Shown: piece by piece, positions 1 through 64,000 of the stretch
Position numbering within the stretch: the first letter of the stretch is position 1
Layout of the letters: each line of letters starts with the position of its first letter
Assembly: GCA_964416025.1 (NCBI GenBank)
Contig: CAYQCJ010000002.1
Coordinates: forward strand, 3,025-67,024
DNA: 64,000 bases
Direction: 5' to 3'
Source: an uncultured Staphylococcaceae bacterium
Lineage (GTDB): Bacteria; Bacillota_I; Bacilli_A; RFN20; CAG-826
Translations under genes and position numbers: made by a program
The notes under the pieces: model-generated
Databases searched by the model: none
What the model was told of the DNA's origin: nothing
What the model saw: the letters and a program-made list of their open reading frames with translations, nothing else

Positions 1-541
1 AAGCAACTGGTTTTCCTTCAGCTTTTAAAACTTCTGGGACACCATATGTTGAAGCATGAGCTCTATGGGCACTTCCGAAAGCATCCATAACAAATCCATC
101 AACGTAACTGGCCCATTCTTTTGATAAAGCGGCATCATTTTTGCTCTCGCCCTTTTCATAACGGGTATTTTGAACAAGTAAAACTTCACCTAACTTTAAA
201 TCAGCAATAGCAGCTTTTAATTCATCACCATGAGTAGCTCCACAGAATTTAACGTTGTGTCCAGCAATTAATTTCTTAAGTTCTGGATAAACAAATTCCA
301 TATTGTTTTTAGCTTTTTCATTAGCGATTTCTGCATCATCAACTTTACCCCATTTAATTTTTCCGAGGTGACTCATTAAAACAACAGCGTTGTTCTTTTC
401 TAATAAGTAGTTGATAGTTGGTAAAGCAGCGACAATTCTATTATTATCTCTAATTTCTTCACCTTTAAGAGGGACATTAAAATCGACTCTAACAAGAACC
501 TTAATATCATGTAAAGCACTTGTATTTTCAATTGTATGCAT
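1..541 (-). CDS. pgk: phosphoglycerate kinase, N-terminal ~180 codons (rest lies beyond the left edge)
   Basis: My own minus-strand translation from ATG 539-541 gives MHTIENTSALHDIKVLVRVDFNVPLKGEEIRDNNRIVAALPTINYLL..MSHLGK..VQNTRYEKGE..DAFGSAHRAHAST, which are typical PGK N-domain motifs. It is absent from the ORF track because it is truncated. Confidence 0.9.
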   Translation of the reverse strand, partial: MHTIENTSALHDIKVLVRVDFNVPLKGEEIRDNNRIVAALPTINYLLEKNNAVVLMSHLGKIKWGKVDDAEIANEKAKNNMEFVYPELKKLIAGHNVKFCGATHGDELKAAIADLKLGEVLLVQNTRYEKGESKNDAALSKEWASYVDGFVMDAFGSAHRAHASTYGVPEVLKAEGKPVA

Positions 542-554
542 ATATTTCTCCTTT

Positions 555-592
555 TTTAAAAAAAGGCTAATAGACGCTAGGTCCTTAGCCTT
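555..592 (-). terminator. Rho-independent terminator/attenuator between gap and pgk
   Basis: An 8-bp stem AAGGCTAA (563-570) / TTAGCCTT (585-592) is followed on the minus strand by a U-run (plus-strand A-run 558-564). Confidence 0.6.
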
Positions 593-604
593 AATTTACA
601 TTTC

Positions 605-1672
605 TTATTTGCTTAATTCAGCAAAATATTTGATTGTACGGACCATTTGGCTGGTATATGAATTTTCGTTATCGTACCAAGCAACGACTTGGACGTGATA
701 ATGATTGGCATCAATTTTACTAACCATAGTTTGTGTAGCATCAAATAAACTACCTTCTCTAATTCCGATAATATCAGATGAAACTAATTCTTCTTCTGTA
801 TATCCGAATGATTCGTTGGTATGTGCTTTCATATAAGCATTGATGATTGCTGGAGTAAGTTCTTTATCTGATTCGACAACAGCAACAAGAATTGTTGTAC
901 TGCCAGTCTTGACAGGAACTCTTTGAGCAGATCCGATTAATTTGCCATTTAATTCTGGAATAACTAATCCGATAGCTTTAGCAGCACCAGTGGAGTTAGG
1001 AACAATGTTCTCAGCACCAGCTCTGGCTCTTCTTAAATCACCTTTTCTTTGTGGTCCATCAAGGATCATTTGATCACCAGTATAAGCATGAACTGTTGTC
1101 ATGATACCACTGACGATTTTAGCTAAATTGTTAAGGTTGAAAGCCATTGGAGCTAAGCAGTTTGTTGTACAGCTAGCAGCACTGATAATTGTATCACTGG
1201 CTTTAAGAATTTCGTGATTGACATTATAAACAATTGTAGGAAGATCTTTTCCTGCTGGAGCAGAAATAATAACTTTCTTAGCACCGGCATCAATGTGAGC
1301 TTGTGCTTTATCTTTTGAACAGTAGAAACCTGTACATTCAAGAACGACATCAACATCTAATTTTGCCCATGGGCAATTGTGAGCATCTTTCTCAACATAA
1401 ATCTTAATTTCGTGTCCATCGACAGTAATTGATCCTGGTTCTAAAACGGTCTTGCCGTCTTCAGCTAAAACTGGTTCTTTTGAAGTAACTTTATCACATA
1501 AAGCATATCTTCCTTGGGCTGAATCGTATTTTAAAAGATGAGCTAACATCTTTGGGCTAGTTAAATCGTTAATAGCAACGATATCATAACCTTTGGCTCC
1601 AAACATTTGTCTGAAAGCTAATCTACCGATTCTTCCAAATCCATTAATAGCAACTCTTACATCTTTACTCAT
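605..1672 (-). CDS. gap: type I glyceraldehyde-3-phosphate dehydrogenase
   Basis: [12 protein letters not shown] motif and SCTTNCLAP catalytic Cys motif. I moved the start to ATG 1670-1672 (MSKDVRV), which follows AGGAGG (plus-strand cctcct 1685-1690). The track ORF extends to 1702. Confidence 0.95.
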
Positions 1673-1833
1673 ATATATAATTTTCCTCCTGAGTATTAAC
1701 AATTTAATTATAAACTTTAGTTTATAAGATTTAAAGCAATAAACTCTAAATTTAGTATTTTATTACTTATCTTTTTATTGGCGAAATTTCTTAGAAGTTT
1801 ACGCCTTAAAAATTTCGCGAATTCCAGTAAAAA

Positions 1834-2559
1834 TTACTTACTTTTGTGGAAAGTAACTTCCCCAGTTTTTAGAGACTTAATTTCGCCATCTTTAGTCTTA
1901 CAAATTAGGTGGCCATTTTGATCAATATCAGTGACTAATAAAGTCTCTTCTTTATCAATAACCCTTGCAAAGACCTCTTTATTTTTTAAATAGTTGTGTT
2001 TTTGAACATATTCAATGAAAGAATTGTCGCCTTTTTTAAAAGCATTTAAACATTCAAAGAAAAGGTTAACAATTTGATGAGTTATCATTCTTACATCGAG
2101 TTCAATCTTGCAGTTCATAAACATCGAGGTAGCGTTTGGTAAATCGCTAGGAAATTCCTTTTGATTTACATTTAATCCAATTCCTACAACTAAAGCGACT
2201 AATTCATTTATAGAAACACTCTCTAAAAGGATTCCACAAACTTTTTTGTCACCAATATAAACATCATTTGGCCATTTAATTGAAGCATTAAATCCCATGG
2301 TTTCTAAATAGGAACAAACAACCGCTCCAGTCATCAATGATAATAATCCGAAATTATCGAAACAAAATTTATCTTTTAAAAGGATAGAAAATGTCGCACC
2401 ATCGCCTTTATTAGCGACAAAAGAACGATCGAAGCGACCCTTGCCTTTTTCTTGAAAAAGAGCACTACAAACGGCTTCAGAATGAAGCTCATTGTAGTGT
2501 TCTTTAAGATATTTATTTGTTGAATCGATACTATCGAACTCTAAAAATTCTCTTTCCAT
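1834..2559 (-). CDS. birA: biotin--protein ligase, class I (no N-terminal HTH domain)
   Basis: GKGRFDRSF and KWPNDVYIGDKKVCGILLE motifs. It is only ~241 aa from ATG 2557-2559, and the first codon of the track ORF at 2589 is TTG. It lies next to bioY. Confidence 0.85.
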   Translation of the reverse strand: MEREFLEFDSIDSTNKYLKEHYNELHSEAVCSALFQEKGKGRFDRSFVANKGDGATFSILLKDKFCFDNFGLLSLMTGAVVCSYLETMGFNASIKWPNDVYIGDKKVCGILLESVSINELVALVVGIGLNVNQKEFPSDLPNATSMFMNCKIELDVRMITHQIVNLFFECLNAFKKGDNSFIEYVQKHNYLKNKEVFARVIDKEETLLVTDIDQNGHLICKTKDGEIKSLKTGEVTFHKSK

Positions 2560-3106
2560 AATAACTATATACGCAGGATTTACAAACAATCGCTACGCAA
2601 ATCTTCAATAAATCGAATGGAATATAAGGAACAATGAAGATTGATAATAAATAAGCAAAACTATAATCTAAACCTTTCATTGTATTTAAAATTAAATATC
2701 CATGTAAGAAACCAAAAGCATAAACAACTAATAAACAAGCTACACAAGCTAAAGCATCAACAACATAATTTGTTTGTATCTTGTTATCTAATTTTTTAAC
2801 GGCCCACATAGCGATAAGTCCAGGGATAAATCCATAAACAAATCCGAATGTTGGAGCAAAAACATATGCGAATCCCCCTCCAAATCCACTGAAGACTGGA
2901 ATTCCAATAAGTCCCATTACAATATACAAGACAACGATAATTAAACCTTCTTTTAAACTTAAAGTTAAACCAATAATAAAGATAACTAAAAGCTGAAGAG
3001 TGAATTTAATTAAACCGGTTTGTAAAGTCATAAAGGAACCGACAATCAACAAGGCTAAAAATATGGCGATTCTTGAAATCGAATCAATGACTTTTTTTGT
3101 TTTCAT
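2531..3106 (-). CDS. bioY: biotin transporter BioY
   Basis: A six-TM protein of ~190 aa with a BioY-type GGGFAYVFAPTFGFVYGFIPG segment, sited between oadB and birA. Confidence 0.85.
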   Translation of the reverse strand: MKTKKVIDSISRIAIFLALLIVGSFMTLQTGLIKFTLQLLVIFIIGLTLSLKEGLIIVVLYIVMGLIGIPVFSGFGGGFAYVFAPTFGFVYGFIPGLIAMWAVKKLDNKIQTNYVVDALACVACLLVVYAFGFLHGYLILNTMKGLDYSFAYLLSIFIVPYIPFDLLKICVAIVCKSCVYSYYGKRIFRVR

Positions 3107-3107
3107 A

Positions 3108-4346
3108 TTAGATAAAGTTTGCGATAGCTAACAGAATACCTGCAGCAACAGCACTTCCAATAACACCAGCGACATTTGGTCCCATAGCATGCATTAATAA
3201 GAAGTTTTCTGGATCTTCTCTTTGTCCTTCTTTTTGAACGACACGTGCAGCCATTGGAACAGCACTGACACCAGCGGCACCAATCATAGGATTTACTTTG
3301 CCATGAGTTGCCGCACACATAATCTTTCCGCCTAAAACACCGAAAGCAGTCGACATTGCAAAAGCAAGAATTCCTAAAACAAATATTAAGATGGTTTGAA
3401 GTGATAAGAAGTTGCTTCCAATAGCAGTTCCACCGACTGATAAACCAAGTAAAATTGTAACGATATAAAGTAAAGCATTTGAGACTGTAGTTACAAGATT
3501 TGGAACTACACCACTCTCTTTAATTAAATTTCCAAGCATTAAGCATCCAATTAATGGAGCACATGAAGGAACAAGAAGAATACAAACGACCATAACTATA
3601 ATAGGGAAAAGAATCTTCTCTTTTTTAGTGACAGGTCTCAATTGTTCCATTCTAATTCTTCTCTCTTTTCTCGTAGTTAATAACCTAATTATTGGAGGTT
3701 GAATAACTGGAACAAGAGCCATATAAGAATATGCAGCAATTGATATAGAAGCTAAGAATGTAGGAGCAAGCTTAGAAGTAACAAGAATAGCCGTTGGTCC
3801 ATCAGCTCCACCAATTATTCCGATACTAGCAGCAAGTCCGAAAGTCATATCTGGGAAAAGTCCCCATTCACCTAAAGCAATTGCACCAAGGAAGGTAGTA
3901 AAAATACCAAATTGAGCAGCAGCTCCAAGTAACATTGTCTTTTTATTAGCAATTAAAGGACCGAAATCCGTAGTAGCACCAATTCCTAAGAAGATTAAAC
4001 ATGGATATATTTCAAATTTAACTCCAAGATATAAATAATCAAACAAACCACCTTGACCTTTGCCTAATGCTTCCATTTGATCTGCAGTTGTAGGTGTTTC
4101 AATACCAGCAATAGACTTGGTTTGATTAAATATACCCATTAAATCAGGGAATAAGTTAACAAGTAACATACCAGAAGCAATTGGAATCAATAAATATGGT
4201 TCGTATTGTTTTTTGATAGCTAAGAATAAGAGGAGTAAGGCAATTAAAACCATTACGAGGTTTTGCCATCCACCATCTTGAAAGAAACTAGCAATGCCAC
4301 TTGTACTGAGGATTTGATCTATAATATCAACAATCTTATCCCACAT
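3108..4346 (-). CDS. oadB: Na+-translocating decarboxylase beta (membrane) subunit, OadB/GcdB/MmdB family
   Basis: A 412-aa polytopic protein. Its N-terminus (..GWQNLVMVLIALLLLFLAIKKQYEPYLLIPIASGMLLVNL) and the GADGPTAI segment are typical of the family. Operon context supports the call. Confidence 0.9.
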   Translation of the reverse strand: MWDKIVDIIDQILSTSGIASFFQDGGWQNLVMVLIALLLLFLAIKKQYEPYLLIPIASGMLLVNLFPDLMGIFNQTKSIAGIETPTTADQMEALGKGQGGLFDYLYLGVKFEIYPCLIFLGIGATTDFGPLIANKKTMLLGAAAQFGIFTTFLGAIALGEWGLFPDMTFGLAASIGIIGGADGPTAILVTSKLAPTFLASISIAAYSYMALVPVIQPPIIRLLTTRKERRIRMEQLRPVTKKEKILFPIIVMVVCILLVPSCAPLIGCLMLGNLIKESGVVPNLVTTVSNALLYIVTILLGLSVGGTAIGSNFLSLQTILIFVLGILAFAMSTAFGVLGGKIMCAATHGKVNPMIGAAGVSAVPMAARVVQKEGQREDPENFLLMHAMGPNVAGVIGSAVAAGILLAIANFI

Positions 4347-4350
4347 ATAA

Positions 4351-4716
4351 TTAACCTAAAATTACTAATGAATCACCAGTATTAACATTGGCGCCTTTAG
4401 CAACATTAATAGCTTTAACTGTTCCATCAACAGGAGCAACAACTTCGTTTTCAAGCTTCATAGCTTCGATAACAACAAGTGTTTGTCCTTTTTTAACGCT
4501 ATCACCAACAGCGACAGCAACTTTGATAACACCACCACCAATTGGAGCTTTGACAGCTCTTTCTCCTCCACTTATAGTGGCTGGAGCAGCGACAGGCTTG
4601 CTCTCAACTTTAGCGGCAGGAGCAGCAGCAGGAGCAGCGACAGCAGCGCCTTCCTCAACTGGCTCTAATTCAACTTCATAAACTTTTCCATTAACAGTAA
4701 TACGGTACTTTTTCAT
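4351..4716 (-). CDS. stand-alone biotin carboxyl carrier subunit of the decarboxylase
   Basis: Ala/Pro linker followed by a biotinyl domain with the EAMKLEN attachment motif. Confidence 0.9.
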   Translation of the reverse strand: MKKYRITVNGKVYEVELEPVEEGAAVAAPAAAPAAKVESKPVAAPATISGGERAVKAPIGGGVIKVAVAVGDSVKKGQTLVVIEAMKLENEVVAPVDGTVKAINVAKGANVNTGDSLVILG

Positions 4717-4733
4717 ATATTATTTCTCCTTAA

Positions 4734-5063
4734 TTATTTGATTTCCCTAATTGAAACAACTTTAACATTCTTCTTCATATCTTCTCTTCCAACAATGCTA
4801 GCAGCAATTACTGCTACCATCATGTCTTCATCAGTAACATCTTTTAAAGCGACCTTTTCGCCGACTTTAACTTTTTTAACTTTTTTACCGAAGGTTAATC
4901 CGGTTTTTGTTTCCCACATATTAATAAGTTTAAAAATTAAAGATGTAATACCAATAATCATCAAGAGGATTGCAAAAACCACAACAATTGCAACAAGTGA
5001 ATAGATTGCTCCATCACTTAAACTAACTGTAGAATTTCCATCAAAAACATTTATAAAATTCAT
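4734..5063 (-). CDS. small single-TM subunit, OadG-like (gamma)
   Basis: A 109-aa protein with one N-terminal TM helix, in the position between the alpha and carrier subunits. I recognise no diagnostic motif. Confidence 0.5.
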   Translation of the reverse strand: MNFINVFDGNSTVSLSDGAIYSLVAIVVVFAILLMIIGITSLIFKLINMWETKTGLTFGKKVKKVKVGEKVALKDVTDEDMMVAVIAASIVGREDMKKNVKVVSIREIK

Positions 5064-5074
5064 AAATATTCCCC

Positions 5075-6472
5075 CTACTCAATGATTGAGAATTCTTGAA
5101 CAACATTCTCATCAGCCTTTTCATTAGTTTTATCTAAACCATATTTCTTGGTTAAGAATTTTTTAGCAACTTCTTCGAATAATGCGATTGAAAGGACATC
5201 TTCATCACATTTTGCTAAATCTTTATATTTTTCTTTATAAGCTTCAAATTCTGGTTTAAGTAAATCGGCAGGTCTACAAGTGATTACTTTATCATCTCCA
5301 ATAATCTTATGTTGAACTTCTGGATCAATTTTTGCAGGAGCCTTTCCATAATTTCCGTGAAGATAATCTTTAATCTCTTGAGGAACCATCTTGTATCTTT
5401 CACCAGTCAAAACATTAAGAACAGCTTGTGTTCCGACCATTTGTGATAATGGAGTAACAAGAGGTGGATAACCTAAATCTTTTCTTACCTTTGGAACTTC
5501 TTTTAAAACTTCATCATATCTATCCATAGCATTTTGTTTCTTAAGTTGGGCCATAAGGTTGGAAAGCATTCCACCAGGAACTTGATATTTTAAAATGTTT
5601 GGATTAACACTTAAAACTTTTGGATTTAATAAGCCGTTAGCAAGATATTTATCTTTTACTTTGCCTAATTCAACTGAAGCTGCATCAAGCATTTCATCAT
5701 TAAGTCCTAAATCATATTTTGTATTTTTGTATGCATAATTAAAAGCTTGTGTCGAAGGTTGAGCAGTTCCGTTACTGATTGGCGAACAAGCAGTATCGAT
5801 AATGTCAACTCCTGCTTCAATTGCTTTTTCATAAGTTAATTCAGCAATTCCACCAGTGCAGTGTCCATGTAATTCAATAGGCACTTTGACGGCTTTCTTT
5901 AATTCTGAAATTAATTTAAAGGCATCGTTTGGAAGTAAAACGCCAGCCATATCTTTGATACAGATGGAATCAACACCCATTTTCTCTACCTTTTTTGCCA
6001 GTTTAACATAATATTCAACTGTGTGAACAGGACTTGTAGTATAACTTAAAGCAATTTGACAAATTCCACCATATTTCTTGGTTGATTTAACAGCTTGCTC
6101 CAAATTTCTAACATCATTCAATGCATCAAATACACGAATAATATCAATTCCGTTCTCGATTGATTTCTTTACGAACATGTCGACAACATCATCAGCATAG
6201 TGATGATAACCCAAAATGTTTTGGCCTCTAAAAAGCATTTGTAATTTTGTATTTTTACATACAGCACGGCATTGTCTAAGTCTTTCCCATGGATCTTCAT
6301 CAAGGAATCTTAAACAAGCATCAAATGTGGCACCACCCCAAATTTCAATGGCATAGAAACCAGCATTGTCCAAATACTTAAGAGCGCTAAGAATTTCTGG
6401 TGTAGTCATACGTGTAGCAAACAACGATTGATGGCCATCACGTAAACTTGTTTCAACGACTTTTACTCCCAT
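5075..6472 (-). CDS. oadA: oxaloacetate decarboxylase alpha-type carboxyltransferase subunit (no fused biotinyl domain)
   Basis: N-terminal VETSLRDGHQSL (HMGL-like TIM barrel) plus a PYC_OADA-like C-terminal region. The 465-aa length implies the carrier is encoded separately. Confidence 0.9.
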   Translation of the reverse strand: MGVKVVETSLRDGHQSLFATRMTTPEILSALKYLDNAGFYAIEIWGGATFDACLRFLDEDPWERLRQCRAVCKNTKLQMLFRGQNILGYHHYADDVVDMFVKKSIENGIDIIRVFDALNDVRNLEQAVKSTKKYGGICQIALSYTTSPVHTVEYYVKLAKKVEKMGVDSICIKDMAGVLLPNDAFKLISELKKAVKVPIELHGHCTGGIAELTYEKAIEAGVDIIDTACSPISNGTAQPSTQAFNYAYKNTKYDLGLNDEMLDAASVELGKVKDKYLANGLLNPKVLSVNPNILKYQVPGGMLSNLMAQLKKQNAMDRYDEVLKEVPKVRKDLGYPPLVTPLSQMVGTQAVLNVLTGERYKMVPQEIKDYLHGNYGKAPAKIDPEVQHKIIGDDKVITCRPADLLKPEFEAYKEKYKDLAKCDEDVLSIALFEEVAKKFLTKKYGLDKTNEKADENVVQEFSIIE

Positions 6473-6619
6473 AATTTTTACTCCCTTTTAAACCACTTTT
6501 GAAGAACTCTAGATTAAATAAAAGCACAATAAACAAATTAGACATAACGTTATAGTTTGTTGATTAGTTTTTAGGATCTAGATTTACCTTCTTTCAATTA
6601 TGATTTGTTAACGGTTTCC

Positions 6620-6637
6620 TTAACTTTAAAAAGTTAA
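6620..6637. promoter_or_regulatory. 18-bp palindrome TTAACTTT-AA-AAAGTTAA in the oad operon leader, flanked by GTTAAC motifs; candidate operator
   Basis: Perfect 8-bp arms read directly from the sequence. There are extra GTTAAC copies at 6607-6612 and 6633-6638. The binding factor is unknown. Confidence 0.3.
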
Positions 6638-6713
6638 CGAAATCGACTTTATTGTATCATAATATACAGGTACTTTTATAGTAATTTACTCTTAAAAATT
6701 GGTTTTTTTCTCT

Positions 6714-6742
6714 ACAAAAAATAGCCAATGAAAATTGGCTAT
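6714..6742 (-). terminator. Rho-independent terminator after the Na/Pi transporter gene
   Basis: A 9-bp stem ATAGCCAAT (6721-6729) / ATTGGCTAT (6734-6742) with a GAAA loop, followed by a U-run on the minus strand. Confidence 0.75.
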
Positions 6743-6760
6743 TAATTAAGGAAAAATTAC

Positions 6761-8491
6761 TCAATATCTATCTTTCATTTTTGCAAATTTTTCTTGTTCG
6801 CTATTATCGACAGAAATTTCTTTATCATTAGCAAATAATTTACAAATATTAGAGCAGTGTGAGAAGACTCTTGAATAAGCACTCATTAAGTCAGCATAAA
6901 CTAAATCGATAAATTTAGGATTCCCAGAACGTAATTCAAGAGAAGCATTTAAGTGATCAGTCACCAGCCCTTCGAGTTGAGCAACAATCGTTCTTCTAAT
7001 TTTAATAATCTCTAAAGCTTCGTTTTTATTTCCGGTATCATAAACATCCTTAGTTTTTTCAATAATTGAAATCGCTTTATTGTTAATATCGTTGATTAAT
7101 TCTAAAGTTTTGTCGTCTAATTTTTCTTTTCTTTCGTTTAAAGTTTCAAAATAACCAATTAAACTTTCACCATAATCTCCGATTCTTTCACAATCTTTTC
7201 CGGCTCTTAACATTTCTGAATATGTTTTAAATTCACCTTCATTCAATAATCCTTTATCCGCACTAAGTAAGAAAGCATTCAACTGTCTGTCAATTTTATC
7301 AATAGAATCTTCTAATTCATGACAATATTGCCCATCTTCTTCTGAAGGTTTATTAACATAAATTCCAATAGTTTTAAATTGATCAATAACTAAACCAAGT
7401 TCTTGAAGAAGTTGTTCGTTAGCTAAATAAAGTCCAGTTGATGGGAATTCTCTCATAACTCGATTATCTAATTCTTTAATTTGAATTGGTTTCTTTTCAT
7501 TGCCTTTATCAGGAATAATAAGCGTCATTAATTTACATAACGGTTTAATAAATGGAAAAACCAAAATCGTCATCGTTACATTAAATATTAAATGGAATAA
7601 AGCGATTGTAACCATTGGGTCAAAATAGAAAGTCAATGTTTCCATATTAACAAAGTTGTTAATGTCACCTGTCCAAAATTCAAAAGCATAATTTAAACCC
7701 ATAAATAAAATGGCACCAGTTACGTTAAAGAATACGTGGAATAAAGCTAAACGTTTACTCTCTTTACTTCCACCAATTGCTGAAATTATAGCTGTTGTTG
7801 TGGTTCCGACATTGGCTCCAAGAATAACTGGAATAACTCCAAATAAACTGATAGCTCCTGGAGTAGCCATATATAAGCCTTGCATAATACCAATAACAGC
7901 GGCACTTGATTGAATAACGGCTGAAGTTGCGGTTCCAACTAATAAACCAAGCCAAGGCATATCATCTAAGCCTCTAAATAATTCCATAAAAGCAGGTTGA
8001 TCAGCTAAAGAACTTAAGTTACTCATCAACATTAAACCAAAGAATATACAACCAATTGAGAACAATAAATCACCAATATTTCTGAATTTTCTTCGTGTTG
8101 TTAAAAGTAAGATAAAGGCGCCTATAAATAATAATAAGGATAAATAACTGCTAAAAGGAATAGCAATAATAAATGAAGTGATTGTTGTACCAATATTAGC
8201 ACCAATTATTATTGCAACCGCTTGAACAAGCGTCATAAGTCCAGCCCTAACAAGTCCAATTGTTAAAGCGGTTGTTGCGCTACTTGATTGAATTACGGCA
8301 GTAAAACCACAGCCAACAAAAAGACCTAAAAATTTATTGTTAGTACATTTCGTAATTATTTTCTTAAGTTTATCTCCAGCAATTCTTTTGATAGAAGTTG
8401 ACATGAAGGAGATACCAAAAAGGAATAGACCAAGTCCACCGATAATAATCGCCCAATACGAAAATCCTAAATCAGTATCCGTTAATATCAT
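6761..8491 (-). CDS. Na/Pi cotransporter family protein with C-terminal PhoU-like domain
   Basis: A duplicated QSSSATT / QSSAAV Na_Pi_cotrans motif sits in the polytopic N-terminal half, and the C-terminal tail is a soluble helical region. Confidence 0.85.
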   Translation of the reverse strand: MILTDTDLGFSYWAIIIGGLGLFLFGISFMSTSIKRIAGDKLKKIITKCTNNKFLGLFVGCGFTAVIQSSSATTALTIGLVRAGLMTLVQAVAIIIGANIGTTITSFIIAIPFSSYLSLLLFIGAFILLLTTRRKFRNIGDLLFSIGCIFFGLMLMSNLSSLADQPAFMELFRGLDDMPWLGLLVGTATSAVIQSSAAVIGIMQGLYMATPGAISLFGVIPVILGANVGTTTTAIISAIGGSKESKRLALFHVFFNVTGAILFMGLNYAFEFWTGDINNFVNMETLTFYFDPMVTIALFHLIFNVTMTILVFPFIKPLCKLMTLIIPDKGNEKKPIQIKELDNRVMREFPSTGLYLANEQLLQELGLVIDQFKTIGIYVNKPSEEDGQYCHELEDSIDKIDRQLNAFLLSADKGLLNEGEFKTYSEMLRAGKDCERIGDYGESLIGYFETLNERKEKLDDKTLELINDINNKAISIIEKTKDVYDTGNKNEALEIIKIRRTIVAQLEGLVTDHLNASLELRSGNPKFIDLVYADLMSAYSRVFSHCSNICKLFANDKEISVDNSEQEKFAKMKDRY

Positions 8492-8629
8492 TGTCTAAAT
8501 TATAAACGATAATTGCCAATTAAAAAGAATAAAAATGAAAAATCACAAGATTTTAATGGGGTTTTAATAAGCAAAAATCCCTCACTTTTCCAAAAAGACA
8601 GGGGATTAGCAAGGGATTTTGATTTTTTA

Positions 8630-9913
8630 TTAATTATTCTCTTTATTTAAATTTTCTTTAGCAATTGCTAACATCAATTTGATTCTATTTTCTTGGTTAA
8701 CCTTTGGAGCACCTGCATCATAATCAACAGCTACGATATTTGCGCCAGTTAACTCAACAACTTTTCTGATCATGCCTTTTCCAGCAATATGGTTTGGTAA
8801 GCATCCGAATGGTTGAGTACAAACAATGTTTTTATAACCATTATGGGCTAATTCCATCATTTCAGCCGTTAATAACCAGCCTTCTCCCATTTTGTCACCA
8901 TAACCAATTACACCTTTAACAAGGCCTTTTAATTCATAATAATGCGTTGGAGCCGTATATTCTTTATGAATCGAAATTGAATCAATAAGCATATCCTCAA
9001 CTTTTAAACAGTAGTTTAATAAGGCTTTACAAACCCATTTTTTGAAAATGTTTCCACCATATAATTTAATATCTTCAAGTCGATTATCAATTTTAAAATT
9101 AACGAAACTCAATAAACCACCAAGATAAACTTCGCAATCTTCTCCATGTAAGAAATCTTCAAGCGAATTATTTCCTAAAGCAGCATATTTAACGTAAATT
9201 TCTCCAACAATTCCGACCTTGACTTTCTTGACGCTTCTATCGCAAGGAATCTTACTAAAATCATCACTAATTTTATAAAGGTTTTTCTTAATATCTTTAA
9301 ACTTATAATCTTTCCCGTGATTCAATAAATCGACTATATGATCAGTCCGTTTTTTCAATAACCCCTGCGTATCCCCCTTATTTATTTCGTAAGGTTCAGT
9401 TTGGTTCTTTAAATACATTAAAGAATCTCCATAAATTACACCAGCGACAAGTCTTCTAATCATCTTTAAAGAAATATGAAAACCAGGATTCTTTTCAAGA
9501 CCAGATAAGTTGAGTGAAAGAACAGGAACATAATCTAAATCAGCTTTCTTCAAGCCTTTTCTTAAAAGATGAATGTAGTTACTTGCTCTACAACCACCAC
9601 CAGTTTGGCTAATCATTAACGCAACTTTATGAGTGTCATATTTTCCGCTTTGAAGAGCATGAATCAATTGTCCACAACTTAAAATTGCAGGATAACAAGT
9701 ATCGTTATGAATATATTTAAGTCCAGTTTGAGCAATTTCAGGTCCTTTAGTCGTTAATAATTCAGCATGATATCCTAAATTATTAAAAATTGGTTGAAGG
9801 ATTCTAAAATGAGTTTCCATCATCATAGGAAAAAGAATTGTATAGTTCTTTTTCATGTATTTAGAAAATAATAATCTACCAGTTTTTTTATCGTATTTTA
9901 ATTCACTATTCAT
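8630..9913 (-). CDS. 2-hydroxyacyl-CoA dehydratase-like / activase-associated protein, substrate unknown
   Basis: It is paired with, and overlaps by 8 nt, the upstream double-ATPase gene. I chose the start at the internal ATG (MNSELKY) because the track ORF begins at a GTG inside the upstream gene. Confidence 0.6.
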   Translation of the reverse strand: MNSELKYDKKTGRLLFSKYMKKNYTILFPMMMETHFRILQPIFNNLGYHAELLTTKGPEIAQTGLKYIHNDTCYPAILSCGQLIHALQSGKYDTHKVALMISQTGGGCRASNYIHLLRKGLKKADLDYVPVLSLNLSGLEKNPGFHISLKMIRRLVAGVIYGDSLMYLKNQTEPYEINKGDTQGLLKKRTDHIVDLLNHGKDYKFKDIKKNLYKISDDFSKIPCDRSVKKVKVGIVGEIYVKYAALGNNSLEDFLHGEDCEVYLGGLLSFVNFKIDNRLEDIKLYGGNIFKKWVCKALLNYCLKVEDMLIDSISIHKEYTAPTHYYELKGLVKGVIGYGDKMGEGWLLTAEMMELAHNGYKNIVCTQPFGCLPNHIAGKGMIRKVVELTGANIVAVDYDAGAPKVNQENRIKLMLAIAKENLNKENN

Positions 9914-12860
9914 GGATTTTTTTCTCCTTTTGCTCTTGAAGGGCAGCAAGAAGCGATCTAATTCTAATTTTAACAGCACCTAAATTAGTGATCTCATCTA
10001 TTTTAATTAAGGTATAAATTTTCTTTTCTCTTTCAAGGATGTCACGAACTTCATCAGTCGTAATAGCATCGACTCCACATCCGAAAGAAACTAATTGAAC
10101 AAGATTCATATCGTCAGTATGAGCAACATAATTTGCAGCTTGATAAAGTCTAGCATGATATGTCCATTGATTTAAAACATGTGTAACCACCGCTTTTTTC
10201 TCTTTTTTAGCAATAACATCATTGGTAACAATTGCAACATCAAAAGTAGAAATCATCTTATCGATACCATGGTTAATTTCTGGATCAAGATGATATGGTC
10301 TTCCAGCAAGAACAATAATGTCTTTGTGTTCTTTTCTGGCTAAAGCGATAATTTCATTGCCTTTTAAATCTACTTTTTCTTCATAATCATCATAAGCTTT
10401 ATAAGCGAGTTTAACTGCATGACGAACTTCTTTTAAAGTTATATCGCTAAAATATTGTTTTAAAAGCGTATGAAATTTAATTGGGAATTCCCTCTTATGA
10501 TCGATACCAACATAATCCTTAATAAAAGTAACGTTGTTTCTTTTAAGATCTTTCATATTTGCATCGATAACTTCAGGATAATATGCGACTACTGGGCAGT
10601 TATAGTGATTACTGCCTTTATCTTCATTAATGTTATAAGACATACAAGGATAGAAAATATATTTAATTCCTTCATCAATTAAATACTTGATATGCCCATG
10701 AATAATTTTTGCTGGGAAACAAACCGTATCGCTTGGAATGGTTGATTGACCAGCTAAGTATAATTTTCTATTTGAAAATGGTGAACGAACGACCTCAAAA
10801 CCTAAATCAGTTAAAAGTGTGTTCCAGAAAGGGAATAATTCCCACATATTTAAACCTAATGGAATTCCAATTTTACCACGTTTTCCAGGTTTAGAAACAT
10901 AACTAGCAAGTAAATTTTGTTTGAACTCAACCATGTTAAGTTCACTCTTGCTTGTCTTTTTTGTTATTGGTTTTTCACATCTATTTCCACCAATAAATGA
11001 TCTATTTCCACTAAATTTATTAATAGTTAATCTACAGTGATTTGGACACATTTGACATGTTGTAACAAGAATTGAATGTTGAAATTCGCTCAATTCTTTC
11101 ATATTTAAAATTGTTGATTTCTCGCTTGTATGCATAGTTTTAGCATATAAAGCAGCACCATAAGCGCCCATTAAACCAGCAATATTTGGTCTAATGACAT
11201 TTGTATTCATTTCAATTTCAAAAGCTCTTAAAACGGCATCATTTAAAAATGTTCCGCCTTGAACAACAATCTTTTTGCCTAATTCACTTGGTGAACCAGC
11301 ACGTATGACTTTATATAAAGCATTTTTTACAACTGAAAGCGATAAACCAGCCGCAATATCTTCAATAGTTGCACCATCTTTTTGTGCTTGTTTAACCGCC
11401 GAATTCATAAAGACAGTACATCTTGAACCTAAATTAACAGGCTTTTTGGCAAATAAAGCAAGTTTAGCAAAATCTTCTATCTTATATCCTAAAGCACTTG
11501 CAAATGTTTGAAGGAACGATCCACAACCACTTGAGCAAGCTTCGTTTAAGAAAATATTTTCAATTGCGCCTTTTCTAATTTTAAAACATTTAATATCTTG
11601 ACCACCAATATCGATAACAAACTCGACATCAGGCATAAATTTTTTAGCAGCAATAAAATGTGCAATTGTTTCAACGATTCCAAAATCAACTAAGAAAGCA
11701 TTTTTAACAATATCTTCACCATAACCAGTGACTGCACTACTTACAATTTTGATATTTGGTTTTAAAGTGTAAATTTCTTCTAAAACTTTTTTAATCAAAG
11801 GAACTGGGTTTCCAGCATTTGACATATATCTTGAAAATCTTAAATTGTTATCTTTATCAATTAACACAAGTTTAACTGTTGTTGAACCAGCATCAATTCC
11901 TAAAAAGAATTCATCATTATAATTGTCAAAAGATAATGTTTTTACCAATTCTTTATCGTGTCTGTCTTTAAAAGCTTGATAATCACTTTCATCTATAAAT
12001 AATGGTTCTCTATAATCAAAATTTGAATTATTAGTGTAATTTCTTACTTTATTTAATAAATCATCTAACGAAACTTCTTTATCGGTGCAAAAAGCAGCAC
12101 CCAAAGCAACATAATATAAAGAGTTATTTGGACAAACACCAGTAACTTTCAATGTATCATCAAAGGCTTTTCTTAATTCACTAATAAAAGTTAATGGACC
12201 ACCAAGATACAAAACATTACCAGTTATTTCTCTTCCTTGAGCAAGTCCAGCAACTGTTTGATTACAAACTGCATAAAAAATTGAGGCACTAATATCAGAT
12301 TTTCTTGCCCCTTGATTTAATAATGGTTGAATATCACTTTTTGCAAAGACTCCGCAACGAGAAGCAATTGTATAAATCTTTTCTTTTTCTTTAGCAAGAT
12401 TATTCATTTCTTCGATTGAAACATTTAATAAACTTGCCATTTGGTCGATAAAAGCACCGGTTCCACCAGCACATGTACCATTCATTCTAACTTCAACACC
12501 GTTCTCTAAAAAGAGAATTTTAGCATCTTCACCACCAAGTTCGATAATGACGCTAGTATTTGGGTTTAATTTGTTGGCAGCAACTCTAGTTGCATAAACT
12601 TCTTGAATAAATGGGAAACCACAAGATTCCGCAATACCCATACCAGCACTACCACTTAAAGCTAATTTAACATTATCAACACCTTTTAATGGTCCGTCTT
12701 TTAATCTTTTCAAAACTTCTTCAATTTTTTCGCTAATCTTCGAAAAATGTCTCTCATATAAAGAAAAAAGAATTTCATTTTTCTCATTAATTACAACGCA
12801 TTTTATAGTTGTTGAACCAATATCAAGTCCAACTCTTAAATTTAAATTTTCCATAAACAT
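9906..12860 (-). CDS. double BcrAD/BadFG-type ATPase (putative CoA-substrate-specific enzyme activase) with long C-terminal extension
   Basis: Two actin-fold ATPase N-termini (VGLDIGSTTIKCVVI and LGIDAGSTTVKLVLI), plus a Cys cluster TTCQMCPNHC. Confidence 0.75.
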   Translation of the reverse strand: MFMENLNLRVGLDIGSTTIKCVVINEKNEILFSLYERHFSKISEKIEEVLKRLKDGPLKGVDNVKLALSGSAGMGIAESCGFPFIQEVYATRVAANKLNPNTSVIIELGGEDAKILFLENGVEVRMNGTCAGGTGAFIDQMASLLNVSIEEMNNLAKEKEKIYTIASRCGVFAKSDIQPLLNQGARKSDISASIFYAVCNQTVAGLAQGREITGNVLYLGGPLTFISELRKAFDDTLKVTGVCPNNSLYYVALGAAFCTDKEVSLDDLLNKVRNYTNNSNFDYREPLFIDESDYQAFKDRHDKELVKTLSFDNYNDEFFLGIDAGSTTVKLVLIDKDNNLRFSRYMSNAGNPVPLIKKVLEEIYTLKPNIKIVSSAVTGYGEDIVKNAFLVDFGIVETIAHFIAAKKFMPDVEFVIDIGGQDIKCFKIRKGAIENIFLNEACSSGCGSFLQTFASALGYKIEDFAKLALFAKKPVNLGSRCTVFMNSAVKQAQKDGATIEDIAAGLSLSVVKNALYKVIRAGSPSELGKKIVVQGGTFLNDAVLRAFEIEMNTNVIRPNIAGLMGAYGAALYAKTMHTSEKSTILNMKELSEFQHSILVTTCQMCPNHCRLTINKFSGNRSFIGGNRCEKPITKKTSKSELNMVEFKQNLLASYVSKPGKRGKIGIPLGLNMWELFPFWNTLLTDLGFEVVRSPFSNRKLYLAGQSTIPSDTVCFPAKIIHGHIKYLIDEGIKYIFYPCMSYNINEDKGSNHYNCPVVAYYPEVIDANMKDLKRNNVTFIKDYVGIDHKREFPIKFHTLLKQYFSDITLKEVRHAVKLAYKAYDDYEEKVDLKGNEIIALARKEHKDIIVLAGRPYHLDPEINHGIDKMISTFDVAIVTNDVIAKKEKKAVVTHVLNQWTYHARLYQAANYVAHTDDMNLVQLVSFGCGVDAITTDEVRDILEREKKIYTLIKIDEITNLGAVKIRIRSLLAALQEQKEKKIHE

Positions 12861-12930
12861 AATTTTAACACAATAAATAAATAATAAAGAAAACTATTTG
12901 TGTTTTTTTGCTCCCATTTTAAATATGTCT

Positions 12931-12963
12931 AAAAATAAAAAAGACCCGCATTTTTTGTGGATC
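12931..12963 (-). terminator. probable Rho-independent terminator after clpB
   Basis: An imperfect 7-bp stem (GACCCGC 12943-12949 / GTGGATC 12957-12963) followed by a long minus-strand U-run. Confidence 0.5.
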
Positions 12964-12970
12964 TTTTTCG

Positions 12971-15094
12971 TTACTTCGATTTAACAATAATTTCCTTTTT
13001 AGAATTATCATAATCAACGACATAATTCTTGTTTGGTTTTAAAGTCTCTTCGAGTATCATTTTAGCTAAAACAGTCTCGACATTATGTTGAATAAATCTC
13101 TTTAATGGTCTTGCACCAAATTCTGGAGAATAGGCATTATCGAGCACATATTGACTAAGATTTGTTGTAAATTCAACTCTATAATATTCGCCATCCAATC
13201 TAACTTTTAAATCATTTAACATCTTATTAACAATCTTTAATTGAACGTCTTTACTTAAATTATTAAAATATACAATTTCATCAATTCTATTTAAGAATTC
13301 TGGTTTAAATGTTCTATGTAAAATAGCATCAATTTGATCAGATTTTCCTTCAAGAATTTGTTCGCTGCCAACATTGCTTGTCATAATAATTACAGTATTC
13401 TTAAAATCACACAATCTTCCTTGTGCATCAGTTAATCTACCATCATCCATAACTTGAAGAAGTAGATTCAAAACATCTGGAGATGCTTTTTCAATTTCAT
13501 CAAATAAGACAATACTATAAGGATTATGCCTTACAGGTTCAGTTAATTGTCCGCCTTCCTCATAACCAATATATCCAGGAGCGGCACCAATCAATCTAGA
13601 AACACTATATTTTTCCATATATTCACTCATATCAATTCTAATAATGTGTGAATCACTATCAAACAAAGCTTCAGCAAGCGCTTTAGCAACTTCTGTCTTA
13701 CCAACACCGGTTGGTCCTAAAAATAAGAACGAACCAATAGGTCTATTAGCATCATTAATTCCTGCTCTTTGTCTTAAAATTGCATCCGAAACTAGTTCAA
13801 TTGCATTATCTTGACCAATAACTCTCTTTTTAAGAACTTCATCAAGATGCAAAACTCTTTCTTTATCACCTTTAGTAATCTTTGAAACAGGAATATTTGT
13901 CATCTTGGCAACAATACTAGCGATATTATCTTCAGTGATAACATCGCTTAACATTTTTTGTTTACCTTCAACTTCTTCAAGTTGATTTATTCTTGTCTTG
14001 ATTGCAGGAATCTCTTTATATTGAATTTCACTTGCAGTCTTAAAATCACCATTGTTATAAGCGTTTTGAAGCTTAAAGTTTAAATCATCTAATTTTCCTT
14101 TAAGTTCCTTACTCTCGGTAATTTCGGCTTTTTCTTTATTCCATTCAGTAGTTAATTCTTCTTTAGTCTTGTTAAGATCAGCTAAATCTTTTTCAAGTTT
14201 TGTTAATCTAATTTTTGATTGTTCATCAATTTCTTGACTTAAAGCCATTCTTTCAATTTCTAATTGTCTAATTTTTCTTTCACATTCATCAAGTTCGCTA
14301 GGCATTGATTCAATTTCTACTCTTGTTTCAGCACAAGCTTCATCGATTAAATCAATTGCTTTATCAGGCAAAAATCTATTAGGAATGTATCTAACTGAAT
14401 AATTTACGGAAGCAACAAGAGCATTATCAGTAATATGAACACCGTGGTGGCTTTCAAATCTATCTTTTAATCCTCTTAAAATTGATAAAGTGTCTTCCTT
14501 ACTTGGTTCAAGAACCATAACTGGTTGAAATCTTCTTTCAAGAGCTCTATCTTTTTCAATATATTCTTGATATTCCTTTAAAGTGGTTGCACCAATACAA
14601 TCAATATCACCTCTTGCTAACATAGGTTTAAGCATATTTGATGCATCCATTGCACCAGCACTTCTTCCTGCACCAACAATAAGGTGAATTTCATCAATAA
14701 ACATTATGATGTGATGATTGCTCTCTTTAATTTTATTTAAAACAGCTTTCAATCTCTCTTCAAATTCACCTTGGTATTTTGCACCAGCAAGTAAACTTCC
14801 CATATCCAACTCAAAAATTTCCTTACCTTTTAAAGATTGAGGAACATCGTTTCCAACAATACGTTGAGCTAAACCTTCAAGAATAGCGGTTTTACCTACT
14901 CCAGGTTCACCTAAAAGAATGACGTTATTCTTAGTTTTACGCTCCAAAATAGTAATTATTTTTCTAATCTCATCGTCACGACCAATTACAGGATCAATTT
15001 TGTTCTTTTTGACCTCATCTGTAATATTTCTACCAAATTTTTTTAATATATCTTGATCTTGGCTATAATCTTCATATCCGTTTGTGTTATCCAT
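12971..15094 (-). CDS. clpB: ClpB-type AAA+ disaggregase lacking the N-terminal domain
   Basis: Two Walker A sites (GEPGVGKT, GPTGVGKT) are separated by a long coiled-coil middle domain. NBD1 starts at about aa 20, giving 707 aa. Confidence 0.9.
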   Translation of the reverse strand: MDNTNGYEDYSQDQDILKKFGRNITDEVKKNKIDPVIGRDDEIRKIITILERKTKNNVILLGEPGVGKTAILEGLAQRIVGNDVPQSLKGKEIFELDMGSLLAGAKYQGEFEERLKAVLNKIKESNHHIIMFIDEIHLIVGAGRSAGAMDASNMLKPMLARGDIDCIGATTLKEYQEYIEKDRALERRFQPVMVLEPSKEDTLSILRGLKDRFESHHGVHITDNALVASVNYSVRYIPNRFLPDKAIDLIDEACAETRVEIESMPSELDECERKIRQLEIERMALSQEIDEQSKIRLTKLEKDLADLNKTKEELTTEWNKEKAEITESKELKGKLDDLNFKLQNAYNNGDFKTASEIQYKEIPAIKTRINQLEEVEGKQKMLSDVITEDNIASIVAKMTNIPVSKITKGDKERVLHLDEVLKKRVIGQDNAIELVSDAILRQRAGINDANRPIGSFLFLGPTGVGKTEVAKALAEALFDSDSHIIRIDMSEYMEKYSVSRLIGAAPGYIGYEEGGQLTEPVRHNPYSIVLFDEIEKASPDVLNLLLQVMDDGRLTDAQGRLCDFKNTVIIMTSNVGSEQILEGKSDQIDAILHRTFKPEFLNRIDEIVYFNNLSKDVQLKIVNKMLNDLKVRLDGEYYRVEFTTNLSQYVLDNAYSPEFGARPLKRFIQHNVETVLAKMILEETLKPNKNYVVDYDNSKKEIIVKSK

Positions 15095-15118
15095 ATCTAA
15101 TACCTCCGATCATTATTA

Positions 15119-15146
15119 ATTATATAACATAATTAGCACTTGTCAA
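15119..15146 (-). promoter_or_regulatory. sigma-70-type promoter of clpB (TTGACA-N16-TATAAT)
   Basis: The minus strand reads TTGACA (15141-15146), a 16-nt spacer, then TATAAT (15119-15124), 25 nt upstream of the ATG. Confidence 0.7.
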
Positions 15147-15159
15147 TAATGAGTGCTAA
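15133..15159. promoter_or_regulatory. CIRCE element (HrcA operator)
   Basis: TTAGCACTT-N9-GAGTGCTAA compared with the consensus TTAGCACTC-N9-GAGTGCTAA. It overlaps the -35 and spacer of the clpB promoter. Confidence 0.85.
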
Positions 15160-15214
15160 TATTCTTATTATGTCGTTATAATCGAGTATTTAAGATATTT
15201 ATTAAAGCATTCCA

Positions 15215-15240
15215 AAGAAAAAAGGCTCATTACAAGCCTT
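15215..15240 (-). terminator. Rho-independent terminator after degV
   Basis: Stem AAGGCT (15222-15227) / AGCCTT (15235-15240) followed by a minus-strand U-run. Confidence 0.6.
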
Positions 15241-15260
15241 TTAAATTAACTAAAAAATAA

Positions 15261-16094
15261 TTAGAATGAAACTATTAATCCACCTTCAAGAGAATAAAAG
15301 CTACATAATCCTCTATTTTCTTCGATAATAACATTATCAAATTGATAAGTTTTAATAATCTCTTCTTTAAGAATATTGGCTGAATCTAAAGCTTTAGTTT
15401 GCGAAATAATGCAAATTCTTCCTTTGGTTTCTGGGCACATAATTCCGATGTTATAAACCAATCTTTTTAAAACACCTTTAAGTGTTCTAATTTTCTCTTT
15501 AATATCGATTTGACCATCTTTTCCATAACATAAAGGTTTAATTTTTAAAGCTGTAGCAATAAAAGCAACAAATTTTGAAATTCTTCCGTTTTTAATAAAG
15601 TTATCAAACTTATCTAAAACAAATAATAAATTGTTTTTATCTCTCTCATCTAAAAGCTTGCTTTCCATATCGCTAAAGTTTACATCTTCATGAATAAACT
15701 CAACTGCTTTATTAACTAAAATTTGCATAGCACCACAAACAAGTAAGGAATCAATAACAATTACATTTTCTGGTTTGCTAAACATCATTCTAGCAACCGA
15801 TGCACTATTAAACGATCCGCTCAACTTACTAGAGATAGTGATAATAATGTAATAATCAGCACCTTGTAACAAATCTAAAAAAGCAGCTGGCGATGGACAA
15901 CTACTTGTTGCCTTCTCTTTACTGTTGTTTAAAGCATCTAAAATCTCATCACTAGTCATATTCTCATCATCAACATATTCTTTACCGTCAATCATCATAG
16001 TTAAAGGGGCAATTGCAAATCCAATATCCTTCTCATTTTTTAAAAAATCTTTAGACAAATTGCTCGAACTATCCGTAATAATCTTATACTTCAT
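15261..16094 (-). CDS. DegV family fatty-acid-binding protein
   Basis: The MKYKIITDSSSNL N-terminus and 277-aa length are typical of DegV/EDD-fold proteins. Confidence 0.85.
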   Translation of the reverse strand: MKYKIITDSSSNLSKDFLKNEKDIGFAIAPLTMMIDGKEYVDDENMTSDEILDALNNSKEKATSSCPSPAAFLDLLQGADYYIIITISSKLSGSFNSASVARMMFSKPENVIVIDSLLVCGAMQILVNKAVEFIHEDVNFSDMESKLLDERDKNNLLFVLDKFDNFIKNGRISKFVAFIATALKIKPLCYGKDGQIDIKEKIRTLKGVLKRLVYNIGIMCPETKGRICIISQTKALDSANILKEEIIKTYQFDNVIIEENRGLCSFYSLEGGLIVSF

Positions 16095-16228
16095 TTAATC
16101 CTCCAAAACATACCTAAATAACAATTTCGGAATGTTTAACATATTATAAACAATTTCCTATATTTTAAATGGTTTTTTTAAATGAAATTATTATCGGTCC
16201 GTGATAATATAAACAAGGGTAAATAAAT

Positions 16229-16852
16229 ATGTCAAAAATTATATTAGTTGGCGGAGGAACAGCAAGCGGAAAAACTTATGTTATTGACCGTGTTGTCGAA
16301 ATTGTTGGTAAAAACAATGTGACTCACCTTAGTATTGATGATTATTATAAAGCGTTGGATGATTTATCGATGGAAGATAGAAAAAAAGTTAATTTTGATC
16401 ACCCAAAAGCGTTCGATTGGAAATTAATTAAACAACAATTAACTGATTTAAAGAATAATAAATCTATAAATAAACCAACTTATGATTTTGTTGCTCATAA
16501 TAGAAGCAGTAAAACCGAAATTGTTCAACCTAATAAAATTGTTATTGTTGAAGGAATTATGGCTCTAGTAAATAAAGATGTTAGAAACCTCGGGGATTTA
16601 AAAATATTTATTAATGCTAGTAGAGAAAGAAGATTATTAAGAAGAATTGATCGTGATAAAATCGAAAGAGGTCGTACTTATGATTCAATTGTTCACCAAT
16701 ATTTTGAAACTGTTCAGCCAATGTATGAAGAAGTTATTGCACCATCTAGTTACTACGCTGATTTATTAGTTAACAACGATGGAATCGATAATAAATCAAT
16801 CGAAGTTATTGCTAGCGTATTAAAAGCTATGCTTAATGGAGAGATAAAATAA
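16229..16852 (+). CDS. udk: uridine kinase
   Basis: P-loop GGGTASGKT plus DDYYK and FDHP motifs, 207 aa. Confidence 0.9.
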   Translation: MSKIILVGGGTASGKTYVIDRVVEIVGKNNVTHLSIDDYYKALDDLSMEDRKKVNFDHPKAFDWKLIKQQLTDLKNNKSINKPTYDFVAHNRSSKTEIVQPNKIVIVEGIMALVNKDVRNLGDLKIFINASRERRLLRRIDRDKIERGRTYDSIVHQYFETVQPMYEEVIAPSSYYADLLVNNDGIDNKSIEVIASVLKAMLNGEIK

Positions 16853-16853
16853 A

Positions 16854-16877
16854 AGAAGCCAAATGGCTTCTTTTTTT
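16854..16877. terminator. bidirectional Rho-independent terminator between the convergent udk and XRE genes
   Basis: AGAAGCC-AAAT-GGCTTCT flanked by an A-run and a T-run. Confidence 0.8.
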
Positions 16878-16879
16878 AG

Positions 16880-17782
16880 TTAATCGTTGTCGTCATCATC
16901 ATCGTCATCATCATTTACTTTGTGGTCGAAATAAAATGTAGTTCCATCGCCATAAATCTTTTTTAGTTTTCTATATCTAATATGTTTAATTAATTTATCA
17001 AGGTTACTAGCTAAAATATAATAAATAGGAATAATTAATAGAAGAGCCCACCATGGATGCCATCCATTAAATGCACCACTTGCGCTTCCCCACATACCTA
17101 TCATTAAATATGCAGAAATTGCCAATCCCCAAATACTTAATTTCCTAAATTGTCTGTAATATATTGCACGAATAACACTTGAAATAGTATCAGTTAAAAA
17201 TAACATTGGCCAAAAAACCATCCAGCCATTTACCTCTTTATATAAAAATCCTAATAATAAATAAGCTGTTAATAATAATGCAAAAACAATTCCGTCAATA
17301 ATTCCACAAATTGCTTCAACGGTTTGATTAGAACCTATTTTGTATAAAACATGTGTGGTGTTCCCATCCATATAAGTATCAAATCCATACTTGTGTTCGT
17401 ACTTATGTTCTTTAAAGAACTTGCCTTGTTCGCCACCAACAAAGACACCTTTAGTGTTGATATCGACACTATCTCCATTTTTAGATTTTACATGAATACC
17501 GTCTTTTCCAATACTAACACGATCAGAATCATTCACAAATTCTGCTTTAGCATTCTCTTTGTAACAATCTTCAATTGGTTTTTCTGTATTAATTAAATCA
17601 TCAATTGATACTCCATAAAGTTTTGCCATTTGTTGAATATAGTCAATACTTGGTGATGCTTCACCAGCTTCCCATTTAGAAATTGATTGTCTACTGACAT
17701 TCAATTTTCCACTTAAATCCTCTTGTGAATAATTAAATCTTTTACGAAATGCGATTAATCTGTTTGCTAATTCTATAGTCAT
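16880..17782 (-). CDS. XRE-family HTH protein fused to a multi-TM domain, with a C-terminal poly-Asp tail
   Basis: N-terminal LSGKLNVSRQSISKWEAGEASPSIDYIQQMAKLYGVSIDDL (HTH_3), about 4 predicted TM helices, and a terminal DDDDDDDDND. Confidence 0.8.
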   Translation of the reverse strand: MTIELANRLIAFRKRFNYSQEDLSGKLNVSRQSISKWEAGEASPSIDYIQQMAKLYGVSIDDLINTEKPIEDCYKENAKAEFVNDSDRVSIGKDGIHVKSKNGDSVDINTKGVFVGGEQGKFFKEHKYEHKYGFDTYMDGNTTHVLYKIGSNQTVEAICGIIDGIVFALLLTAYLLLGFLYKEVNGWMVFWPMLFLTDTISSVIRAIYYRQFRKLSIWGLAISAYLMIGMWGSASGAFNGWHPWWALLLIIPIYYILASNLDKLIKHIRYRKLKKIYGDGTTFYFDHKVNDDDDDDDDND

Positions 17783-17853
17783 GAATTTTCTCCTTTACGC
17801 CTTATAGTATTTACTCTGTTTCAATTGCATAAAAGAAATTTATATTAACTTTT

Positions 17854-17873
17854 ATGTAAACTTTACTTTACAT
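17854..17873. promoter_or_regulatory. inverted repeat ATGTAAA-N6-TTTACAT upstream of the XRE gene; candidate auto-operator
   Basis: 7-bp arms read directly, about 70-90 nt upstream of ATG 17782. Confidence 0.3.
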
Positions 17874-17904
17874 TTTAGATATTTTAAGGGGTATTTACAA
17901 GGTT

Positions 17905-17958
17905 TATTATAAAAGGCTCTCCATTTTAGGAGAGCCCTACTAGGAATTCGTTCCTAGT
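17905..17958 (-). terminator. tandem hairpins after the HAD gene (terminator plus a second perfect hairpin)
   Basis: GGCTCTCC/GGAGAGCC (17915-17936) is followed by a minus-strand U-rich tract. It lies directly beside ACTAGGAA-TTCG-TTCCTAGT (17939-17958). Confidence 0.65.
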
Positions 17959-18063
17959 AACATAAGTTTAGGATCTAATTATATGATCCATTTGTTAGTT
18001 CGAGATTTCCATCTCTATTTCTACTTTTAATATAAAATAATTTTTTAAATTTTTCAAGACCAA

Positions 18064-18858
18064 TTATTTATCATTAATAATTAACTCGACAGTATCATTA
18101 AAATCACTAAAAAGATTTTTGCTTACTTTCTTAGCTGCTTCTAATCCGTTACTATTGCAATAACTATTATCAGTTAATGAAAGCATCGAAATGTCGTTTT
18201 CCGCATCTCCAAATACATATAAAGAGTTAAGAGGAATTTTTTTAGTTTTTACAAATTCCTTAAGAACATTTCCTTTAGAAACATTTAATGGGGAATAATC
18301 AATCCAGGCATTATTAGCGTCAAAGATCTCGACTTTGCCTTTATACTCTTTAGCTGTGTATTGATACCATTTTTCAAATGTAGAATCTTTCTTTTCTCTA
18401 TATATTGAAAACTTAATAATTGGTTCTTTAATATCATCAACCGTTTTAACAAACATGCAATTAGAATTAAAACCAGTGATAAAATCTTTTTCATTAATCT
18501 TCGAACGATTAACAAAATACGCCATATGAGGTGTACACATTTCAATAATCAAACCATCAAAAGCACTATAATAGTCAAACAAAGATTTAACGTCTTCTTC
18601 TTTCATTTTGTGAACAATTAAATCTCTATCATCTTCAACAACCAGAGACCCATTTTCGCATAAATAAATAATATCTTTATTGTTATTAAATAAAAACTTT
18701 AAATTAGCGTAAGTTCTTCCGCTAGCAACAATAATCTTATTTCCAGAATTTAATATTTTATTAAAAGCATCGACAGTACGTGCAGAAAATGCACCTTCTC
18801 CTGGCATAAGAGTAGTACCATCAACATCGCACACAAAATATTTGATTTTTTTACTCAT
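18064..18858 (-). CDS. Cof-type HAD-IIB phosphatase
   Basis: The FVCDVDGTT nucleophile motif and the C-terminal GDAENDISM motif. Confidence 0.85.
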   Translation of the reverse strand: MSKKIKYFVCDVDGTTLMPGEGAFSARTVDAFNKILNSGNKIIVASGRTYANLKFLFNNNKDIIYLCENGSLVVEDDRDLIVHKMKEEDVKSLFDYYSAFDGLIIEMCTPHMAYFVNRSKINEKDFITGFNSNCMFVKTVDDIKEPIIKFSIYREKKDSTFEKWYQYTAKEYKGKVEIFDANNAWIDYSPLNVSKGNVLKEFVKTKKIPLNSLYVFGDAENDISMLSLTDNSYCNSNGLEAAKKVSKNLFSDFNDTVELIINDK

Positions 18859-18881
18859 CTTATAAATAATTAAAATTTAAA

Positions 18882-19793
18882 TTAATATTGATCGACTGGT
18901 CTATTAACAATGCCATAATAACCAGTTAAAACTGCAGCGCCTAAAGCGGTAACACCAGTAATAATGTTTCCGTAACCATAGAATCTATTTGAGAAGTTTG
19001 TAATGAAACCTTTCTTAAGAATATCAAGAGCAATTGGATAACCACAGAAGAAAACAACGCTTGATGTAAGATAGAAAACTGCTGAAATTGTGATAAGAAC
19101 AAAGATTGAAGAACTCTTCTTCTTATATTCACTTACTGCAAAAGCAGATAAAGTTAAAACAACAGCAATAATAACAAAGACAACAGCAATAATTAAACCA
19201 TTCGATTTAGCACTTCCGGTGCCATCAAAATCCATCATTCTAAAAATTGGATAATAACCAGTGACACCATTGACGATTGGGAAAACATTGCTAACTAAAG
19301 CAACTAATCCACATAATAAACTGGCACCAAGAACTTTAATCATTTTAGCATCTAATTTTAAAGTGACAATATGTGAACAACCAAGGAAAATTAATAATCC
19401 ACCAGCCAATAAACTTAAAATACCTAAACAGATAACTCCAATTCCAACTGAACTTCCGTAAAATGAAGGAATTAAGAATGTGTAGACACAAAGAAAAACG
19501 ATATCAATAATTCCAGTAAAGATTTGTAATTCAGCTCCGATTTTAAAATTGTCTTTGAGAACATGTGTAAGAATTATTTCTGTTGCACTTACAATGAAAG
19601 ATAAAATTCCAATTACTAAAATAAACGAAACTCTACCATCTGATTTTGAATTGTAATCAACTAATAATTTACCTAAACTTGCATCTCCTGTTGCGCCAAC
19701 ACTGATAGCTGGTAATATAAACCCAAGTATTATTCCAGCAACCAATAAACAAAGAGAAATAATATCCAATATTGATGTTAATTTCTTACTCAT
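18882..19793 (-). CDS. polytopic membrane protein, no recognisable family
   Basis: A 303-aa protein with about 8 hydrophobic segments. The ORF is long and uninterrupted. Confidence 0.6.
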   Translation of the reverse strand: MSKKLTSILDIISLCLLVAGIILGFILPAISVGATGDASLGKLLVDYNSKSDGRVSFILVIGILSFIVSATEIILTHVLKDNFKIGAELQIFTGIIDIVFLCVYTFLIPSFYGSSVGIGVICLGILSLLAGGLLIFLGCSHIVTLKLDAKMIKVLGASLLCGLVALVSNVFPIVNGVTGYYPIFRMMDFDGTGSAKSNGLIIAVVFVIIAVVLTLSAFAVSEYKKKSSSIFVLITISAVFYLTSSVVFFCGYPIALDILKKGFITNFSNRFYGYGNIITGVTALGAAVLTGYYGIVNRPVDQY

Positions 19794-19863
19794 AAAAACA
19801 CTCCTTTAAACTAATCTAAAAAATTATAACTTAATACAACATTTATTTAAACTCTTTTTTATA

Positions 19864-19894
19864 AATAAAAAAGGCTCATTTTGTAGTGAGCCTT
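19864..19894 (-). terminator. Rho-independent terminator
   Basis: AAGGCTCA (19871-19878) / TGAGCCTT (19887-19894) with flanking A- and T-runs. Confidence 0.7.
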
Positions 19895-19914
19895 AAGTTT
19901 TTTTAAGAGCGAAC

Positions 19915-20406
19915 TTATTTAATCTTTTTTAAGTCAATCAAACCAGCTAAACCAGCGACACCAGCGGCAATAATTCCAACAATACCATTACAGATTGCAC
20001 CAGCACCTAAACTGGATAACCCACTTTCATTTCCTAAAGCTGTAAGAATGAAGAACATTAAGATTCCGGCAACTAAGAAATTTAAAGCACCAAGAAATGC
20101 GGAAAATGCGGCTACATTGGCCATTTTCTTTCTTAAAAACAAACTAATTGATCCAGAAGTAAAACAGCAAACAATTGCTAAACTTAAACAAATAACAGCA
20201 ATAATAATTAATGCAGAAAGACCAGAATAACCATCAGTCCCAACAAATTGAAATAATTCATAGAAAGATACTGTTGATGTGCTACTTCCTACGATTGGAA
20301 GCGTAATTGTAATAGAAATTGCGGGCGCTAAAGCAATAAGAAACATTGCAATTCCAAGAACCACTGCTCCTCCGTTAAGAAACATACCTAAAAATTTTTT
20401 TATCAT
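19915..20406 (-). CDS. small polytopic membrane protein, no recognisable family
   Basis: A 163-aa protein with 4-5 hydrophobic segments. It shares a ..PAIS.. first-loop motif with the 18882-19793 product. Confidence 0.55.
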   Translation of the reverse strand: MIKKFLGMFLNGGAVVLGIAMFLIALAPAISITITLPIVGSSTSTVSFYELFQFVGTDGYSGLSALIIIAVICLSLAIVCCFTSGSISLFLRKKMANVAAFSAFLGALNFLVAGILMFFILTALGNESGLSSLGAGAICNGIVGIIAAGVAGLAGLIDLKKIK

Positions 20407-20456
20407 ATTTTTACCTCTTGTTAGAATTATATGTTATTCATAAGGCTTTTTAAAAC

Positions 20457-20488
20457 ACAAAAAAAGAAAAGTTTTTTCGAACTTTTCT
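20457..20488 (-). terminator. Rho-independent terminator after the SPFH gene
   Basis: A 9-bp stem AGAAAAGTT / AACTTTTCT followed by a minus-strand U-run. Confidence 0.7.
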
Positions 20489-20504
20489 TTTAGTGTAAAA
20501 TTGT

Positions 20505-21449
20505 TTACTTTTTAGGCTCTTTAACAGCTTCAGCAATTGTTGAAGCGACACCAACCATTCCTTGTAAATCACTTGGAATAATAAGTTTTGTGGCTTGTCC
20601 ATTAGCAACTTTTTCCAAAGTTTCATAGGACTTCATCTTTAAAACAGCTTCATCAGCTCCAACCTTTTTAAGAGCTTCAAGACCTTTCGCTTCAGCTTCA
20701 CGAACCATAATAATACCCTTGGCTTCAGCAGTTTTAACATCTACCATAGCTTGAGCTTCACCTTCAGCATTTTTAATTTTCATTTGTTTTTCTGCTTCAG
20801 CATTTAGAATAGCAGACTCTTTATTACCTTCAGCGATTAAAATAGCACTTTGCTTTTTACCTTCAGCCAATAAAACTTGTTCTCTCTTTTCACGTTCAGC
20901 TCTCATTTGACGTTCCATTGCATCGCGAATGTCTTTTGGAGGAAGAATGTTCTTAACTTCAACTCTATTAACTTTAATTCCCCAAGCATCGGTTGCTTCA
21001 TCAAGAATCGATCTCATCTTAGCATTGATAATATCTCTACTAGTTAATGTTTCATCTAAATCCAACTCACCAATAATATTTCTTAAAGTTGTTGCGCTTA
21101 AATTTTCAATTGCGCTAATTGGAGCGTTGACACCATAAGTAAACAATTTTGGATCAGTTATTTGAAAGAAAACAACAGTATCAATTTGCATTGTGACATT
21201 ATCTTTAGTAATAACTGGTTGAGGATCAAAATCCTTAACTTGTTCCTTCATTGATACAACTTGTGCAATTCTATCAAAGAAAGGAAGCATCATATGAATT
21301 CCAGGTTCCAAAATTCTATTAAACTTACCAACACGCTCAACAACATATTTATCAGTTTGTTTAACGACACGAATATTCGAAATTAAAACAATCAATAAAA
21401 TAAGAATAACTACTCCAATAACGATTAACGCTACAGCCCATCCTTCCAT
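20505..21449 (-). CDS. SPFH/band-7 (stomatin-like) protein
   Basis: An N-terminal TM anchor, an SPFH core (VVERVGKF..LEPGIHMMLPF..), and an Ala/Glu-rich coiled-coil tail. Confidence 0.85.
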   Translation of the reverse strand: MEGWAVALIVIGVVILILLIVLISNIRVVKQTDKYVVERVGKFNRILEPGIHMMLPFFDRIAQVVSMKEQVKDFDPQPVITKDNVTMQIDTVVFFQITDPKLFTYGVNAPISAIENLSATTLRNIIGELDLDETLTSRDIINAKMRSILDEATDAWGIKVNRVEVKNILPPKDIRDAMERQMRAEREKREQVLLAEGKKQSAILIAEGNKESAILNAEAEKQMKIKNAEGEAQAMVDVKTAEAKGIIMVREAEAKGLEALKKVGADEAVLKMKSYETLEKVANGQATKLIIPSDLQGMVGVASTIAEAVKEPKK

Positions 21450-21464
21450 AATATTTACCTCTCT

Positions 21465-21983
21465 TTACTTTAAATCTTTATCATCGATTTTTTTAACAAT
21501 AAGTTTGTTGCCATCGATTGATAATATCTTAACTATATCATCTTTTTCAATTTTTTCACTAGGATTAACGGCCTCAGCAGTCCAAATTACACCATTAATT
21601 TTGACTTCGCCACGTTCCATTTCACTTATACTTTTAATAACTAAAGCTTTTCTTCCAATCATTTCATCAACATTTGTTTTGAAATTATTTTTACTAAAAT
21701 ATTTCTTAACAAGTGGTCTTAAAGCGATTAATAAAGTGATAGAAAGAACAACAAATACAATAATTTCTACCCAAAATGGTACGCCAGGAATCGCTGCAAG
21801 AATCAATGAAATTAATGAAGCACCACAGAACCAAACCGAAACAATATCAGTAGTACAAATCTCAACGATTAAAGCGATAACAAAAATTCCTAACCAAATA
21901 AAAATCATGTAATCTTCAATTGAAGATCCCCATGCCGCTTCTTCTGCTAAAGCAAGAAACATTCTATTAAGCATCTTTCTCAA
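21465..21983 (-). CDS. NfeD-family membrane protein (partner of the SPFH protein)
   Basis: TM helices plus a C-terminal OB-like segment (GEVKINGVIWTA). It sits immediately upstream of the SPFH gene. The exact start is uncertain because there are several Met codons in the first 8. Confidence 0.75.
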   Translation of the reverse strand: MRKMLNRMFLALAEEAAWGSSIEDYMIFIWLGIFVIALIVEICTTDIVSVWFCGASLISLILAAIPGVPFWVEIIVFVVLSITLLIALRPLVKKYFSKNNFKTNVDEMIGRKALVIKSISEMERGEVKINGVIWTAEAVNPSEKIEKDDIVKILSIDGNKLIVKKIDDKDLK

Positions 21984-22350
21984 CCTCCTTATTCAAATAA
22001 ATATGAATTAAATCCTTAATCTCATCATAGGAAGTAGTAAATTTTTTATTGAAGACATCGCAATTTTTGAATGCTTCTTCAACTTTTTCTACCACTGATT
22101 TTGAAGTGATACGAGCATAACTTCTATTAATCGAAACTTTATAAAGATTATCTGTATCAATATTATTTCTTTCGATTTCATTAATAGAAACTGGCTTTAT
22201 AACCACTTCACCTTCTTTATCGTCTATACCAATCATAACATAAGTACAATCTTTTAACGCATCAAGAACGCTTGTATTAAGCGTAATTGCCTTGTCTGTA
22301 AAAGTTGCAACACCAGGCTTTTTATCTTTGTTTAACCATAATATACTCAT
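21967..22350 (-). CDS. hypothetical protein, first gene of the NfeD-SPFH operon
   Basis: A 127-aa ORF with a consensus promoter and AGGAGAGG upstream. I recognise no family. Confidence 0.55.
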   Translation of the reverse strand: MSILWLNKDKKPGVATFTDKAITLNTSVLDALKDCTYVMIGIDDKEGEVVIKPVSINEIERNNIDTDNLYKVSINRSYARITSKSVVEKVEEAFKNCDVFNKKFTTSYDEIKDLIHIYLNKEVEKDA

Positions 22351-22370
22351 TTTTTTCCTCTCCTACCTAA

Positions 22371-22398
22371 ATTATATGCAAAAAAGTATATTTGTCAA
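22371..22398 (-). promoter_or_regulatory. consensus sigma-70 promoter (TTGACA-N16-TATAAT)
   Basis: The minus strand reads TTGACA (22393-22398) and TATAAT (22371-22376), then an RBS and ATG 22350. Confidence 0.7.
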
Positions 22399-22444
22399 TA
22401 TTTTTGATTATTTTTGATTATTAAAAAATATAAAGGTTGTTTTT

Positions 22445-23191
22445 TTATAAAGAAGTAAGCTTGTCTTTTAAACGAGCGTTGTAAGTAATCTCGCATTTAG
22501 TCGAATAATCAGCAGGATATGGATAGGTGGAATCGAGGCTAGAAAAATCGAACAATCCTTCAATTAATAAACCATCTCCGTTATAAGAAAGATACTGAAG
22601 TTCATTATGAGAACTGCTCTTTGAATCCTTGAAAAGTAATTTATCATCTTGTTTAACAAAATTATATGAGTGTCCTTCAGGATTTTGTGATTCAGGGAAA
22701 TAATGAACGCAAGAATAATATCTTAAAACATTCAATACTCCGGCTAAATATGCCTTAACTTGAGTTTCATTAACAAGTGTTGGATCAGTTTCATCATTAC
22801 TATCATTACTATTATTGTTTTGATTATCAGTAGATAAGAAACGATAAGAAGGAGTAGCTAAACTTTCATCATAAAAATATAAAACTTCTGATTTTCCAGC
22901 CGTTGTTGTCTTATAAAAATAAATATAATAATTGCTATCATTGCGGTCAATCTCATATTTTTCGATATTTTGAACATCGACTCCATCGACAGTTTGTTTA
23001 TGAGTAATAACACAACTTAAAGTTCTATATAGTTTGTCATTTGAATATTTAGTGAAAACATCTGACTTGCTTCCATAAGCATCATAAATTTCACGAGCTT
23101 CGGAATAATCGATAACTTCAACAACTCCACAACCACTGGTGGATAACAAGGCAAGAACGCTTACAGCTATGCAAAGTAATTTTTTCTTCAT
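22445..23191 (-). CDS. lipoprotein of unknown function
   Basis: Signal peptide with lipobox LLSTSGC. Confidence 0.7.
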   Translation of the reverse strand: MKKKLLCIAVSVLALLSTSGCGVVEVIDYSEAREIYDAYGSKSDVFTKYSNDKLYRTLSCVITHKQTVDGVDVQNIEKYEIDRNDSNYYIYFYKTTTAGKSEVLYFYDESLATPSYRFLSTDNQNNNSNDSNDETDPTLVNETQVKAYLAGVLNVLRYYSCVHYFPESQNPEGHSYNFVKQDDKLLFKDSKSSSHNELQYLSYNGDGLLIEGLFDFSSLDSTYPYPADYSTKCEITYNARLKDKLTSL

Positions 23192-23228
23192 AATTCTTAA
23201 GTAAGTATATTATCACAATTTTATTTTT

Positions 23229-24530
23229 TTACTTAATTAAATTCAACCACTCACCGATTTCATTATAATCATCAATCCAGATGGTAATTAAATCGTAAGT
23301 AAAGAAATAATTTGTGACATCTTTAAAAATTTTCTCGTTAAATCCCGCTTCTTTTTTAAGAAATATAAAATTAAACTTCAAATAATTCTTTGATAATTCA
23401 AGAAGTCTTTTCATATTTGGATCAGTCATAGAGATTCCAATAAATATACAAGCATTAAAAGTAAAATCGTGCATTTGTTTAGAAATATTCCAGCTATATG
23501 GATTGTTATAAAGGTAGAAATATTCGGATTCATTAAAAATTAATGAATTGGTATATTTCTCTTCATTATATTTATCAAATGGTAATAATCCATGAACATG
23601 GAAGATGTTAACAGTTGCATCACTTGTACAAAAACTATTCGCATCGAAAACTGTGCAATATCTTAATCCTCTCTTCCTTAATAAATACTCCAAATTTGTA
23701 TCGTAATTATAAGTAATGACGCTCATTCCTGGGTGTTTTTGAATAAAATTAACACAACCGTAAAGTGTTGAATCGCAATCATTAAAGGATTTAGCTTCTT
23801 TAAATAAGTAAAGCTCGTCATGAAGATGATGATAAACCTCAAAACCGTTGGTTTTTAAAATCTTGCTAGAAACAAATAATTCATTTCCGGCATAGTGTTT
23901 AATTTCATCGATTAAGCCTTCTTCGCCTTTATAAAATTCTTTATTCATGGATTCTACAAGACCTTTCCAGTCTTTAGCTCCATAATCGCAGTTAATTCCC
24001 GCTCCCATAACCATTGTTAAAGGTAATTTTGCGGCATAAAGTCTCAATAACCACAATATAAAGGTAGAATCTTTAATCTTTCTTTTCTTGCTATCTTCGT
24101 TAAGACTATATAAAAGGTCTGGTTGATAATTTAAAGAAGTATCTTCCAAACAATATTTAACTTTCTTACCTTCTAGATAACCAATTGCTAAAAAATTAGC
24201 TTCATCAAAATAAATATTAACGGAAGATTCAGGAACATAATTTTCATAATTTTTAAGATTATTAATATGAACAATATTGATGTTTCCCATGACATCTAAT
24301 TCTTCAAGATTTACACCCCTTAAAGAATTGAAAATATGGCATGTATACTTATGAATATGCTCTTTTTCACTGATAATAATGACCTTAAAATTACAGGTCG
24401 GATCAAAGTGAAAACCAAAAGATCTAAAAGTAATATTTTGATAATCAATACCATTTAAATAGTAAAGATAAAGCAAGATTAACAAACATTTTTTGTGAAA
24501 TATATATGTTTGACTAGTTATTTTTTCCAT
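23229..24530 (-). CDS. SIR2_2-type (sirtuin-like, defence-associated NADase-type) domain protein with an unknown ~165-aa N-terminal domain
   Basis: The ordered motifs MGAGINCDYGAKDWKGL, ITYNYDTNLE, IFHVHG, LIFNESEY and IFIGISMTDPNMKRLL match the SIR2_2 pattern GAG.S..G.P.W / T.NYD..lE / hlHG / G.S..D. Confidence 0.7.
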   Translation of the reverse strand: MEKITSQTYIFHKKCLLILLYLYYLNGIDYQNITFRSFGFHFDPTCNFKVIIISEKEHIHKYTCHIFNSLRGVNLEELDVMGNINIVHINNLKNYENYVPESSVNIYFDEANFLAIGYLEGKKVKYCLEDTSLNYQPDLLYSLNEDSKKRKIKDSTFILWLLRLYAAKLPLTMVMGAGINCDYGAKDWKGLVESMNKEFYKGEEGLIDEIKHYAGNELFVSSKILKTNGFEVYHHLHDELYLFKEAKSFNDCDSTLYGCVNFIQKHPGMSVITYNYDTNLEYLLRKRGLRYCTVFDANSFCTSDATVNIFHVHGLLPFDKYNEEKYTNSLIFNESEYFYLYNNPYSWNISKQMHDFTFNACIFIGISMTDPNMKRLLELSKNYLKFNFIFLKKEAGFNEKIFKDVTNYFFTYDLITIWIDDYNEIGEWLNLIK

Positions 24531-24565
24531 AACCGTATTTTATCATAAATGTTATACTTAAAGTT

Positions 24566-25504
24566 ATGTTATATTTGTTATTTCGACACGAGTATTTAAA
24601 ACTCTGGAAAAAGATTGGTCGCTCCGATAAAGAGCGTCTCGATAAACAAACTCTTTACCCCGGAATAAAAGAAGAATGTTTTTCTTATGTTAACGACAAA
24701 AAAGAGTTCCACAAACTAAATGTTTATAGACCAGAAAACAATGATTCTACACTCCCACTTATCATCGATATCCACGGAGGTGGATGGGCTTGCGGAAATA
24801 AAGAAACCAACAAAAAATATAATTACTACTTAGCAAGCCACGGAAATATCGTAATTTCCATGTCTTATATTGATTTATCAACTCATGGCAAATTGATCGA
24901 CTCAATTCACGATATTTTTACTTCTCTAGAATGGATTATCGATAATAAAAACACTTTAAATTACGATGAAAATAAAATAATGCTAACCGGAGATAGCTCA
25001 GGCGGACACCTATCATTTTTAGTCGCTTCAATACAAAATAATGGGGATTTACAAGGGATATTTGGAATTTCACCACTTGATTTGAAATTTTCTTGTGTTG
25101 CTTTAACTCATCCAGCTGCTTCCGTAAAACCTTATATGGAACTACTTCCACAAAATCCTTATTCATTCATTTCCGTTAATTTAAATAAGGCATTAAAGAG
25201 AATGCTTTTAGGTGCTAATTATAAGAAAAAACCTATTTTTAACGCTTATAGTTCTGAAGATATTTTAAAATTGAATATTAAATATCCTCCAATTCTTATT
25301 GCAACCGGAATTGGCGACACTGCAATTCATCCAATCACCTTAAAATTTGTTAAAGATTTACAAGAAAACAAAGTTGACTTCGAACTTTACGATGACAAAA
25401 ATAAAGAAAATAATCATGTTTTTAACATCGTTGATCCAGATACTGAAGATGCTAAAAAGATGAATGATTACATCTTAAATTTCTTTATTAAAAATCAAAA
25501 ATAA
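24566..25504 (+). CDS. alpha/beta hydrolase, HSL-type esterase/lipase
   Basis: HGGGW oxyanion motif and GDSSGG nucleophile elbow. Confidence 0.8.
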   Translation: MLYLLFRHEYLKLWKKIGRSDKERLDKQTLYPGIKEECFSYVNDKKEFHKLNVYRPENNDSTLPLIIDIHGGGWACGNKETNKKYNYYLASHGNIVISMSYIDLSTHGKLIDSIHDIFTSLEWIIDNKNTLNYDENKIMLTGDSSGGHLSFLVASIQNNGDLQGIFGISPLDLKFSCVALTHPAASVKPYMELLPQNPYSFISVNLNKALKRMLLGANYKKKPIFNAYSSEDILKLNIKYPPILIATGIGDTAIHPITLKFVKDLQENKVDFELYDDKNKENNHVFNIVDPDTEDAKKMNDYILNFFIKNQK

Positions 25505-25505
25505 C

Positions 25506-26132
25506 TTATTTTTTATATTTTACTAATAGAACAACAATCGTTGTAATGATGACCGCTCCAGCTGCAACGGTTCCACCAATTATCCAAGCATTTTGAGTGC
25601 TTTTATTGAGATAAGTATCAGTTAAATATGTTCCGATTGTTTCTCCAACAATCAATTTTGAGAATGTATTATTTTCCACAACATAAAATCCTGGAACACC
25701 AAAATAATAGGTATTGGCAAGGGTATTTGCATTTTGAGCGAGCATATTGGTGTTGGCTTGAGCCACTTTTTCATCAGTTGTAGAGCCCGTTAAATCGTCT
25801 GTAGATTTAAATCTAGCACGATTTGCTAATCCAATATCGGTACTTCTAGAACCCATATCAAATAGATAGATATTTGGATTATTAGAACCTTCTAAAGATG
25901 CAACATAATTAAAAACTACATCTTTAATATTTTCGCAATGGGGACAAGTCTCCATATAAATCATTACGAAATATTTATCTGTGCTTTTTGTATAAAAGTC
26001 ATCTAAAGTACCCAATTGATTATTGGTTAAATCAGTATAGCTTCTATCATCACTCGATTCATTATTGCTACAACCGAAAAGCGCAGTTGAGGCAAATAGA
26101 CATAAAATTAGTCCAAAAAAATTATTTTTCAT
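25506..26132 (-). CDS. thioredoxin-fold lipoprotein with an additional C-terminal TM anchor
   Basis: Lipobox ALFGC, a CPHC redox motif, and a terminal hydrophobic helix followed by KYKK. Confidence 0.7.
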   Translation of the reverse strand: MKNNFFGLILCLFASTALFGCSNNESSDDRSYTDLTNNQLGTLDDFYTKSTDKYFVMIYMETCPHCENIKDVVFNYVASLEGSNNPNIYLFDMGSRSTDIGLANRARFKSTDDLTGSTTDEKVAQANTNMLAQNANTLANTYYFGVPGFYVVENNTFSKLIVGETIGTYLTDTYLNKSTQNAWIIGGTVAAGAVIITTIVVLLVKYKK

Positions 26133-26354
26133 AGGTAAATGCTAAAACAAAAAACCAGAAAAGGCAAGTTAATGAAATTTATACAAATTAAGAAAAGGTT
26201 GATTAAATAGTTTCGTTTGTAACAAAAAAACGGTTTGAACGAAATATAAATCGTAATTTTTACAATTTTTTAAAAAAATTTAAAAAAATATATATTAAAT
26301 AAGAATATATTATAAATAATAACATACATTAATAATATATTGGAGGTTTTTATA

Positions 26355-29300
26355 ATGAGACAAAGACGCATAAACGTATCAATAGTTACCGTATTAACTG
26401 CCGCAGCAATTGGTGCACTATTTATTACTTTTTCAAAAAATTTAATTTCGAAATACACTATCACTTTTGATACTGATGGCGGAACTAATATCGATTCCAT
26501 TCTTGGAGTTACTGGAACTTTAGTAAAAACTCCTGCTGATCCAACAAAAGAAGGCTACACATTTACTGGTTGGGTAGATAAAAATAATAAAACATACACT
26601 TTTGATACAATTCCTAATGAAAACATTACTGTTACTGCCACTTGGAAAATTAATAAATATACAATTTCTTTTGATTCAAAAGGCGGAACAAGTGTTAGCT
26701 CAATCACTCAAGATTATGCGACCACAGTTTCTGCTCCAACAGATCCTACATATTTAGGTTATACCTTTGATTTTTGGTCTTTAAAAGGCGAAACCACCCC
26801 TTACACTTTTAAAACAATGCCAAGTGAAAATATCACTTTAAATGCTAATTGGACTATCAATAGACACGACGTAACATTTATTCTTGATGGAGAAATCTAT
26901 GGATCATCCGTTAGATATAGTTTTAATGAAAGTATCGTTTTACCAACCATTACTAAAACTGGTTACACCTATGATTTATGGTACACTGATGCCGCTTATA
27001 CTAATAAGATTTCCACTGCTACCATGCAAAATGAAGACATCACTTTATATGGTAGAAGTTCGATAAATAGCTACGATGTTACCTATCACATTCCTAATAA
27101 AAACGATGTGATTAAGACTTTTAAATACAAAGAAAACGTCACTTTGACATTTGATTTTAACGAGGGTTATTCTTTCTCAGGATGGTTCGATAATTCAACC
27201 TACACCGGAACTAAATTGTCTTCTTACAAAATGCCTGCTTCAAACGTCGATTTATATGGAAAATATAACGCCAACAATTACACTATCACTTTAAATAGCG
27301 ATGGTAGCGTCTATAAAACCATCAATCAAGAATATAAATCGACAATCGAAAGTGTCGTAAATCCAACTAAAACCGGATATACATTCGCTTATTGGTACAC
27401 TACCGATATTAATACAAGTGTCGATGTACCTACAACTATGCCTTTAGGTGGATTAACTTTGAATGCCAAATTTACAGTCAATTCTCATAATTTGAATTAC
27501 TATTATGGCTCATCACTTCTTAATACAACTTCAGTAGATTATGGAGAAGTTGTTAGCTCACTTTATACACCTGATAATATTCTTGGAAAGACTTTTGCTG
27601 GTTGGTATAGCGATGCAAGTTTTGCTAACGAAGTTACCTCTATAACCATGCAAGATAGCGACTATAATCTTTACGCTAAATTTACTGATAACGTTTATAC
27701 AGTTTCTTTTGTTAACTATGATGACACTATTTTATCAACAATAAACAATCTTAGTTATGGCGACACAATTACTTATACTGGCGCAACACCAACTAGACCA
27801 AGTACCATTGGAAGCAACTATACATTCACTGGTTGGGACAATGATATTACTAGTGAAATTACTGGTGATACCACATTTAAAGCCCAATATAGCGAAGAAA
27901 TTCGTCAATATTCACTTTCATTTATGGTTGATGGAGTTTTATATAAGAAGATAATTAACGATTATCAATCTCCAATTGTTGATCCAATTGAACCTACCAA
28001 GACTGGTTATACTTTCGCTTACTGGTATTTAGGAAGCGACGACTCAATAGCAGCCACTTTACCTCCTTCAATGCCTGGAGAAAATAGAACTTACACCGCT
28101 AAATGGACTCCAATTTCCTATAGCGTTAAATTTAATAATTATGATGGTAGCGAATTACAAAGCGGAGTTGCTGATTACGATACTTACGCTACTTATAGTG
28201 GCGAAACACCAACTAAACCAGCTGATGCTGAATATACTTATACCTTTAGTGGATGGGACAATGATCCAACAGCTACTAAGATTACTGGAAATACCGTATT
28301 CACTGCTCAATTTAGTTCAGTAAAGAATCAATATTCATTTACCTTCGTTTTAGATAATGGCGATAGTGACGTTATTTACACAAGAGACTATGGAACAGCC
28401 ACTCCAACCATCACTTCACCAACAAAAACTGGTTACACATTTGCTTATTGGTATACCTCAGATCCAGCAACTTCAGTTCCTGTTCCAGGAACTATCACAA
28501 GTAATGTTACATTTACTGCTAAATGGACTATCAACTCTCACTCAGTTAATTATCATAATGGTTCAGTTTTAGCTCAAGCTTCTAAAACATGCGACTACGG
28601 TGCCAATGTTGATTTAACATTAGATCCATTAGTTACTGGTAAAACACTTGAAGGTTGGTATACCGATTCTTCATTATCAGCTGCAAGTAAAGTTTCCGCT
28701 CCATTAGTTATGGGCGATGCTGATTTAGATCTTTATGGTAAATTTACTACTAATTCTTATTCCTTAGTTTATAAATATAAAGATGCTCTTGGAACACCTC
28801 AAACACTGTCTAGCACTACCGCACTTTATGACTCAAGTGTTGATTTATCTGAGCAACCTGTCACTGGTTATGTTTTCCACGGTTGGTTTCTTGAAGAAGG
28901 TTTAGTTCATGCGGTTTCTACTTTAGCAATGCCAGCAAGCGATACCGTTCTTTATGGAAAATACGTCAAACAATACACAGTATTATTCAAGAACGGAACA
29001 GACACTCTTGAAACAGATACTGTTGAATCCGGAAACACCACAACTTATGATGGTGCTACTCCAACCAAAGCAAGCGACGCTCAATACACTTATACATTTA
29101 CTGGCTGGGATTCGGATCCATCAACCACAATAATTACGGCTGATACAACATTTACTGCTCAATTCAGTTCGACATTAAGAAGTTACACCATTACATTTGC
29201 TAATGCTAATAATGGCGAAAGCGTCACTAAAGATGTTGATTATGGAACCACTCCAACTTACACAGGAACTCCAACAAAAGCCACTTCTGGCGCTTATTCT

Positions 29301-30173
29301 TATACATTTAGTGGTTGGGATAAGACTTTAGCATCAGTTACTGGTGCCGAAACTTATACCGCTCAATTCACTGAAACTGAAGATAAGAGTTATGGTTTAA
29401 GTTATACAGCTATCGATGCTGATACTTGCTTTGTTTCGGCTTTTGATAAATCACATCCAAATGTTGAAATTCCAACTCAAATTGATGCTAATGGAGATGG
29501 CGACTTAGAAACCGTCATTGGAATCGGAGATAAAACATCTTCTGCTGGTGTATTTGCAAATAATTCGTCATTAACCTCAATAAAACTACCATCCACATTG
29601 CAATATATTGCCAGTGCTTCCTTTTCTTCAACAACAGCATTACCCAGTATTGAATTCCCTGATAGTTTACAATATGTAGGAGATTATGCTTTCTACGGAA
29701 CACATATCACCGAAATGAATTTTAAATCAAATGTCCAATATGTCGGTGGTTATGTGATAGCAGGAAGCCTAGTTGAAAAATTAACATTTGCTGATGGTGC
29801 GTTAGCGACTGAATCAGGAATTACAGACGGAGCTTTTAACTCTTCATCTTCGTTAAAATACGTAACTTTACCAAATACTTTAGCAAAATTAAGCAAAGGA
29901 ATGTTTCAAGCATGCATAGTTATGGAAAGTATAATAATTCCTAAGAGCACAAACATATCAACAGACACCAGTCAAAATTATTTTACAGGCTGCAAATTAT
30001 TGAATTATGTTTACATTGAATCAACTACATATACAGAAGCCCAAATTAATTCGTTAAAGGGCGGAATTCCTTCAACAACTACTCTTTATTATTATTCAGC
30101 CACCGAAAAAACGGATGGAAACTATTGGCATTACGATACAGTGACTGGTCTTCCAATAATTTGGGGCGCTTAA
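26355..30173 (+). CDS. large surface protein: Listeria-Bacteroides-type repeats plus C-terminal BspA-type LRR domain (paralog 1)
   Basis: GGAGG then ATG 26355, followed by a signal-anchor. By eye there are 14 GYTFxGW-type repeat motifs with a period of about 70-75 aa. The last ~280 aa show the LP..L..I...AF LRR pattern. Confidence 0.85.
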   Translation: MRQRRINVSIVTVLTAAAIGALFITFSKNLISKYTITFDTDGGTNIDSILGVTGTLVKTPADPTKEGYTFTGWVDKNNKTYTFDTIPNENITVTATWKINKYTISFDSKGGTSVSSITQDYATTVSAPTDPTYLGYTFDFWSLKGETTPYTFKTMPSENITLNANWTINRHDVTFILDGEIYGSSVRYSFNESIVLPTITKTGYTYDLWYTDAAYTNKISTATMQNEDITLYGRSSINSYDVTYHIPNKNDVIKTFKYKENVTLTFDFNEGYSFSGWFDNSTYTGTKLSSYKMPASNVDLYGKYNANNYTITLNSDGSVYKTINQEYKSTIESVVNPTKTGYTFAYWYTTDINTSVDVPTTMPLGGLTLNAKFTVNSHNLNYYYGSSLLNTTSVDYGEVVSSLYTPDNILGKTFAGWYSDASFANEVTSITMQDSDYNLYAKFTDNVYTVSFVNYDDTILSTINNLSYGDTITYTGATPTRPSTIGSNYTFTGWDNDITSEITGDTTFKAQYSEEIRQYSLSFMVDGVLYKKIINDYQSPIVDPIEPTKTGYTFAYWYLGSDDSIAATLPPSMPGENRTYTAKWTPISYSVKFNNYDGSELQSGVADYDTYATYSGETPTKPADAEYTYTFSGWDNDPTATKITGNTVFTAQFSSVKNQYSFTFVLDNGDSDVIYTRDYGTATPTITSPTKTGYTFAYWYTSDPATSVPVPGTITSNVTFTAKWTINSHSVNYHNGSVLAQASKTCDYGANVDLTLDPLVTGKTLEGWYTDSSLSAASKVSAPLVMGDADLDLYGKFTTNSYSLVYKYKDALGTPQTLSSTTALYDSSVDLSEQPVTGYVFHGWFLEEGLVHAVSTLAMPASDTVLYGKYVKQYTVLFKNGTDTLETDTVESGNTTTYDGATPTKASDAQYTYTFTGWDSDPSTTIITADTTFTAQFSSTLRSYTITFANANNGESVTKDVDYGTTPTYTGTPTKATSGAYSYTFSGWDKTLASVTGAETYTAQFTETEDKSYGLSYTAIDADTCFVSAFDKSHPNVEIPTQIDANGDGDLETVIGIGDKTSSAGVFANNSSLTSIKLPSTLQYIASASFSSTTALPSIEFPDSLQYVGDYAFYGTHITEMNFKSNVQYVGGYVIAGSLVEKLTFADGALATESGITDGAFNSSSSLKYVTLPNTLAKLSKGMFQACIVMESIIIPKSTNISTDTSQNYFTGCKLLNYVYIESTTYTEAQINSLKGGIPSTTTLYYYSATEKTDGNYWHYDTVTGLPIIWGA

Positions 30174-30248
30174 ATAATTTAGCTGTTCCTCCTTATAAAA
30201 ACTCCGAATAAAATCGGAGTTTTTAATTTGTTTTAATATTTAAATACT
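30084..30248 (+). repeat. conserved 3-prime module, copy 1 (last ~30 codons plus terminator)
   Basis: By eye it shows about 6 differences over ~165 nt relative to 33856-34019. Confidence 0.85.
30197..30225 (+). terminator. Rho-independent terminator of paralog 1
   Basis: AAAACTCCGA-ATAAAA-TCGGAGTTTT. Confidence 0.8.
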
Positions 30249-30561
30249 GAATTTTAAATACAAAAGTTAAGTCCAATAAATAGCATTATCAAAAATATCG
30301 GGTTTTTCTGGTGCAATTTTGAAACTTTTGCAAAGAAATATATAATATTTTTATGATTTTGATGTAAAAGATTTTTATCCAAACTTTATTCGCATCGTAT
30401 GCTAAGTGACTTAATTTACAATACACAAATTTTTCGCCTCTTTACAATAACGTACTTGAACATAAACTATTTATTTAACCAAAATTTTACAAATCAACAA
30501 AAATTAATAAAAAGTAAATAATAATATATTATAATTAGAGTAATCTCAAAAGGATAAACAT

Positions 30562-33500
30562 ATGAAACAAAGAAAAATTAATGTTGTAATTACTACAGTA
30601 TTAGCTGCTGCTGGCGTTTCTTCTTTATTTATCGTTTCTGGAAAAGACTTAATTGCGAAATATAATATTACATTTGATAGTCAAGACGGAACAAATGTTG
30701 ATTCTATTGTTGGTGTAACTGGTTCGCTTGTAAGTGCTCCGGCCAATCCAACAAAAGAAGGTTATACTTTTACCGGTTGGGTTGATGAAAATAATAAACC
30801 ATTCTCTTTTGATACAATGCCTGGAAAAGACACCACTATCACCGCAACTTGGAAAATTAACCAATACACCATTTCTTTTGATTCTAAAGGTGGAAGTTCT
30901 GTTAGTTCGATCACTCAAGACTATGGATCGACTATAAATCCACCAGCATCTCCAACATTTACTGGTTACACTTTTAATTATTGGTTCTTGGACGGAGAAA
31001 CTAAGCCTTATACTTTTTCTACAATGCCTGCTAAAAACATCACTCTTTCGGCTGATTGGACAATCAATAGACATAATGTTAAATTTATCGTTGATGGCGA
31101 AGAATATCGTACTGATCGATATAATTTTAACGAATCTATTGTTTTGCCTACATTAACAAAAACTGGTTATACATATGATTTATGGTACACAGACAGCACC
31201 TTTATTACTAAGATTTCTGCTGCTACAATGCAAAATCAAGACATTACTTTGTATGGTAGAAGTTTAATAAATAGCTATGATGTCACTTATCATATTCCTG
31301 GAAAAGAAGATAAAGTCCAAAGTTATGAATATAATTCAACAGTAGATTTGACCTTTGATTTTAATCAAGGATACACTTTTAACGGTTGGTTTACGACCCA
31401 AGACTATAGCGGCTCAAAATTATCAAATTATAAGATGCCTGCTAATAATATCAATTTATATGGAAAATATATTCCAAACACTTATTCGATGACTTTTATT
31501 AGTGATGGCAACACCTATAAAACCATTGAAAAATCATATAAAGAAACAATCGGAACAGTTGTTGACCCAATCAAGGTTGGCTATACTTTTGATTATTGGT
31601 ATACAAACGACATCAATACCCAAGTTGATATTCCTACAACTATGCCTTTAGGCGGATTAACTTTAACTGCTAAATACACAATTCATTCTCATGCTCTCAA
31701 TTATTATGTTGATGGGGAGATTGCTTATACTCAAAATTTGGATTATAACGAAACTCTTGATGCTTTATATACTCCTAATTATCAAGTAGGCAAAACATTT
31801 GTCGGTTGGTATAAAGAAGATGGTTTATTAAATGAAACAACTTCAATTACAATGGTAGATGAAGACATTAATCTTTATGCGAAATTTACAGATAATAAAT
31901 ATATTGTAAAATTTCTAAATTATAATAATACCGAAATATCAACCATCAATGATGTTGCCTACGGAAGTACAGTAACTTTCACCGGCTCCACTCCTACTAA
32001 ACCAAGTGATACTGGAAATGACTATACCTTTAGTGGATGGGACGAAGATATTACTTCTCCAATTTTCGGAAATACTACTTTCATTGCTCAATTTAACTCT
32101 TCAATACGTCAATATACAATGAACTTTGTTGTTGACGGAACAACATACAAAACAATTATTAATGACTACCAATCCCCAATTGTTGATCCAACTACACCAA
32201 CAAAGACTGGTTATACATTTGCTTATTGGTATCTTGGTGATGATGATTCAATTGCCGCTACTCTTCCTGTCACAATGCCAGGAGAAAACAGAACTTACAC
32301 CGCAAAATGGAATGCAAATAAGCATTCAGTCACCTATATTGGTGATACCACAACCACATTAGAAAATGTTGAATATGGTACATCTATAAATCTCGACCCT
32401 TTAACAAAAACTGGTTACACCTTTGATGGCTGGTATAAAGAAGCCGCTTATACAAACAAGGTTACTAGTATGACTATGCCAGACAATAATATAACCCTAT
32501 ATGCAAAATTTACAATTAATTCTCACTCTTTAATATATAAATATAAAGATATAAACGGAACTTTACAAACCATCGAAACAACCAATTTAAATTACAATGC
32601 TTCAATCGATTTAACTGAAAAATCTGTTACTGGATATTCGTTTAAAGGATGGTATACCGATGAAGCCTTAACTCAAAATGTGACTACTATGAATATGCCA
32701 GATTTAAACACAATTCTTTACGGAAAATATGTCAAACAATACACTGTTACGTTTAATAATGGCACCGAAACCTTAGCAACCGAAACAGTTGATTCTGGTG
32801 AATTAGCAACTTACACCGGAGCAACTCCAAGCAAAGCAAGCACAACTGAATTAGTATATACTTTTGATGGATGGGATAAAGACCTTAATACTTTACAAAT
32901 TACCGCCGATACAGTATTTACAGCTAAATTCAGTTCATCAGTAAGAAAATATACTATAACTTTTGCAAATGCAAATAATGGTGAAAATGTCACAAAAGAT
33001 GTCCCATACGGAACTCTTCCAACATATGATGGTGTTCCTACAAAAGCAAATTCAGGCGCTACTACTTATACATTTACCGGTTGGGACAAAACAATAGTAA
33101 ATGTTGCTGGAGAAGAAACTTATACAGCGCAATTTAGCGAATCAGAAGATAAGAGTTATGGTCTTAGATACATTGCTATCGATGCTGATACTTGTTACGT
33201 TTATAGTTTTGATAAATCTCACACTAATGTCGTTATTCCTTCAATGTTTGATGTTGACTACGATGGCGATAAAGAAACTGTTGTCAGTCTCGGCAAAGAG
33301 GGAATAAGCGGTTCCCCTATATTTAGTAATTCGAGCGTTACCTCGGTTTCTCTCCCTAATACCATAAAATATATTAGTGATTGGACTTTTGGTAACACAA
33401 CTTCTTTAACTACGCTTCAACTTCCTGACAATTTAGAATATGTTGGCGATAAAGCATTCTACGGAACAGGAATTAAATCATTAGAATTCAAAAAGAAACT

Positions 33501-33945
33501 TCAATTTATTGGTAAATATGTTTTTGATAATAGCAGTATAGAAACCCTCACATTTGAAGATGGAGCGTTAGCAAGTTCATCTGGTATTTCAGAATATGCT
33601 TTTTACTATACTAATCATTTAACAAAAGTAGTTTTACCAAATACCTTTGCTTGTTTAAGTGATCGTATATTCGGTAGTTGCAAAGCATTAACATCAATAA
33701 TAATTCCAGCAATTACGGATATAAATAATACCGATGGATATCAAGGATCGTATTTTAGTTCTTGTTCTGCTTTAACTCACATCTACATTGAATCCACTAC
33801 TTACACTTCAACTCAAATTACAAACTTGTTATATAATTCTAATTCTATTACAAAACTTTATTATTATTCAGCCACCGAAAAAACTGATGGAAACTATTGG
33901 CATTACGATACATTGACTGGTCTTCCAGTAGTCTGGGGCGCTTAA
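30562..33945 (+). CDS. large surface protein: Listeria-Bacteroides-type repeats plus C-terminal BspA-type LRR domain (paralog 2)
   Basis: Same architecture as paralog 1, with 12 repeat motifs by eye. Its N- and C-termini are collinear with paralog 1. Confidence 0.85.
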   Translation: MKQRKINVVITTVLAAAGVSSLFIVSGKDLIAKYNITFDSQDGTNVDSIVGVTGSLVSAPANPTKEGYTFTGWVDENNKPFSFDTMPGKDTTITATWKINQYTISFDSKGGSSVSSITQDYGSTINPPASPTFTGYTFNYWFLDGETKPYTFSTMPAKNITLSADWTINRHNVKFIVDGEEYRTDRYNFNESIVLPTLTKTGYTYDLWYTDSTFITKISAATMQNQDITLYGRSLINSYDVTYHIPGKEDKVQSYEYNSTVDLTFDFNQGYTFNGWFTTQDYSGSKLSNYKMPANNINLYGKYIPNTYSMTFISDGNTYKTIEKSYKETIGTVVDPIKVGYTFDYWYTNDINTQVDIPTTMPLGGLTLTAKYTIHSHALNYYVDGEIAYTQNLDYNETLDALYTPNYQVGKTFVGWYKEDGLLNETTSITMVDEDINLYAKFTDNKYIVKFLNYNNTEISTINDVAYGSTVTFTGSTPTKPSDTGNDYTFSGWDEDITSPIFGNTTFIAQFNSSIRQYTMNFVVDGTTYKTIINDYQSPIVDPTTPTKTGYTFAYWYLGDDDSIAATLPVTMPGENRTYTAKWNANKHSVTYIGDTTTTLENVEYGTSINLDPLTKTGYTFDGWYKEAAYTNKVTSMTMPDNNITLYAKFTINSHSLIYKYKDINGTLQTIETTNLNYNASIDLTEKSVTGYSFKGWYTDEALTQNVTTMNMPDLNTILYGKYVKQYTVTFNNGTETLATETVDSGELATYTGATPSKASTTELVYTFDGWDKDLNTLQITADTVFTAKFSSSVRKYTITFANANNGENVTKDVPYGTLPTYDGVPTKANSGATTYTFTGWDKTIVNVAGEETYTAQFSESEDKSYGLRYIAIDADTCYVYSFDKSHTNVVIPSMFDVDYDGDKETVVSLGKEGISGSPIFSNSSVTSVSLPNTIKYISDWTFGNTTSLTTLQLPDNLEYVGDKAFYGTGIKSLEFKKKLQFIGKYVFDNSSIETLTFEDGALASSSGISEYAFYYTNHLTKVVLPNTFACLSDRIFGSCKALTSIIIPAITDINNTDGYQGSYFSSCSALTHIYIESTTYTSTQITNLLYNSNSITKLYYYSATEKTDGNYWHYDTLTGLPVVWGA

Positions 33946-34019
33946 ATAATTTAGCTGTTCCTCCTTATAAAACTCCGAATAAAATCGGAGTTTTTAATTT
34001 GTTTTAATATTTAAATACT
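33856..34019 (+). repeat. conserved 3-prime module, copy 2
   Basis: Near-identical to 30084-30248. Confidence 0.85.
33969..33996 (+). terminator. Rho-independent terminator of paralog 2
   Basis: AAACTCCGA-ATAAAA-TCGGAGTTTTT. Confidence 0.8.
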
Positions 34020-34036
34020 AAACACATTTGATTTTA

Positions 34037-34065
34037 TTGTCAAAAAGTCGACCACATGGTAATAT
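34037..34065 (+). promoter_or_regulatory. candidate promoter TTGTCA-N17-(TGg)TAATAT of the small-ORF operon
   Basis: Read directly from the sequence. The -10 ends 10 nt before ATG 34076 and no SD is visible, so the transcript may be nearly leaderless. Confidence 0.4.
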
Positions 34066-34075
34066 TAATTACATT

Positions 34076-34519
34076 ATGAATACAATTCGTAGGAATCTAT
34101 CACGTGCGTCTAGTATTACATTCTATATAGGTATATTTATTACTTTGATATCTATTTTTGGTATCGTTTACCAAGTATTTTTCATGTTTTATTTCGTTTC
34201 TATCGCAATATTTTTGGGATTACCAATCCTTATAACATTTGGTTTAATTTTATTAAATTCAGATTTTTCTAATTTCGCTAATGGATTACTAAATATTGAT
34301 TCTTCTTCAATAGAAATTGTTTCGACAACATTAAGAACATATTCTTTGCCACTCTTTATTACTAGTTTATCTTTATTTATTCTTACAATAATACTATCAA
34401 TAAATTCTCCAAAAAATTACAGTAGGACAGTAAAATTTGTTCTTTCTTCAATTTTAATTGTTGTTGCATTACTTGTTTTCATCCTCACTTATAATTCAAG
34501 CATCGAGGTAGCATCATGA
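34076..34519 (+). CDS. small membrane protein (about 4 TM), unknown family
   Basis: I chose the ATG at 34076 because the track ORF starts at TTG 34028. Its TGA stop overlaps the next start (ATGA). Confidence 0.55.
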   Translation: MNTIRRNLSRASSITFYIGIFITLISIFGIVYQVFFMFYFVSIAIFLGLPILITFGLILLNSDFSNFANGLLNIDSSSIEIVSTTLRTYSLPLFITSLSLFILTIILSINSPKNYSRTVKFVLSSILIVVALLVFILTYNSSIEVAS

Positions 34520-35034
34520 ACACTATTAATATCAAAATGTTACCAAGATTCTTAGATCCAATTATTGAAATCGATGGAAAAGTTTTAGAATTAAAAAAAG
34601 GTGAAAATAATCGTTTAATTGGCACTTATACCACGAATTCCTCAGTTGCTAAAATTCACATTTATAATTTAAAGGGTGAACTTACAGGGAAAAATTGGAT
34701 ACTAAGATATTTATTCTTCTTTATTATAAGTATTGGAAATGTCTTTAATCCATTTTATAAAATGAGCGACGCTTATTCGTTTGATTACTACTACGAAATG
34801 CCTTTAGAAGAAATTAATAACATTTCCATCAACTTTGAAAACAAAAAACCAGATGGTAAAGTTATAACTATTAAAGATGGACCTTTAATGGATAATAAAT
34901 CAAATATCTTTATTTTTGATAAAACCTACAAGAAAAAAATTATTATCAATAATATAATAAAGGTAGTAGATACGATACTTTTCGCTTTCTTAATTGCCTA
35001 TTTGCTTATGAGATTCATTTTTAAAGTCATATAA
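34516..35034 (+). CDS. hypothetical protein with internal and C-terminal TM segments
   Basis: A 172-aa ORF translationally coupled to the preceding ORF. Confidence 0.55.
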   Translation: MNTINIKMLPRFLDPIIEIDGKVLELKKGENNRLIGTYTTNSSVAKIHIYNLKGELTGKNWILRYLFFFIISIGNVFNPFYKMSDAYSFDYYYEMPLEEINNISINFENKKPDGKVITIKDGPLMDNKSNIFIFDKTYKKKIIINNIIKVVDTILFAFLIAYLLMRFIFKVI

Positions 35035-35046
35035 GGGGGAAAAATT

Positions 35047-35529
35047 ATGGCTCTTTATTTAAAAAATAAGTTTGCGTCGATTAGTGGAAGTTCGTCTGTC
35101 ACCGATGAAGCAGGAAACGTTAAGTACACTATCAAAGGAAAAGTCTTTTCGTTTACAAGAAAAAAATTTATTGTTAATGAAAACGGAGAAACCCTTTATA
35201 TTGTTAGAAATAAATGGTTCCGTTTCTTCCATTATAGTTCGTTTGTTCTTGATCAAAACGAAGAGATAATAATGAAAATAACCAAAAACGTTTTTACTCA
35301 TCACTATAAAACTGAAGGATACACCAGCAATATTTCAATTGATGGAAACTTTATTGGCTGGGATTTTGATGTTAAAAGAGATGGGGAAGTTATTGGTATA
35401 GTCAACCGTGAATTCACAGTTCTAATCGATTCCTTTAAAATTGAAGCTTATAAAAAAGAAGATGAACCATTAATAATCGCTCTTGTGGTCGCTCTAGATA
35501 ATATTGCTGACGATGCTCAAAACGATTAA
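35047..35529 (+). CDS. LURP-one-related / YxjI-like (tubby C-terminal-like fold) protein
   Basis: GGGGGA RBS upstream. The length (160 aa) and the pattern ..ISGSSSVTDEAGNVKYTIKGKVFSF..KFIVNENGETLYIVRNK.. ..GWDFDVKRDGEVIG.. ..LIIALVVALDNI resemble bacterial LOR/YxjI proteins. Confidence 0.65.
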   Translation: MALYLKNKFASISGSSSVTDEAGNVKYTIKGKVFSFTRKKFIVNENGETLYIVRNKWFRFFHYSSFVLDQNEEIIMKITKNVFTHHYKTEGYTSNISIDGNFIGWDFDVKRDGEVIGIVNREFTVLIDSFKIEAYKKEDEPLIIALVVALDNIADDAQND

Positions 35530-35553
35530 TTTTAATAATTTTCATAAATAAAA

Positions 35554-35606
35554 ATGTCTCACAAAATCTTCATTTAATAAGACTGATTTTGTGAGACATA
35601 TTTTTG
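35554..35606. terminator. long bidirectional terminator hairpin
   Basis: A 15-bp stem ATGTCTCACAAAATC (35554-35568) / GATTTTGTGAGACAT (35585-35599) with T-runs on both strands. Confidence 0.75.
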
Positions 35607-35612
35607 ATTTTT

Positions 35613-35698
35613 TGGTGCGAGTAGGGGGACTTGAACCCCCATGCTGTGAGGCATAAGATTCTAAGTCTTACGTGTATACCAGTTTCACCATACTCGCA
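35613..35698 (-). tRNA. tRNA-Leu (anticodon UAG), long variable arm, encoded CCA
   Basis: Hand-folded: acceptor TGCGAGT/ACTCGCA, anticodon stem TAAGA/TCTTA with loop CTTAGAA, T-arm GGGGG-TTCAAGT-CCCCC. Confidence 0.9.
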
Positions 35699-35706
35699 GT
35701 AAATAG

Positions 35707-35715
35707 ATTATATCA
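35707..35715 (-). promoter_or_regulatory. extended -10 (TGATATAAT) upstream of tRNA-Leu
   Basis: Read on the minus strand, 9 nt upstream of the mature 5-prime end. Confidence 0.5.
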
Positions 35716-35874
35716 AAAAGTCGATTATTTTTTTAATTATTTTGAAAAAATATAAACAATCATTATTATATCGATATAATCGCATTTTATTACATTTTTG
35801 TATATCAATACTAGAACATCTAGTTTTAAAAACTATATCAACTAATATAGACCTTTTTGGTAAGTCTTTTTTAC

Positions 35875-35903
35875 TTGACATACTACGTATGAGTGAGTAT
35901 ATT
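35875..35903 (+). promoter_or_regulatory. promoter TTGACA-N17-TATATT of the large orphan gene
   Basis: Read directly from the sequence, about 105 nt upstream of ATG 36011. Confidence 0.6.
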
Positions 35904-36010
35904 GTAGTTTGGCATGGTAAAAATGCCTTAATTTTGTATTCAATCTCAAATTTTTATATATATTTTCTGAAAACGCCTCTTTGAATACAGCCCAAAAAGA
36001 AGGAAAAAAT

Positions 36011-38569
36011 ATGAAAAGTTTTATCAAATTATTGGCTACTGGCTTGATTGGCACAATAGCTTTAGGTGGTTCTGCTAGCACTATTTATTTCATGGTAAAT
36101 AATGGTTCTAATTCAGACAACAACCATACATCACTATTACCTGGAGGAACCGAACTCACAGATGAACAAAAAACTGTCAGTGCAATTAAGGACAATCTCT
36201 TTAATTATCTTTCAGCTTCAAATTTAAAATTTAACGATTTACTCTTAAACGTTGAGGGCTTAGGAGCTACTAATAGTGAAGCTTTACAACTCAATTACAA
36301 AGGATCAATGGATTACAAAGTTTTTATGACCACTCATAAAAACAACCTTACTAGCGATGATGTTGCCGCTAAATTTAATGGCGATATTAATGTTAAATAT
36401 CTCGATAATACCACCAATGCTAAATACACAACTAAGCTTGATGAGACAATCGGATTTCAATCTCAAGGTACTGGAAAATTATTTTTAGATTGGAAACCAA
36501 GCGATCAAGAAGGTGTTGAAGCTACTAAATATTCAATCAGTGGAAAAGTCATCGATGATGTTTTAGATTTTCTTCCTACAATTCAAACATTAACCGGTGT
36601 TGATTTAAGTAGTGTCCACGATTATTACAGTTTAATTAAAAATATTGATATAACCAATTTATTACCAATGGCTATTGATCTTGTTGGTTCTTTAAGTGAT
36701 TCTTCAGATCTTAATCAAACTCCAGTCGATGGAATTTACTCATTTAATATTGTCGTTCCTGCTTCTTTATTAAAAGATGCTGGAATTGAACAAGATTTAC
36801 ATATCGTATTTAAATGCGATGACAAGGGTCTTTTAACTGCTATCGAACTTTATGAAATTGATATCAGTGGCATTAAGATTTCTTTAACAAGCAATATCTT
36901 AATGGATATTACTGATTCCGGTTATGTTAGTGATGTAAATGAAGACGAATACACAAACAATCTCGATTGCACCACTAACGCTTTAACTACAGTTGCTAGT
37001 TTAATTGATGAAAAGAAATTTGATACTAATTTATCAATCTCTTTAAAAGAAAATGTTAATGGCGTAAATTCCGCCACCAGAACATTTGATGGATTCTTTA
37101 AAGGTGATTTATCAAGTGCTAAGGCAATTAATGATGGGGCAATTTATGATATTGGAATTACTCAAAATCAAACATTTAATAGTTCTGTAAATGTCCGTTA
37201 TGCTAACAACAAAACTTATTTCAAGGTTGGTTCTAATTTAGCTAAAGGATTTATTGCCGATTCAACAATTGATGATTTAACTAAAAATATTACATCAACA
37301 ATGTTTAAAGATAACGCTCCTAGCGCTGATGAAGCTTTAAATATGGTCGCAACAATTTTAGGCGATTCACCAATTTATGAAATTATGGACGGAAATTGGG
37401 GAGCTTATAAGAAATTCATTAGAAATTTAACAATCGATAATGAAGTTATGACTCTTACAATTAACGCTAAAGCTTTTGGTAGTAAATTAGTTGATCAAGA
37501 TTTCACAATCAACATCGATTTAAAAGATGGAAAATTAAATGGTTTATCAATCAAAGATTTACCAGTTACTCAAAAAACTAAAACTGACGGAAAAGTTTAT
37601 GTTACTTCAATCGATTTTGCCGTTAATCTTGTAGATTTTGGCACACATGTCAATGATGTTACTGAAACTTATGGCGATTTTGGTCAATATGCTAATTTTG
37701 AAATTGCTAATCCACTTTATAACACCATTTATAAGATTGTTGATTCAAAAACAGTTGGTGCCAATTATTCAATCAGTTACACCAAAGAAGATGCTACAAA
37801 AGAAATGTTCACTATTGATGGAACAATTGATGGCGATATTAATTCTATGGATGAAATCGACATTTCAAGCATGAGTACTGTTGAAAATGCAGTCAATGCA
37901 ATCAATGGCAAAAATTTAGGTTTATACAATATTACTGCAGGCGGAAATATTAACGGAATTACTCACAATTTAAGTGCAACTTACCAAGATCAAGGTTTAT
38001 ATCTCGATTACTGGGGAGCAAACAAAGAATACACCGAATCAAAAATGAGTTTAACTCAAGGAAAATTCTTCGATGTATTTAACTTAGTTTATGGAATGAT
38101 TGGTGGCTCCGCTTCACAAGAAGTCAGTATGTCATTTGATAGCATGACTTCAACTTTAGATAATTTACTTGATATTACTGATGGAAAACTTTGGAGTATT
38201 CTTCAAGGCGATATGATGTCTGATTTAGATAAATATATCAGTGTAAAGAGTGATGGCAGCGCTAATAATTTAGTTAATGTTGCAATCGACACTACATTAT
38301 TTGGCGGAAATTATGGTTCAATAAATCTTGTTTTAGATTCAAATAACGATTTATTATCAATTCACGCTAATTATAAAACAGCTGGATATGGAACTGTTGA
38401 TTTTAGTTTCAACTTTAGAGACTATCAAGATCCTACAATTGCTAGTGACGATATCACTAACAACTATAAAGTCATGGATAATACAGTAGATGCCATCATT
38501 AGTTTAGTGAGCGGTTCGTCCTTAAGTTCGATGGAGGTTTCCGGCTCCTTAGCCGGTCCCAGGCGATAA
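36011..38569 (+). CDS. large N-terminally anchored secreted protein, N-terminal 852 codons (5-prime half of a split or recoded gene)
   Basis: GAAGGA RBS then ATG 36011 (MKSFIKLLATGLIGTIALGG signal-anchor). The product is Asn/Asp/Ser/Thr-rich with no domain I recognise. It ends at a TAA inside the GC-rich island. Confidence 0.7.
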   Translation: MKSFIKLLATGLIGTIALGGSASTIYFMVNNGSNSDNNHTSLLPGGTELTDEQKTVSAIKDNLFNYLSASNLKFNDLLLNVEGLGATNSEALQLNYKGSMDYKVFMTTHKNNLTSDDVAAKFNGDINVKYLDNTTNAKYTTKLDETIGFQSQGTGKLFLDWKPSDQEGVEATKYSISGKVIDDVLDFLPTIQTLTGVDLSSVHDYYSLIKNIDITNLLPMAIDLVGSLSDSSDLNQTPVDGIYSFNIVVPASLLKDAGIEQDLHIVFKCDDKGLLTAIELYEIDISGIKISLTSNILMDITDSGYVSDVNEDEYTNNLDCTTNALTTVASLIDEKKFDTNLSISLKENVNGVNSATRTFDGFFKGDLSSAKAINDGAIYDIGITQNQTFNSSVNVRYANNKTYFKVGSNLAKGFIADSTIDDLTKNITSTMFKDNAPSADEALNMVATILGDSPIYEIMDGNWGAYKKFIRNLTIDNEVMTLTINAKAFGSKLVDQDFTINIDLKDGKLNGLSIKDLPVTQKTKTDGKVYVTSIDFAVNLVDFGTHVNDVTETYGDFGQYANFEIANPLYNTIYKIVDSKTVGANYSISYTKEDATKEMFTIDGTIDGDINSMDEIDISSMSTVENAVNAINGKNLGLYNITAGGNINGITHNLSATYQDQGLYLDYWGANKEYTESKMSLTQGKFFDVFNLVYGMIGGSASQEVSMSFDSMTSTLDNLLDITDGKLWSILQGDMMSDLDKYISVKSDGSANNLVNVAIDTTLFGGNYGSINLVLDSNNDLLSIHANYKTAGYGTVDFSFNFRDYQDPTIASDDITNNYKVMDNTVDAIISLVSGSSLSSMEVSGSLAGPRR

Positions 38570-38645
38570 TCCGAGGCAACTAACCCTCGAAGGGTGGGCT
38601 AATTTACAATTAAATCCACTCATGCCAGAAGGCTCAATGTCTGGC
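38541..38645 (+). other. GC-rich hairpin-dense island at the frame break (unclassified: candidate recoding signal, mini-insertion or small RNA)
   Basis: Hand count gives about 63% G+C over 38541-38600 against an AT-rich background. Hairpins are at 38541-38556, 38572-38589 (nested within 38558-38598) and 38624-38645. Confidence 0.5.
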
Positions 38646-40097
38646 CTCTTTAATCTTGCTGATTCTACGGCTACTGAAGGAACAAAACTAGAATTTGATC
38701 TCAATACAGACTCTAGTGTATATATCGAATATAACGATAAACTGAGAGTTTTATCGACAAAAACAGCACTTATTGAATCTTTAAAGGAGGTTACCGAAAT
38801 AGATAGCGGTAATCTCCTTTACGTTTATATTTCTGAATACATTCCAATAATTCAAACTTTAATTGGCGAAAAAGTTGATAGCACAAACTCAATTGAAGCT
38901 AATTATGATAACGTCATGAAATGCTTAACCAGTTTAGGAGATGCTATCAAAATCGAAGCAACCGCAAGTTATGTAATTGATTTAAGCATCGATTTTACCA
39001 AATTAAATCTTGATATCATGAATACCGATCTTTCATCGATGGGCACTTTAAACTGCACTATTAACTTAAATCCAAGTGACAATAAATATCTTGAGTTAAC
39101 TCTTAATGACATTACTTATGATGGCTGCACTGGAGATATTACTACTTCTCTCACTACATATAGCGATAGAAGCAGTGAAATCTCTTTTAGTGATAGCGTC
39201 GGACAAGTCGATTTATCTACACTTCCAATTTTAGTTAAAGCTGGAATCGCTACTACTGAGAAAAAAGCATATAAGATGAGCGGTAATTTATCCGCCAAAA
39301 CCACCGGTGTCGTCTCATGGTTTATGAGTGTCGATATTAACGCTACTGTCGATGTTTATTTATCGATCGGCGACGAATTAGATGAAAACAATTTATATAC
39401 AATTAAAGGTTATATAATTATAAATAATAATAAAGAAGGCGATTGGTCAACAAATTTCTGGAGCACTTCAAGAAGTTATGATTCAAGAATTACAAAATAT
39501 ATCATCAAAGATACTGATGCATATATTTATCAAAAGAAGCATTATTATGAACAATCTCGTGCTACTGCTTTCAATAGTTGGAAAGACAAAACAAATACTA
39601 CCACTTACTCTTATTTTAAAACCACTCAACAAAGCATGTTAAATGATGTCTTATATTATCTCGTCGATTTCACCTTAGGAGCTCCCGATCTTTATTCACA
39701 AATTGTCGATGCAATGGGCGGAAGCATTAGTTTAGATTTCTTCGATATGTTTAAATACTTTAAATTTATTGAAGATGGAAAATATCAAGTATACTTAAAA
39801 ATTCTAAGCTTGATGAATGTTTATGCTGATATTTATTATGATCAAACAACTTTCTTATTAGATAGGCTTAATGCCTACACTAATTTCGATATCGTCATTG
39901 GTTCTGTCTCATTCAATCTTGATGTTAGTAATCAAAACATTGCCGGAGTAGGAGATATTCAAACGCAAATTGATGAATACGATACCTTCAACACTAGCTG
40001 GTTAAGTCACAACGAAACAAATGGCTTACAATATCGTCCAACTAAAGACGATACTGGAAGCGAATATATCTACACTTCTACCACTCAATTATTCTAA
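38622..40097 (+). CDS. C-terminal 491 codons of the same large protein (its frame is open from 38553, +1 relative to the upstream half)
   Basis: It has the same composition as the upstream half and no signal peptide of its own. A weak GAAGG precedes the second ATG at 38637. Confidence 0.65.
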   Translation: MPEGSMSGLFNLADSTATEGTKLEFDLNTDSSVYIEYNDKLRVLSTKTALIESLKEVTEIDSGNLLYVYISEYIPIIQTLIGEKVDSTNSIEANYDNVMKCLTSLGDAIKIEATASYVIDLSIDFTKLNLDIMNTDLSSMGTLNCTINLNPSDNKYLELTLNDITYDGCTGDITTSLTTYSDRSSEISFSDSVGQVDLSTLPILVKAGIATTEKKAYKMSGNLSAKTTGVVSWFMSVDINATVDVYLSIGDELDENNLYTIKGYIIINNNKEGDWSTNFWSTSRSYDSRITKYIIKDTDAYIYQKKHYYEQSRATAFNSWKDKTNTTTYSYFKTTQQSMLNDVLYYLVDFTLGAPDLYSQIVDAMGGSISLDFFDMFKYFKFIEDGKYQVYLKILSLMNVYADIYYDQTTFLLDRLNAYTNFDIVIGSVSFNLDVSNQNIAGVGDIQTQIDEYDTFNTSWLSHNETNGLQYRPTKDDTGSEYIYTSTTQLF

Positions 40098-40098
40098 T

Positions 40099-40128
40099 AA
40101 AAAGTGTCTAATTTCTTAGACACTTTTT
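40099..40128. terminator. bidirectional Rho-independent terminator
   Basis: AAGTGTCTAA-TTTC-TTAGACACTT flanked by A- and T-runs. Confidence 0.8.
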
Positions 40129-41063
40129 CAATTGTTTTGTTCTACTTTCTTTTGATTTTTAATGTTCTTAATTAACATCACAATTCCAAAAGCCAGCGCC
40201 AATCCCACGTGGATTATTAAAAGTACTGGATAAATATCTAAAGCAATAGCGTTATCTAATGGAGCGATTGGCTTTAAAACACTGAATAAAATTCCATAAT
40301 CTAAGCACTCATAAACAATGAATAAAATTATCATTAAAGCGTTAAGAGAAATACCAACAATATTTAAAATAAATCTATTTTTATTTGTATTGAGTAAAAA
40401 CCAAATATAATCAAAAACACAAACAAGTAAGATTCCTAATGCGAAGAAATAAGCTAAAACATTATGAGTTGGTAATGTTCCTAATCCAAAAACAAAAGCA
40501 CCACCGACATTATAAAAGAAGAATAAACCTAAAATAATGATAGGAGCAGCTAATTTGCCATTGTGATTATTTGTTGGACCAAAACTTGCTATCACTTCTG
40601 GAAGCTCAACTTTAGCCTTATAATGGGTCACAAAGTAACATGTTGAATAAGTTACCATCAAAACCATAATCCAGAAACTACTGAAAAAACTTGTATCGTA
40701 ATATTGATTAGTGAATAATCCACCAAAAACTTTACCAATATATGCGTAATTAACAATAAATAAAATAAGAGAGACTAAACTGAGACTTCCAAGAACGAAA
40801 TGATTAATTAACGAGGCCTTGGCCGAGAGTTTCTTAATAAAAACACCATACAAAACAAGGACCGAAAAATAAACTCCAACAAAGAAACTAAGAATTACTG
40901 TTATGTTAACAATAAATTGAGGATTATATCCAGAAATGAAAGCTAACACATAGCCAAAGAATTTATAGAAACAATCAATTCCAAAAATGACGAGTAATAT
41001 CAAAATAACCGTCATCGACGTAAATAAACTATTTTTTGCTTTTACATTATTCATATTTAACAA
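40128..41063 (-). CDS. polytopic membrane protein, unknown family
   Basis: A 311-aa protein with about 9 hydrophobic segments. It overlaps the upstream phosphoesterase gene by 17 nt. Confidence 0.6.
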   Translation of the reverse strand: MLNMNNVKAKNSLFTSMTVILILLVIFGIDCFYKFFGYVLAFISGYNPQFIVNITVILSFFVGVYFSVLVLYGVFIKKLSAKASLINHFVLGSLSLVSLILFIVNYAYIGKVFGGLFTNQYYDTSFFSSFWIMVLMVTYSTCYFVTHYKAKVELPEVIASFGPTNNHNGKLAAPIIILGLFFFYNVGGAFVFGLGTLPTHNVLAYFFALGILLVCVFDYIWFLLNTNKNRFILNIVGISLNALMIILFIVYECLDYGILFSVLKPIAPLDNAIALDIYPVLLIIHVGLALAFGIVMLIKNIKNQKKVEQNN

Positions 41064-42051
41064 ACACCTTTTCTATATCATCTAAACTAAACGAACCATC
41101 AGTATGAAGATTTATTGTCGTGTATCCTGGCATATCTAAATCTAAATAACATAAGTCGGTCGACTTAACTCCATAAGTTTGAATTAATCCGTTATAATCG
41201 ATTGAAGCGTAATTATCATGATCGTGTCCACAGAAATAACCTTTAATTCCGTTGCTCTTAAAATTCTCAAAAGCTCCAGAATTCTTATAACTTGGGCAAG
41301 ATTTTTCTTCGTTCTTACCTTTACATTTTGTTGCGTCATCTTTGCAAGCATTCCATGCAGTTTGCATCTCTAATAAAGGAATATGGAAGAAAGCTAAACC
41401 AGTAGCTCCATCGTTTAAAGTAGTATTAATATTTGTAATATGGTCGAGTTGATCTTGTCTTATATAATCGTATTCGCCATTAATTCCGAAAGAAACATTT
41501 ACATCGTTACCGCCATCAATCATATAAAGACGATACTTAACATCAGTTCCGGATTTAATATTAATGTAATAATTAGTATGTCCGCTCAAACCATCTTCAC
41601 CGTAATTATCGATAAATAAAGCGTTTTTTGTTGAAGATGATTGAATTCTTTGGCTTATATAATTTTCCCCGTAATCGCCTTGGAAATCATGATTTCCAAA
41701 GGTATAAGCCCAAGGAATATCGCAATTATCAATTCTTCTAACAAAATAATCGACAATGCTTGAATCAGCATTCATGAAAGTATCACCAGTAAATACAATT
41801 AAATCAGGATCAGCTGTTTTAATGTTGTTTACTAGATAATCCATTTCCTTGATATTATCAGCACTTTTTGTCAAATGGATGTCCGTTAGTTGCATGACTT
41901 TAAAAGAATCACCTGAAAAAGATAATTCCTTGCCATAACTAGCCACATCAAACGTTTTGTTTGTTCCGCCACAGCTTACTAAAAATACACTTAGAGCCGC
42001 TAAAAGCAGAATTTTGTTATATTTGTTTTTCATAATACGCTTATTATACAA
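41047..42051 (-). CDS. calcineurin-like metallophosphoesterase lipoprotein
   Basis: Lipobox FLVSCGG plus the motifs LTDIHL, GDTF, GNHD and GHDH. Confidence 0.8.
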   Translation of the reverse strand: MYNKRIMKNKYNKILLLAALSVFLVSCGGTNKTFDVASYGKELSFSGDSFKVMQLTDIHLTKSADNIKEMDYLVNNIKTADPDLIVFTGDTFMNADSSIVDYFVRRIDNCDIPWAYTFGNHDFQGDYGENYISQRIQSSSTKNALFIDNYGEDGLSGHTNYYINIKSGTDVKYRLYMIDGGNDVNVSFGINGEYDYIRQDQLDHITNINTTLNDGATGLAFFHIPLLEMQTAWNACKDDATKCKGKNEEKSCPSYKNSGAFENFKSNGIKGYFCGHDHDNYASIDYNGLIQTYGVKSTDLCYLDLDMPGYTTINLHTDGSFSLDDIEKVFVKYE

Positions 42052-42073
42052 AAGTATTATGAAAAATTAAATT

Positions 42074-42982
42074 TTATCTTTCAATTGTTGTTAAAATATA
42101 TCGACCAGTTCCACTAATTGAGGCTTTTTGACCTGCTGGAATGAAAAAAGTATCATAAGTGTTGTAAGGAATAGCATTTACTAATCCATTTCCCGACAAA
42201 AATGTAATGGAAACAAACGAATCTTTTGAAGCACAAATCGAAGAAGAATCTTTAACATCATAAACGTAACTTGAAAAATATTTACATTTTCCAACTAAAT
42301 TTCCCTTAAATTTAATAGGTTCATATTTTTTATAATCAATAACTTTCAAAGCTTTATCTATATGTAATTCACGTTTTTTGCCGTTAGCATCGGTTCTATT
42401 ATAATCATAAAGACGATAAGTTAAATTTGAGTTTTGTTGAATTTCAATAAGCGTTACACCCTTACCAATTGCGTGAATAGTCCCACTTTTAATAAAGAAG
42501 CAATCGCCATTTTTAACTGAATAAAAATTTAATTTATCTAAAATTGTTCCGTCTTTAAGAGATTTTTCAATATCTTCTTTATTTGAATCTTCTTTTAAGC
42601 CAACATAAAGACCAGAACCTTCATCGTGATCGATAACATACCACATTTCAGTTTTGCCATAACTATTCTCATTTTTAAGAGCATATTCATCGCTTGGATG
42701 AACTTGAACGCTGAGATTATCACCAGAATCTATAAGCTTAATTAAGACTGGAAAAAAAGGAAATGTTTCAACATATTTTCCAATATCCCCTGCCAATGCC
42801 ACGTCTTTTAGAAATTTGCCAGCATTTACGCCACTTGCAATTTTGCTTAATCCATCATGATGAAATGACAATTCCCAACATTCAGAAATTTTATCTCCAT
42901 CAACTTTTTTTCCATATTTTTTTAATTTATTCCCTGCCCATATATATGTTTTAATAGCAGGTTCGAGTTTAACAATTTCCAT
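42074..42982 (-). CDS. manA: mannose-6-phosphate isomerase, class I
   Basis: The N-terminal KTYIWAG.., ..CWELSFH.. and LSVQVHPSD metal-site motifs, 302 aa. Confidence 0.8.
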   Translation of the reverse strand: MEIVKLEPAIKTYIWAGNKLKKYGKKVDGDKISECWELSFHHDGLSKIASGVNAGKFLKDVALAGDIGKYVETFPFFPVLIKLIDSGDNLSVQVHPSDEYALKNENSYGKTEMWYVIDHDEGSGLYVGLKEDSNKEDIEKSLKDGTILDKLNFYSVKNGDCFFIKSGTIHAIGKGVTLIEIQQNSNLTYRLYDYNRTDANGKKRELHIDKALKVIDYKKYEPIKFKGNLVGKCKYFSSYVYDVKDSSSICASKDSFVSITFLSGNGLVNAIPYNTYDTFFIPAGQKASISGTGRYILTTIER

Positions 42983-43024
42983 ACTGTTTATTATAAGATA
43001 ATAGTTATCATTATTAAATATTTA

Positions 43025-43053
43025 GCACAAAAAAAGTATTGAAGTTAATCAAT
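43025..43053 (-). repeat. 29-nt direct repeat, left copy (degenerate terminator module downstream of relE)
   Basis: GCACAAAAAAAGTATTGAAGTTAATCAAT is identical to 43606-43634. On the minus strand it reads as a hairpin plus a U7 run. Confidence 0.9.
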
Positions 43054-43080
43054 GCTTTTATTGTTCTTCATAAATATCTA

Positions 43081-43326
43081 TTAATGGCCCACTGCAATTA
43101 CAAGAATTACTAATTGTTTGTCTTTAATCAAGGCAATTATTCGATAATCTCCGAGTCTATATCGCCATTGTCCTGACCTATTACTTTTTAATGCTTTCCC
43201 ATGGATTCTTGGATCTATACAATCCTCTAAATTCTTTCTTATCCATCCAAGCAGCATTCGTTGAGTATATTTATCAAACTTCTTTAATTTTTTTAAAGCT
43301 GAAGGAATAAAACTAACTTTATACAT
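43081..43326 (-). CDS. relE: RelE/ParE-family type II toxin
   Basis: An 81-aa protein with ..GQWRYRLGDYRIIALIKDKQLVILVIAVGH, typical of RelE/StbE. It overlaps the antitoxin stop. Confidence 0.85.
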   Translation of the reverse strand: MYKVSFIPSALKKLKKFDKYTQRMLLGWIRKNLEDCIDPRIHGKALKSNRSGQWRYRLGDYRIIALIKDKQLVILVIAVGH

Positions 43327-43544
43327 TAAATACCCAACTCTTTTTCAACATCATCAAGCGAAATTGTTTTCTTGTCTTTTTTATATTCACTAATAGCTTT
43401 ATCAGCTAAAGATACATCATATTCTTCTTCAATTGCATCAAAATAAACTTTTTTAATTGATTCACTTAAAGTCATACCATTAAGTTTTGCATAGCTTTGT
43501 GCTAATTTTTTTTCATTTTCCGTCATTCTAATTGAAATACTCAT
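43326..43544 (-). CDS. relB: RelB/DinJ-like (RHH-type) antitoxin
   Basis: A 72-aa protein with N-terminal MSISIRMTENEKKLAQSYAKLNGMTLSE (beta-strand plus helix, RHH pattern). It lies upstream of and is coupled to relE. Confidence 0.75.
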   Translation of the reverse strand: MSISIRMTENEKKLAQSYAKLNGMTLSESIKKVYFDAIEEEYDVSLADKAISEYKKDKKTISLDDVEKELGI

Positions 43545-43558
43545 ATATTAACTCTCCT

Positions 43559-43577
43559 TGTATTACATTGTAATACA
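43559..43577. promoter_or_regulatory. 19-bp palindrome TGTATTACA-N-TGTAATACA; candidate relBE operator
   Basis: Perfect 9-bp arms lying between the RBS and the -10, and overlapping the TACAAT -10. Confidence 0.55.
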
Positions 43578-43594
43578 TAAAGTTTAAAAATCAA
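43567..43594 (-). promoter_or_regulatory. relBE promoter TTGATT-N16-TACAAT
   Basis: Read on the minus strand: -35 at 43589-43594 and -10 at 43567-43572. Confidence 0.55.
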
Positions 43595-43605
43595 AGTGAA
43601 TTTAG

Positions 43606-43634
43606 GCACAAAAAAAGTATTGAAGTTAATCAAT
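43606..43634 (-). repeat. 29-nt direct repeat, right copy
   Basis: Identical to 43025-43053. Confidence 0.9.
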
Positions 43635-43637
43635 ACT
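43608..43637 (-). terminator. Rho-independent terminator of the tRNA operon
   Basis: AGTATTGA (43616-43623) / TCAATACT (43630-43637) followed by U7 on the minus strand, 12 nt after the tRNA-Thr 3-prime end. Confidence 0.75.
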
Positions 43638-43649
43638 AATTCATCATAA

Positions 43650-43725
43650 TGGTGCCTTCTGCCGGACTCGGACCAGCCACCTACTGATTACAAATCAGTT
43701 GCTCTACCAGATGAGCTAAGAAGGC
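43650..43725 (-). tRNA. tRNA-Thr (anticodon UGU), encoded CCA, unusual T-loop UCCGAGU
   Basis: Hand-folded: acceptor GCCTTCT/AGAAGGC, anticodon stem ACTGA/TCAGT with loop TTTGTAA, T-stem GCTGG/CCGGC. Confidence 0.85.
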
Positions 43726-43732
43726 AAGTGAT

Positions 43733-43807
43733 TGGTGGGCGCTATAAGGATCGGACTTATGACCTCTTCCGTGTGAAGGAAGCGCTCTCCCGCTGAGCTA
43801 AGCGCCC
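43733..43807 (-). tRNA. tRNA-Val (anticodon CAC), encoded CCA, unusual T-loop UCCGAUC
   Basis: Hand-folded: acceptor GGGCGCT/AGCGCCC, anticodon stem CTTCC/GGAAG with loop TTCACAC, T-stem ATAAG/CTTAT. Confidence 0.8.
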
Positions 43808-43836
43808 AAGCGTCATTTGTAATATTTGTTGTCATA

Positions 43837-43913
43837 TGGTGGGCCTTAATGGACTTGAACCATCGACCTCGCCCTTATCAGGGGCGCGCTCTAACCAACT
43901 GAGCTAAAGGCCC
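43837..43913 (-). tRNA. tRNA-Ile (anticodon GAU), encoded CCA
   Basis: GGGCCTTTAGCTCAGTTGGTTAGAGCGCGCCCCTGATAAGGGCGAGGTC.. with a canonical T-loop TTCAAGT. Confidence 0.9.
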
Positions 43914-43939
43914 ATACTTTCATATATCAACGCTTACAT

Positions 43940-43968
43940 AATATACCGAAGAAATAACATAAAATCAA
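43940..43968 (-). promoter_or_regulatory. promoter TTGATT-N17-TATATT of the tRNA Ile-Val-Thr operon
   Basis: Read on the minus strand. The -10 ends about 26 nt upstream of the tRNA-Ile 5-prime end. Confidence 0.55.
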
Positions 43969-43986
43969 GAATTTATTGGTATGAAA

Positions 43987-44009
43987 GGACAAGGGGGTTG
44001 CCCTTGTCC
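43987..44009 (-). terminator. terminator hairpin after rpsI
   Basis: A 9-bp GC-rich stem GGACAAGGG / CCCTTGTCC followed by UUUCAU on the minus strand. Confidence 0.6.
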
Positions 44010-44036
44010 AATATACCAAAGATAAATCGAATGAGA

Positions 44037-44429
44037 TTAACGCTTTGAGAATTGAGGAGCTTTTCTAGCCTTTTTAAGACCGTACTTCTTTCTCTCTTTG
44101 CTTCTACTATTACGAGTTAATAATCCAGCAGTCTTTAATGTTGCTCTATCTTCTCCAGCAGCAAGTAAAGCTCTAGCAATACCTAATCTAATAGCACCAG
44201 CTTGTCCAGTGTATCCACCGCCAAGAACTGTAACTTTAATATCATACTTCTTATCAGCACCTAAGATGGTAAGAGGTTGTTTTAAATCCATAACTAAAGT
44301 TTGCATTGGGAAATAAGCGTTAACATCAAGACCATTAACTTCGATCTTGCCTGTTCCACTGATAACCCAGACTTTTGCGACACTGGTCTTTCTTCTACCA
44401 GTTCCGTAATATTCTTTTCTTGTTGACAT
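44037..44429 (-). CDS. rpsI: 30S ribosomal protein S9
   Basis: ..[12 protein letters not shown].. and a C-terminal ..[18 protein letters not shown]. Confidence 0.95.
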
Positions 44430-44430
44430 A

Positions 44431-44889
44431 CTAGTTCTTTCCTCCTAAGTTTTTGAAGGTCAAAACCTCTGGTTTTTGTGCTTCATGCTTATGATCAGCG
44501 CCTTTGTAAACGAATAACTTCTTGGCCATGGCTCTTCCGAGTCTGCCTTTTGGAAGCATTCCCCAAACGGATCTTTCCATAAGTTCTTCTGGATATTGTT
44601 CGAGCATTTCTTTTAATGTTCTGATTCTCATACCACCGTTATATCCACTAACGTTGTAGTATTTCTTATTTGTCATAATGTTGTTTCCTGAGCAAGCAAC
44701 CTTCTCAGCATTAATAACAATAATGTAGTCTCCGCAATCTTGGTTTGGAGTCCAAGATGGTTTCTCTTTACCCATTAAGTAAACTGCTATATCACTAGCT
44801 AATCTACCAAGAGGTTTGTCGGCTGCATCGACGACATACCACTTACGAGTAATTTCTTCCTTTTTTAAATTTGTAGTTTCTTTATTCAT
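44431..44889 (-). CDS. rplM: 50S ribosomal protein L13
   Basis: ..[25 protein letters not shown].. is the typical L13 N-terminus. It lies directly upstream of rpsI. Confidence 0.95.
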
Positions 44890-45039
44890 ACAATCAATTT
44901 CCTTTCAAATACTATTTTTCATCTTACCGGGACAAAAATTCACTATTAGAAATCGTGTCGAGGACTATTATATGCTTTTGAATTATATAAATCAAATAAA
45001 TTATATATATAATATTTCATGTTTTTTTAAAAAATAAAT

Positions 45040-45083
45040 CATAAATAAAAATAAACGAAAACCTGCTAGTTGGTTAGCAGGTT
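45040..45083 (-). terminator. Rho-independent terminator after galU
   Basis: AACCTGCTA (45060-45068) / TAGCAGGTT (45075-45083) followed by a U-rich tract on the minus strand. Confidence 0.7.
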
Positions 45084-45103
45084 TTAATTAAATAGGAGGA
45101 TTC

Positions 45104-45988
45104 CTATATTTTCAAACTTTTGATGTGTTTTTTGACACCATCTTTTAAGTCATCACGGCTTAAAGCGATATCGATAATTGCGGTTAAATATCCGAGTTTA
45201 TCGCCACAATCGTATCTTTTTCCTACGAAATCATAAAAGTAACAAGGCTCATCTTTCATAAGTAAAGCGATGGCATCAGTAAGTTGAATTTCACCACCCG
45301 CTCCACGAGGAGTTTTCTCTAAATAAGAAAAGATTTTTGGACTAAAAACCCATTTACCTAAACTAGCTAAATCACTAGTCGCTTTATCGATGGCTGGTTT
45401 TTCAACAATTCCTCTTAATTCATAGAGGCGATCACCACAATCTTTTTTAATATCCATACATCCATAACGACAGATATTTTCGTGTGGAACAGTTTGTCCA
45501 CCAACGATGGTATTTCCGCCACTTCTTTTAAATCCTTCAATCAATTGTTTAGCTGGAGCTTGGTCTTTTTCGTAAGTACAAATATCATCTCCACAGCAAA
45601 CAATAAAATTATTATCTCCAATAATTTCTTTAGCTTGTAAAACGGCATGACCTAATCCTAATAATTCATATTGAGTTACATAATGAAATCTCGCCTTTGT
45701 AGCGACCTCATGAATTGTTTTGGCTGCTTCTACTTTTCCTTTAGCAATTAATTCTTTTTCGTAATCAGGATTATAAGCGTAATATCGCTTAATATCATCC
45801 TTATCTACCGAAACAATTAATACAATATCGGTTACTCCGCCATCAATTACTTCTTGAACAATATAGTCAAGAGTTGGGCGATCAACAATAGGACACATTT
45901 CCTTTGCGACACCCTTTGTAATAGGCAAAAATCTCGTACCGTTTCCTGCACAAGGAATGACAGCCCATTTAACATCTAAATTGCGCAT
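45104..45988 (-). CDS. galU: UTP--glucose-1-phosphate uridylyltransferase
   Basis: The N-terminal AVIPCAGNGTRFLPITKGVAKEM motif, 294 aa. Confidence 0.9.
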   Translation of the reverse strand: MRNLDVKWAVIPCAGNGTRFLPITKGVAKEMCPIVDRPTLDYIVQEVIDGGVTDIVLIVSVDKDDIKRYYAYNPDYEKELIAKGKVEAAKTIHEVATKARFHYVTQYELLGLGHAVLQAKEIIGDNNFIVCCGDDICTYEKDQAPAKQLIEGFKRSGGNTIVGGQTVPHENICRYGCMDIKKDCGDRLYELRGIVEKPAIDKATSDLASLGKWVFSPKIFSYLEKTPRGAGGEIQLTDAIALLMKDEPCYFYDFVGKRYDCGDKLGYLTAIIDIALSRDDLKDGVKKHIKSLKI

Positions 45989-46065
45989 GTTATTCTCCTT
46001 AGTTATGTTATTATTTTACCACTTTTATCTGATTTTAATATGGTATAAATGCAATAATTATCGGC

Positions 46066-46094
46066 ATTAAAAAAGAGGCACAGTGATGTGCCTC
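46066..46094 (-). terminator. Rho-independent terminator after the yebC-family gene
   Basis: GAGGCACA-GTGA-TGTGCCTC followed by U6 on the minus strand. Confidence 0.75.
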
Positions 46095-46111
46095 CAATTT
46101 TTAAATGTTTT

Positions 46112-46816
46112 TTATAAATCAACGTTATGATATACGGCTTGAACGTCTTCGCATTCATCTAATTGTGAAAGAAGTTCCTTAAATCTTGTTAATTCTTCGC
46201 CTTCAAGTGAGATTCTTTCATTAGCAATCTTAGTGACTTGAGCAACTTCGAAATCAGTAATGCCCATACCAGTTAAAATTTCTTTAGCTTTATCAAAGTC
46301 AGAAGGATTAACAACAATTTCAGCAATTCCGTCTTCTAAACTAATTTCCTTAACATCGACATCGCCAAGAATTAAGTTATCTTCTAGATCTGCTTTTTCA
46401 CCACTGTATTCAAAATCTAATAATCCAGCGTTTTCAAAATTGTAGCCAACACTTCCTAAGTGTCCGCCTTTTCTTGTAATGATTGTTCTCACATTAACTA
46501 AAGCTCTATTTGAGTTATCAGTTAAAGTCTCAACAATTAATAAACTTCCGCAAGGTCCAAAAGCTTCATATGTACCTTCGATATAGTTAGTTGCATCTCC
46601 ACCTTGAGCTTTTTTTACGGCTCTATCGATAACATCACGTGGACAAGACTTTCTATACTTTTCAATTGCTGATCTTAAAGCGAGGTTAGCACTAGGGTCA
46701 GGAATTCCTCTTTTTGCGGCCATGTAAATTTCTTTAGAGGCACGCATATAAATTGCACTTTTTTGTTTAGCGGTTGCAGCCATACTGGCGGCACGCACTT
46801 CAAAATGTCTACCCAT
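46112..46816 (-). CDS. YebC/PmpR family DNA-binding regulator
   Basis: A 234-aa protein with family-typical ..AKQKSAIYMRASKEIYMAAKRG..DP..N..LR.AIEK... Confidence 0.8.
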   Translation of the reverse strand: MGRHFEVRAASMAATAKQKSAIYMRASKEIYMAAKRGIPDPSANLALRSAIEKYRKSCPRDVIDRAVKKAQGGDATNYIEGTYEAFGPCGSLLIVETLTDNSNRALVNVRTIITRKGGHLGSVGYNFENAGLLDFEYSGEKADLEDNLILGDVDVKEISLEDGIAEIVVNPSDFDKAKEILTGMGITDFEVAQVTKIANERISLEGEELTRFKELLSQLDECEDVQAVYHNVDL

Positions 46817-46946
46817 AATACTTTTCTCCTTTTATTAAATAATCTTGATTATCTTATACCTTTTTGTGCCACTTTAAAAGCATCTATTAATATATACATC
46901 TAATTTTTTTGCTAAATTGAACGAAATAAAGTCCAAAATAACACTT

Positions 46947-47675
46947 TTAATAAATAACTTTAATTAAATATAAGCCGTGTCCAGGTGCTTGGAAAATAGA
47001 GATATGGCGAGTTTTAGGATCAAGATTTTCAACAATATAATCTTTAGTTAAATTGCCTTTTCCAATCTCAAAAAGAGCCCCCATAATTTTACGAATTTCA
47101 TATCTCATAAAACCATCTCCAATAAAACGAACAACAATTTTTGAAGATGTTCTTTTAATTTGAATATCGAAAATTTCACGAACAAAATCAAATGTATCTG
47201 TCTCTTTAGAAGTGAAATTTTCGAAGTTGTGTTTTCCAATAAATAACTGACTTGCTTCAATCATTTCATCGATATTTGTTAAGCGATTCATATAGCATTC
47301 ATAATTTCTTTTAAGTGGATTATATTCCTTAATATTTATGCGATATTCATAAACTTTTTTCTTGCAATTAAGGCGACTTGAAAAATTTGAAGGCACCTTT
47401 ACAAGGGATTTTACATAAATATCCTTATTTAATACCTTATTTATTTGATATAAAACTTTTTGAGTATCGAGAGTTTCATTGCAAGTAAAATCAGCAACTT
47501 GTGCTAAAGCATGAACTCCTCTATCGGTGCGTCCACTACTTTTTATAATTATTTTTTGATTTAAAATTAAAGAAAAACAACGCTCTAATTCGCCTTGAAT
47601 AGTTACTTCGTTTACTTGTTTAGCAAATCCATAATAGTTACTTCCGTCATATGAAAAAACAATTTTGTATTTCAT
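46947..47675 (-). CDS. truA: tRNA pseudouridine(38-40) synthase
   Basis: MKYKIVFSYDGSNYYGF and GRTDRGVHA catalytic Asp motifs. The start is set at that Met; the track ORF begins 5 codons upstream. Confidence 0.9.
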   Translation of the reverse strand: MKYKIVFSYDGSNYYGFAKQVNEVTIQGELERCFSLILNQKIIIKSSGRTDRGVHALAQVADFTCNETLDTQKVLYQINKVLNKDIYVKSLVKVPSNFSSRLNCKKKVYEYRINIKEYNPLKRNYECYMNRLTNIDEMIEASQLFIGKHNFENFTSKETDTFDFVREIFDIQIKRTSSKIVVRFIGDGFMRYEIRKIMGALFEIGKGNLTKDYIVENLDPKTRHISIFQAPGHGLYLIKVIY

Positions 47676-47676
47676 A

Positions 47677-48612
47677 TTACCAAGCTCCAATTACTCCAAA
47701 CCATTGTTCCATAAAATTAACTTTATAAGCTTGAGAAAGAACGCATAAAGTAATAAATAAAGCGATAACTAATAAGCTGCCAATTAAGCATAATAAATCG
47801 ACAAAATGAAATTGCAAAACTCTGTATTTACTTCTTTTTGCATATGGATCATAACCACGAGCATACATCGCTAAACTTAATTGTTCACTTCTAGCAAAAC
47901 AACTTACTAATAAAGGAACAATTAAAGTAACGATACTTTTAATTTTTGCTGAAATAAACCCACGATCAAATTCAACACCTCTTGAACGTTGTGCTTTCAT
48001 AATTCTTTGCGATTCATCAAGGATTGTTGGAATCATTCTTAAAGCTAAAGAAAGAATCATCGAAACAACTTGTGTTGGGAAATGAAATATTCTTAAAGGA
48101 GTTAAATACCGCTCAAATGCATAGGTTATTTGCATTGGAGGAGTAGTTGTAGTTAAAACCATTGTTAAACCAATCATCAAAATTAAACGAAGGAAAATCT
48201 GAGCACATTGTAGGAATCCATCCCAAAATATGACATATCCGTTGCCGAAATCATACATAACATAGTAGATTCTTGTATCGCCAGTTTTAGGAATAAAAAC
48301 CATGATTATTAATAAGAAAATCATCATAAACCACATGGCACCCATGGATTTAATGAAGCTAAAAATATTCACTCGAGCAAAAGCCATCAAAGCAATAATT
48401 ACAATCGCAACAAGCCCAAGAACAAAAAATTGATTCGAATAGAAACTTGAATTGATTACTTTTCCGCTTTCATCGATATAATTACTGATTCCGTAAGGCA
48501 AAAAACATGCTACCATCAAAACAATCATGATGAAAAGTTTAAGACGAGCATCCATTCTATGCACAAAAGTATTGTAATGAGTTAAGTTACCAAAAAGATT
48601 GTTGCTATTCAT
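47677..48612 (-). CDS. ecfT: ECF transporter transmembrane (T) component
   Basis: A polytopic protein with a conserved ..RSRG.. coupling-helix motif (MKAQRSRGVEF). It follows two EcfA genes. Confidence 0.85.
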   Translation of the reverse strand: MNSNNLFGNLTHYNTFVHRMDARLKLFIMIVLMVACFLPYGISNYIDESGKVINSSFYSNQFFVLGLVAIVIIALMAFARVNIFSFIKSMGAMWFMMIFLLIIMVFIPKTGDTRIYYVMYDFGNGYVIFWDGFLQCAQIFLRLILMIGLTMVLTTTTPPMQITYAFERYLTPLRIFHFPTQVVSMILSLALRMIPTILDESQRIMKAQRSRGVEFDRGFISAKIKSIVTLIVPLLVSCFARSEQLSLAMYARGYDPYAKRSKYRVLQFHFVDLLCLIGSLLVIALFITLCVLSQAYKVNFMEQWFGVIGAW

Positions 48613-49519
48613 GTTTTACTCCATGTTTTTTGCTTCTAACAATCTCATCAACAAGACCATCAACATCCTTAATATTTGCAATATCCCCCGCAAATCCCCC
48701 TTCTTTTAATTCTTTCTTGAATTTATAAAAGGCAGGTTGCTCTAAAGAATAAAGACTTAAGTCGTTTTCATTAAATAATTTATCTGGGGTGGTTTCGTTG
48801 ATAACTTTACCATCATTAAGAACAAAGACTTTATCGGTTCTTTCCATAACTAAATCCATATCATGGGTAACAACAATTATGGTATGGCCTTCTTTATGAT
48901 ATTGTTCGATCATATCGAGAATTTCTTTTTTACCATTTGCATCTAATCCGGCTGTAGGTTCATCAAGAACCAAAACATCTGGTTGACTAGCAATTATTCC
49001 GGCAATTCCAACTCTTCTCTTTTCACCACCACTAAGCTCAAAAGGCGATTTATCAAAATAAGATTCAGGAATTCCGACCTCTTTTAAAGTTTGGCGGCTT
49101 ATTTTTTCAGCTTCTTCATTATTTAAACCAAAGTTTTTTGGTCCAAACATAACATCTTTTAAAATTGTTTCATTAAATAATTGGTATTCAGGAAATTGAA
49201 AAACTAAACCAACAATTTTCTTTAATTTGCCTTGTTTTTTGTTTAATTTCTTAATTTCATTTGATTGAGAATTTAATAAAGATTTCTTAAGTTTTTTATT
49301 TCCAGTTATTATAAAATCTCCAACCTGAGTGTAACCATCAGTTGGTTCTAATAAACCATTAAAAGTTTGAACTAAAGTAGATTTTCCGCTTCCAGTTTTA
49401 CCAACAATCGCCACAAATTCTCCTTGTGTAATCGTTAAAGTGATGCCATTTAGGGCGTCTCTATCGCTTAAATCTATTGGATTGTATTTATATTTGACGT
49501 TATTACAATTTATTTGCAT
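48605..49519 (-). CDS. ecfA2: ECF transporter ATPase A2
   Basis: Walker A GKTGSGKST, signature LSGGEKRR, Walker B VLVLDEPTAGLD. Confidence 0.9.
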   Translation of the reverse strand: MQINCNNVKYKYNPIDLSDRDALNGITLTITQGEFVAIVGKTGSGKSTLVQTFNGLLEPTDGYTQVGDFIITGNKKLKKSLLNSQSNEIKKLNKKQGKLKKIVGLVFQFPEYQLFNETILKDVMFGPKNFGLNNEEAEKISRQTLKEVGIPESYFDKSPFELSGGEKRRVGIAGIIASQPDVLVLDEPTAGLDANGKKEILDMIEQYHKEGHTIIVVTHDMDLVMERTDKVFVLNDGKVINETTPDKLFNENDLSLYSLEQPAFYKFKKELKEGGFAGDIANIKDVDGLVDEIVRSKKHGVKHE

Positions 49520-50337
49520 ATAAATTCACTCAATCCTTTAATAGTTTTTATGTCATCAGGAACAATAATCCCTTTTTCTTTAAGTTTATTTTTAACATTT
49601 AAAACAAAAGGAATACCTAAACCAATTTCATGAAGTCTTTTTTCATCAGCAAAAACAACTGATGGAATTCCATCTTCAACAATTTCACCTTTATTTAAAA
49701 CGATGACTCTATCGCTTAAATAAGCTTCTTCCATGTCGTGAGTAATACTGATAATAGTTAAATCAGGATTCTCAGTTTTCATATCCATAATCAAATTATT
49801 AATATCTTCAACACCTTCTGGATCAAGCATACTTGTGGCTTCATCAAGAATTATAATGTTTAAACCAAGAGATAAAATACCCGCGATTGCGACTCTTTGC
49901 TTTTGTCCGCCACTTAATTCTTGTGGCTCTTTATTCATGTATTCTTCCATTCCAACTTCACTAGCATATTCATGAACTAACTTAATCATTTTGGAACGTT
50001 CAATATTCCTATTTTCTAAACCAAAAGCAATATCGTCTTCTACAGTTGAACCAATAAATTGATTATCAGGATTTTGAAAAACAATACCGATCGTTTCTCT
50101 AATTGCTGAAGCGTTTTTGTCTTCAACTTTTAAACCATCAATATAAATTTCACCACTATTAGCTTCATCAAGATAAGCGATTAATTTGGCTAAAGTAGAT
50201 TTTCCGCTCCCATTATGTCCGATTAAACTTACATATTCGCCTTTATTAACTGAAAAAGAGACATTCTTTAGAATTGGAACGTCCTTTTCATAATTAAAAC
50301 ATAAGTTTTTTACTTCAATCGCTTTTTTTGAGTCCAT
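49510..50337 (-). CDS. ecfA1: ECF transporter ATPase A1
   Basis: Walker A GHNGSGKST, signature LSGGQKQR, Walker B IIILDEATSMLD. Confidence 0.9.
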   Translation of the reverse strand: MDSKKAIEVKNLCFNYEKDVPILKNVSFSVNKGEYVSLIGHNGSGKSTLAKLIAYLDEANSGEIYIDGLKVEDKNASAIRETIGIVFQNPDNQFIGSTVEDDIAFGLENRNIERSKMIKLVHEYASEVGMEEYMNKEPQELSGGQKQRVAIAGILSLGLNIIILDEATSMLDPEGVEDINNLIMDMKTENPDLTIISITHDMEEAYLSDRVIVLNKGEIVEDGIPSVVFADEKRLHEIGLGIPFVLNVKNKLKEKGIIVPDDIKTIKGLSEFICK

Positions 50338-50804
50338 TATTTTAATATAACTTCCTTAATCTCTTCGTGGTATTTTTCTAATTCAACGCCAGCTAAATTT
50401 AGCATTTTTTTGCTAGCTTTAGTATTAATTTCTTCGGCGTATTTATCATCTAAATAGACAATCTTTTTAATTCCAGTTTGAATAATTGCTTTTGCACATT
50501 CGTTACATGGAAATAAAGTGACATATAAAGTGCAACCTTTTAAAGCACTTCCGTTTCTTGTATTTAAAATTGCATTGAATTCAGCATGGCAAACATAGAG
50601 ATATTTACTATCTAATCCCTCGCCTTTATCCCAACTTAAATCTTTATCATCAATATTTCTTGGCATTCCGTTATAGCCGATAGAAACGACTTTATGGTCA
50701 TCATCAACAATACAAGCACCAACTTTAGTGTTTGGATCTTTTGAACGATAAGAACTAAGCGTCGCCAAGGCCATAAAATATTCATTCCAAGTAATTTGTC
50801 TCAT
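50337..50804 (-). CDS. dCMP (deoxycytidylate) deaminase
   Basis: HAEFNAI and PCNECAKAI zinc motifs. The start is set at ATG 50802-50804, which follows GGAGG by 8 nt. Confidence 0.85.
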   Translation of the reverse strand: MRQITWNEYFMALATLSSYRSKDPNTKVGACIVDDDHKVVSIGYNGMPRNIDDKDLSWDKGEGLDSKYLYVCHAEFNAILNTRNGSALKGCTLYVTLFPCNECAKAIIQTGIKKIVYLDDKYAEEINTKASKKMLNLAGVELEKYHEEIKEVILK

Positions 50805-50872
50805 AGTGGTTGCCTCCAATGTCATATATTTTACACTTTTTATTATTCTTAATGAATTATATAATTATAAAT

Positions 50873-51271
50873 ATGAATGTCCTATATTTTTTAACACCAA
50901 AAAGTCAAATTAAGTACATTTCAGATTTTATGAGTGTTCGTCAAGCCCTTGAAGTGTTTGAACATTATCGTTTTACTGTGGTTCCGCTTTTAGATAAAGA
51001 CGGATGCTACGTTGGTTCTTTAGACGAAGGTGACTTATTATTCTTCTTAAAATCACATCCTTTTACAAAACTTGAAGATTTTAATGATGTAAATATTACA
51101 ACAGTTCCTCGTCATAGAGATTATGGCTCAGTTAATGCCTTAACCGACATCAACGAAATAATTGGAGCAAGCATCGATCAAAACTTTGTTCCTGTTATTG
51201 ATGACCAAAAACATTTCATTGGAATTATTACTCGTAAATCTATTATTTCTTATTTGGCAAACAAAAAATAA
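50873..51271 (+). CDS. CBS-domain pair protein
   Basis: Two CBS-like units (..VRQALEVFEHYRFTVVPLLDKDG.. and ..FVPVIDDQKHFIGIITRKSII..). The start is chosen at an internal ATG to avoid the divergent overlap. Confidence 0.65.
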   Translation: MNVLYFLTPKSQIKYISDFMSVRQALEVFEHYRFTVVPLLDKDGCYVGSLDEGDLLFFLKSHPFTKLEDFNDVNITTVPRHRDYGSVNALTDINEIIGASIDQNFVPVIDDQKHFIGIITRKSIISYLANKK

Positions 51272-51293
51272 AGGCCCTTTACAAGGCCTTTTA

Positions 51294-52502
51294 CTAAAAT
51301 ACTACTTTAAAGATATTTTTTACTATGTCTACCATAGCTTTCATTTGCGTTAAAGAAACAAATTCAAAACGTCCGTGTGGATTAAAATCCCCAACACCTA
51401 AATTAGGACATGGTAAACCCATATAAGAGATGGTCGCTCCATCTGTTCCACCTCTAATTGGCATATATTTAAGTTTGGTTTGACTTAAAACATAAGCCTT
51501 ATTTATAACATTTATTGCGGTTGGATCTTTAATAAATAATTTTCTCATGTTCTTATATTCTTCTTTGAATTTTAAAGAAATAAGGGCTTTTGGGTAGCGT
51601 TTTTGAATTTCTTCAGCAGCTTTTTTCATCATTTCAATCTTTTCATTTTGAAGATTTTCATCGTGATCTCTAATAATATATTCAAGTTTAGCGTTTTCAA
51701 CATCGCCACTAAAACTGGTTAAATGAATAAATCCTTCATGACCATCAGTTTTTGCAGGAATCATATCTTGAGGTAAAAGATTATTAAACTCAATTCCAAG
51801 TAAAGCTGCATTAATCATCACGCCTTTTGCACTTCCTGGATGAACTCCTAAACCTCTAATTGTTAAAACAGCACTAGAAGCATTGAAATTTTCACAACTA
51901 GCTTCATAAATTGTTCCACCATCTAAAGTGTAAGCAATGTTTGCATTCATCTTTTTAACATCAAAAAACATAGGTCCTTCACCAATTTCTTCGTCAGGAG
52001 TAAAACCAATAGCTAAATTGTAATTAAATTCATCTAAATGCTTGATGTAATATGCCAAAAACTCAAAAATAATAACGACACCAGCTTTATCATCTCCTCC
52101 AAGAAGATGATTTCCGTCAGTCACCATCAAATCATCACCAATCACTTCTTTCAAAGCGACAAAATCATTAGTATTCATCGAATATTCATCATTCAATCTA
52201 ATAGTTGAACCATCATAATTTTTAATAATTTGTGGATTCTTAATTCCGCCTTCAATTGTGGGAGCAGTATCCATATGAGCAATCAAACCGATTGTTTTTT
52301 CTTTATGATTATTGATATGAGCATAAATATAACCATGCTCATCTTTACTGATATCATCAACTCCTAATTCACGTAAATCCGAAACTAAAATATCGCCAAA
52401 AGCTAACTCACTTTTTGCGCTTGGATGTTCACCACTAGTCTCACTACTCATCGTGTCAAAAGCGATGTATTTTTTAAATCTTTCTACAATATCCATTGCC
52501 AA
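51294..52502 (-). CDS. pepT: peptidase T (M20B tripeptide aminopeptidase)
   Basis: HMDTAP, GGDDKAG and PDEEIG metal-ligand motifs, 402 aa. Confidence 0.85.
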   Translation of the reverse strand: MAMDIVERFKKYIAFDTMSSETSGEHPSAKSELAFGDILVSDLRELGVDDISKDEHGYIYAHINNHKEKTIGLIAHMDTAPTIEGGIKNPQIIKNYDGSTIRLNDEYSMNTNDFVALKEVIGDDLMVTDGNHLLGGDDKAGVVIIFEFLAYYIKHLDEFNYNLAIGFTPDEEIGEGPMFFDVKKMNANIAYTLDGGTIYEASCENFNASSAVLTIRGLGVHPGSAKGVMINAALLGIEFNNLLPQDMIPAKTDGHEGFIHLTSFSGDVENAKLEYIIRDHDENLQNEKIEMMKKAAEEIQKRYPKALISLKFKEEYKNMRKLFIKDPTAINVINKAYVLSQTKLKYMPIRGGTDGATISYMGLPCPNLGVGDFNPHGRFEFVSLTQMKAMVDIVKNIFKVVF

Positions 52503-52508
52503 TCCCCC

Positions 52509-53162
52509 TTATTTTAATCCAAAAGTCATTGCGTAAGTCTTAGTTATGTTATAGCCAACTGGAATTAAATTTTGTTTATTTGTTTGATCAGTTAAGTTTC
52601 CGTACCATCCAGAAGCACTGGTTAAAACAAAAGTTAAATCTTTAAAATCATCATTAGTATAAATGTTCTTTTTTAAATATTCGCCAGCAGCAAGTGATGC
52701 GCCACTAGTGAGCTTAGTGTCTCCATAATATATATCGTATGTTCCACTATAAATATGATTACTAGCATAATCAGCATTAGTAATATCTTTCATTTCAAAA
52801 TTAAAATAAAAATAGAACATAAATACTTTATAACTTGGATTTGAAGCAGCTAAAGCTTGTTGTTGTTCTTTACTAAATGTATAAAAAACACTATCTTTCT
52901 CAGCAGTTTCTAACAATTCGCCATTATCCATTTTTGTCGCATAAGTATCGATTGATTTGCCATTGATATAATTATCAATTAAATTATTATCGTTAAGAAC
53001 CAAATCATATTTATCTTGCATGGCTAAAGGTATAACGAAAAAACAAATTCCAGCAACTATTGCAAGAACACCAACCGAAACAATCGAAATAATCGCGATC
53101 TTCTTTTTGTTCGTTTTTGGTTTATTTGTTTCATCAATTACATTTGTATCTTTTTCTTCCAT
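52509..53162 (-). CDS. N-terminally anchored extracytoplasmic protein, unknown family
   Basis: A charged N-terminus, a single TM helix, then a 160-aa soluble domain. Confidence 0.55.
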   Translation of the reverse strand: MEEKDTNVIDETNKPKTNKKKIAIISIVSVGVLAIVAGICFFVIPLAMQDKYDLVLNDNNLIDNYINGKSIDTYATKMDNGELLETAEKDSVFYTFSKEQQQALAASNPSYKVFMFYFYFNFEMKDITNADYASNHIYSGTYDIYYGDTKLTSGASLAAGEYLKKNIYTNDDFKDLTFVLTSASGWYGNLTDQTNKQNLIPVGYNITKTYAMTFGLK

Positions 53163-53171
53163 AATTTCACC

Positions 53172-54047
53172 TTAATATACTTTATTTAGTATATATTCCA
53201 CATATATCTTTGCAACATTAATTGCTGTAATTCTCTCAAATTCTTTGAAAAAAGCGTTACTATTTACTTCACACAAGATTGGTTCGTTGTTTTCACCAAA
53301 CAAAATATCAATTCCGCAATAATCTAAATCAAGCAATTCACTTGCTTTAATGGCAACATCAATAAATTCTTGAGGAGGATTGAATTTTCTTCCAACTCCG
53401 CCCACTCCAATATTGCTTCTAAAATCATGGGTATTTTCTCTAATCATGCTAGCCACATATTTGTGACCAATCACAATCATTCGGCAATCCTTACCTTCGC
53501 TAGATTTTATAAATTCTTGAACTAAATAAGAACCACTATTAAATCTTTCAATGTAACTTTTGAGTTCATTTTCATCTTTAATCATATAAACATTTTTACC
53601 TAAAGATCCATAACATTCCTTGAAAATAAGGGGGTATTGCAGGGACTTTTGAATAAAATCGAAATATTCATCACTTACCTTTTTGTCTCCAGAATAACAT
53701 AATAATCCCGGAATTGTTTTAGGCATTTTAATTCCTGAATCACTTAAAACTAAATGAGTTAAAAATTTATTATCACAATTCTCGATTGCTAAAGCTAAAT
53801 TAAAAGTTTTGTATCCTAACTTTTCTAAAGACTTTAAAATCAAAACATCTTTATCAAATGAAACTACAAAATCTGCTTCAAGAGGAGCAATTTCAATATT
53901 TTTAGAAATCAAAATATGAAGTTCGTCTGTCTTAATAATTCGAGCTTCAACATCCTTCTTTTTAAATTCTTCTTGCATTCTTTGAGCCTCAAAAAGATAA
54001 GAAGGCAACTTGTTATAAGAATTAACAATAATTAAACACTTTTTCAT
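53172..54047 (-). CDS. RimK-type ATP-grasp ligase
   Basis: The ATP-grasp pattern ..YPLIFKECYGSLGKNVYMI.. ..LVQEFI..S.GKD.R..VIG.. ..CGIDILF...EP..CEVNSN. Confidence 0.65.
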   Translation of the reverse strand: MKKCLIIVNSYNKLPSYLFEAQRMQEEFKKKDVEARIIKTDELHILISKNIEIAPLEADFVVSFDKDVLILKSLEKLGYKTFNLALAIENCDNKFLTHLVLSDSGIKMPKTIPGLLCYSGDKKVSDEYFDFIQKSLQYPLIFKECYGSLGKNVYMIKDENELKSYIERFNSGSYLVQEFIKSSEGKDCRMIVIGHKYVASMIRENTHDFRSNIGVGGVGRKFNPPQEFIDVAIKASELLDLDYCGIDILFGENNEPILCEVNSNAFFKEFERITAINVAKIYVEYILNKVY

Positions 54048-54116
54048 GTTTATAATTTTACCATAAAAATTTAATGTTTTATAAAATAGAACACTTTAAA
54101 GGACTATAATAGGAAT

Positions 54117-54923
54117 ATGTCTACAAAATATATTATCGATACTCACACACATATTGGCTATTGGCCTACATTATCGCAAACCGAAAAAAATTTAGTTGTT
54201 TCTCAAAAGAACCATCACATCAATTTTTCGCTTGTTTCTTTTGATGATAGCGAGTTTCGTGACGAAACCGAATATAAATTAACAAAGCAAGTTGAAGGAA
54301 CTAAAAAAGCAATCACTTTTGCTAAAAAATATAAACATTTTGGAGTTTTAATTTGGATTAGACCTCATAAAGAAAGCAATTGGCAAGATATTGAAAAATT
54401 AATTATCAACAATCGAGATATGATTTATGGAATTAAATTTCATCCTGCTTGTTCAAAACTTAAAATAACCAACAAAAAAGTTACTCCTTATTTAAAGTTA
54501 GCTGAAAAATACGACTTACCAGTTTTGGTTCATACAGCAATGGATCAATATTCAAGCATTATTTATCTTGAAGAAGTGGCTAAAAAATATCCAACTGTTA
54601 AATTTGTTGCGGCTCATATGGAATTATATTCAACAAATCAATTCACAGTTAAAACCATGATGAAAAACCCAAATATTTATTGCGATACAGCCTGGGTTAA
54701 ACCAAGAATATTAAAATATCTTGTAAAGCACGACTTAATGGATCGAATTATGTTTGGTACAGATTCACCAATTGATGGTGAAAACACCTTAGATAACATC
54801 ATTTATCAAAGATATTTTAATAATTGGGCCAAACTTAATAACAATGACTACGCTAAAGTCATGTATAAAAATGCAATGAATGTTTATAAAATTAATGAGG
54901 AAGTTTTGTCAATAAAAGACTAA
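54117..54923 (+). CDS. TIM-barrel metal-dependent amidohydrolase family protein
   Basis: N-terminal IIDTHTHIG plus later VHTA.. and AHM.. His ligands and ..FGTDSP. Confidence 0.6.
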   Translation: MSTKYIIDTHTHIGYWPTLSQTEKNLVVSQKNHHINFSLVSFDDSEFRDETEYKLTKQVEGTKKAITFAKKYKHFGVLIWIRPHKESNWQDIEKLIINNRDMIYGIKFHPACSKLKITNKKVTPYLKLAEKYDLPVLVHTAMDQYSSIIYLEEVAKKYPTVKFVAAHMELYSTNQFTVKTMMKNPNIYCDTAWVKPRILKYLVKHDLMDRIMFGTDSPIDGENTLDNIIYQRYFNNWAKLNNNDYAKVMYKNAMNVYKINEEVLSIKD

Positions 54924-55173
54924 TAAGTCCACAAGTACCGCCACTTTCTCCACAACTACTGCCTTTGGATGATGAGTTGACGTTCATAACAATAACAACG
55001 ATTACAACAATTATTAAAAGCAAGAAAATAGAACCAATGATAATCAATCCGGTTTTGTCTTTTTTTCTTTCATCTTTATTCAATTCATCGAAAGCTTTTT
55101 GAGTATCTGGATTTTCTTCTTCAGTATCTTTTTCTACTTCAATTTCTTTCTTTTCTTCTTTTTCGTCAATCAT
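54892..55173 (-). CDS. small single-TM protein with an acidic/Lys-rich N-terminus and a Ser/Gly/Cys tail
   Basis: A 93-aa ORF. Its 3-prime end overlaps the convergent amidohydrolase gene by 32 nt. Confidence 0.4.
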   Translation of the reverse strand: MIDEKEEKKEIEVEKDTEEENPDTQKAFDELNKDERKKDKTGLIIIGSIFLLLIIVVIVVIVMNVNSSSKGSSCGESGGTCGLISLLLTKLPH

Positions 55174-55177
55174 AAAA

Positions 55178-55981
55178 TCACTCCTTAGACAATTCGCTCT
55201 TTGGAATTAAAGCACCTTTGTATTTAAATTTTAAAGAAACATTAAGACCAATAACAATCACAATTATATCAATAAAACCTAAAATAAAAGAAGTTAATAA
55301 TCGACAACCAAAAATAATTGAGAATAAACTGAAATCATTATTCAAATAAATACAGAAAACAGTAGTCGAAATTGGGACTCTAACAAGGTAGGTTAAAAAG
55401 ATTGCCGTACCAATTGTACCGATATTGTAATATTTCATTACATCCAGCTTTTTAAATTTGCCTTTTAAAACAATAACTAAAACAATATAAAGAGCTGATA
55501 AAGTCCAAGAGAAACAAGTTAATAAAATCTTCACCCAAAGATAGAATTGATATTCATGTCCAAGATAAACAATTGAATCTCTACTGAACATAAAATATGT
55601 TAAGTAAGCTGAGATCATTGCAAGGATTAAACCTAAAACGAAGGGGTATTTACGCTCGATTTTGGTTAAATCGATTAATTTATAGAAGTAATAAGGAAGT
55701 AAGCCACACAAGGCTGCGCTGATTGTAAAAAGAGGATTATAAGCACCACCTTGAGGGAAAATTAAAGCTCCTAAGAAATCTTGTCCAGCACCGATAATAA
55801 GTCCATATAAAGGGCCTAAATAGAACGAGCCAAACATAACAACTGAACTGGTTAAACTTATTTTGATAAAAGGCAAACCAATTGAATATAATGGGATGCT
55901 TAAGAATCGAGATAAAATAACGGCAATAGCTAATAATATCGAACTAAAAGTAATTTTAAATAAAATAGACATTTTTTTCAT
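55178..55981 (-). CDS. ECF-transporter S-component-like membrane protein (folate-family-like)
   Basis: The N-terminal half resembles FolT-type S components (..AIAVILSRFLSIPL....IKISL..). At 267 aa it is longer than usual. Confidence 0.45.
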   Translation of the reverse strand: MKKMSILFKITFSSILLAIAVILSRFLSIPLYSIGLPFIKISLTSSVVMFGSFYLGPLYGLIIGAGQDFLGALIFPQGGAYNPLFTISAALCGLLPYYFYKLIDLTKIERKYPFVLGLILAMISAYLTYFMFSRDSIVYLGHEYQFYLWVKILLTCFSWTLSALYIVLVIVLKGKFKKLDVMKYYNIGTIGTAIFLTYLVRVPISTTVFCIYLNNDFSLFSIIFGCRLLTSFILGFIDIIVIVIGLNVSLKFKYKGALIPKSELSKE

Positions 55982-56449
55982 TTAATCACGCTTTATGGCT
56001 TTGGCCATATTTCTTTCATCATCTCTCTTTTGAATAGTTTCACGCTTATCAAAATTCTTTTTACCTTTGGCTAACGCAATTTCAATCTTACATCTTCCTT
56101 TTTTCAAATAAACTTTAGTAGGAATAACAGTATAACCATCTTTAACAATTTTTTGTTCTAATCTTAAGATTTCGATCTTGTGCATTAATAATTTTCTTGT
56201 TCTAAGCTCTTCGTGATTAAAGATATTACCTTTATCATAAGGAGCAACGTGCATGTTTAAAATAAAAGCTTCGTTGTTTTTGATGACCACATAAGCGTCA
56301 TTAATTGTGCATCCATTATTCTTAATAGATTTAATTTCAGTACCTTTAAGTTCGATACCGCATTCTAAAAAATCACTTAAAAAATAATTGAAAGAAGCCT
56401 TTCGATTAGTTACTAAAATCTTTCTACCTGGTAAATCCTTTTTTTCCAT
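55982..56449 (-). CDS. smpB: SsrA-binding protein
   Basis: ..NRKASFNYFL...ECGIELKGTEIKSI.. and a C-terminal basic tail. Confidence 0.95.
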   Translation of the reverse strand: MEKKDLPGRKILVTNRKASFNYFLSDFLECGIELKGTEIKSIKNNGCTINDAYVVIKNNEAFILNMHVAPYDKGNIFNHEELRTRKLLMHKIEILRLEQKIVKDGYTVIPTKVYLKKGRCKIEIALAKGKKNFDKRETIQKRDDERNMAKAIKRD

Positions 56450-56478
56450 TTATGAAATTATATACTGAGAACGTTAAT

Positions 56479-58743
56479 TTATCTATTTTTAATAGATAAT
56501 GTTGAAATTAAGTTTTCTTGAGCCTTTTTATTGTTATATCTAAGCAAAAATAGCGAATTTAAGCATACAGTTACACTGCTAACGACCATTAAGAGTGCAC
56601 ACCACTTTGGTTCAAGATAGAAATTAACTGGAGCGAAAACACCAGCAGCAACTGGAATAAAAACAATATTATATAAAAACGCCCAAAATAAATTAAATTT
56701 GATGTTCTTATTTATTTTCTTACTTAAACCAATAATAAAGAAAATATTATTCAAATTATCGTTCATTAAAACAAAATCGCTACTGCTTAAAGCTATATCG
56801 CTGCCTTTTGCTAAACCAACACTAACATCGCTATATGTTAAAGCAATCGAATCATTTACGCCATCTCCAACCATCATTGGTGAAAATCCTTCAGCCTTAA
56901 GGGCTTTAATGGCTTTTTGTTTATCTTCTGGAGTGGCATTAGCATAAATATAATCAATCTTGAGTTCTTTACCAACATCATTAGCAATTTCTGAATTGTC
57001 GCCAGTCAATAAAACAACTCTTTTAAAATATAAATTGGCTCTTTCAATAAAAGAATAAGTATCTTGTTTAATTGTATCTTCTAATAAGATAGTTCCTAGC
57101 AATTTTTCTTTTGTAAAAATATAAGTAGATAAATAACGATATGTATTAACTTTATTTAATTTTTCGAGTTCTTTTTCGTTAGTTATCACCTCTTTTGCAA
57201 GAGTTTTTGATCCAATAAAATAAGTCTTATTTTCATACTCGCCTTGAACACCTCTACCAGGAATTGTAATGATATTTTTTACATCAATTAATTCCGAATT
57301 TTTTTCAAAATCCCCTGCAATGGCCTCACTAAATGGATGTTGGCTCTTCTTTTCAATAGTATAAATAATGTTATTTAAGTTCTTCATTTTTGAATATAAA
57401 AGGACTGAATTAACAGATAAAACGCCATTTGTTAAGGTGTTAGTTTTATCTAAAACAATAGCATCAATTTTACCAACTCGCTCAACTGCTTCTGAATTAT
57501 TAACTAACACGCCATTTTTTGAAAATAAACTGCTACCAACTAAAAGAGAGATTGGAGTAGCAAGTCCTAAAGCACATGGGCAAGAAATTGTTAAAACTCC
57601 GATACTAAAAGCTAAAGCTTCTTGAAGAGGAGTTGAATACATCTTAATAACAGTTGATCCATTGATCGAATCAACAATAATCCAAACCACAAAAGTAAGA
57701 ATAGCAATTCCAAAAACAATTGGAACAAAGATTCCGGCTATTTTATCGACCATTTTAACTAATTTACTCTTAGAATTTGCAGCACTATTAACTAAACCCA
57801 TGATTTGATTTAAAACGGAATCTTTGTTCGTTTTTGTAACGATTACTTCGATTGATCCATCTTTATTGGATGTACCCGCATAAACTAAAGAATCTTCACT
57901 CTTTTCGATTAATTTAGATTCACCAGTAAGCATCGATTCATCAACATAAGTTTTTCCTTTTTTAATAAAACCGTCTGCAGGAATATTAGTTCCTGGTTTA
58001 ACAAGAACACAATCTCCAACTTGGATATATTTTGTTTCAATTTCAACTAACTTTCCAGCACGATAAACCATGGTCTTGTCAGGTCTCAATTTTAACATTT
58101 CATTGAGGGTTTGCAGGGCTTTTTTCTTACTTAAGGACTCAATTAGTCTACCTAAAGAAACGATTACAAGCACCATTGCACAAGCATCATAAAAGTAATG
58201 AACCATCATATAAGAATCAGGATTAATAGTTACGTCGATTGTTAAATATAGCGAATAAATTAAACTTGCAAAGGAACTAATAAAGACCAAAGAATCCATT
58301 CCTAAATGCAACTTAATTATTCCTTTAATACCGTTAATATAAATATCGATAAATAAAACAATAATTAAAATACACAAACCTAATTGAAGAAAACCTCTTA
58401 AGGAATCGCTTGCTCCACCTAATGGTCCACCCATTCCAATATAAAGAACGAAAAAGAGCAAAACAAAACCAATAATCAAATGAGCAATCTCTTTAATTTT
58501 TGATTTTTTATCGCTTTTAACTGAAAATTCATCATCATTTATTTCAGAAACTTTATAACCACTTGATGTAATCGCTTTAGCAATTGCTTCTTTGGTAATC
58601 AACTTATTTTTGTAATTAACTTTTACGGTATTATTGACTAAATTTACATCTATAGATTCAATTCCGGGTAATTTTTTAACTGAACTAATTACTGTGCCTT
58701 TACAACCAGCACAATACATGTTGACTGCAAATACTACTTCCAT
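56479..58743 (-). CDS. copA: heavy-metal (Cu+-type) P1B ATPase
   Basis: N-terminal HMA domain MYCAGCKGTV, TM CPC motif SCPCALGLATP, DKTNTLT phosphorylation site, and GDGVNDS. Confidence 0.9.
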   Translation of the reverse strand: MEVVFAVNMYCAGCKGTVISSVKKLPGIESIDVNLVNNTVKVNYKNKLITKEAIAKAITSSGYKVSEINDDEFSVKSDKKSKIKEIAHLIIGFVLLFFVLYIGMGGPLGGASDSLRGFLQLGLCILIIVLFIDIYINGIKGIIKLHLGMDSLVFISSFASLIYSLYLTIDVTINPDSYMMVHYFYDACAMVLVIVSLGRLIESLSKKKALQTLNEMLKLRPDKTMVYRAGKLVEIETKYIQVGDCVLVKPGTNIPADGFIKKGKTYVDESMLTGESKLIEKSEDSLVYAGTSNKDGSIEVIVTKTNKDSVLNQIMGLVNSAANSKSKLVKMVDKIAGIFVPIVFGIAILTFVVWIIVDSINGSTVIKMYSTPLQEALAFSIGVLTISCPCALGLATPISLLVGSSLFSKNGVLVNNSEAVERVGKIDAIVLDKTNTLTNGVLSVNSVLLYSKMKNLNNIIYTIEKKSQHPFSEAIAGDFEKNSELIDVKNIITIPGRGVQGEYENKTYFIGSKTLAKEVITNEKELEKLNKVNTYRYLSTYIFTKEKLLGTILLEDTIKQDTYSFIERANLYFKRVVLLTGDNSEIANDVGKELKIDYIYANATPEDKQKAIKALKAEGFSPMMVGDGVNDSIALTYSDVSVGLAKGSDIALSSSDFVLMNDNLNNIFFIIGLSKKINKNIKFNLFWAFLYNIVFIPVAAGVFAPVNFYLEPKWCALLMVVSSVTVCLNSLFLLRYNNKKAQENLISTLSIKNR

Positions 58744-58745
58744 AT

Positions 58746-59279
58746 TTATTTCTTCCCTATGTTTACATCGTGGAACTTATTTACCATTATATCTAAGTTA
58801 GCATTATCAACATTATTCATTGGTACACTTAATCTTGAAAGGATTAAATCTGATGAAGCTCCGCCTTCTTGTTTTGCAGCTTGCTTTAATCCAATTTTCA
58901 TCAAAAACCTTTGTAAAGGTGGCATCTTTTTAATATCTAAGCCACCAGGAAGTAAATAAAGACGAACGTGATATGAGTCTAAATTATTAGCAGTAATTAC
59001 TAAATGTCGCTTCTCATCGGTAGCTGGTTGAATTCCAACAGCAAAAATAAATATATTTTTATCTTTAATATGTTTATATTTTTTTAAGAATTTGTCCAAA
59101 CCTAAAATAACATTATTTCTAATTGGACCTCCATAAAAAATATTGTCAGCATCTTTAAGATCTTTATTAGAAATCTTATTGATTTTATAGACATCTAGCG
59201 GAACAATTCGGTTTTTGAGCATGTTCACATACTTCTCAGTAAATCCAGTATTGGATTTGTAATATAATAAATTTTTCAT
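58746..59279 (-). CDS. flavodoxin-like domain protein
   Basis: MKNLLYYKSNTGFTEKY.. is a flavodoxin_5-like N-terminus. The start is set at the second Met. Confidence 0.5.
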   Translation of the reverse strand: MKNLLYYKSNTGFTEKYVNMLKNRIVPLDVYKINKISNKDLKDADNIFYGGPIRNNVILGLDKFLKKYKHIKDKNIFIFAVGIQPATDEKRHLVITANNLDSYHVRLYLLPGGLDIKKMPPLQRFLMKIGLKQAAKQEGGASSDLILSRLSVPMNNVDNANLDIMVNKFHDVNIGKK

Positions 59280-59348
59280 AACGTTTAAATTATACATTAA
59301 AAAAGAGCAAAATTAACAATCTTGCTCTTAAATAGTGTATTTTTTGTT

Positions 59349-59525
59349 TTAAAAATAACCAAAATAAAATATAAAGAATGAAATCGTATAAAAGAACAAT
59401 AAAGCACAGAACGAAAAGAACACAATCCAATACCATTTAAGGCCGTCTTTTGAATCTAAAAGGGTGTTTTCTTCCTTCTTTTTTTGAGTTGGTTTACTAT
59501 TAAGTTTTTCTTTATTATCTTCCAT
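59349..59525 (-). CDS. small single-TM protein
   Basis: GGAGTGGAG RBS then ATG 59525. The N-terminus is Lys/Glu-rich and there is one TM helix. Confidence 0.4.
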   Translation of the reverse strand: MEDNKEKLNSKPTQKKKEENTLLDSKDGLKWYWIVFFSFCALLFFYTISFFIFYFGYF

Positions 59526-59526
59526 A

Positions 59527-60612
59527 TTAAACTCCACTCCTTAAGGTTGTGTAATCAACATTTGTTCCTACTAATGGCACCGAATTGCCCTCTGTATTCA
59601 ATAAATAAGAAAAATTTATTGTGTTTTGAGCAACTGAAGGAACATGTAAATTTAAACTAGTATTAACGATATAATCTTCTGTACTAGTCATTTTTATCAA
59701 TTTTAAATCACGAGTCATTGTTAAAGTTAAACCAACATTCTTAAAAGTTGGTAAACTACCCATTTTTGCAATATCGTTAGCATCTGATGTAGTTGTAACG
59801 ATGTATTTTGAATAACTATCTAAAGCTGAATTATCTAATGCTAATTTAACTTCATAGTTTCCGTCATCATTTATTAGAATTGAATTATCATAAATAACGT
59901 CGTTACCATCTTCGTTTTTCAAAGTAACAGGAGATGTTTTAACTGTGTTTTTGTTAATGGTATAACTTACAACTGCATCTGGAATCGTACTAAAAGTTTC
60001 AACATATCTTTGAGCGTTGGCTTCTTGAAATGTTGGTGTTTTATTGTAGTTTGCATAAATATTTGAACCACTATCATCAATGTTACTTCCGCCAGTAATA
60101 CGGTAATAATCGTAAGCATTTTCATATTTTTTAGTTAAATCAGTAACGGTCTTTGAGGAATTGAAGTTGTATGTTCTTTCAGCGAAAGCAACATAACCAG
60201 CTTTAGAAATATTTTCTCTCATTACTAAAGAATCTTTTTTATAAGAACTTGAGTAAGTAACTTGAACATTAGTTATTCCAACAGTACTACTTACAGTTGA
60301 AATACCTAAAGAAGATCTAACATTAGTTTCATAAGTAAAATTGTATATTGCATATCCCACTAAATCGGCTGGTGATAATACATTTGTTGTTGAAGAACTG
60401 GAGAAATCAGTTGTAGCAATTTCATCAGCTTCTATTCCCGAATCAGTTAAAAAACTATTAAAAGCATCGGAACCAGTTTTATCGATTTCATAAGTTCCGG
60501 TAACTTGTAAAGCAGGTTTAAAATAACCTCCAATAAACCAACCAAGAACTGCACCGACAGCCGAGCAAAGAACAACTGACGTTGATAGAATAGCAATAGA
60601 TTTCTTATTCAT
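59527..60612 (-). CDS. N-terminally anchored extracytoplasmic protein, unknown family
   Basis: Signal-anchor MNKKSIAILSTSVVLCSAVGAVLGWFIGG followed by a 330-aa Ser/Thr/Asn-rich domain. Confidence 0.6.
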   Translation of the reverse strand: MNKKSIAILSTSVVLCSAVGAVLGWFIGGYFKPALQVTGTYEIDKTGSDAFNSFLTDSGIEADEIATTDFSSSSTTNVLSPADLVGYAIYNFTYETNVRSSLGISTVSSTVGITNVQVTYSSSYKKDSLVMRENISKAGYVAFAERTYNFNSSKTVTDLTKKYENAYDYYRITGGSNIDDSGSNIYANYNKTPTFQEANAQRYVETFSTIPDAVVSYTINKNTVKTSPVTLKNEDGNDVIYDNSILINDDGNYEVKLALDNSALDSYSKYIVTTTSDANDIAKMGSLPTFKNVGLTLTMTRDLKLIKMTSTEDYIVNTSLNLHVPSVAQNTINFSYLLNTEGNSVPLVGTNVDYTTLRSGV

Positions 60613-60715
60613 GGGAAATATAATAAACCATTATTATTAAAATGTCAAATATGCGACTATATCGATATTTTTTCAATTATTTAAACCATTAAACTAGATT
60701 TGCTAGTTTTAAAAA

Positions 60716-60961
60716 CTAATTAATATCATCTTCAATTCCTTTAAATAATTCTTCTAAAGAAATATCCAAACCATCGCATATTCTTAATAAAATAGCTAAA
60801 GAGGGATTTCTAGTTCCTCTTTCTAAATCGCTTAAATAATTCTTATTTATCGCACAATTATAAGCCAACTCTTCTTGAGTTAATTTCTTTTGCAACCTTA
60901 AAAACTGAATTCTACGGCCTAAATTAAATTGAATATCTAAATTATTATTTATTTTGGCCAT
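60716..60961 (-). CDS. XRE-family HTH regulator
   Basis: ..LRLQKKLTQEELAYNCAINKNYLSDLERGTRNPSLAILLRICDGL.. Its start overlaps the whiA stop by 17 nt. Confidence 0.85.
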   Translation of the reverse strand: MAKINNNLDIQFNLGRRIQFLRLQKKLTQEELAYNCAINKNYLSDLERGTRNPSLAILLRICDGLDISLEELFKGIEDDIN

Positions 60962-61907
60962 ATTGTTCCGCCATTTTTCTTATCTTAATAAATAAGTGAT
61001 TAACATTAGATTTAGAAACAGTAATTTCTAACTTTTCGCTCATCATTTCGGCTAAATCACTATAAGTAGCTTCTGGTTCTTCTAAACGCAGTTCACATAA
61101 TAAACGCAATTTTTCGTTTTGAATCAATTTAATACCAATTCTACTATCTAAAAACTTAATTTGTTCTATTTGATCTTTAGCATTACTTACCGACTTTTTA
61201 TAGTTATAAGCATCACAATTCATCAATCTATTTGTAACATTACTAAAATCTCTATCAATCCTTACATTTTCAAATTCCAAGCAAGAATTAGAGGCATCTA
61301 AATAAGCAATATAAGAACTAATTTGATCGCTCTTCTTCAAATAAACTGTGTAATTGGTTCTTCTTTTTGTATATTTAAATTCAAATCTATAATCTTTAAC
61401 TTTGTTTAGTAACTTTAAAACTGCCTTAGCAAAAGACTCATCTCGCACATACATTTCGAGGTGATAATTACTAGAAGTTGGAGAGTTACAACTGCCACAT
61501 GCAAGAAAAATCCCCTGCAAATACCCCTTAATTCCTTCTTCTTTCTTAGTTAAGTGGAAAGGAATCTTATCATCTAAAAAGTTGATACTTAACTCATCTT
61601 TTATTAAATCAATACCATCTAAAATATTGATAATGTACTCAGTTGCTTTAAAAAACTTCATTGATTTTCGATAACTAAAAGAAACAACGACATCTGGAAA
61701 TAAAGTTTTAACAACTTGATAAATATATTTAGCCACTTTTGCATTTTCGGTTACGAGTTGCAAAATATCTTTCTTGTTTTTAAAAACAATAGATCCGTTC
61801 AATCTTAAGAAAGCAGCTAAAATAGCCATCATTCTTTCTTTTGATGTTTCTCCTTGTGCGGAAATCTCTTCCTTTATTTTTTGAGTAAAAGATACATTCT
61901 CTTCCAT
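60945..61907 (-). CDS. whiA: DNA-binding protein WhiA
   Basis: A 320-aa protein with MEENVSFTQKIKEEI.. , ..GIFLACGSCNSP.. (degenerate LAGLIDADG) and a C-terminal HTH. Confidence 0.85.
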   Translation of the reverse strand: MEENVSFTQKIKEEISAQGETSKERMMAILAAFLRLNGSIVFKNKKDILQLVTENAKVAKYIYQVVKTLFPDVVVSFSYRKSMKFFKATEYIINILDGIDLIKDELSINFLDDKIPFHLTKKEEGIKGYLQGIFLACGSCNSPTSSNYHLEMYVRDESFAKAVLKLLNKVKDYRFEFKYTKRRTNYTVYLKKSDQISSYIAYLDASNSCLEFENVRIDRDFSNVTNRLMNCDAYNYKKSVSNAKDQIEQIKFLDSRIGIKLIQNEKLRLLCELRLEEPEATYSDLAEMMSEKLEITVSKSNVNHLFIKIRKMAEQYGQNK

Positions 61908-61925
61908 TCTTAAATTATATACTTT

Positions 61926-62846
61926 CTATTTTTTTAATTTATTAAGATATTTTATAGCACTAGTCGCCGCAGTAGCTCCATCACCACATGCTGTAACGAT
62001 TTGACGCAATGGTTTATCAACGATATCACCAGCAGCAAAAACGCCAGGAACATTGGTACCCATATTAAAATCCGCTTTAATAAATCCTCTATTTTGATCA
62101 AGTCCAAGTTGATTAAAGAGATAATTGCTTGGTATATCGCCAGTAAATGGGAAACAACCAGACACATTAACGGTTCTTTCTTCGTTGGTTTCTAAATTCT
62201 CAATTTTAACAGCGTCGAGACCATCAACTCCGATAAATTCTTTAATTTTATATGGAGACAAGAATTCAACATTCTTCATCTTCTTTAAATTAGCCAAATT
62301 TCCTTCGTAATCATCTTCATTTTTATCACTGACCAAATATAACTTACTAACTAAATTTGATAAATAAGTGGCCTCTAAATAGCCTTTTCTCTCATGAGCA
62401 AACACAAGAACTTCTTTGTTTTTATAGAAGAATCCATCACAAACTGCACAATAGGAAATTCCTTTACCAACAAATTTATCTTCGTTAACTATGCCTAATT
62501 TTTTAGTTGTGGAACCGGTAGCAATAATTAAGGCTTTTGTTTGATAAGTGTCGTTTTCACAAACAACTTCAAAGCCATCTTCATTTTTGTTTATTCCTTT
62601 AATAAGTTCTTTATTAATTTTTACACCTAAAGCTTCAACTTGCTTTTTCATGTTCAAGATTAAAGAAAAACCATCTATTGAAGGAAAACCAGGATAATTA
62701 TCAATTTGGGTAATAATATTTAATTTTCCACCAACCATTTCTTTCTCAAAAATAGCAAATTTAAATTTAGTACGTGCTAAATATAAAGCACTTGTTAAAC
62801 CAGCCGAACCAGCTCCAAAAATAATTACATCTTCTTCAATTCTCAT
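61926..62846 (-). CDS. trxB: thioredoxin-disulfide reductase
   Basis: FAD motif GAGSAGLTSA, redox CAVCDG, and C-terminal GDIVDK...Q.VTA.G.G. Confidence 0.85.
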   Translation of the reverse strand: MRIEEDVIIFGAGSAGLTSALYLARTKFKFAIFEKEMVGGKLNIITQIDNYPGFPSIDGFSLILNMKKQVEALGVKINKELIKGINKNEDGFEVVCENDTYQTKALIIATGSTTKKLGIVNEDKFVGKGISYCAVCDGFFYKNKEVLVFAHERKGYLEATYLSNLVSKLYLVSDKNEDDYEGNLANLKKMKNVEFLSPYKIKEFIGVDGLDAVKIENLETNEERTVNVSGCFPFTGDIPSNYLFNQLGLDQNRGFIKADFNMGTNVPGVFAAGDIVDKPLRQIVTACGDGATAATSAIKYLNKLKK

Positions 62847-63489
62847 GTTTTTTTATCTCCTTATAAAGTTCATCATAGTCTTTACAAAACGCAATTGGAT
62901 GAGGATTTGATACTAAATTATAGTATCTTTCATTCATACTCATCAAAACACAATCGATATTAGCGTTCTTACAGGCAAGGTAATCGTAATCTGTGTCTCC
63001 AACCGCTAAAACCTCTTTATTACTGACATTAAAATGTTTTAAAACTAAGTTCATTCCTGCAGGATCTGGCTTTTGAGAAGCGACACTTTCACATGTAACA
63101 ATAAAGTCGAATAAACCTAAAATATGGGCCCTTCGCAGGCAATCTTTAGTTCTAACACTATTTTTGTTAGTAACAATTGCTAACTTATAACCTTCATTTT
63201 TAAGTGCTCTACAGACTTTAGAACAGTGTTTAAAAGTGTGACAAAACTGATCATAATATTTACCAGTTCTACTACGATATTCTTTTAAAACTTCATCATA
63301 ATCTGCGTCTGGAAATAAAGCATTTATGGCGTAACTTATTGGAGGTCCGCTAAAAGTAGCAATCTGTTTTCTATCAACCTTGAAATCCTTAGGTTTGAAA
63401 GTTTTAATCATCTCTTCCCAAGATTTAAAAATTACAAGATCTGTATCAATTATAGTACCATCCATATCAAAGATGATAACCTTATACAT
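62836..63489 (-). CDS. HAD-IA phosphatase, PpaX-like
   Basis: FDMDGTIIDTD nucleophile motif and VGDTDYD. The position between lgt and trxB mirrors the Bacillus lgt-ppaX neighbourhood. Confidence 0.75.
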   Translation of the reverse strand: MYKVIIFDMDGTIIDTDLVIFKSWEEMIKTFKPKDFKVDRKQIATFSGPPISYAINALFPDADYDEVLKEYRSRTGKYYDQFCHTFKHCSKVCRALKNEGYKLAIVTNKNSVRTKDCLRRAHILGLFDFIVTCESVASQKPDPAGMNLVLKHFNVSNKEVLAVGDTDYDYLACKNANIDCVLMSMNERYYNLVSNPHPIAFCKDYDELYKEIKKHEN

Positions 63490-64000
63490 TATTTACTTTC
63501 CTCAAGAACATTGTCGTTTTTATGAGATTCAAGGTACCTTTGCCGAGGATATTTGAATTTTCCCTTTAAATTTAAAACCTTTAAAACTATAAATATTGCA
63601 ACAATAAATAAACCAACGCCAATCATAACATACGAGCTTACAACGCTCCGCATTCCATCGTCTCCCATATTGTAAGCAGAATATCTAAGAGGCTCTAAAA
63701 TAGCTCTAGTTGCTCCATACCAAGCTAAATACCAACCAACTAATGAACCATTAGCATGATAATCTTTGCCAGTACGTTGTTTGATTCCAAATAAATTCAT
63801 AATTCCATATTCGATAAAGAAATAACCGGCAAAATTAATAATAGCTTCAATAAAGAATAAAGGCATGTAAATCTTATCTGCACCCAATGTTGGTCCAGAA
63901 CTACTATAATGCATATTGTTTCTTATAAATGTTGGTATCCACATCCAATTTGCGATATCAACGGCATTTCCGTGAACTTCACAATTAAAGAAGTTACCAA
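63489..64000 (-). CDS. lgt: prolipoprotein diacylglyceryl transferase, C-terminal part (5-prime end beyond the right edge)
   Basis: The frame stays open upstream of the track Met to the window edge and reads ..GNFFNCEVHGNAVDIANWMWIPTF.., the Lgt GNFFN.E..G motif. Confidence 0.85.
   Translation of the reverse strand, partial: GNFFNCEVHGNAVDIANWMWIPTFIRNNMHYSSSGPTLGADKIYMPLFFIEAIINFAGYFFIEYGIMNLFGIKQRTGKDYHANGSLVGWYLAWYGATRAILEPLRYSAYNMGDDGMRSVVSSYVMIGVGLFIVAIFIVLKVLNLKGKFKYPRQRYLESHKNDNVLEESK

Follow-up and report, generated by a model that had tools for sequence, protein, structure and literature searches.

Bacterial SIR2_2 ('SIRim') proteins are regarded class-wide as immune effectors (bioRxiv 10.1101/2024.09.18.613514), and the locus described here raises the question of whether a gene for such a protein, in an uncultured gut bacterium, is an accessory defence module or a chromosomal gene of another kind. 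The window, which is the whole stretch of 64,000 nucleotides analysed, contains one gene of this type, which the preliminary description had read as a stand-alone, sensor-SIR2 single-gene system at the left border of an accessory block.

Organisation of the gene and its product

The coordinates of the gene, its domains and its motifs are given in Table 1. The five motifs quoted in the preliminary description are all found in the minus-strand translation of the open reading frame: the four listed in the table and LIFNESEY, which occupies residues 330-337 of the 433-aa translation. The family homologues are full-length, ranging from 428 to 448 aa, and the start position is common to all of them.

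Table 1. Position of the gene and of its features in the window
Feature	Coordinates	Strand	Basis
Complete gene (433 aa plus stop, ATG start), orphan N-terminal domain then SIR2_2 domain	23229..24530	-	ORF listing
N-terminal domain, residues 1-165	24036..24530	-	AF2 model, invariant columns, fold and profile searches
C-terminal SIR2_2 (ThsA/DSR2-type, 'SIRim') domain, residues 166-433	23232..24035	-	Pfam PF13289, Foldseek, profile
NAD-binding glycine loop MGAGINCDYGAKDWKGL, residues 175-191	23958..24008	-	Family alignment (A1) and family-plus-outgroup alignment (A3)
ITYNYDTNLE, residues 272-281, predicted catalytic Asn N275	23688..23717	-	Profile alignment to BcThsA
IFHVHG, residues 309-314, predicted catalytic His H313	23589..23606	-	Profile alignment to BcThsA
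IFIGISMTDPNMKRLL, residues 362-377, conserved SIR2_2 G-x-S-x-x-D-P motif	23400..23447	-	Alignment
Promoter-like extended -10 element TGATAAAAT	24537..24545	-	Inferred by reading the sequence

The C-terminal SIR2_2 domain

The C-terminal domain is an immune-type (SIR2_2/ThsA-like) sirtuin and not a deacetylase-type one. It matches PF13289 (SIR2_2) of Pfam with 47.1 bits (E=3.3e-12; gathering cut-off 24.5), and PF13289 is present in every homologue listed. The Pfam search of the 433-aa protein shows no match to the canonical SIR2 family PF02146 at E<=0.1, and residues 166-433 contain neither CxxC pairs nor a Zn-binding Cys4 module; since both the zinc-ribbon CxxC pair and the PF02146 match are missing, this is not a deacylase-type sirtuin. 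No deacylases are found among the top 50 fold matches (Foldseek). The model used in the Foldseek comparison (pLDDT 76, pTM 0.78) matches ThsA, KomC, DSR2 and SIR2-HerA with probability 1.00 and E values from 3e-11 to 3e-7, including ThsA 8bto (E 3e-11), DSR2 (E 3e-9 to 1e-7) and KomC 8zsf, with a target-normalised TM-score of 0.68. Searches of PDB with the single sequence or with the family-only profile gave nothing useful, and ThsA was reached only by the A3 profile, which matches BcThsA (4.7e-14), human FAM118B (5e-13), KomC (about 1e-12, 1.3e-12) and DSR2 (2.5e-8), and far more weakly SIR2-HerA and SIR2-APAZ/SPARSA (E 0.007-0.008); the identity of the SIR2 domain to solved structures is 14-19%. 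The PADLOC run proposed in the preliminary description gave a weak ThsA1 match, of 24 bits, between model positions 104 and 274 of 478 and limited to the SIR2 part, and no matches for the neighbours in the window.

The catalytic Asn and His align as had been anticipated. The glycine loop, in which G176 and G178 are invariant in A1 and A3, aligns with the GAGLS loop of ThsA, the N275 column aligns with N112 of BcThsA (TTN112YD), with D277 and E281 invariant, and the H313 column aligns with H152 (KMH152G), with H311 and G314 invariant. The catalytic residues are invariant in 27 family and 34 outgroup members. In IFIGISMTDPNMKRLL, which aligns with FVGFSFTDPNL of ThsA, G365, D370 and R375 are invariant in the family and the outgroup. 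Substitution N112A in ThsA abolishes both NADase activity and Thoeris defence, and H152A abolishes NAD+ cleavage (PMC7272460). The bacterial proteins of this SIR2 class that have been characterised all cleave NAD+, and the 433-aa protein probably does so too.

The N-terminal domain

The N-terminal domain is restricted to its own protein family and has no detectable relatives. Residues 1-165 show a long helix (3-25) followed by a seven-stranded beta region and two helices, in a confident AF2 model of residues 1-168 (pLDDT 85.8, pTM 0.83). The sequence has no matches in Pfam, NCBIfam, PADLOC or PDB, the fold has no significant Foldseek match (best E 0.06 in PDB and 0.011 in BFVD), hhalign against the N-terminal domains of the outgroup gives a probability of 0.1%, and the profile search retrieved only truncated copies of the same family, so the failure of the preliminary description to match these ~165 residues to any known sensor stands. 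Ten polar positions are invariant: D43 (D/E), H60, K61, Y62, D79, N85, N105, Y107, D109 and E120. A PD-(D/E)xK reading of the domain was prompted by MAFFT, which paired D43 with the aspartate of the outgroup 'FD' motif, and the strand order looked compatible with it; it was ruled out by the hhalign probability, by Foldseek searches of PDB and BFVD with no match at E<0.01, and by nuclease-like entries that appear only at E>0.19. Short proteins that seemed to contain only the N-terminal domain are no architecture of their own: each continues into the GAG motif and results from a truncation, a frameshift or a contig end.

Genomic context

In the window, the gene is flanked downstream by a gene encoding a 248-aa lipoprotein and upstream by a divergent gene encoding a BD-FAE/Abhydrolase_3 esterase, 35 bp away and sharing that spacer, as had been described. 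Since collinearity with the closest relatives extends to both sides of the gene, and the G+C content (0.29) is unremarkable, the position at the border of an accessory block is not upheld. The element TGATAAAAT ends 6 nt before the ATG and recurs in L008, the closest relative; the generic promoter scan made no call here. Read from the sequence, the gene would have its own promoter-like element, and a -10 box at this distance would imply a very short or absent leader. In the orthologues adjacent to tuf, TATAAT-like boxes are located after the tuf terminator. An upstream riboswitch or regulatory leader was considered and discarded: the gaps upstream, with a median length of 94 nt, contain only terminators, -10 boxes and Shine-Dalgarno sites.

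The recurrent neighbours in 80 species-level loci are tuf/fusA, psuG/psuK and genes encoding ABC transporters, RDD membrane proteins, the esterase and the lipoprotein, and the upstream neighbour changes among more than 10 contexts. About 560 neighbour genes fall into 144 clusters, compared with 333 clusters for 425 genes of the outgroup. A defence or candidate-defence gene adjoins the orthologue in about three of the 80 loci (type IIG/PglX-like in L059, PDC-S01 in L052 and PDC-S27 in L087), so that the survey of homologues shows essentially no enrichment near defence genes, and the expected placement in defence islands fails. The absence of an adjacent partner of a known system is confirmed: no TIR (ThsB) gene is found by the gene in the window or among the conserved neighbour clusters of the 80 loci, and no HerA, short pAgo or KomA/KomB gene is found among the window neighbours or the recurrent neighbour clusters. 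The last four are also absent from the top 25 PADLOC families matched by the 144 clusters, 46 single-member families being outside that listing. Neighbour matches to PADLOC 'mad3', 'mad8' and 'AriA' were read as generic ATPase cross-matches; those mad3 and mad8 neighbours that were checked individually all show only partial coverage of the models, and one of them is the ABC ATPase of a transporter.

Distribution and inheritance

The number of species-level genomes with a full-length, intact orthologue (56-89% identity) is at least 116, all from RFN20-type uncultured gut Bacilli; it counts carriers and is not a share of all RFN20 genomes. An intact orthologue is present in all 80 fetched species loci, except for copies cut by a contig end; the L085 copy, considered as a possible pseudogene, is an intact gene at a GC-rich locus. 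The family forms one 50%-identity cluster, and its next relatives appear only at 35% identity or below. The identity of the SIR2 protein tracks that of EF-Tu (Spearman 0.90, 231 pairs), and the SIR2 sequence clades coincide with the synteny classes. Mean pairwise identity is 72% for the SIR2 protein, 43-45% for the esterase and the lipoprotein, and 31% for the adjacent RDD proteins. The dN/dS ratio is 0.061 overall, 0.083 in the N-terminal domain and 0.049 in the SIR2 domain, rough values with dS near saturation (about 1.2), compared with 0.16-0.29 for the esterase and the Trx-like lipoprotein and 0.03-0.06 for uridine kinase, Band_7 and DegV. No close homologues were found on phages or plasmids. 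In comparison between species, this is one chromosomal gene that is inherited vertically under strong constraint, and not an accessory module; with this descent, this constraint and its housekeeping neighbours, the idea of an island-borne defence module is not supported.

Relatives and known systems

The nearest relatives are uncharacterised proteins of ~450-490 aa with an 'FD...ExK' N-terminal domain followed by SIR2_2 (P0130-P0269), which show 30-35% identity across the SIR2 domain, a similar total length and the same invariant residues G176, G178, N275, D277, E281, H311 and H313. They differ in the N-terminal domain, which is unrelated, and in their contexts, which are hypervariable, rich in defence genes and spread over many unrelated metagenomic contigs. 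Their neighbours within two genes on either side match 169 PADLOC families, including mREase_IV (7.5e-212), type I S subunit, DRT UG5, LmuB and IetS. This location in defence islands fits an origin of the family in the immune SIR2 pool.

By fold and by profile, Thoeris ThsA (SIR2-SLOG NADase; PDB 6lhx, 8bto, 8wc0) comes closest to the SIR2 domain, and shares with it the GAG loop, the catalytic Asn/His, the TDP motif, the C-terminal helix pattern and, in the logic proposed below, a NADase gated by a second domain. However, the domain order is reversed, with the putative sensor N-terminal in the 433-aa protein, the SLOG/STALD domain is missing from it (Pfam), no ThsB/TIR gene is nearby, and ThsA is patchy whereas the family is vertically fixed. 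DSR1 and DSR2 show the same design of a sensor and a SIR2_2 NADase in a single polypeptide, the sensor role being putative in the 433-aa protein, but they have about 1000 aa or more and a large C-terminal repeat sensor, which binds the phage tail tube protein (PMC11263360), and not a small N-terminal domain of unrelated fold; DSR2 chains match over only about 300 columns. KomC / HAM-SIR2 (KomBC filaments; PDB 8zsf, 9v0g) ranks first on the SIR2 core by target-normalised TM-score, but its solved chains, of 264-278 aa, correspond to the SIR2 region alone (profile positions 168-409), and the PDB entries pair it with a separate KomB and dITP, whereas the family has no conserved partner gene. SIR2-HerA (Nezha) and SIR2-APAZ/short pAgo (SPARSA) have the SIR2 class in common with the 433-aa protein, but they need an adjacent HerA ATPase or short Argonaute, neither of which is among the conserved neighbours. 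The vertebrate FAM118A/B proteins, reached through the profile match to FAM118B, are eukaryotic and have no equivalent of the N-terminal domain. FAM118B, a non-canonical sirtuin, has antiphage SIR2s as its relatives, and FAM118 sets the precedent of an immune-type SIR2 turning into a conserved host gene specific to one lineage (PMC12700824).

Possible functions

The reading that we tentatively put first is a lineage-fixed, gated NADase switch, whose cue would probably be host-side or envelope-linked. The product would be a cytoplasmic two-domain enzyme in which the family-unique 165-aa N-terminal domain, fused to the ThsA/DSR2-type SIR2 domain, may hold the enzyme off until a cue binds, and binding would lead to NAD+ loss and growth arrest. 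The cue may be a conserved host-side or envelope-linked signal rather than a fast-evolving phage protein, a phage cue also being possible, and the role would be guard-type immunity or stress-triggered dormancy. The promoter-proximal position of the gene in a unit with two RDD-family membrane proteins, in 42 of the 76 informative loci, is part of this proposal. Against it, a self-intoxicating NADase fixed order-wide is unusual for defence, and the constraint on the N-terminal domain is close to that on the catalytic domain, which makes a non-immune role just as compatible with the evolutionary data. To our knowledge, the characterised SIRim examples are all patchy and mobile, with swappable sensors. 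The present family breaks that pattern, having the same catalytic core and yet being vertical and constrained in at least 116 species, with an orphan domain in the sensor position. If it is a defence gene, it would be one of the rare cases in which abortive-infection immunity is 'core' to an order, and its trigger would be conserved and probably host-guarding. From the preliminary description, an immune-type SIR2 with an orphan domain remains, without the accessory defence status.

A possible though doubtful alternative is domestication to a non-immune role. The RFN20 ancestor would have taken over an immune-type SIR2 for a task of its own, for example in the turnover of NAD+/ADP-ribose or in signalling with it, in ADP-ribosylation, or in deacylating a host target, and the N-terminal domain would bind an endogenous metabolite or partner. 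The core-gene profile (vertical descent, dN/dS about 0.06 in both domains, intact in 80 loci), the housekeeping neighbours with no defence enrichment and an N-terminal domain never shuffled to other effectors all speak for domestication; its ten invariant polar residues suggest a fixed small-molecule or partner site, and the FAM118B match would make the family a bacterial parallel to the vertebrate FAM118 sirtuins. However, the characterised bacterial members of the clade are all antiphage NADases, the clade as a whole is enriched near defence systems (Bonhomme et al., bioRxiv 10.1101/2024.09.18.613514), genes for NAD salvage, macro-domain or Nudix proteins are not among its consistent neighbours, and no result points to a substrate. 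In a more specific form, which we consider rather unlikely, an antiphage-type SIR2 would have been captured once by an RFN20-type ancestor, fused to a newly evolved N-terminal domain and kept for non-defence physiology (NAD+/ADP-ribose signalling, growth control), perhaps with a link to the envelope by way of the RDD proteins. Antiphage sirtuins would then have their first bacterial case of 'domestication', in parallel to vertebrate FAM118. If the gene is not a defence gene, antiphage sirtuins can become domesticated within bacteria. Either the gated switch or the domesticated enzyme would make the 433-aa protein, with its point-mutant controls, suitable for studying how an orphan domain gates a SIR2 NADase.

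The RDD genes suggest a three-gene, membrane-linked system, in which the SIR2 protein would act with the two downstream RDD proteins as sensor or anchor and the copy in the window would be an orphan whose partners were lost or relocated; we regard it as improbable. In the 42 loci mentioned, the SIR2, RDD-A and RDD-B genes are directly adjacent in this order, with the SIR2 stop and the RDD-A start at -4, -19, 0 or +1 nt, and RDD genes are three genes away or less in 14 further loci, inverted arrangements included, while the upstream side varies. RDD-B matches the Pfam family RDD (PF06271, E 1.2e-11). However, nearby RDD genes are absent in three coherent clades (20 loci, including the window) in which the SIR2 gene is conserved at an unchanged level, and HMMs of RDD-A, RDD-B and the cluster-8 surface protein match nothing in the six-frame ORFs of the window. 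The 'stand-alone' label does not suit most of the relatives, in which the gene overlaps the RDD-A start. The RDD genes are multi-copy and fast-evolving (31% identity, against 63% for SIR2), and extra tandem copies occur without the SIR2 gene, as would be expected of variable envelope proteins with no tie to SIR2 beyond a common operon; the linkage may reflect nothing more than operon packing.

That the gene is an accessory defence module, moving horizontally, depleting NAD on its own and placed at the edge of a variable island, is very improbable: its immune-type domain class, the closest outgroup (30-35% identity), whose surroundings include restriction genes of types IV and I, a DRT reverse transcriptase, LmuB and IetS, and the three loci with an adjoining defence or candidate gene point to it, but collinearity on both sides, normal base composition, an intact copy in every fetched relative, divergence that follows EF-Tu, low neighbour diversity and the lack of close phage or plasmid homologues stand against it.

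Taxonomic labels of the carriers

Candidatus Enterosoma belongs to GTDB order RFN20, family CAG-288 (PMC8035907), and not to RF39, and the NCBI taxonomy gives only 'Caryophanales incertae sedis' for the lineage. Many record titles of the carriers (Bacteroides, Roseburia and others) are evidently bin mislabels, because the adjacent EF-Tu genes are ~87% identical to each other.

The SIR2 gene and its SIR2_2 domain

The protein encoded by the SIR2 gene of the window matches SIR2_2 (PF13289) in residues 270-382 (Pfam; 47.1 bits against a gathering cut-off of 24.5), and the five motifs quoted in the preliminary description are all present in the translated ORF. The 433-aa protein shows no Pfam match to the canonical sirtuin family and no NCBIfam match, and its sole PADLOC match is ThsA (24 bits), confined to the SIR2 part. 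The AlphaFold2 model, obtained with 27 family members as input (pLDDT 76, pTM 0.78; SIR2 loops 218-228 and 329-350 modelled with moderate confidence), matched ThsA (E 3e-11), KomC (TM 0.68 on target), DSR2 and SIR2-HerA in Foldseek, each with probability 1.00. A joint profile of the family and its nearest outgroup, uncharacterised SIR2_2 proteins with a different N-terminal domain and 30-35% identity in the SIR2 domain, matched BcThsA (4.7e-14), EcThsA (3.4e-13), human FAM118B (5e-13), KomC (1.3e-12) and DSR2 (2.5e-8). In this profile, the columns of N275 and H313, the catalytic Asn and His of the preliminary description, align with N112 (TTNYD) and H152 (KMHG) of BcThsA; mutation of these ThsA residues abolishes NAD+ cleavage (PMC7272460). 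None of the 27 family members and 34 outgroup sequences departs from N275 or H313, and G176 and G178 in the NAD-binding loop, D277, E281, H311, G314, D370 and R375 are likewise invariant. Because of the ThsA-type fold and profile matches and the invariant catalytic and loop residues, the domain is an immune-type SIR2, apparently with catalytic competence.

The N-terminal domain

Residues 1-165 (N-domain) show a mean column identity of 61% across the family and 28 invariant positions, 10 of them polar. Modelled alone (pLDDT 85.8, pTM 0.83), the domain is predicted to begin with a long helix, after which come seven strands and a pair of helices. As the preliminary description had stated, this region has no match: no relative was found in Pfam, NCBIfam, PADLOC or PDB sequences, Foldseek gave nothing significant in PDB (best E 0.06) or BFVD (best E 0.011), and a profile-profile comparison with the N-domains found in its closest SIR2_2 relatives showed no similarity (probability 0.1%). 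Among 5.8 billion proteins, the sole matches to its profile are truncated copies of the same family. Since this word-indexed search missed all of the full-length members, which number more than 120 and must match, and listed only 12 truncated proteins, the family-specificity of the domain rests also on an exhaustive search of 50%-identity representatives, which shows one full-length cluster and then a gap to 35% identity or less. The N-domain was never found on any other effector.

Distribution and evolution of the family

Word-indexed searching found at least 120 full-length proteins, 414-448 aa long and with 58-88% identity. When each GTDB species is represented by a single genome, an orthologue is encoded in 116 species, and their records include Candidatus Enterosoma, Ca. 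Onthovivens and Clostridium sp. CAG:288; Enterosoma belongs to GTDB order RFN20, family CAG-288 (PMC8035907). In the 80 loci fetched from these species (SIR2 identity 56-89%) all copies are intact, contig-end truncations aside, and no close homologues were found in 50,697 phage records and 72,556 plasmid records. The orthologue of a GC-rich lineage member, overlapped by a longer spurious ORF, is intact, so the protein has stayed conserved through large changes of base composition. In the window, G+C is 0.29 at the gene, similar to flanking DNA.

In species with tuf adjoining SIR2, the pairwise identities of SIR2 and EF-Tu are correlated (Spearman 0.90, 231 pairs). Mean pairwise identity is 87.5% for EF-Tu, 84% for EF-G, 72% for SIR2, 43-45% for the esterase and the Trx-like lipoprotein, and 31% for adjacent RDD proteins. 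The closest relative is collinear with the window over roughly 15.2-35.5 kb. For this pair, Nei-Gojobori dN/dS is 0.031 for uridine kinase, 0.047 for Band_7, 0.061 for SIR2 (N-domain 0.083, SIR2 domain 0.049), 0.062 for DegV, 0.16 for the esterase and 0.29 for the Trx-like lipoprotein; because dS, at about 1.2, nears saturation, the ratios can be trusted for their ranking alone.

Gene context

All ORFs of the 80 loci were called and clustered with simple custom scripts, and more than 10 alternative contexts were found upstream of SIR2. Homologues lie downstream of rpsL-rpsG-fusA-tuf, with the tuf terminator and a TATAAT box in front of SIR2, or between a HAD hydrolase gene and psuG-psuK; in the window type, SIR2 is between the esterase gene and lipoprotein-NfeD-Band_7, and the ORF listing and Pfam bear out the neighbours named earlier, a lipoprotein and a divergent esterase. 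Since only 35 bp separate the start codons (34 bp in the closest relative, which keeps the arrangement), the two promoters must overlap each other or adjoining coding sequence. The element TGATAAAAT ends 6 nt before the SIR2 ATG, and no terminator-like site was found between SIR2 and the lipoprotein gene in the window.

Two genes encoding RDD-family membrane proteins, of about 386 aa (cluster 3) and 333 aa (cluster 2; PF06271, E 1.2e-11), are directly 3' of SIR2 in 42 of 76 informative loci, where SIR2 overlaps the beginning of the pair; most stop/start spacings lie between -56 and +5 nt. Fourteen further loci show RDD genes within three genes of SIR2, inverted arrangements included, and 20 show none nearby, most of these forming three sequence-coherent clades; the window and its closest relative are one of them, and HMMs of the RDD clusters found nothing in the 64-kb window. 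The pair is followed by a surface/membrane protein of about 510 aa and an ABC sugar-type transporter, and is also found as additional tandem copies where SIR2 is absent, evolving fast (about 31% identity). In the Onthovivens-type clade (L009, L012, L013, L017, L018 and L026), a divergent 135-aa gene (cluster 23), whose product looks by eye like an ArsR-type HTH regulator, is upstream of SIR2; the spacer contains a perfect palindrome, GTTGAACAATTGTTCAAC, about 40-90 nt upstream of SIR2, presumably the operator of this putative regulator. Several loci of this type carry a TnpB-like (IS605 family-type) gene three genes 3' of SIR2.

Features of the window and of loci carrying SIR2 orthologues
Feature	Locus	Position	Strand	Details
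SIR2 gene	window	23229..24530	-	ATG start, 433 aa; ORF listing
Lipoprotein gene	window	37 bp downstream of SIR2	same as SIR2	248 aa
BD-FAE/Abhydrolase_3 esterase gene	window	35 bp upstream of SIR2	divergent	Pfam
SIR2/esterase spacer	window	24531-24565		35 bp
Giant paralogous surface proteins	window	26340-30173; 30562-33945	+	1277 and 1127 aa
tRNA-Thr(GGT)	window	32121-32206	-	86 nt, ARAGORN; inside and antisense to 1127-aa ORF
tRNA-Leu	window	35613-35697		real-looking
tRNA-Thr, Val, Ile	window	43650-43913		real-looking
RDD pair	L005	9310-11473
RDD pair	L011	6957-9094
RDD pair	L035	9299-11423
TnpB-like gene	L013; L021	12389-13642; 4467-5729		PADLOC Cas12f/Cas12u models at 1e-27
Type IIG/PglX-like enzyme	L059	4630-7932		1100 aa; PADLOC E 1.5e-262; immediately upstream of SIR2
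PDC-S01 candidate	L052	6449-7831		PADLOC E 1.7e-115; inserted between tuf and SIR2
PDC-S27	L087	5528-6910		PADLOC; immediately upstream of SIR2
SIR2 orthologue, GC-rich lineage member	L085	8001-9272		56% identity

Defence association

PADLOC was run on representatives of 144 neighbour clusters (within four genes on either side, 80 species). Among the best 25 families, strong matches come from few proteins: the type IIG/PglX-like enzyme, the PDC-S01 candidate, PDC-S27 and the TnpB-like protein of the Onthovivens loci. The remaining multi-member matches are mad3, mad8 and AriA; those individually checked are partial-model matches that look like ATPase cross-matches. The type IIG/PglX-like, PDC-S01 and PDC-S27 genes are occasional insertions directly upstream of SIR2, that of PDC-S01 at the tuf-SIR2 junction. 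Unrelated small insertions occupy this junction in other species (L036, L049 and L077), and this recurrence of defence or candidate genes and small insertions suggests a local insertion hotspot. The like-for-like control consists of 80 loci of the nearest outgroup, taken from metagenomes, with 425 neighbour genes in 333 clusters; neighbours within two genes alone match 169 PADLOC families, among them type IV restriction (7.5e-212), the S subunit of a type I system, a DRT UG5 reverse transcriptase, LmuB and IetS. From the contrast between both scans, the outgroup behaves like defence-island cargo, whereas the window's family does not. The whole bacterial immune-type SIR2 clade has been treated as immune through neighbourhood enrichment (bioRxiv 10.1101/2024.09.18.613514); this family departs from such enrichment. 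PADLOC on all 61 window ORFs gave PDC-M37B (5e-40), dCTPase (1.7e-33), DolB (3.7e-32) and, in two proteins, AbiLi (1.6e-7), matches that may reflect housekeeping homologues, for example an enzyme of dCTP deaminase type.

Role of the SIR2 protein

The family joins an immune-type SIR2 to an orphan N-domain and behaves like a core gene. On biochemistry, the preliminary description holds by homology: a predicted SIR2_2 NADase with an unmatched, putatively regulatory N-terminal domain and no known partner. On evolution it does not hold, since the gene is neither accessory nor mobile and is not carried by an island. The reading tentatively favoured is a lineage-fixed switch in which the N-domain would gate the NADase in response to a conserved cue; that cue might come from the host or the envelope, on the model of guard-type immunity or stress dormancy. 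Somewhat less probable is the main rival, that SIR2 was fully domesticated and serves a NAD-linked function outside immunity; vertebrate FAM118 offers a precedent (PMC12700824). A functional three-gene unit of SIR2 and the adjoining RDD pair is improbable, being weakened by the clades that lack the pair. The original accessory defence module is very unlikely, given neighbours poor in defence genes relative to the outgroup, no close phage or plasmid homologues, and divergence that tracks EF-Tu.

Other features of the window

The "accessory block" of the preliminary description corresponds to the region of the two giant surface proteins and appears to consist of hypervariable surface-protein genes rather than a mobile element. 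The 1277-aa protein shows a hydrophobic N-terminal segment at its start and repeats of about 70 aa, and in an 88%-related genome (L001) the region corresponding to the pair is broken up into several short ORFs of the Flg_new and LRR_5 types. The tRNA-Thr(GGT) predicted inside the second gene is probably a false positive.

Follow-up and report, generated by a model that had tools for sequence, protein, structure and literature searches.

Conserved CCC-AGG-C junctions point to a programmed +1 ribosomal frameshift in a split envelope-protein gene of uncultured Bacilli

The window, i.e. the whole 64,000-nucleotide stretch of DNA analysed here, carries on its forward strand two overlapping open reading frames. 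ORF1 (36011-38569, zero frame) specifies a protein of 852 aa whose N terminus carries a membrane anchor or signal sequence and which ends in ..SLAGPRR at a TAA codon (38567-38569). The +1 frame is open from 38553 through 40097, overlapping ORF1 by 17 nt, and the part that continues ORF1, termed ORF2, spans 38562-40097 (511 codons plus stop). At the junction the zero frame reads CCC AGG CGA TAA (38558-38569), in which the heptamer CCC AGG C (38558-38564) combines a proline codon (38558-38560, codon 850 of ORF1) with a rare AGG codon (38561-38563), the stop lying two codons past the proline. NCBI annotation and gene callers report two proteins, P0001 (852 aa) and P0008 (486 aa). The homologues of ORF1, P0001-P0007, measure 840-866 aa and are 41-100% identical, and synteny is kept across six lineages, with tRNA-Leu(UAG) upstream and a metallophosphoesterase downstream. 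As argued below from the sequences, ORF1 and ORF2 are most likely one gene for a 1,361-residue envelope protein.

The junction coincides with the GC-rich island to which the first-pass annotation had drawn attention. The gene as a whole has a G+C content of 32.6% and the window one of 31.3%, but 38541-38600 reaches 63.3% (z = 4.7); just 0.09% of 60-nt windows attain at least 60%. Elsewhere, G+C peaks at 55% or more only in a tRNA cluster and in an Ala/Pro linker (4544-4680). Near the gene, nothing outside tRNAs is as GC-rich as the junction. Both codons of the heptamer are rare in this genome, CCC accounting for 11 of 505 Pro codons (2%) and AGG for 21 of 464 Arg codons (4.5%), and among 18,713 codons an in-frame CCN-AGG is found at this site only. 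Among 15-codon segments of the gene, the one covering the site is the top rare-codon cluster in five of the eight sequences ranked (the window, L009, L004, L007 and L012), and it comes 3rd in L001, 9th in L016 and 22nd in L011. We propose that the island is a recoding cassette, in which the rare-codon heptamer and the stop stand together with clustered rare GC-rich codons.

The split is present in six deep lineages with between-clade identities of 34-54%, and ORF2 always stands in the +1 frame (window clade, L001, L004, L007/12/22, L011/17/20, L015/16 and L023). The heptamer, in the form CC[C/G] AGG C, is kept in the window, L009/10/18, L001, L007/12/22, L011/17/20, L015/16 and L023. It belongs to a motif, U CC[C/G] AGG C[A/G]A U[A/G]A, that is conserved at the nucleotide level amid variable neighbouring codons, and the position of the stop is constant in every CCN-AGG lineage, as C[AG]A T[AG]A. 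In five clades the conserved Gly-Trp codons follow the site at a distance of 37, 37, 43, 46 and 43 nt, each of these values being 1 modulo 3. Within the window's clade, 38533-38577 is 98% invariant against a mean of 76%, placing it joint first in conservation among the gene's 45-nt stretches.

Five members encode a single continuous ORF: L014/P0015 (1,375 aa), P0016 (1,350), P0021 (1,343), P0029 (1,331) and P0030 (1,318). The predicted trans-frame product of the window comprises 850 + 511 = 1,361 aa, joined at ..EVSGSLAGP|GDNPRQLTLEGWAN.., and aligns without gaps to L014, which reads ..VEGSLTSTGDKPRNLGLNGWMN.. at this place. L014 has one nucleotide fewer than the window, the A of AGG at 38561, i.e. 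the base that the shift would skip (..TCC ACT GGC GAC AAA CCC AGA AAC.. versus ..GGT CCC A GGC GAT AAT CCG AGG CAA..). In a neighbor-joining tree whose deep branches are moderately supported (45-87%), the in-frame P0016 and P0021 are outgroups, and in-frame L014 is sister to frameshifted L001 (94/100 bootstraps) and nested among frameshifted lineages. This topology implies that the frameshift would have been gained long ago and lost once.

A frameshift mutation fixed without compensation at the ribosome, in a decaying pseudogene or by an assembly indel, is a very unlikely account of this junction. One extra nucleotide relative to L014 is indeed the whole difference between the two states, but both halves are open and conserved down to 34-47% identity in six syntenic lineages, conservation peaks at the site itself, and junctions are identical between independent assemblies (L001/2/3, L004/5/6, L007/8/13 and L023/24). 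The A at 38561 is unlikely to be an assembly artefact since it is supported by more than ten independent assemblies.

The separate annotation of P0001 and P0008 corresponds to two ordinary adjacent genes, in which translation of ORF2 would begin at ATG 38622 or ATG 38637, either on its own or through termination-reinitiation, and the +1 relation would be incidental. An SD-like GAAGG located 4 nt ahead of ATG 38637 fits with it, as do the +1-frame ATG codons that L001, L004 and L011 happen to carry near the junction. Against this, the starts are not kept in relatives: at the position of ATG 38637, L010 and L018 have ATT, and the first +1-frame start codon comes at +55 nt in the window clade (the window sequence has no ATG, GTG or TTG in the +1 frame before 38622) and only at +250 to +286 nt in L007/12/22. 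The start-free stretch is conserved coding sequence, including GW and YNDK motifs, with indels in multiples of three only. Moreover, the frame relation is +1 in all lineages, five lineages make one continuous protein over the junction, and a genuine coupled pair in the same window (9906-9913) displays a clear AAGGAG-N10-ATG. Two separate genes are thus improbable, and the independent start at ATG 38637 put forward in the first-pass annotation does not withstand comparison with relatives.

Bacterial prfB, encoding RF2, is autoregulated by a +1 frameshift at CUU-UGA-C, where a stop occupies the A site and an SD-like element lies at a distance of 3 nt on the 5' side. The junction studied here resembles prfB as a conserved bacterial chromosomal +1 site with predicted P-site slippage during an A-site pause, but its stop comes one codon later and the linear sequence has no SD-like element at 3 nt. 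A prfB- or antizyme-like shift programmed at the stop codon itself (CGA-UAA-U in the window, CAA-UGA-N in relatives), giving the junction ..GPRR-NPRQ.., would offer one rule for all lineages, the stop being equally placed everywhere including L004 (AAC UGA C), and slow termination is a classic bacterial +1 trigger (PMC5009743). Conservation by itself cannot tell this from a shift at CCN, because AGG C[AG]A U[AG]A serves both frames. However, CGA, CAA and AAC are unable to re-pair in the +1 frame and the SD-like element is missing; the pre-stop +1-frame residues G-[D/N] match the G-D of L014 (GGC GAT versus GGC GAC), substitutions are conservative in the +1 frame (D/N, N/D/E) and not in the zero frame (R/Q), and the conservation of rare CCC/CCG and AGG would be left without reason. 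We therefore regard a shift at the stop as rather improbable.

Simple slippage on the heptamer does not cover every lineage. L001 and L007/12/22 have CCG as P-site codon, and tRNA-Pro cannot re-pair well on its +1 codon, CGA, so that these lineages are not explained by it; they might require out-of-frame A-site binding of the Ty3 type. L004, on the other hand, speaks for the shift: it is the one lineage in which AGG is common (18/75 Arg codons), and its site is formed instead by UUU CGC A, CGC being one of its rarest Arg codons (6/75). The invariance of AGGC across CCN lineages could also suggest a dedicated tRNA whose anticodon loop is expanded, reading CCCA as Pro or AGGC as Gly. A quadruplet-reading tRNA is one possibility proposed for Perkinsus mitochondria (PMC5009743), where cox1 likewise has shift-associated AGG and CCC codons and AGG-Y yields Gly once the frame has moved by +1. 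There, however, it is an organelle-wide peculiarity affecting every such codon, whereas here it concerns a single site in a single gene, the other in-frame AGG and CCC codons being read without shift. In addition, the L004 quadruplet differs, E. coli manages with ordinary tRNAs (PMC7022156) and no unusual tRNA was found in the window or the loci, which makes a dedicated tRNA highly unlikely. An odd ARAGORN tRNA call at 32121-32206 receives no support from Rfam.

The island holds several local helices, those listed in the first-pass annotation being found where it had placed them. Immediately upstream, the 6-bp hairpin CCGGCU-CCUU-AGCCGG (38541-38546/38551-38556) ends 1 nt ahead of the P-site codon; it is the same in L009, L010 and L018 except for one loop base, and the upstream 50 nt rank 18th in stability among 1,345 windows. 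It is absent outside the window's clade, L001 having an unrelated hairpin at the equivalent position, and may be a 5' stimulator. A Shine-Dalgarno-like GGAGG (38534-38538) lies 19 nt upstream of the CCC codon, a spacing that becomes 3 nt if the hairpin is looped out; it also occurs in L009/10/18 and L004 and not in L001, L007 or L011, and any role in shifting is speculative. Downstream, the hairpin CGAGG-N8-CCUCG (38572-38576/38585-38589), which begins 8 nt past the A-site codon and is nested in CCCA/TGGG (38558-38561/38595-38598), is restricted to this genome and missing in the 84-89% identical L009, L010 and L018; L001, L004 and L007/12 have non-homologous hairpins at equivalent downstream spacing. 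The helix GGGUGGG/UCCACUC (38592-38621), formed by Gly-Trp and Asn-Pro-Leu codons, is possible in L009 and L010 too, with a G-U pair becoming A-U. Finally, the arms of GCCAGA/UCUGGC (38624-38629/38640-38645), spanning the non-conserved ATG 38637, are kept within the clade. On the plus strand, 38520-38660 folds with a minimum free energy of -43.1 kcal/mol (z = -1.84), a stability that 6 of 200 dinucleotide shuffles match; z is -0.27 on the minus strand. The hairpin density is thus the weaker part of the first-pass description, and the hairpins are not supported as a conserved RNA structure: no flanking structure is shared across clades, the L011/15/16/17 clade being without any, and Rfam has no match for the island. 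Lineage-specific hairpins may tune shift efficiency.

The same hairpins, the foreign-looking composition and the GGCTC present at both ends (38543 and 38631) could also suggest a small GC-rich or palindromic insert or a bypassed gap, through either an 88-nt skip between the two GGCTC or a hop of 13 nt that takes off at CCC 38558 and lands on CCG 38571, the predicted junction peptides being ..EVSGSMSGLF.. or ..SLAGPRQLTLEGW.., respectively. A stop soon after the putative take-off codon, matched Pro codons 13 nt apart (19 nt in L007) and nearby hairpins recall the bypass of phage T4 gene 60. Here, however, the supposed gap is conserved coding sequence and a single-nucleotide shift suffices. Orthologues of 40% identity have homologous coding sequence at the equivalent place, in-frame members translate the segment (G-D-K-P-R-N..G-W), the residues separating both Pro codons are conserved, and the 88-nt skip would delete the G[DN].., PR. 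and GW found in all relatives. L011/15/16/17 and L023 are without the landing Pro codon, and the island has no second copy in the window. An insert or bypass is accordingly hardly credible.

Direct precedents exist for a +1 shift on the heptamer. In E. coli, where the shift acts as a suppressor of an rpoB insertion mutation, CCC-AGG-C alone yields 5% +1 frameshifting, up to a maximum of ~66% with limiting tRNA-Arg(CCU), and the product was confirmed by LC-MS/MS (Huseby et al, 2020, PMC7022156). That case shares with the shift predicted here the identical heptamer, a protein restored across a 1-nt insertion, the proposed AGG pause with tRNA-Pro moving from CCC to CCA and GGC read as Gly, and no requirement for a flanking signal. 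The yeast Ty1 TYA-TYB shift uses the analogous CUU-AGG-C (PMC5009743), likewise with a hungry A-site AGG, an incoming +1 GGC, a P-site tRNA re-pairing one base on and a short and a long product, the latter pair being predicted here; Ty1 is, however, a retrotransposon of a eukaryote and has Leu CUU as its P-site codon, as opposed to a bacterial chromosomal gene with Pro CCC/CCG. Listeria phages PSA, A118 and A500 shift +1 at CCC-UGA and ACA-CCC-(UCC) (PMC5009743), which resembles our site in the low-GC Firmicute host, the rare slippery P-site CCC and the outcome, predicted here, of a structural protein extended at its C terminus. They differ as phage genes, and tsh relies on a stop as A-site trigger and a downstream pseudoknot instead of a rare sense codon in a cellular gene.

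A further feature counts against a shift at CCC-AGG-C. A second CCG AGG CAA (38571-38579, Pro-Arg-Gln, rare codons) lies in the +1 frame and forms the 5' arm of the downstream hairpin; it is homologous to CCC AGA AAC of L014 and has counterparts in L001 (CCC AGG GAA) and L007/12/22 (the identical 12-mer AAUCCGAGGCAA). Identical or near-identical CC[G/C]-AGG thus stands 13-19 nt downstream of the site in three clades, and, if as shift-prone as the site, would abort the product.

From the frame relation, the conservation of the site, the absence of start codons, the colinearity with in-frame orthologues and the codon rarity, we infer, with a probability of roughly 0.8, that the gene is decoded by a conserved Ty1-type programmed +1 frameshift at CCC-AGG-C, as the first-pass annotation had suggested. 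With CCC in the P site, the ribosome would pause on AGG, tRNA-Pro would slip one base onto CCA (38559-38561), and Gly-tRNA would then decode GGC (38562-38564). Translation would run on to 40097, producing a membrane-anchored protein of 1,361 residues with the junction ..SLAGP-GDNPRQLTLEGW.. and the tryptic junction peptide VMDNTVDAIISLVSGSSLSSMEVSGSLAGPGDNPR, while non-shifting ribosomes would decode AGG-CGA and terminate at TAA 38567, leaving the 852-residue product. Unlike the E. coli rpoB case, a spontaneous laboratory or clinical mutation and not an evolved feature, the predicted site here combines a rare-codon GC-rich cassette with a fixed stop and is kept in natural, AT-rich lineages of uncultured Bacilli that are only distantly related.

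A reading-frame scan placed ORF1 on the forward strand from the ATG at 36011 to the TAA at 38567-38569, and the +1 frame, which continues as ORF2, is open from 38553 to 40097, i.e. with a 17-nt overlap. This is the frame break claimed in the first-pass annotation, and on checking the sequence every feature described there was found in its place. The annotation had also pointed to a GC-rich, hairpin-dense island at the junction. Its composition was borne out by measurement: in a window that is an AT-rich bacterial chromosome segment (31.3% G+C, carrying housekeeping genes, tRNAs and Listeria/Bacteroides-repeat surface proteins), 38541-38600 has 63.3% G+C versus 32.6% for the gene (z = 4.7), only 0.09% of 60-nt windows reach 60% G+C, and 55% G+C or more is otherwise attained only in a cluster of tRNAs and in the Ala/Pro linker of a biotin-carrier protein. 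As for the hairpins, all four helices listed are present, but the fold of 38520-38660 barely beats dinucleotide shuffles (z = -1.84; 6 of 200 shuffles were as good), and the opposite strand folds unremarkably. No Rfam 15 covariance model matched at gathering thresholds over the whole window, and with E-values up to 10 nothing in 38300-38900 overlapped the island on either strand. Note that the only other non-tRNA G+C peak (4544-4680, minus strand, within the ORF 4351-4716; up to 63%) is ordinary coding sequence, since it specifies an Ala/Pro-rich linker, ..AAVAAPAAAPAAKVESKPVAAPA.., in a biotin-carrier protein of 121 aa (Pfam Biotin_lipoyl); the neighbouring genes at 1834-3106 include BioY and a biotin ligase.

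We searched for homologous proteins using the hypothetical ORF1-ORF2 fusion as query, fetched the contigs of the matches (loci of relatives, numbered L001 to L024) and scanned one genome per species. The matches are all 840-866 aa long, i.e. the size of ORF1, even at 41-47% identity, and an ORF2 homologue lies 3' of ORF1 in every fetched locus; a metagenome scan yielded only two extra loci, each already represented. Relative to ORF1, ORF2 lies in the +1 frame in each of the frameshifted lineages examined, namely the clade of the window with L009, L010 and L018, L001, L004, the clades L007/L012/L022, L011/L017/L020 and L015/L016, and L023. Identity between clades is 34-54%, with the +1 relation present in six deep lineages, and the junctions are identical among independent assemblies of the same organisms. 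The gene neighbourhood displays a deeply conserved synteny in most lineages: a divergently oriented tRNA-Leu(UAG) (35613-35697, minus strand) precedes the frameshifted gene in nearly all lineages (also in L001, L004, L007, L009-L012, L016-L018, L020 and L022), and the 3' neighbours, on the opposite strand, encode a ~300-aa protein without known function and a metallophosphoesterase; in L023, the downstream neighbour differs from that of the other lineages. An assembly error or a recent pseudogene is excluded because the +1 split, the junctions in independent assemblies and the synteny are all conserved across lineages.

The family also includes members that read as a single ORF: the L014 product P0015 (1,375 aa), P0016 (1,350 aa), P0021 (1,343 aa) and the more distant P0029 (1,331 aa) and P0030 (1,318 aa). 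At the junction, the L014 protein reads ..VEGSLTSTGDKPRNLGLNGWMN.. and aligns without gaps to the +1 product of the window, which reads ..EVSGSLAGP before the shift and GDNPRQLTLEGWAN.. after it. The corresponding nucleotides are ..ACT GGC GAC AAA CCC AGA AAC.. in L014 versus ..CCC A GGC GAT AAT CCG AGG CAA.. in the window, which is thus longer by a single base, the A at 38561. Conserved Gly-Trp codons lie 37, 37, 43, 46 and 43 nt downstream of the shift site in five clades, always 1 mod 3; insertions and deletions in this stretch thus came only as whole codons.

These comparisons bear on several other ways of relating the two frames, some of them raised in the first-pass annotation. One is that ORF2 starts independently at ATG 38637, which is the start annotated by NCBI; this codon is ATT in L010 and L018. 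The first ATG, GTG or TTG of the +1 frame comes at +55 nt in the window clade and only at +250 to +286 nt in L007/L012/L022, the start-codon-free stretch nonetheless holding conserved residues, and no conserved independent initiation signal for ORF2 was found among the compared lineages. We therefore rejected an independent start, as start codons are not conserved and the stretch upstream of them is conserved coding sequence. A second proposal, an 88-nt gap skipped by the ribosome, was rejected as well, the intervening sequence being coding and translated in the in-frame relatives; likewise, for a bypass of the T4 gene 60 type, the gap would encode the conserved G[DN][NDE] that is translated in L014. 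A hop between two Pro codons was rejected too: matched take-off and landing codons exist in three clades, but a landing codon is missing from the L011 and L023 lineages, and the product is colinear with the in-frame relatives. Finally, the annotation had suggested that the island could be a small inserted element. BLAST found no further copy within the 64-kb window and all orthologues carry homologous sequence at the same site, which argues against an RPE/MITE-like GC-rich or palindromic insertion.

Two further ORFs of the window are also offset by +1 (8630-9979 and 9906-12860, minus strand, overlapping by 74 nt), encoding a CoA-enzyme activase (BcrAD_BadFG + DUF2229) followed by a DUF2229-like protein. 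We rejected this pair as a recoding site, its junction being an ordinary coupled start, AAGGAG-N10-ATG, adjoining the upstream stop, and it offers a contrast to the junction at 38558.

All frameshifted lineages except L004 share the sequence U CC[C/G] AGG C[A/G]A U[A/G]A, with CC[C/G] AGG C found in five clades and in L023, and UUU CGC A in L004. In the window, the heptamer CCC AGG C occupies 38558-38564. Both of its codons are rare: CCC accounts for 11 and CCG for 5 of 505 Pro codons, AGG for 21 of 464 Arg codons (4.5%), and in-frame CCN-AGG occurs at the shift site only among 18,713 codons. Codon usage indicates that AGG is also rare in L001, L007, L011, L016 and L023. Sliding a 15-codon codon-usage score along the ~1,360-codon gene, we found that the gene's rarest-codon cluster coincides exactly with the shift site in the window, L009, L004, L007 and L012; the cluster ranks third in L001, ninth in L016 and 22nd in L011. 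When the members of the window's clade are compared, no 45-nt stretch of the gene is more conserved than 38533-38577, which shares the top rank (98% invariant versus a mean of 76%). From these patterns, we infer that the GC island is a recoding cassette.

The same heptamer has been studied in E. coli, where CCC-AGG-C promotes +1 frameshifting with 5% efficiency, rising to ~66% under limitation of tRNA-Arg(CCU); LC-MS/MS confirmed the product, the heptamer worked without flanking elements, and the mechanism is a pause at AGG during which tRNA-Pro slips from CCC to CCA (PMC7022156). The Ty1 site CUU-AGG-C is an analogous heptamer with GGC as incoming codon, and Listeria phages use the rare CCC as slippery codon, like the P site of the window (PMC5009743). 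Given the conserved site and these precedents, the window is predicted to encode a 1,361-aa +1-shift product: ribosomes would shift at 38558-38564, giving the predicted tryptic junction peptide VMDNTVDAIISLVSGSSLSSMEVSGSLAGPGDNPR, and those that do not shift would stop at TAA 38567 to yield the 852-aa product. The Ty1-like +1 shift on CCC-AGG-C favored in the first-pass annotation is supported by the conserved frame relation, the site and the in-frame relatives, and the comparative sequence data point to programmed +1 frameshifting of the Ty1 type (hungry AGG) as a natural and conserved property of this chromosomal gene in uncultured Bacilli. In limited literature searches, we found neither an earlier account of the family nor a report of a natural CCC-AGG-C site in bacteria.

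The shift is best placed on CCN-AGG rather than on the stop codon, because the +1-frame G-[D/N]-[N/D/E] is conserved and matches the translated G-D of L014; as the same nucleotides serve both frames, this placement is itself deduced from the alignment. A stop-triggered shift of the prfB or antizyme type is improbable, the stop lying two codons past CCC and the CGA, CAA or AAC before it being unable to re-pair; in addition, a GGAGG lies 19 nt upstream of CCC in the linear sequence, versus 3 nt for the SD-like element of prfB. Re-pairing of the P-site tRNA is possible from CCC to CCA in the window clade, L011, L015/L016 and L023, and is perfect from UUU to UUC in L004; in L001 and L007/L012/L022, the P-site codon is CCG, for which re-pairing on CGA would be poor at best.

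We then considered RNA structure, folding each lineage separately and ranking 50-nt windows along each gene. Stable local structures lie near the site (top 1-2% of the 50-nt windows of the gene). In the window clade, an upstream hairpin (38541-38556) ends 1 nt before CCC, and in L001 an unrelated one ends at the P-site codon; downstream hairpins begin 5-8 nt after the A-site codon in L004, L007/L012 and the window (38572-38589). The latter, CGAGG/CCUCG, is absent from relatives 84-89% identical, and neither folding nor window ranking revealed such flanking structure in the clade of L011, L015, L016 and L017. No stimulatory RNA structure conserved across clades was found, the elements being non-homologous and on different sides of the site. 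The flanking structures are not a conserved RNA element, and since they are non-homologous, switch sides and are missing in one clade, no covariance model was built. They are not required, as the E. coli heptamer shifts without flanking elements, and the hairpins may be lineage-specific modulators.

In three clades, a second CC[G/C]-AGG-[C/G]AA, made of the rarest codons and homologous to the Pro-Arg of L014, occurs in the +1 frame 13-19 nt downstream of the site. In L007, L012 and L022, the 12-mer AAUCCGAGGCAA is present twice, 19 nt apart (6588-6625 in L007): copy 1 is in the zero frame before UGA, and copy 2 is in the +1 frame inside a stable hairpin, AGGCCAAUCCG..CGGUUGGCUU. An origin of the two CCN-AGG copies by tandem duplication was rejected, as the length from SL to GW is equal in the shifted products, in-frame L014 and P0016. 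If equally shifty, the second CC[G/C]-AGG would abort the product in a frame with an immediate stop. In all three clades, the motif provides the 5' arm of the hairpin located downstream, and this may account for its presence.

The site of L004 occupies the same alignment column, as UCG UUU CGC AAC UGA (~6515-6535; L004/L005/L006), and is followed by two strong hairpins, CAUCGUC/GACGAUG and GUCCAUC/GAUGGGC. This lineage has 37% G+C; in a small sample, AGG is its second commonest Arg codon (18 of 75) and CGC is among its rarest (6 of 75). Since UUU re-pairs on UUC and CGC is rare, the rule that a slippery codon in the P site precedes an Arg codon that is rare in the given organism seems to hold where the sequence differs, with the small L004 sample in mind, and the L004 site appears to have been replaced as codon usage changed. 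We also computed an NJ tree from the reconstructed full-length proteins, with P0021 as root. In this tree, the frameshifted group excludes the in-frame P0016 and P0021, L004 branches at its base, and the in-frame L014 is sister to the frameshifted L001 (94 of 100 bootstraps). The simplest history suggested by this topology is that the frameshift was gained once, long ago, and was later lost once, in L014.

Neither half of the protein matched Pfam, NCBIfam, PHROGs or PDB sequences. Its N-terminus is predicted from sequence to be a hydrophobic anchor. With shallow alignments as input, AlphaFold gave poor models (pLDDT of 55 for ORF1 and of 34 for ORF2); the low-confidence ORF1 model (36011-38566) features repeated beta-sheet-plus-helix modules, for which Foldseek returned weak partial matches, with low TM-scores, to LolA/LprG-type half-barrels (lipid-/lipoprotein-binding). 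This gives only a hint that the protein might handle lipids or lipoproteins at the envelope; the putative label of surface protein in the first-pass annotation is plausible. Just 5' of the frameshifted gene sits a tandem pair of paralogous giant surface proteins (26340-30173 and 30562-33945, forward strand; 1,277 and 1,127 aa), each with 9-10 Listeria-Bacteroides (Flg_new) repeats and a BspA-type LRR region. Inside the gene of the 1,127-aa Flg_new/LRR protein, ARAGORN called an 86-nt tRNA-Thr(GGT) (32121-32206, minus strand, anticodon position 37); this call is probably a false positive, as the Rfam tRNA model does not match there.

A further reading, which we consider rather unlikely, is that of a regulated switch: shift efficiency would depend on how much charged tRNA-Arg is available for AGG, or on how tRNA-Pro is modified, and would set the ratio in which a membrane-anchored envelope protein is made as the 852-aa and the 1,361-aa isoform. 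The GC-rich hairpins, each specific to its lineage, would then be stimulators that can replace one another and that arose repeatedly at a single ancient site, as a 5' hairpin abutting the P-site codon in the window and L001, and as a 3' hairpin 5-8 nt past the A-site codon in L004 and L007. If true, the family would be a natural record of a 1-nt insertion becoming programmed recoding, with its gain, its turnover to UUU-CGC-A once AGG was no longer rare, and its loss in L014.

In E. coli, CCC-AGG-C rescues a frameshift mutation, which Huseby et al. proposed as a route for the evolution of programmed frameshifting (PMC7022156). The present family would provide a natural series for this route, comprising in-frame outgroups, frameshifted members, one reversion and one site-switched lineage. 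In these MAGs, the pair now annotated as "hypothetical proteins" should become a single gene flagged for ribosomal slippage. To our knowledge, natural examples of programmed +1 frameshifting in bacterial chromosomal genes are few, with prfB dominating, and the known bacterial chromosomal +1 sites mostly pause on a stop codon. The present family would represent the sense-codon type in a conserved cellular gene, with a hungry AGG as in Ty1.
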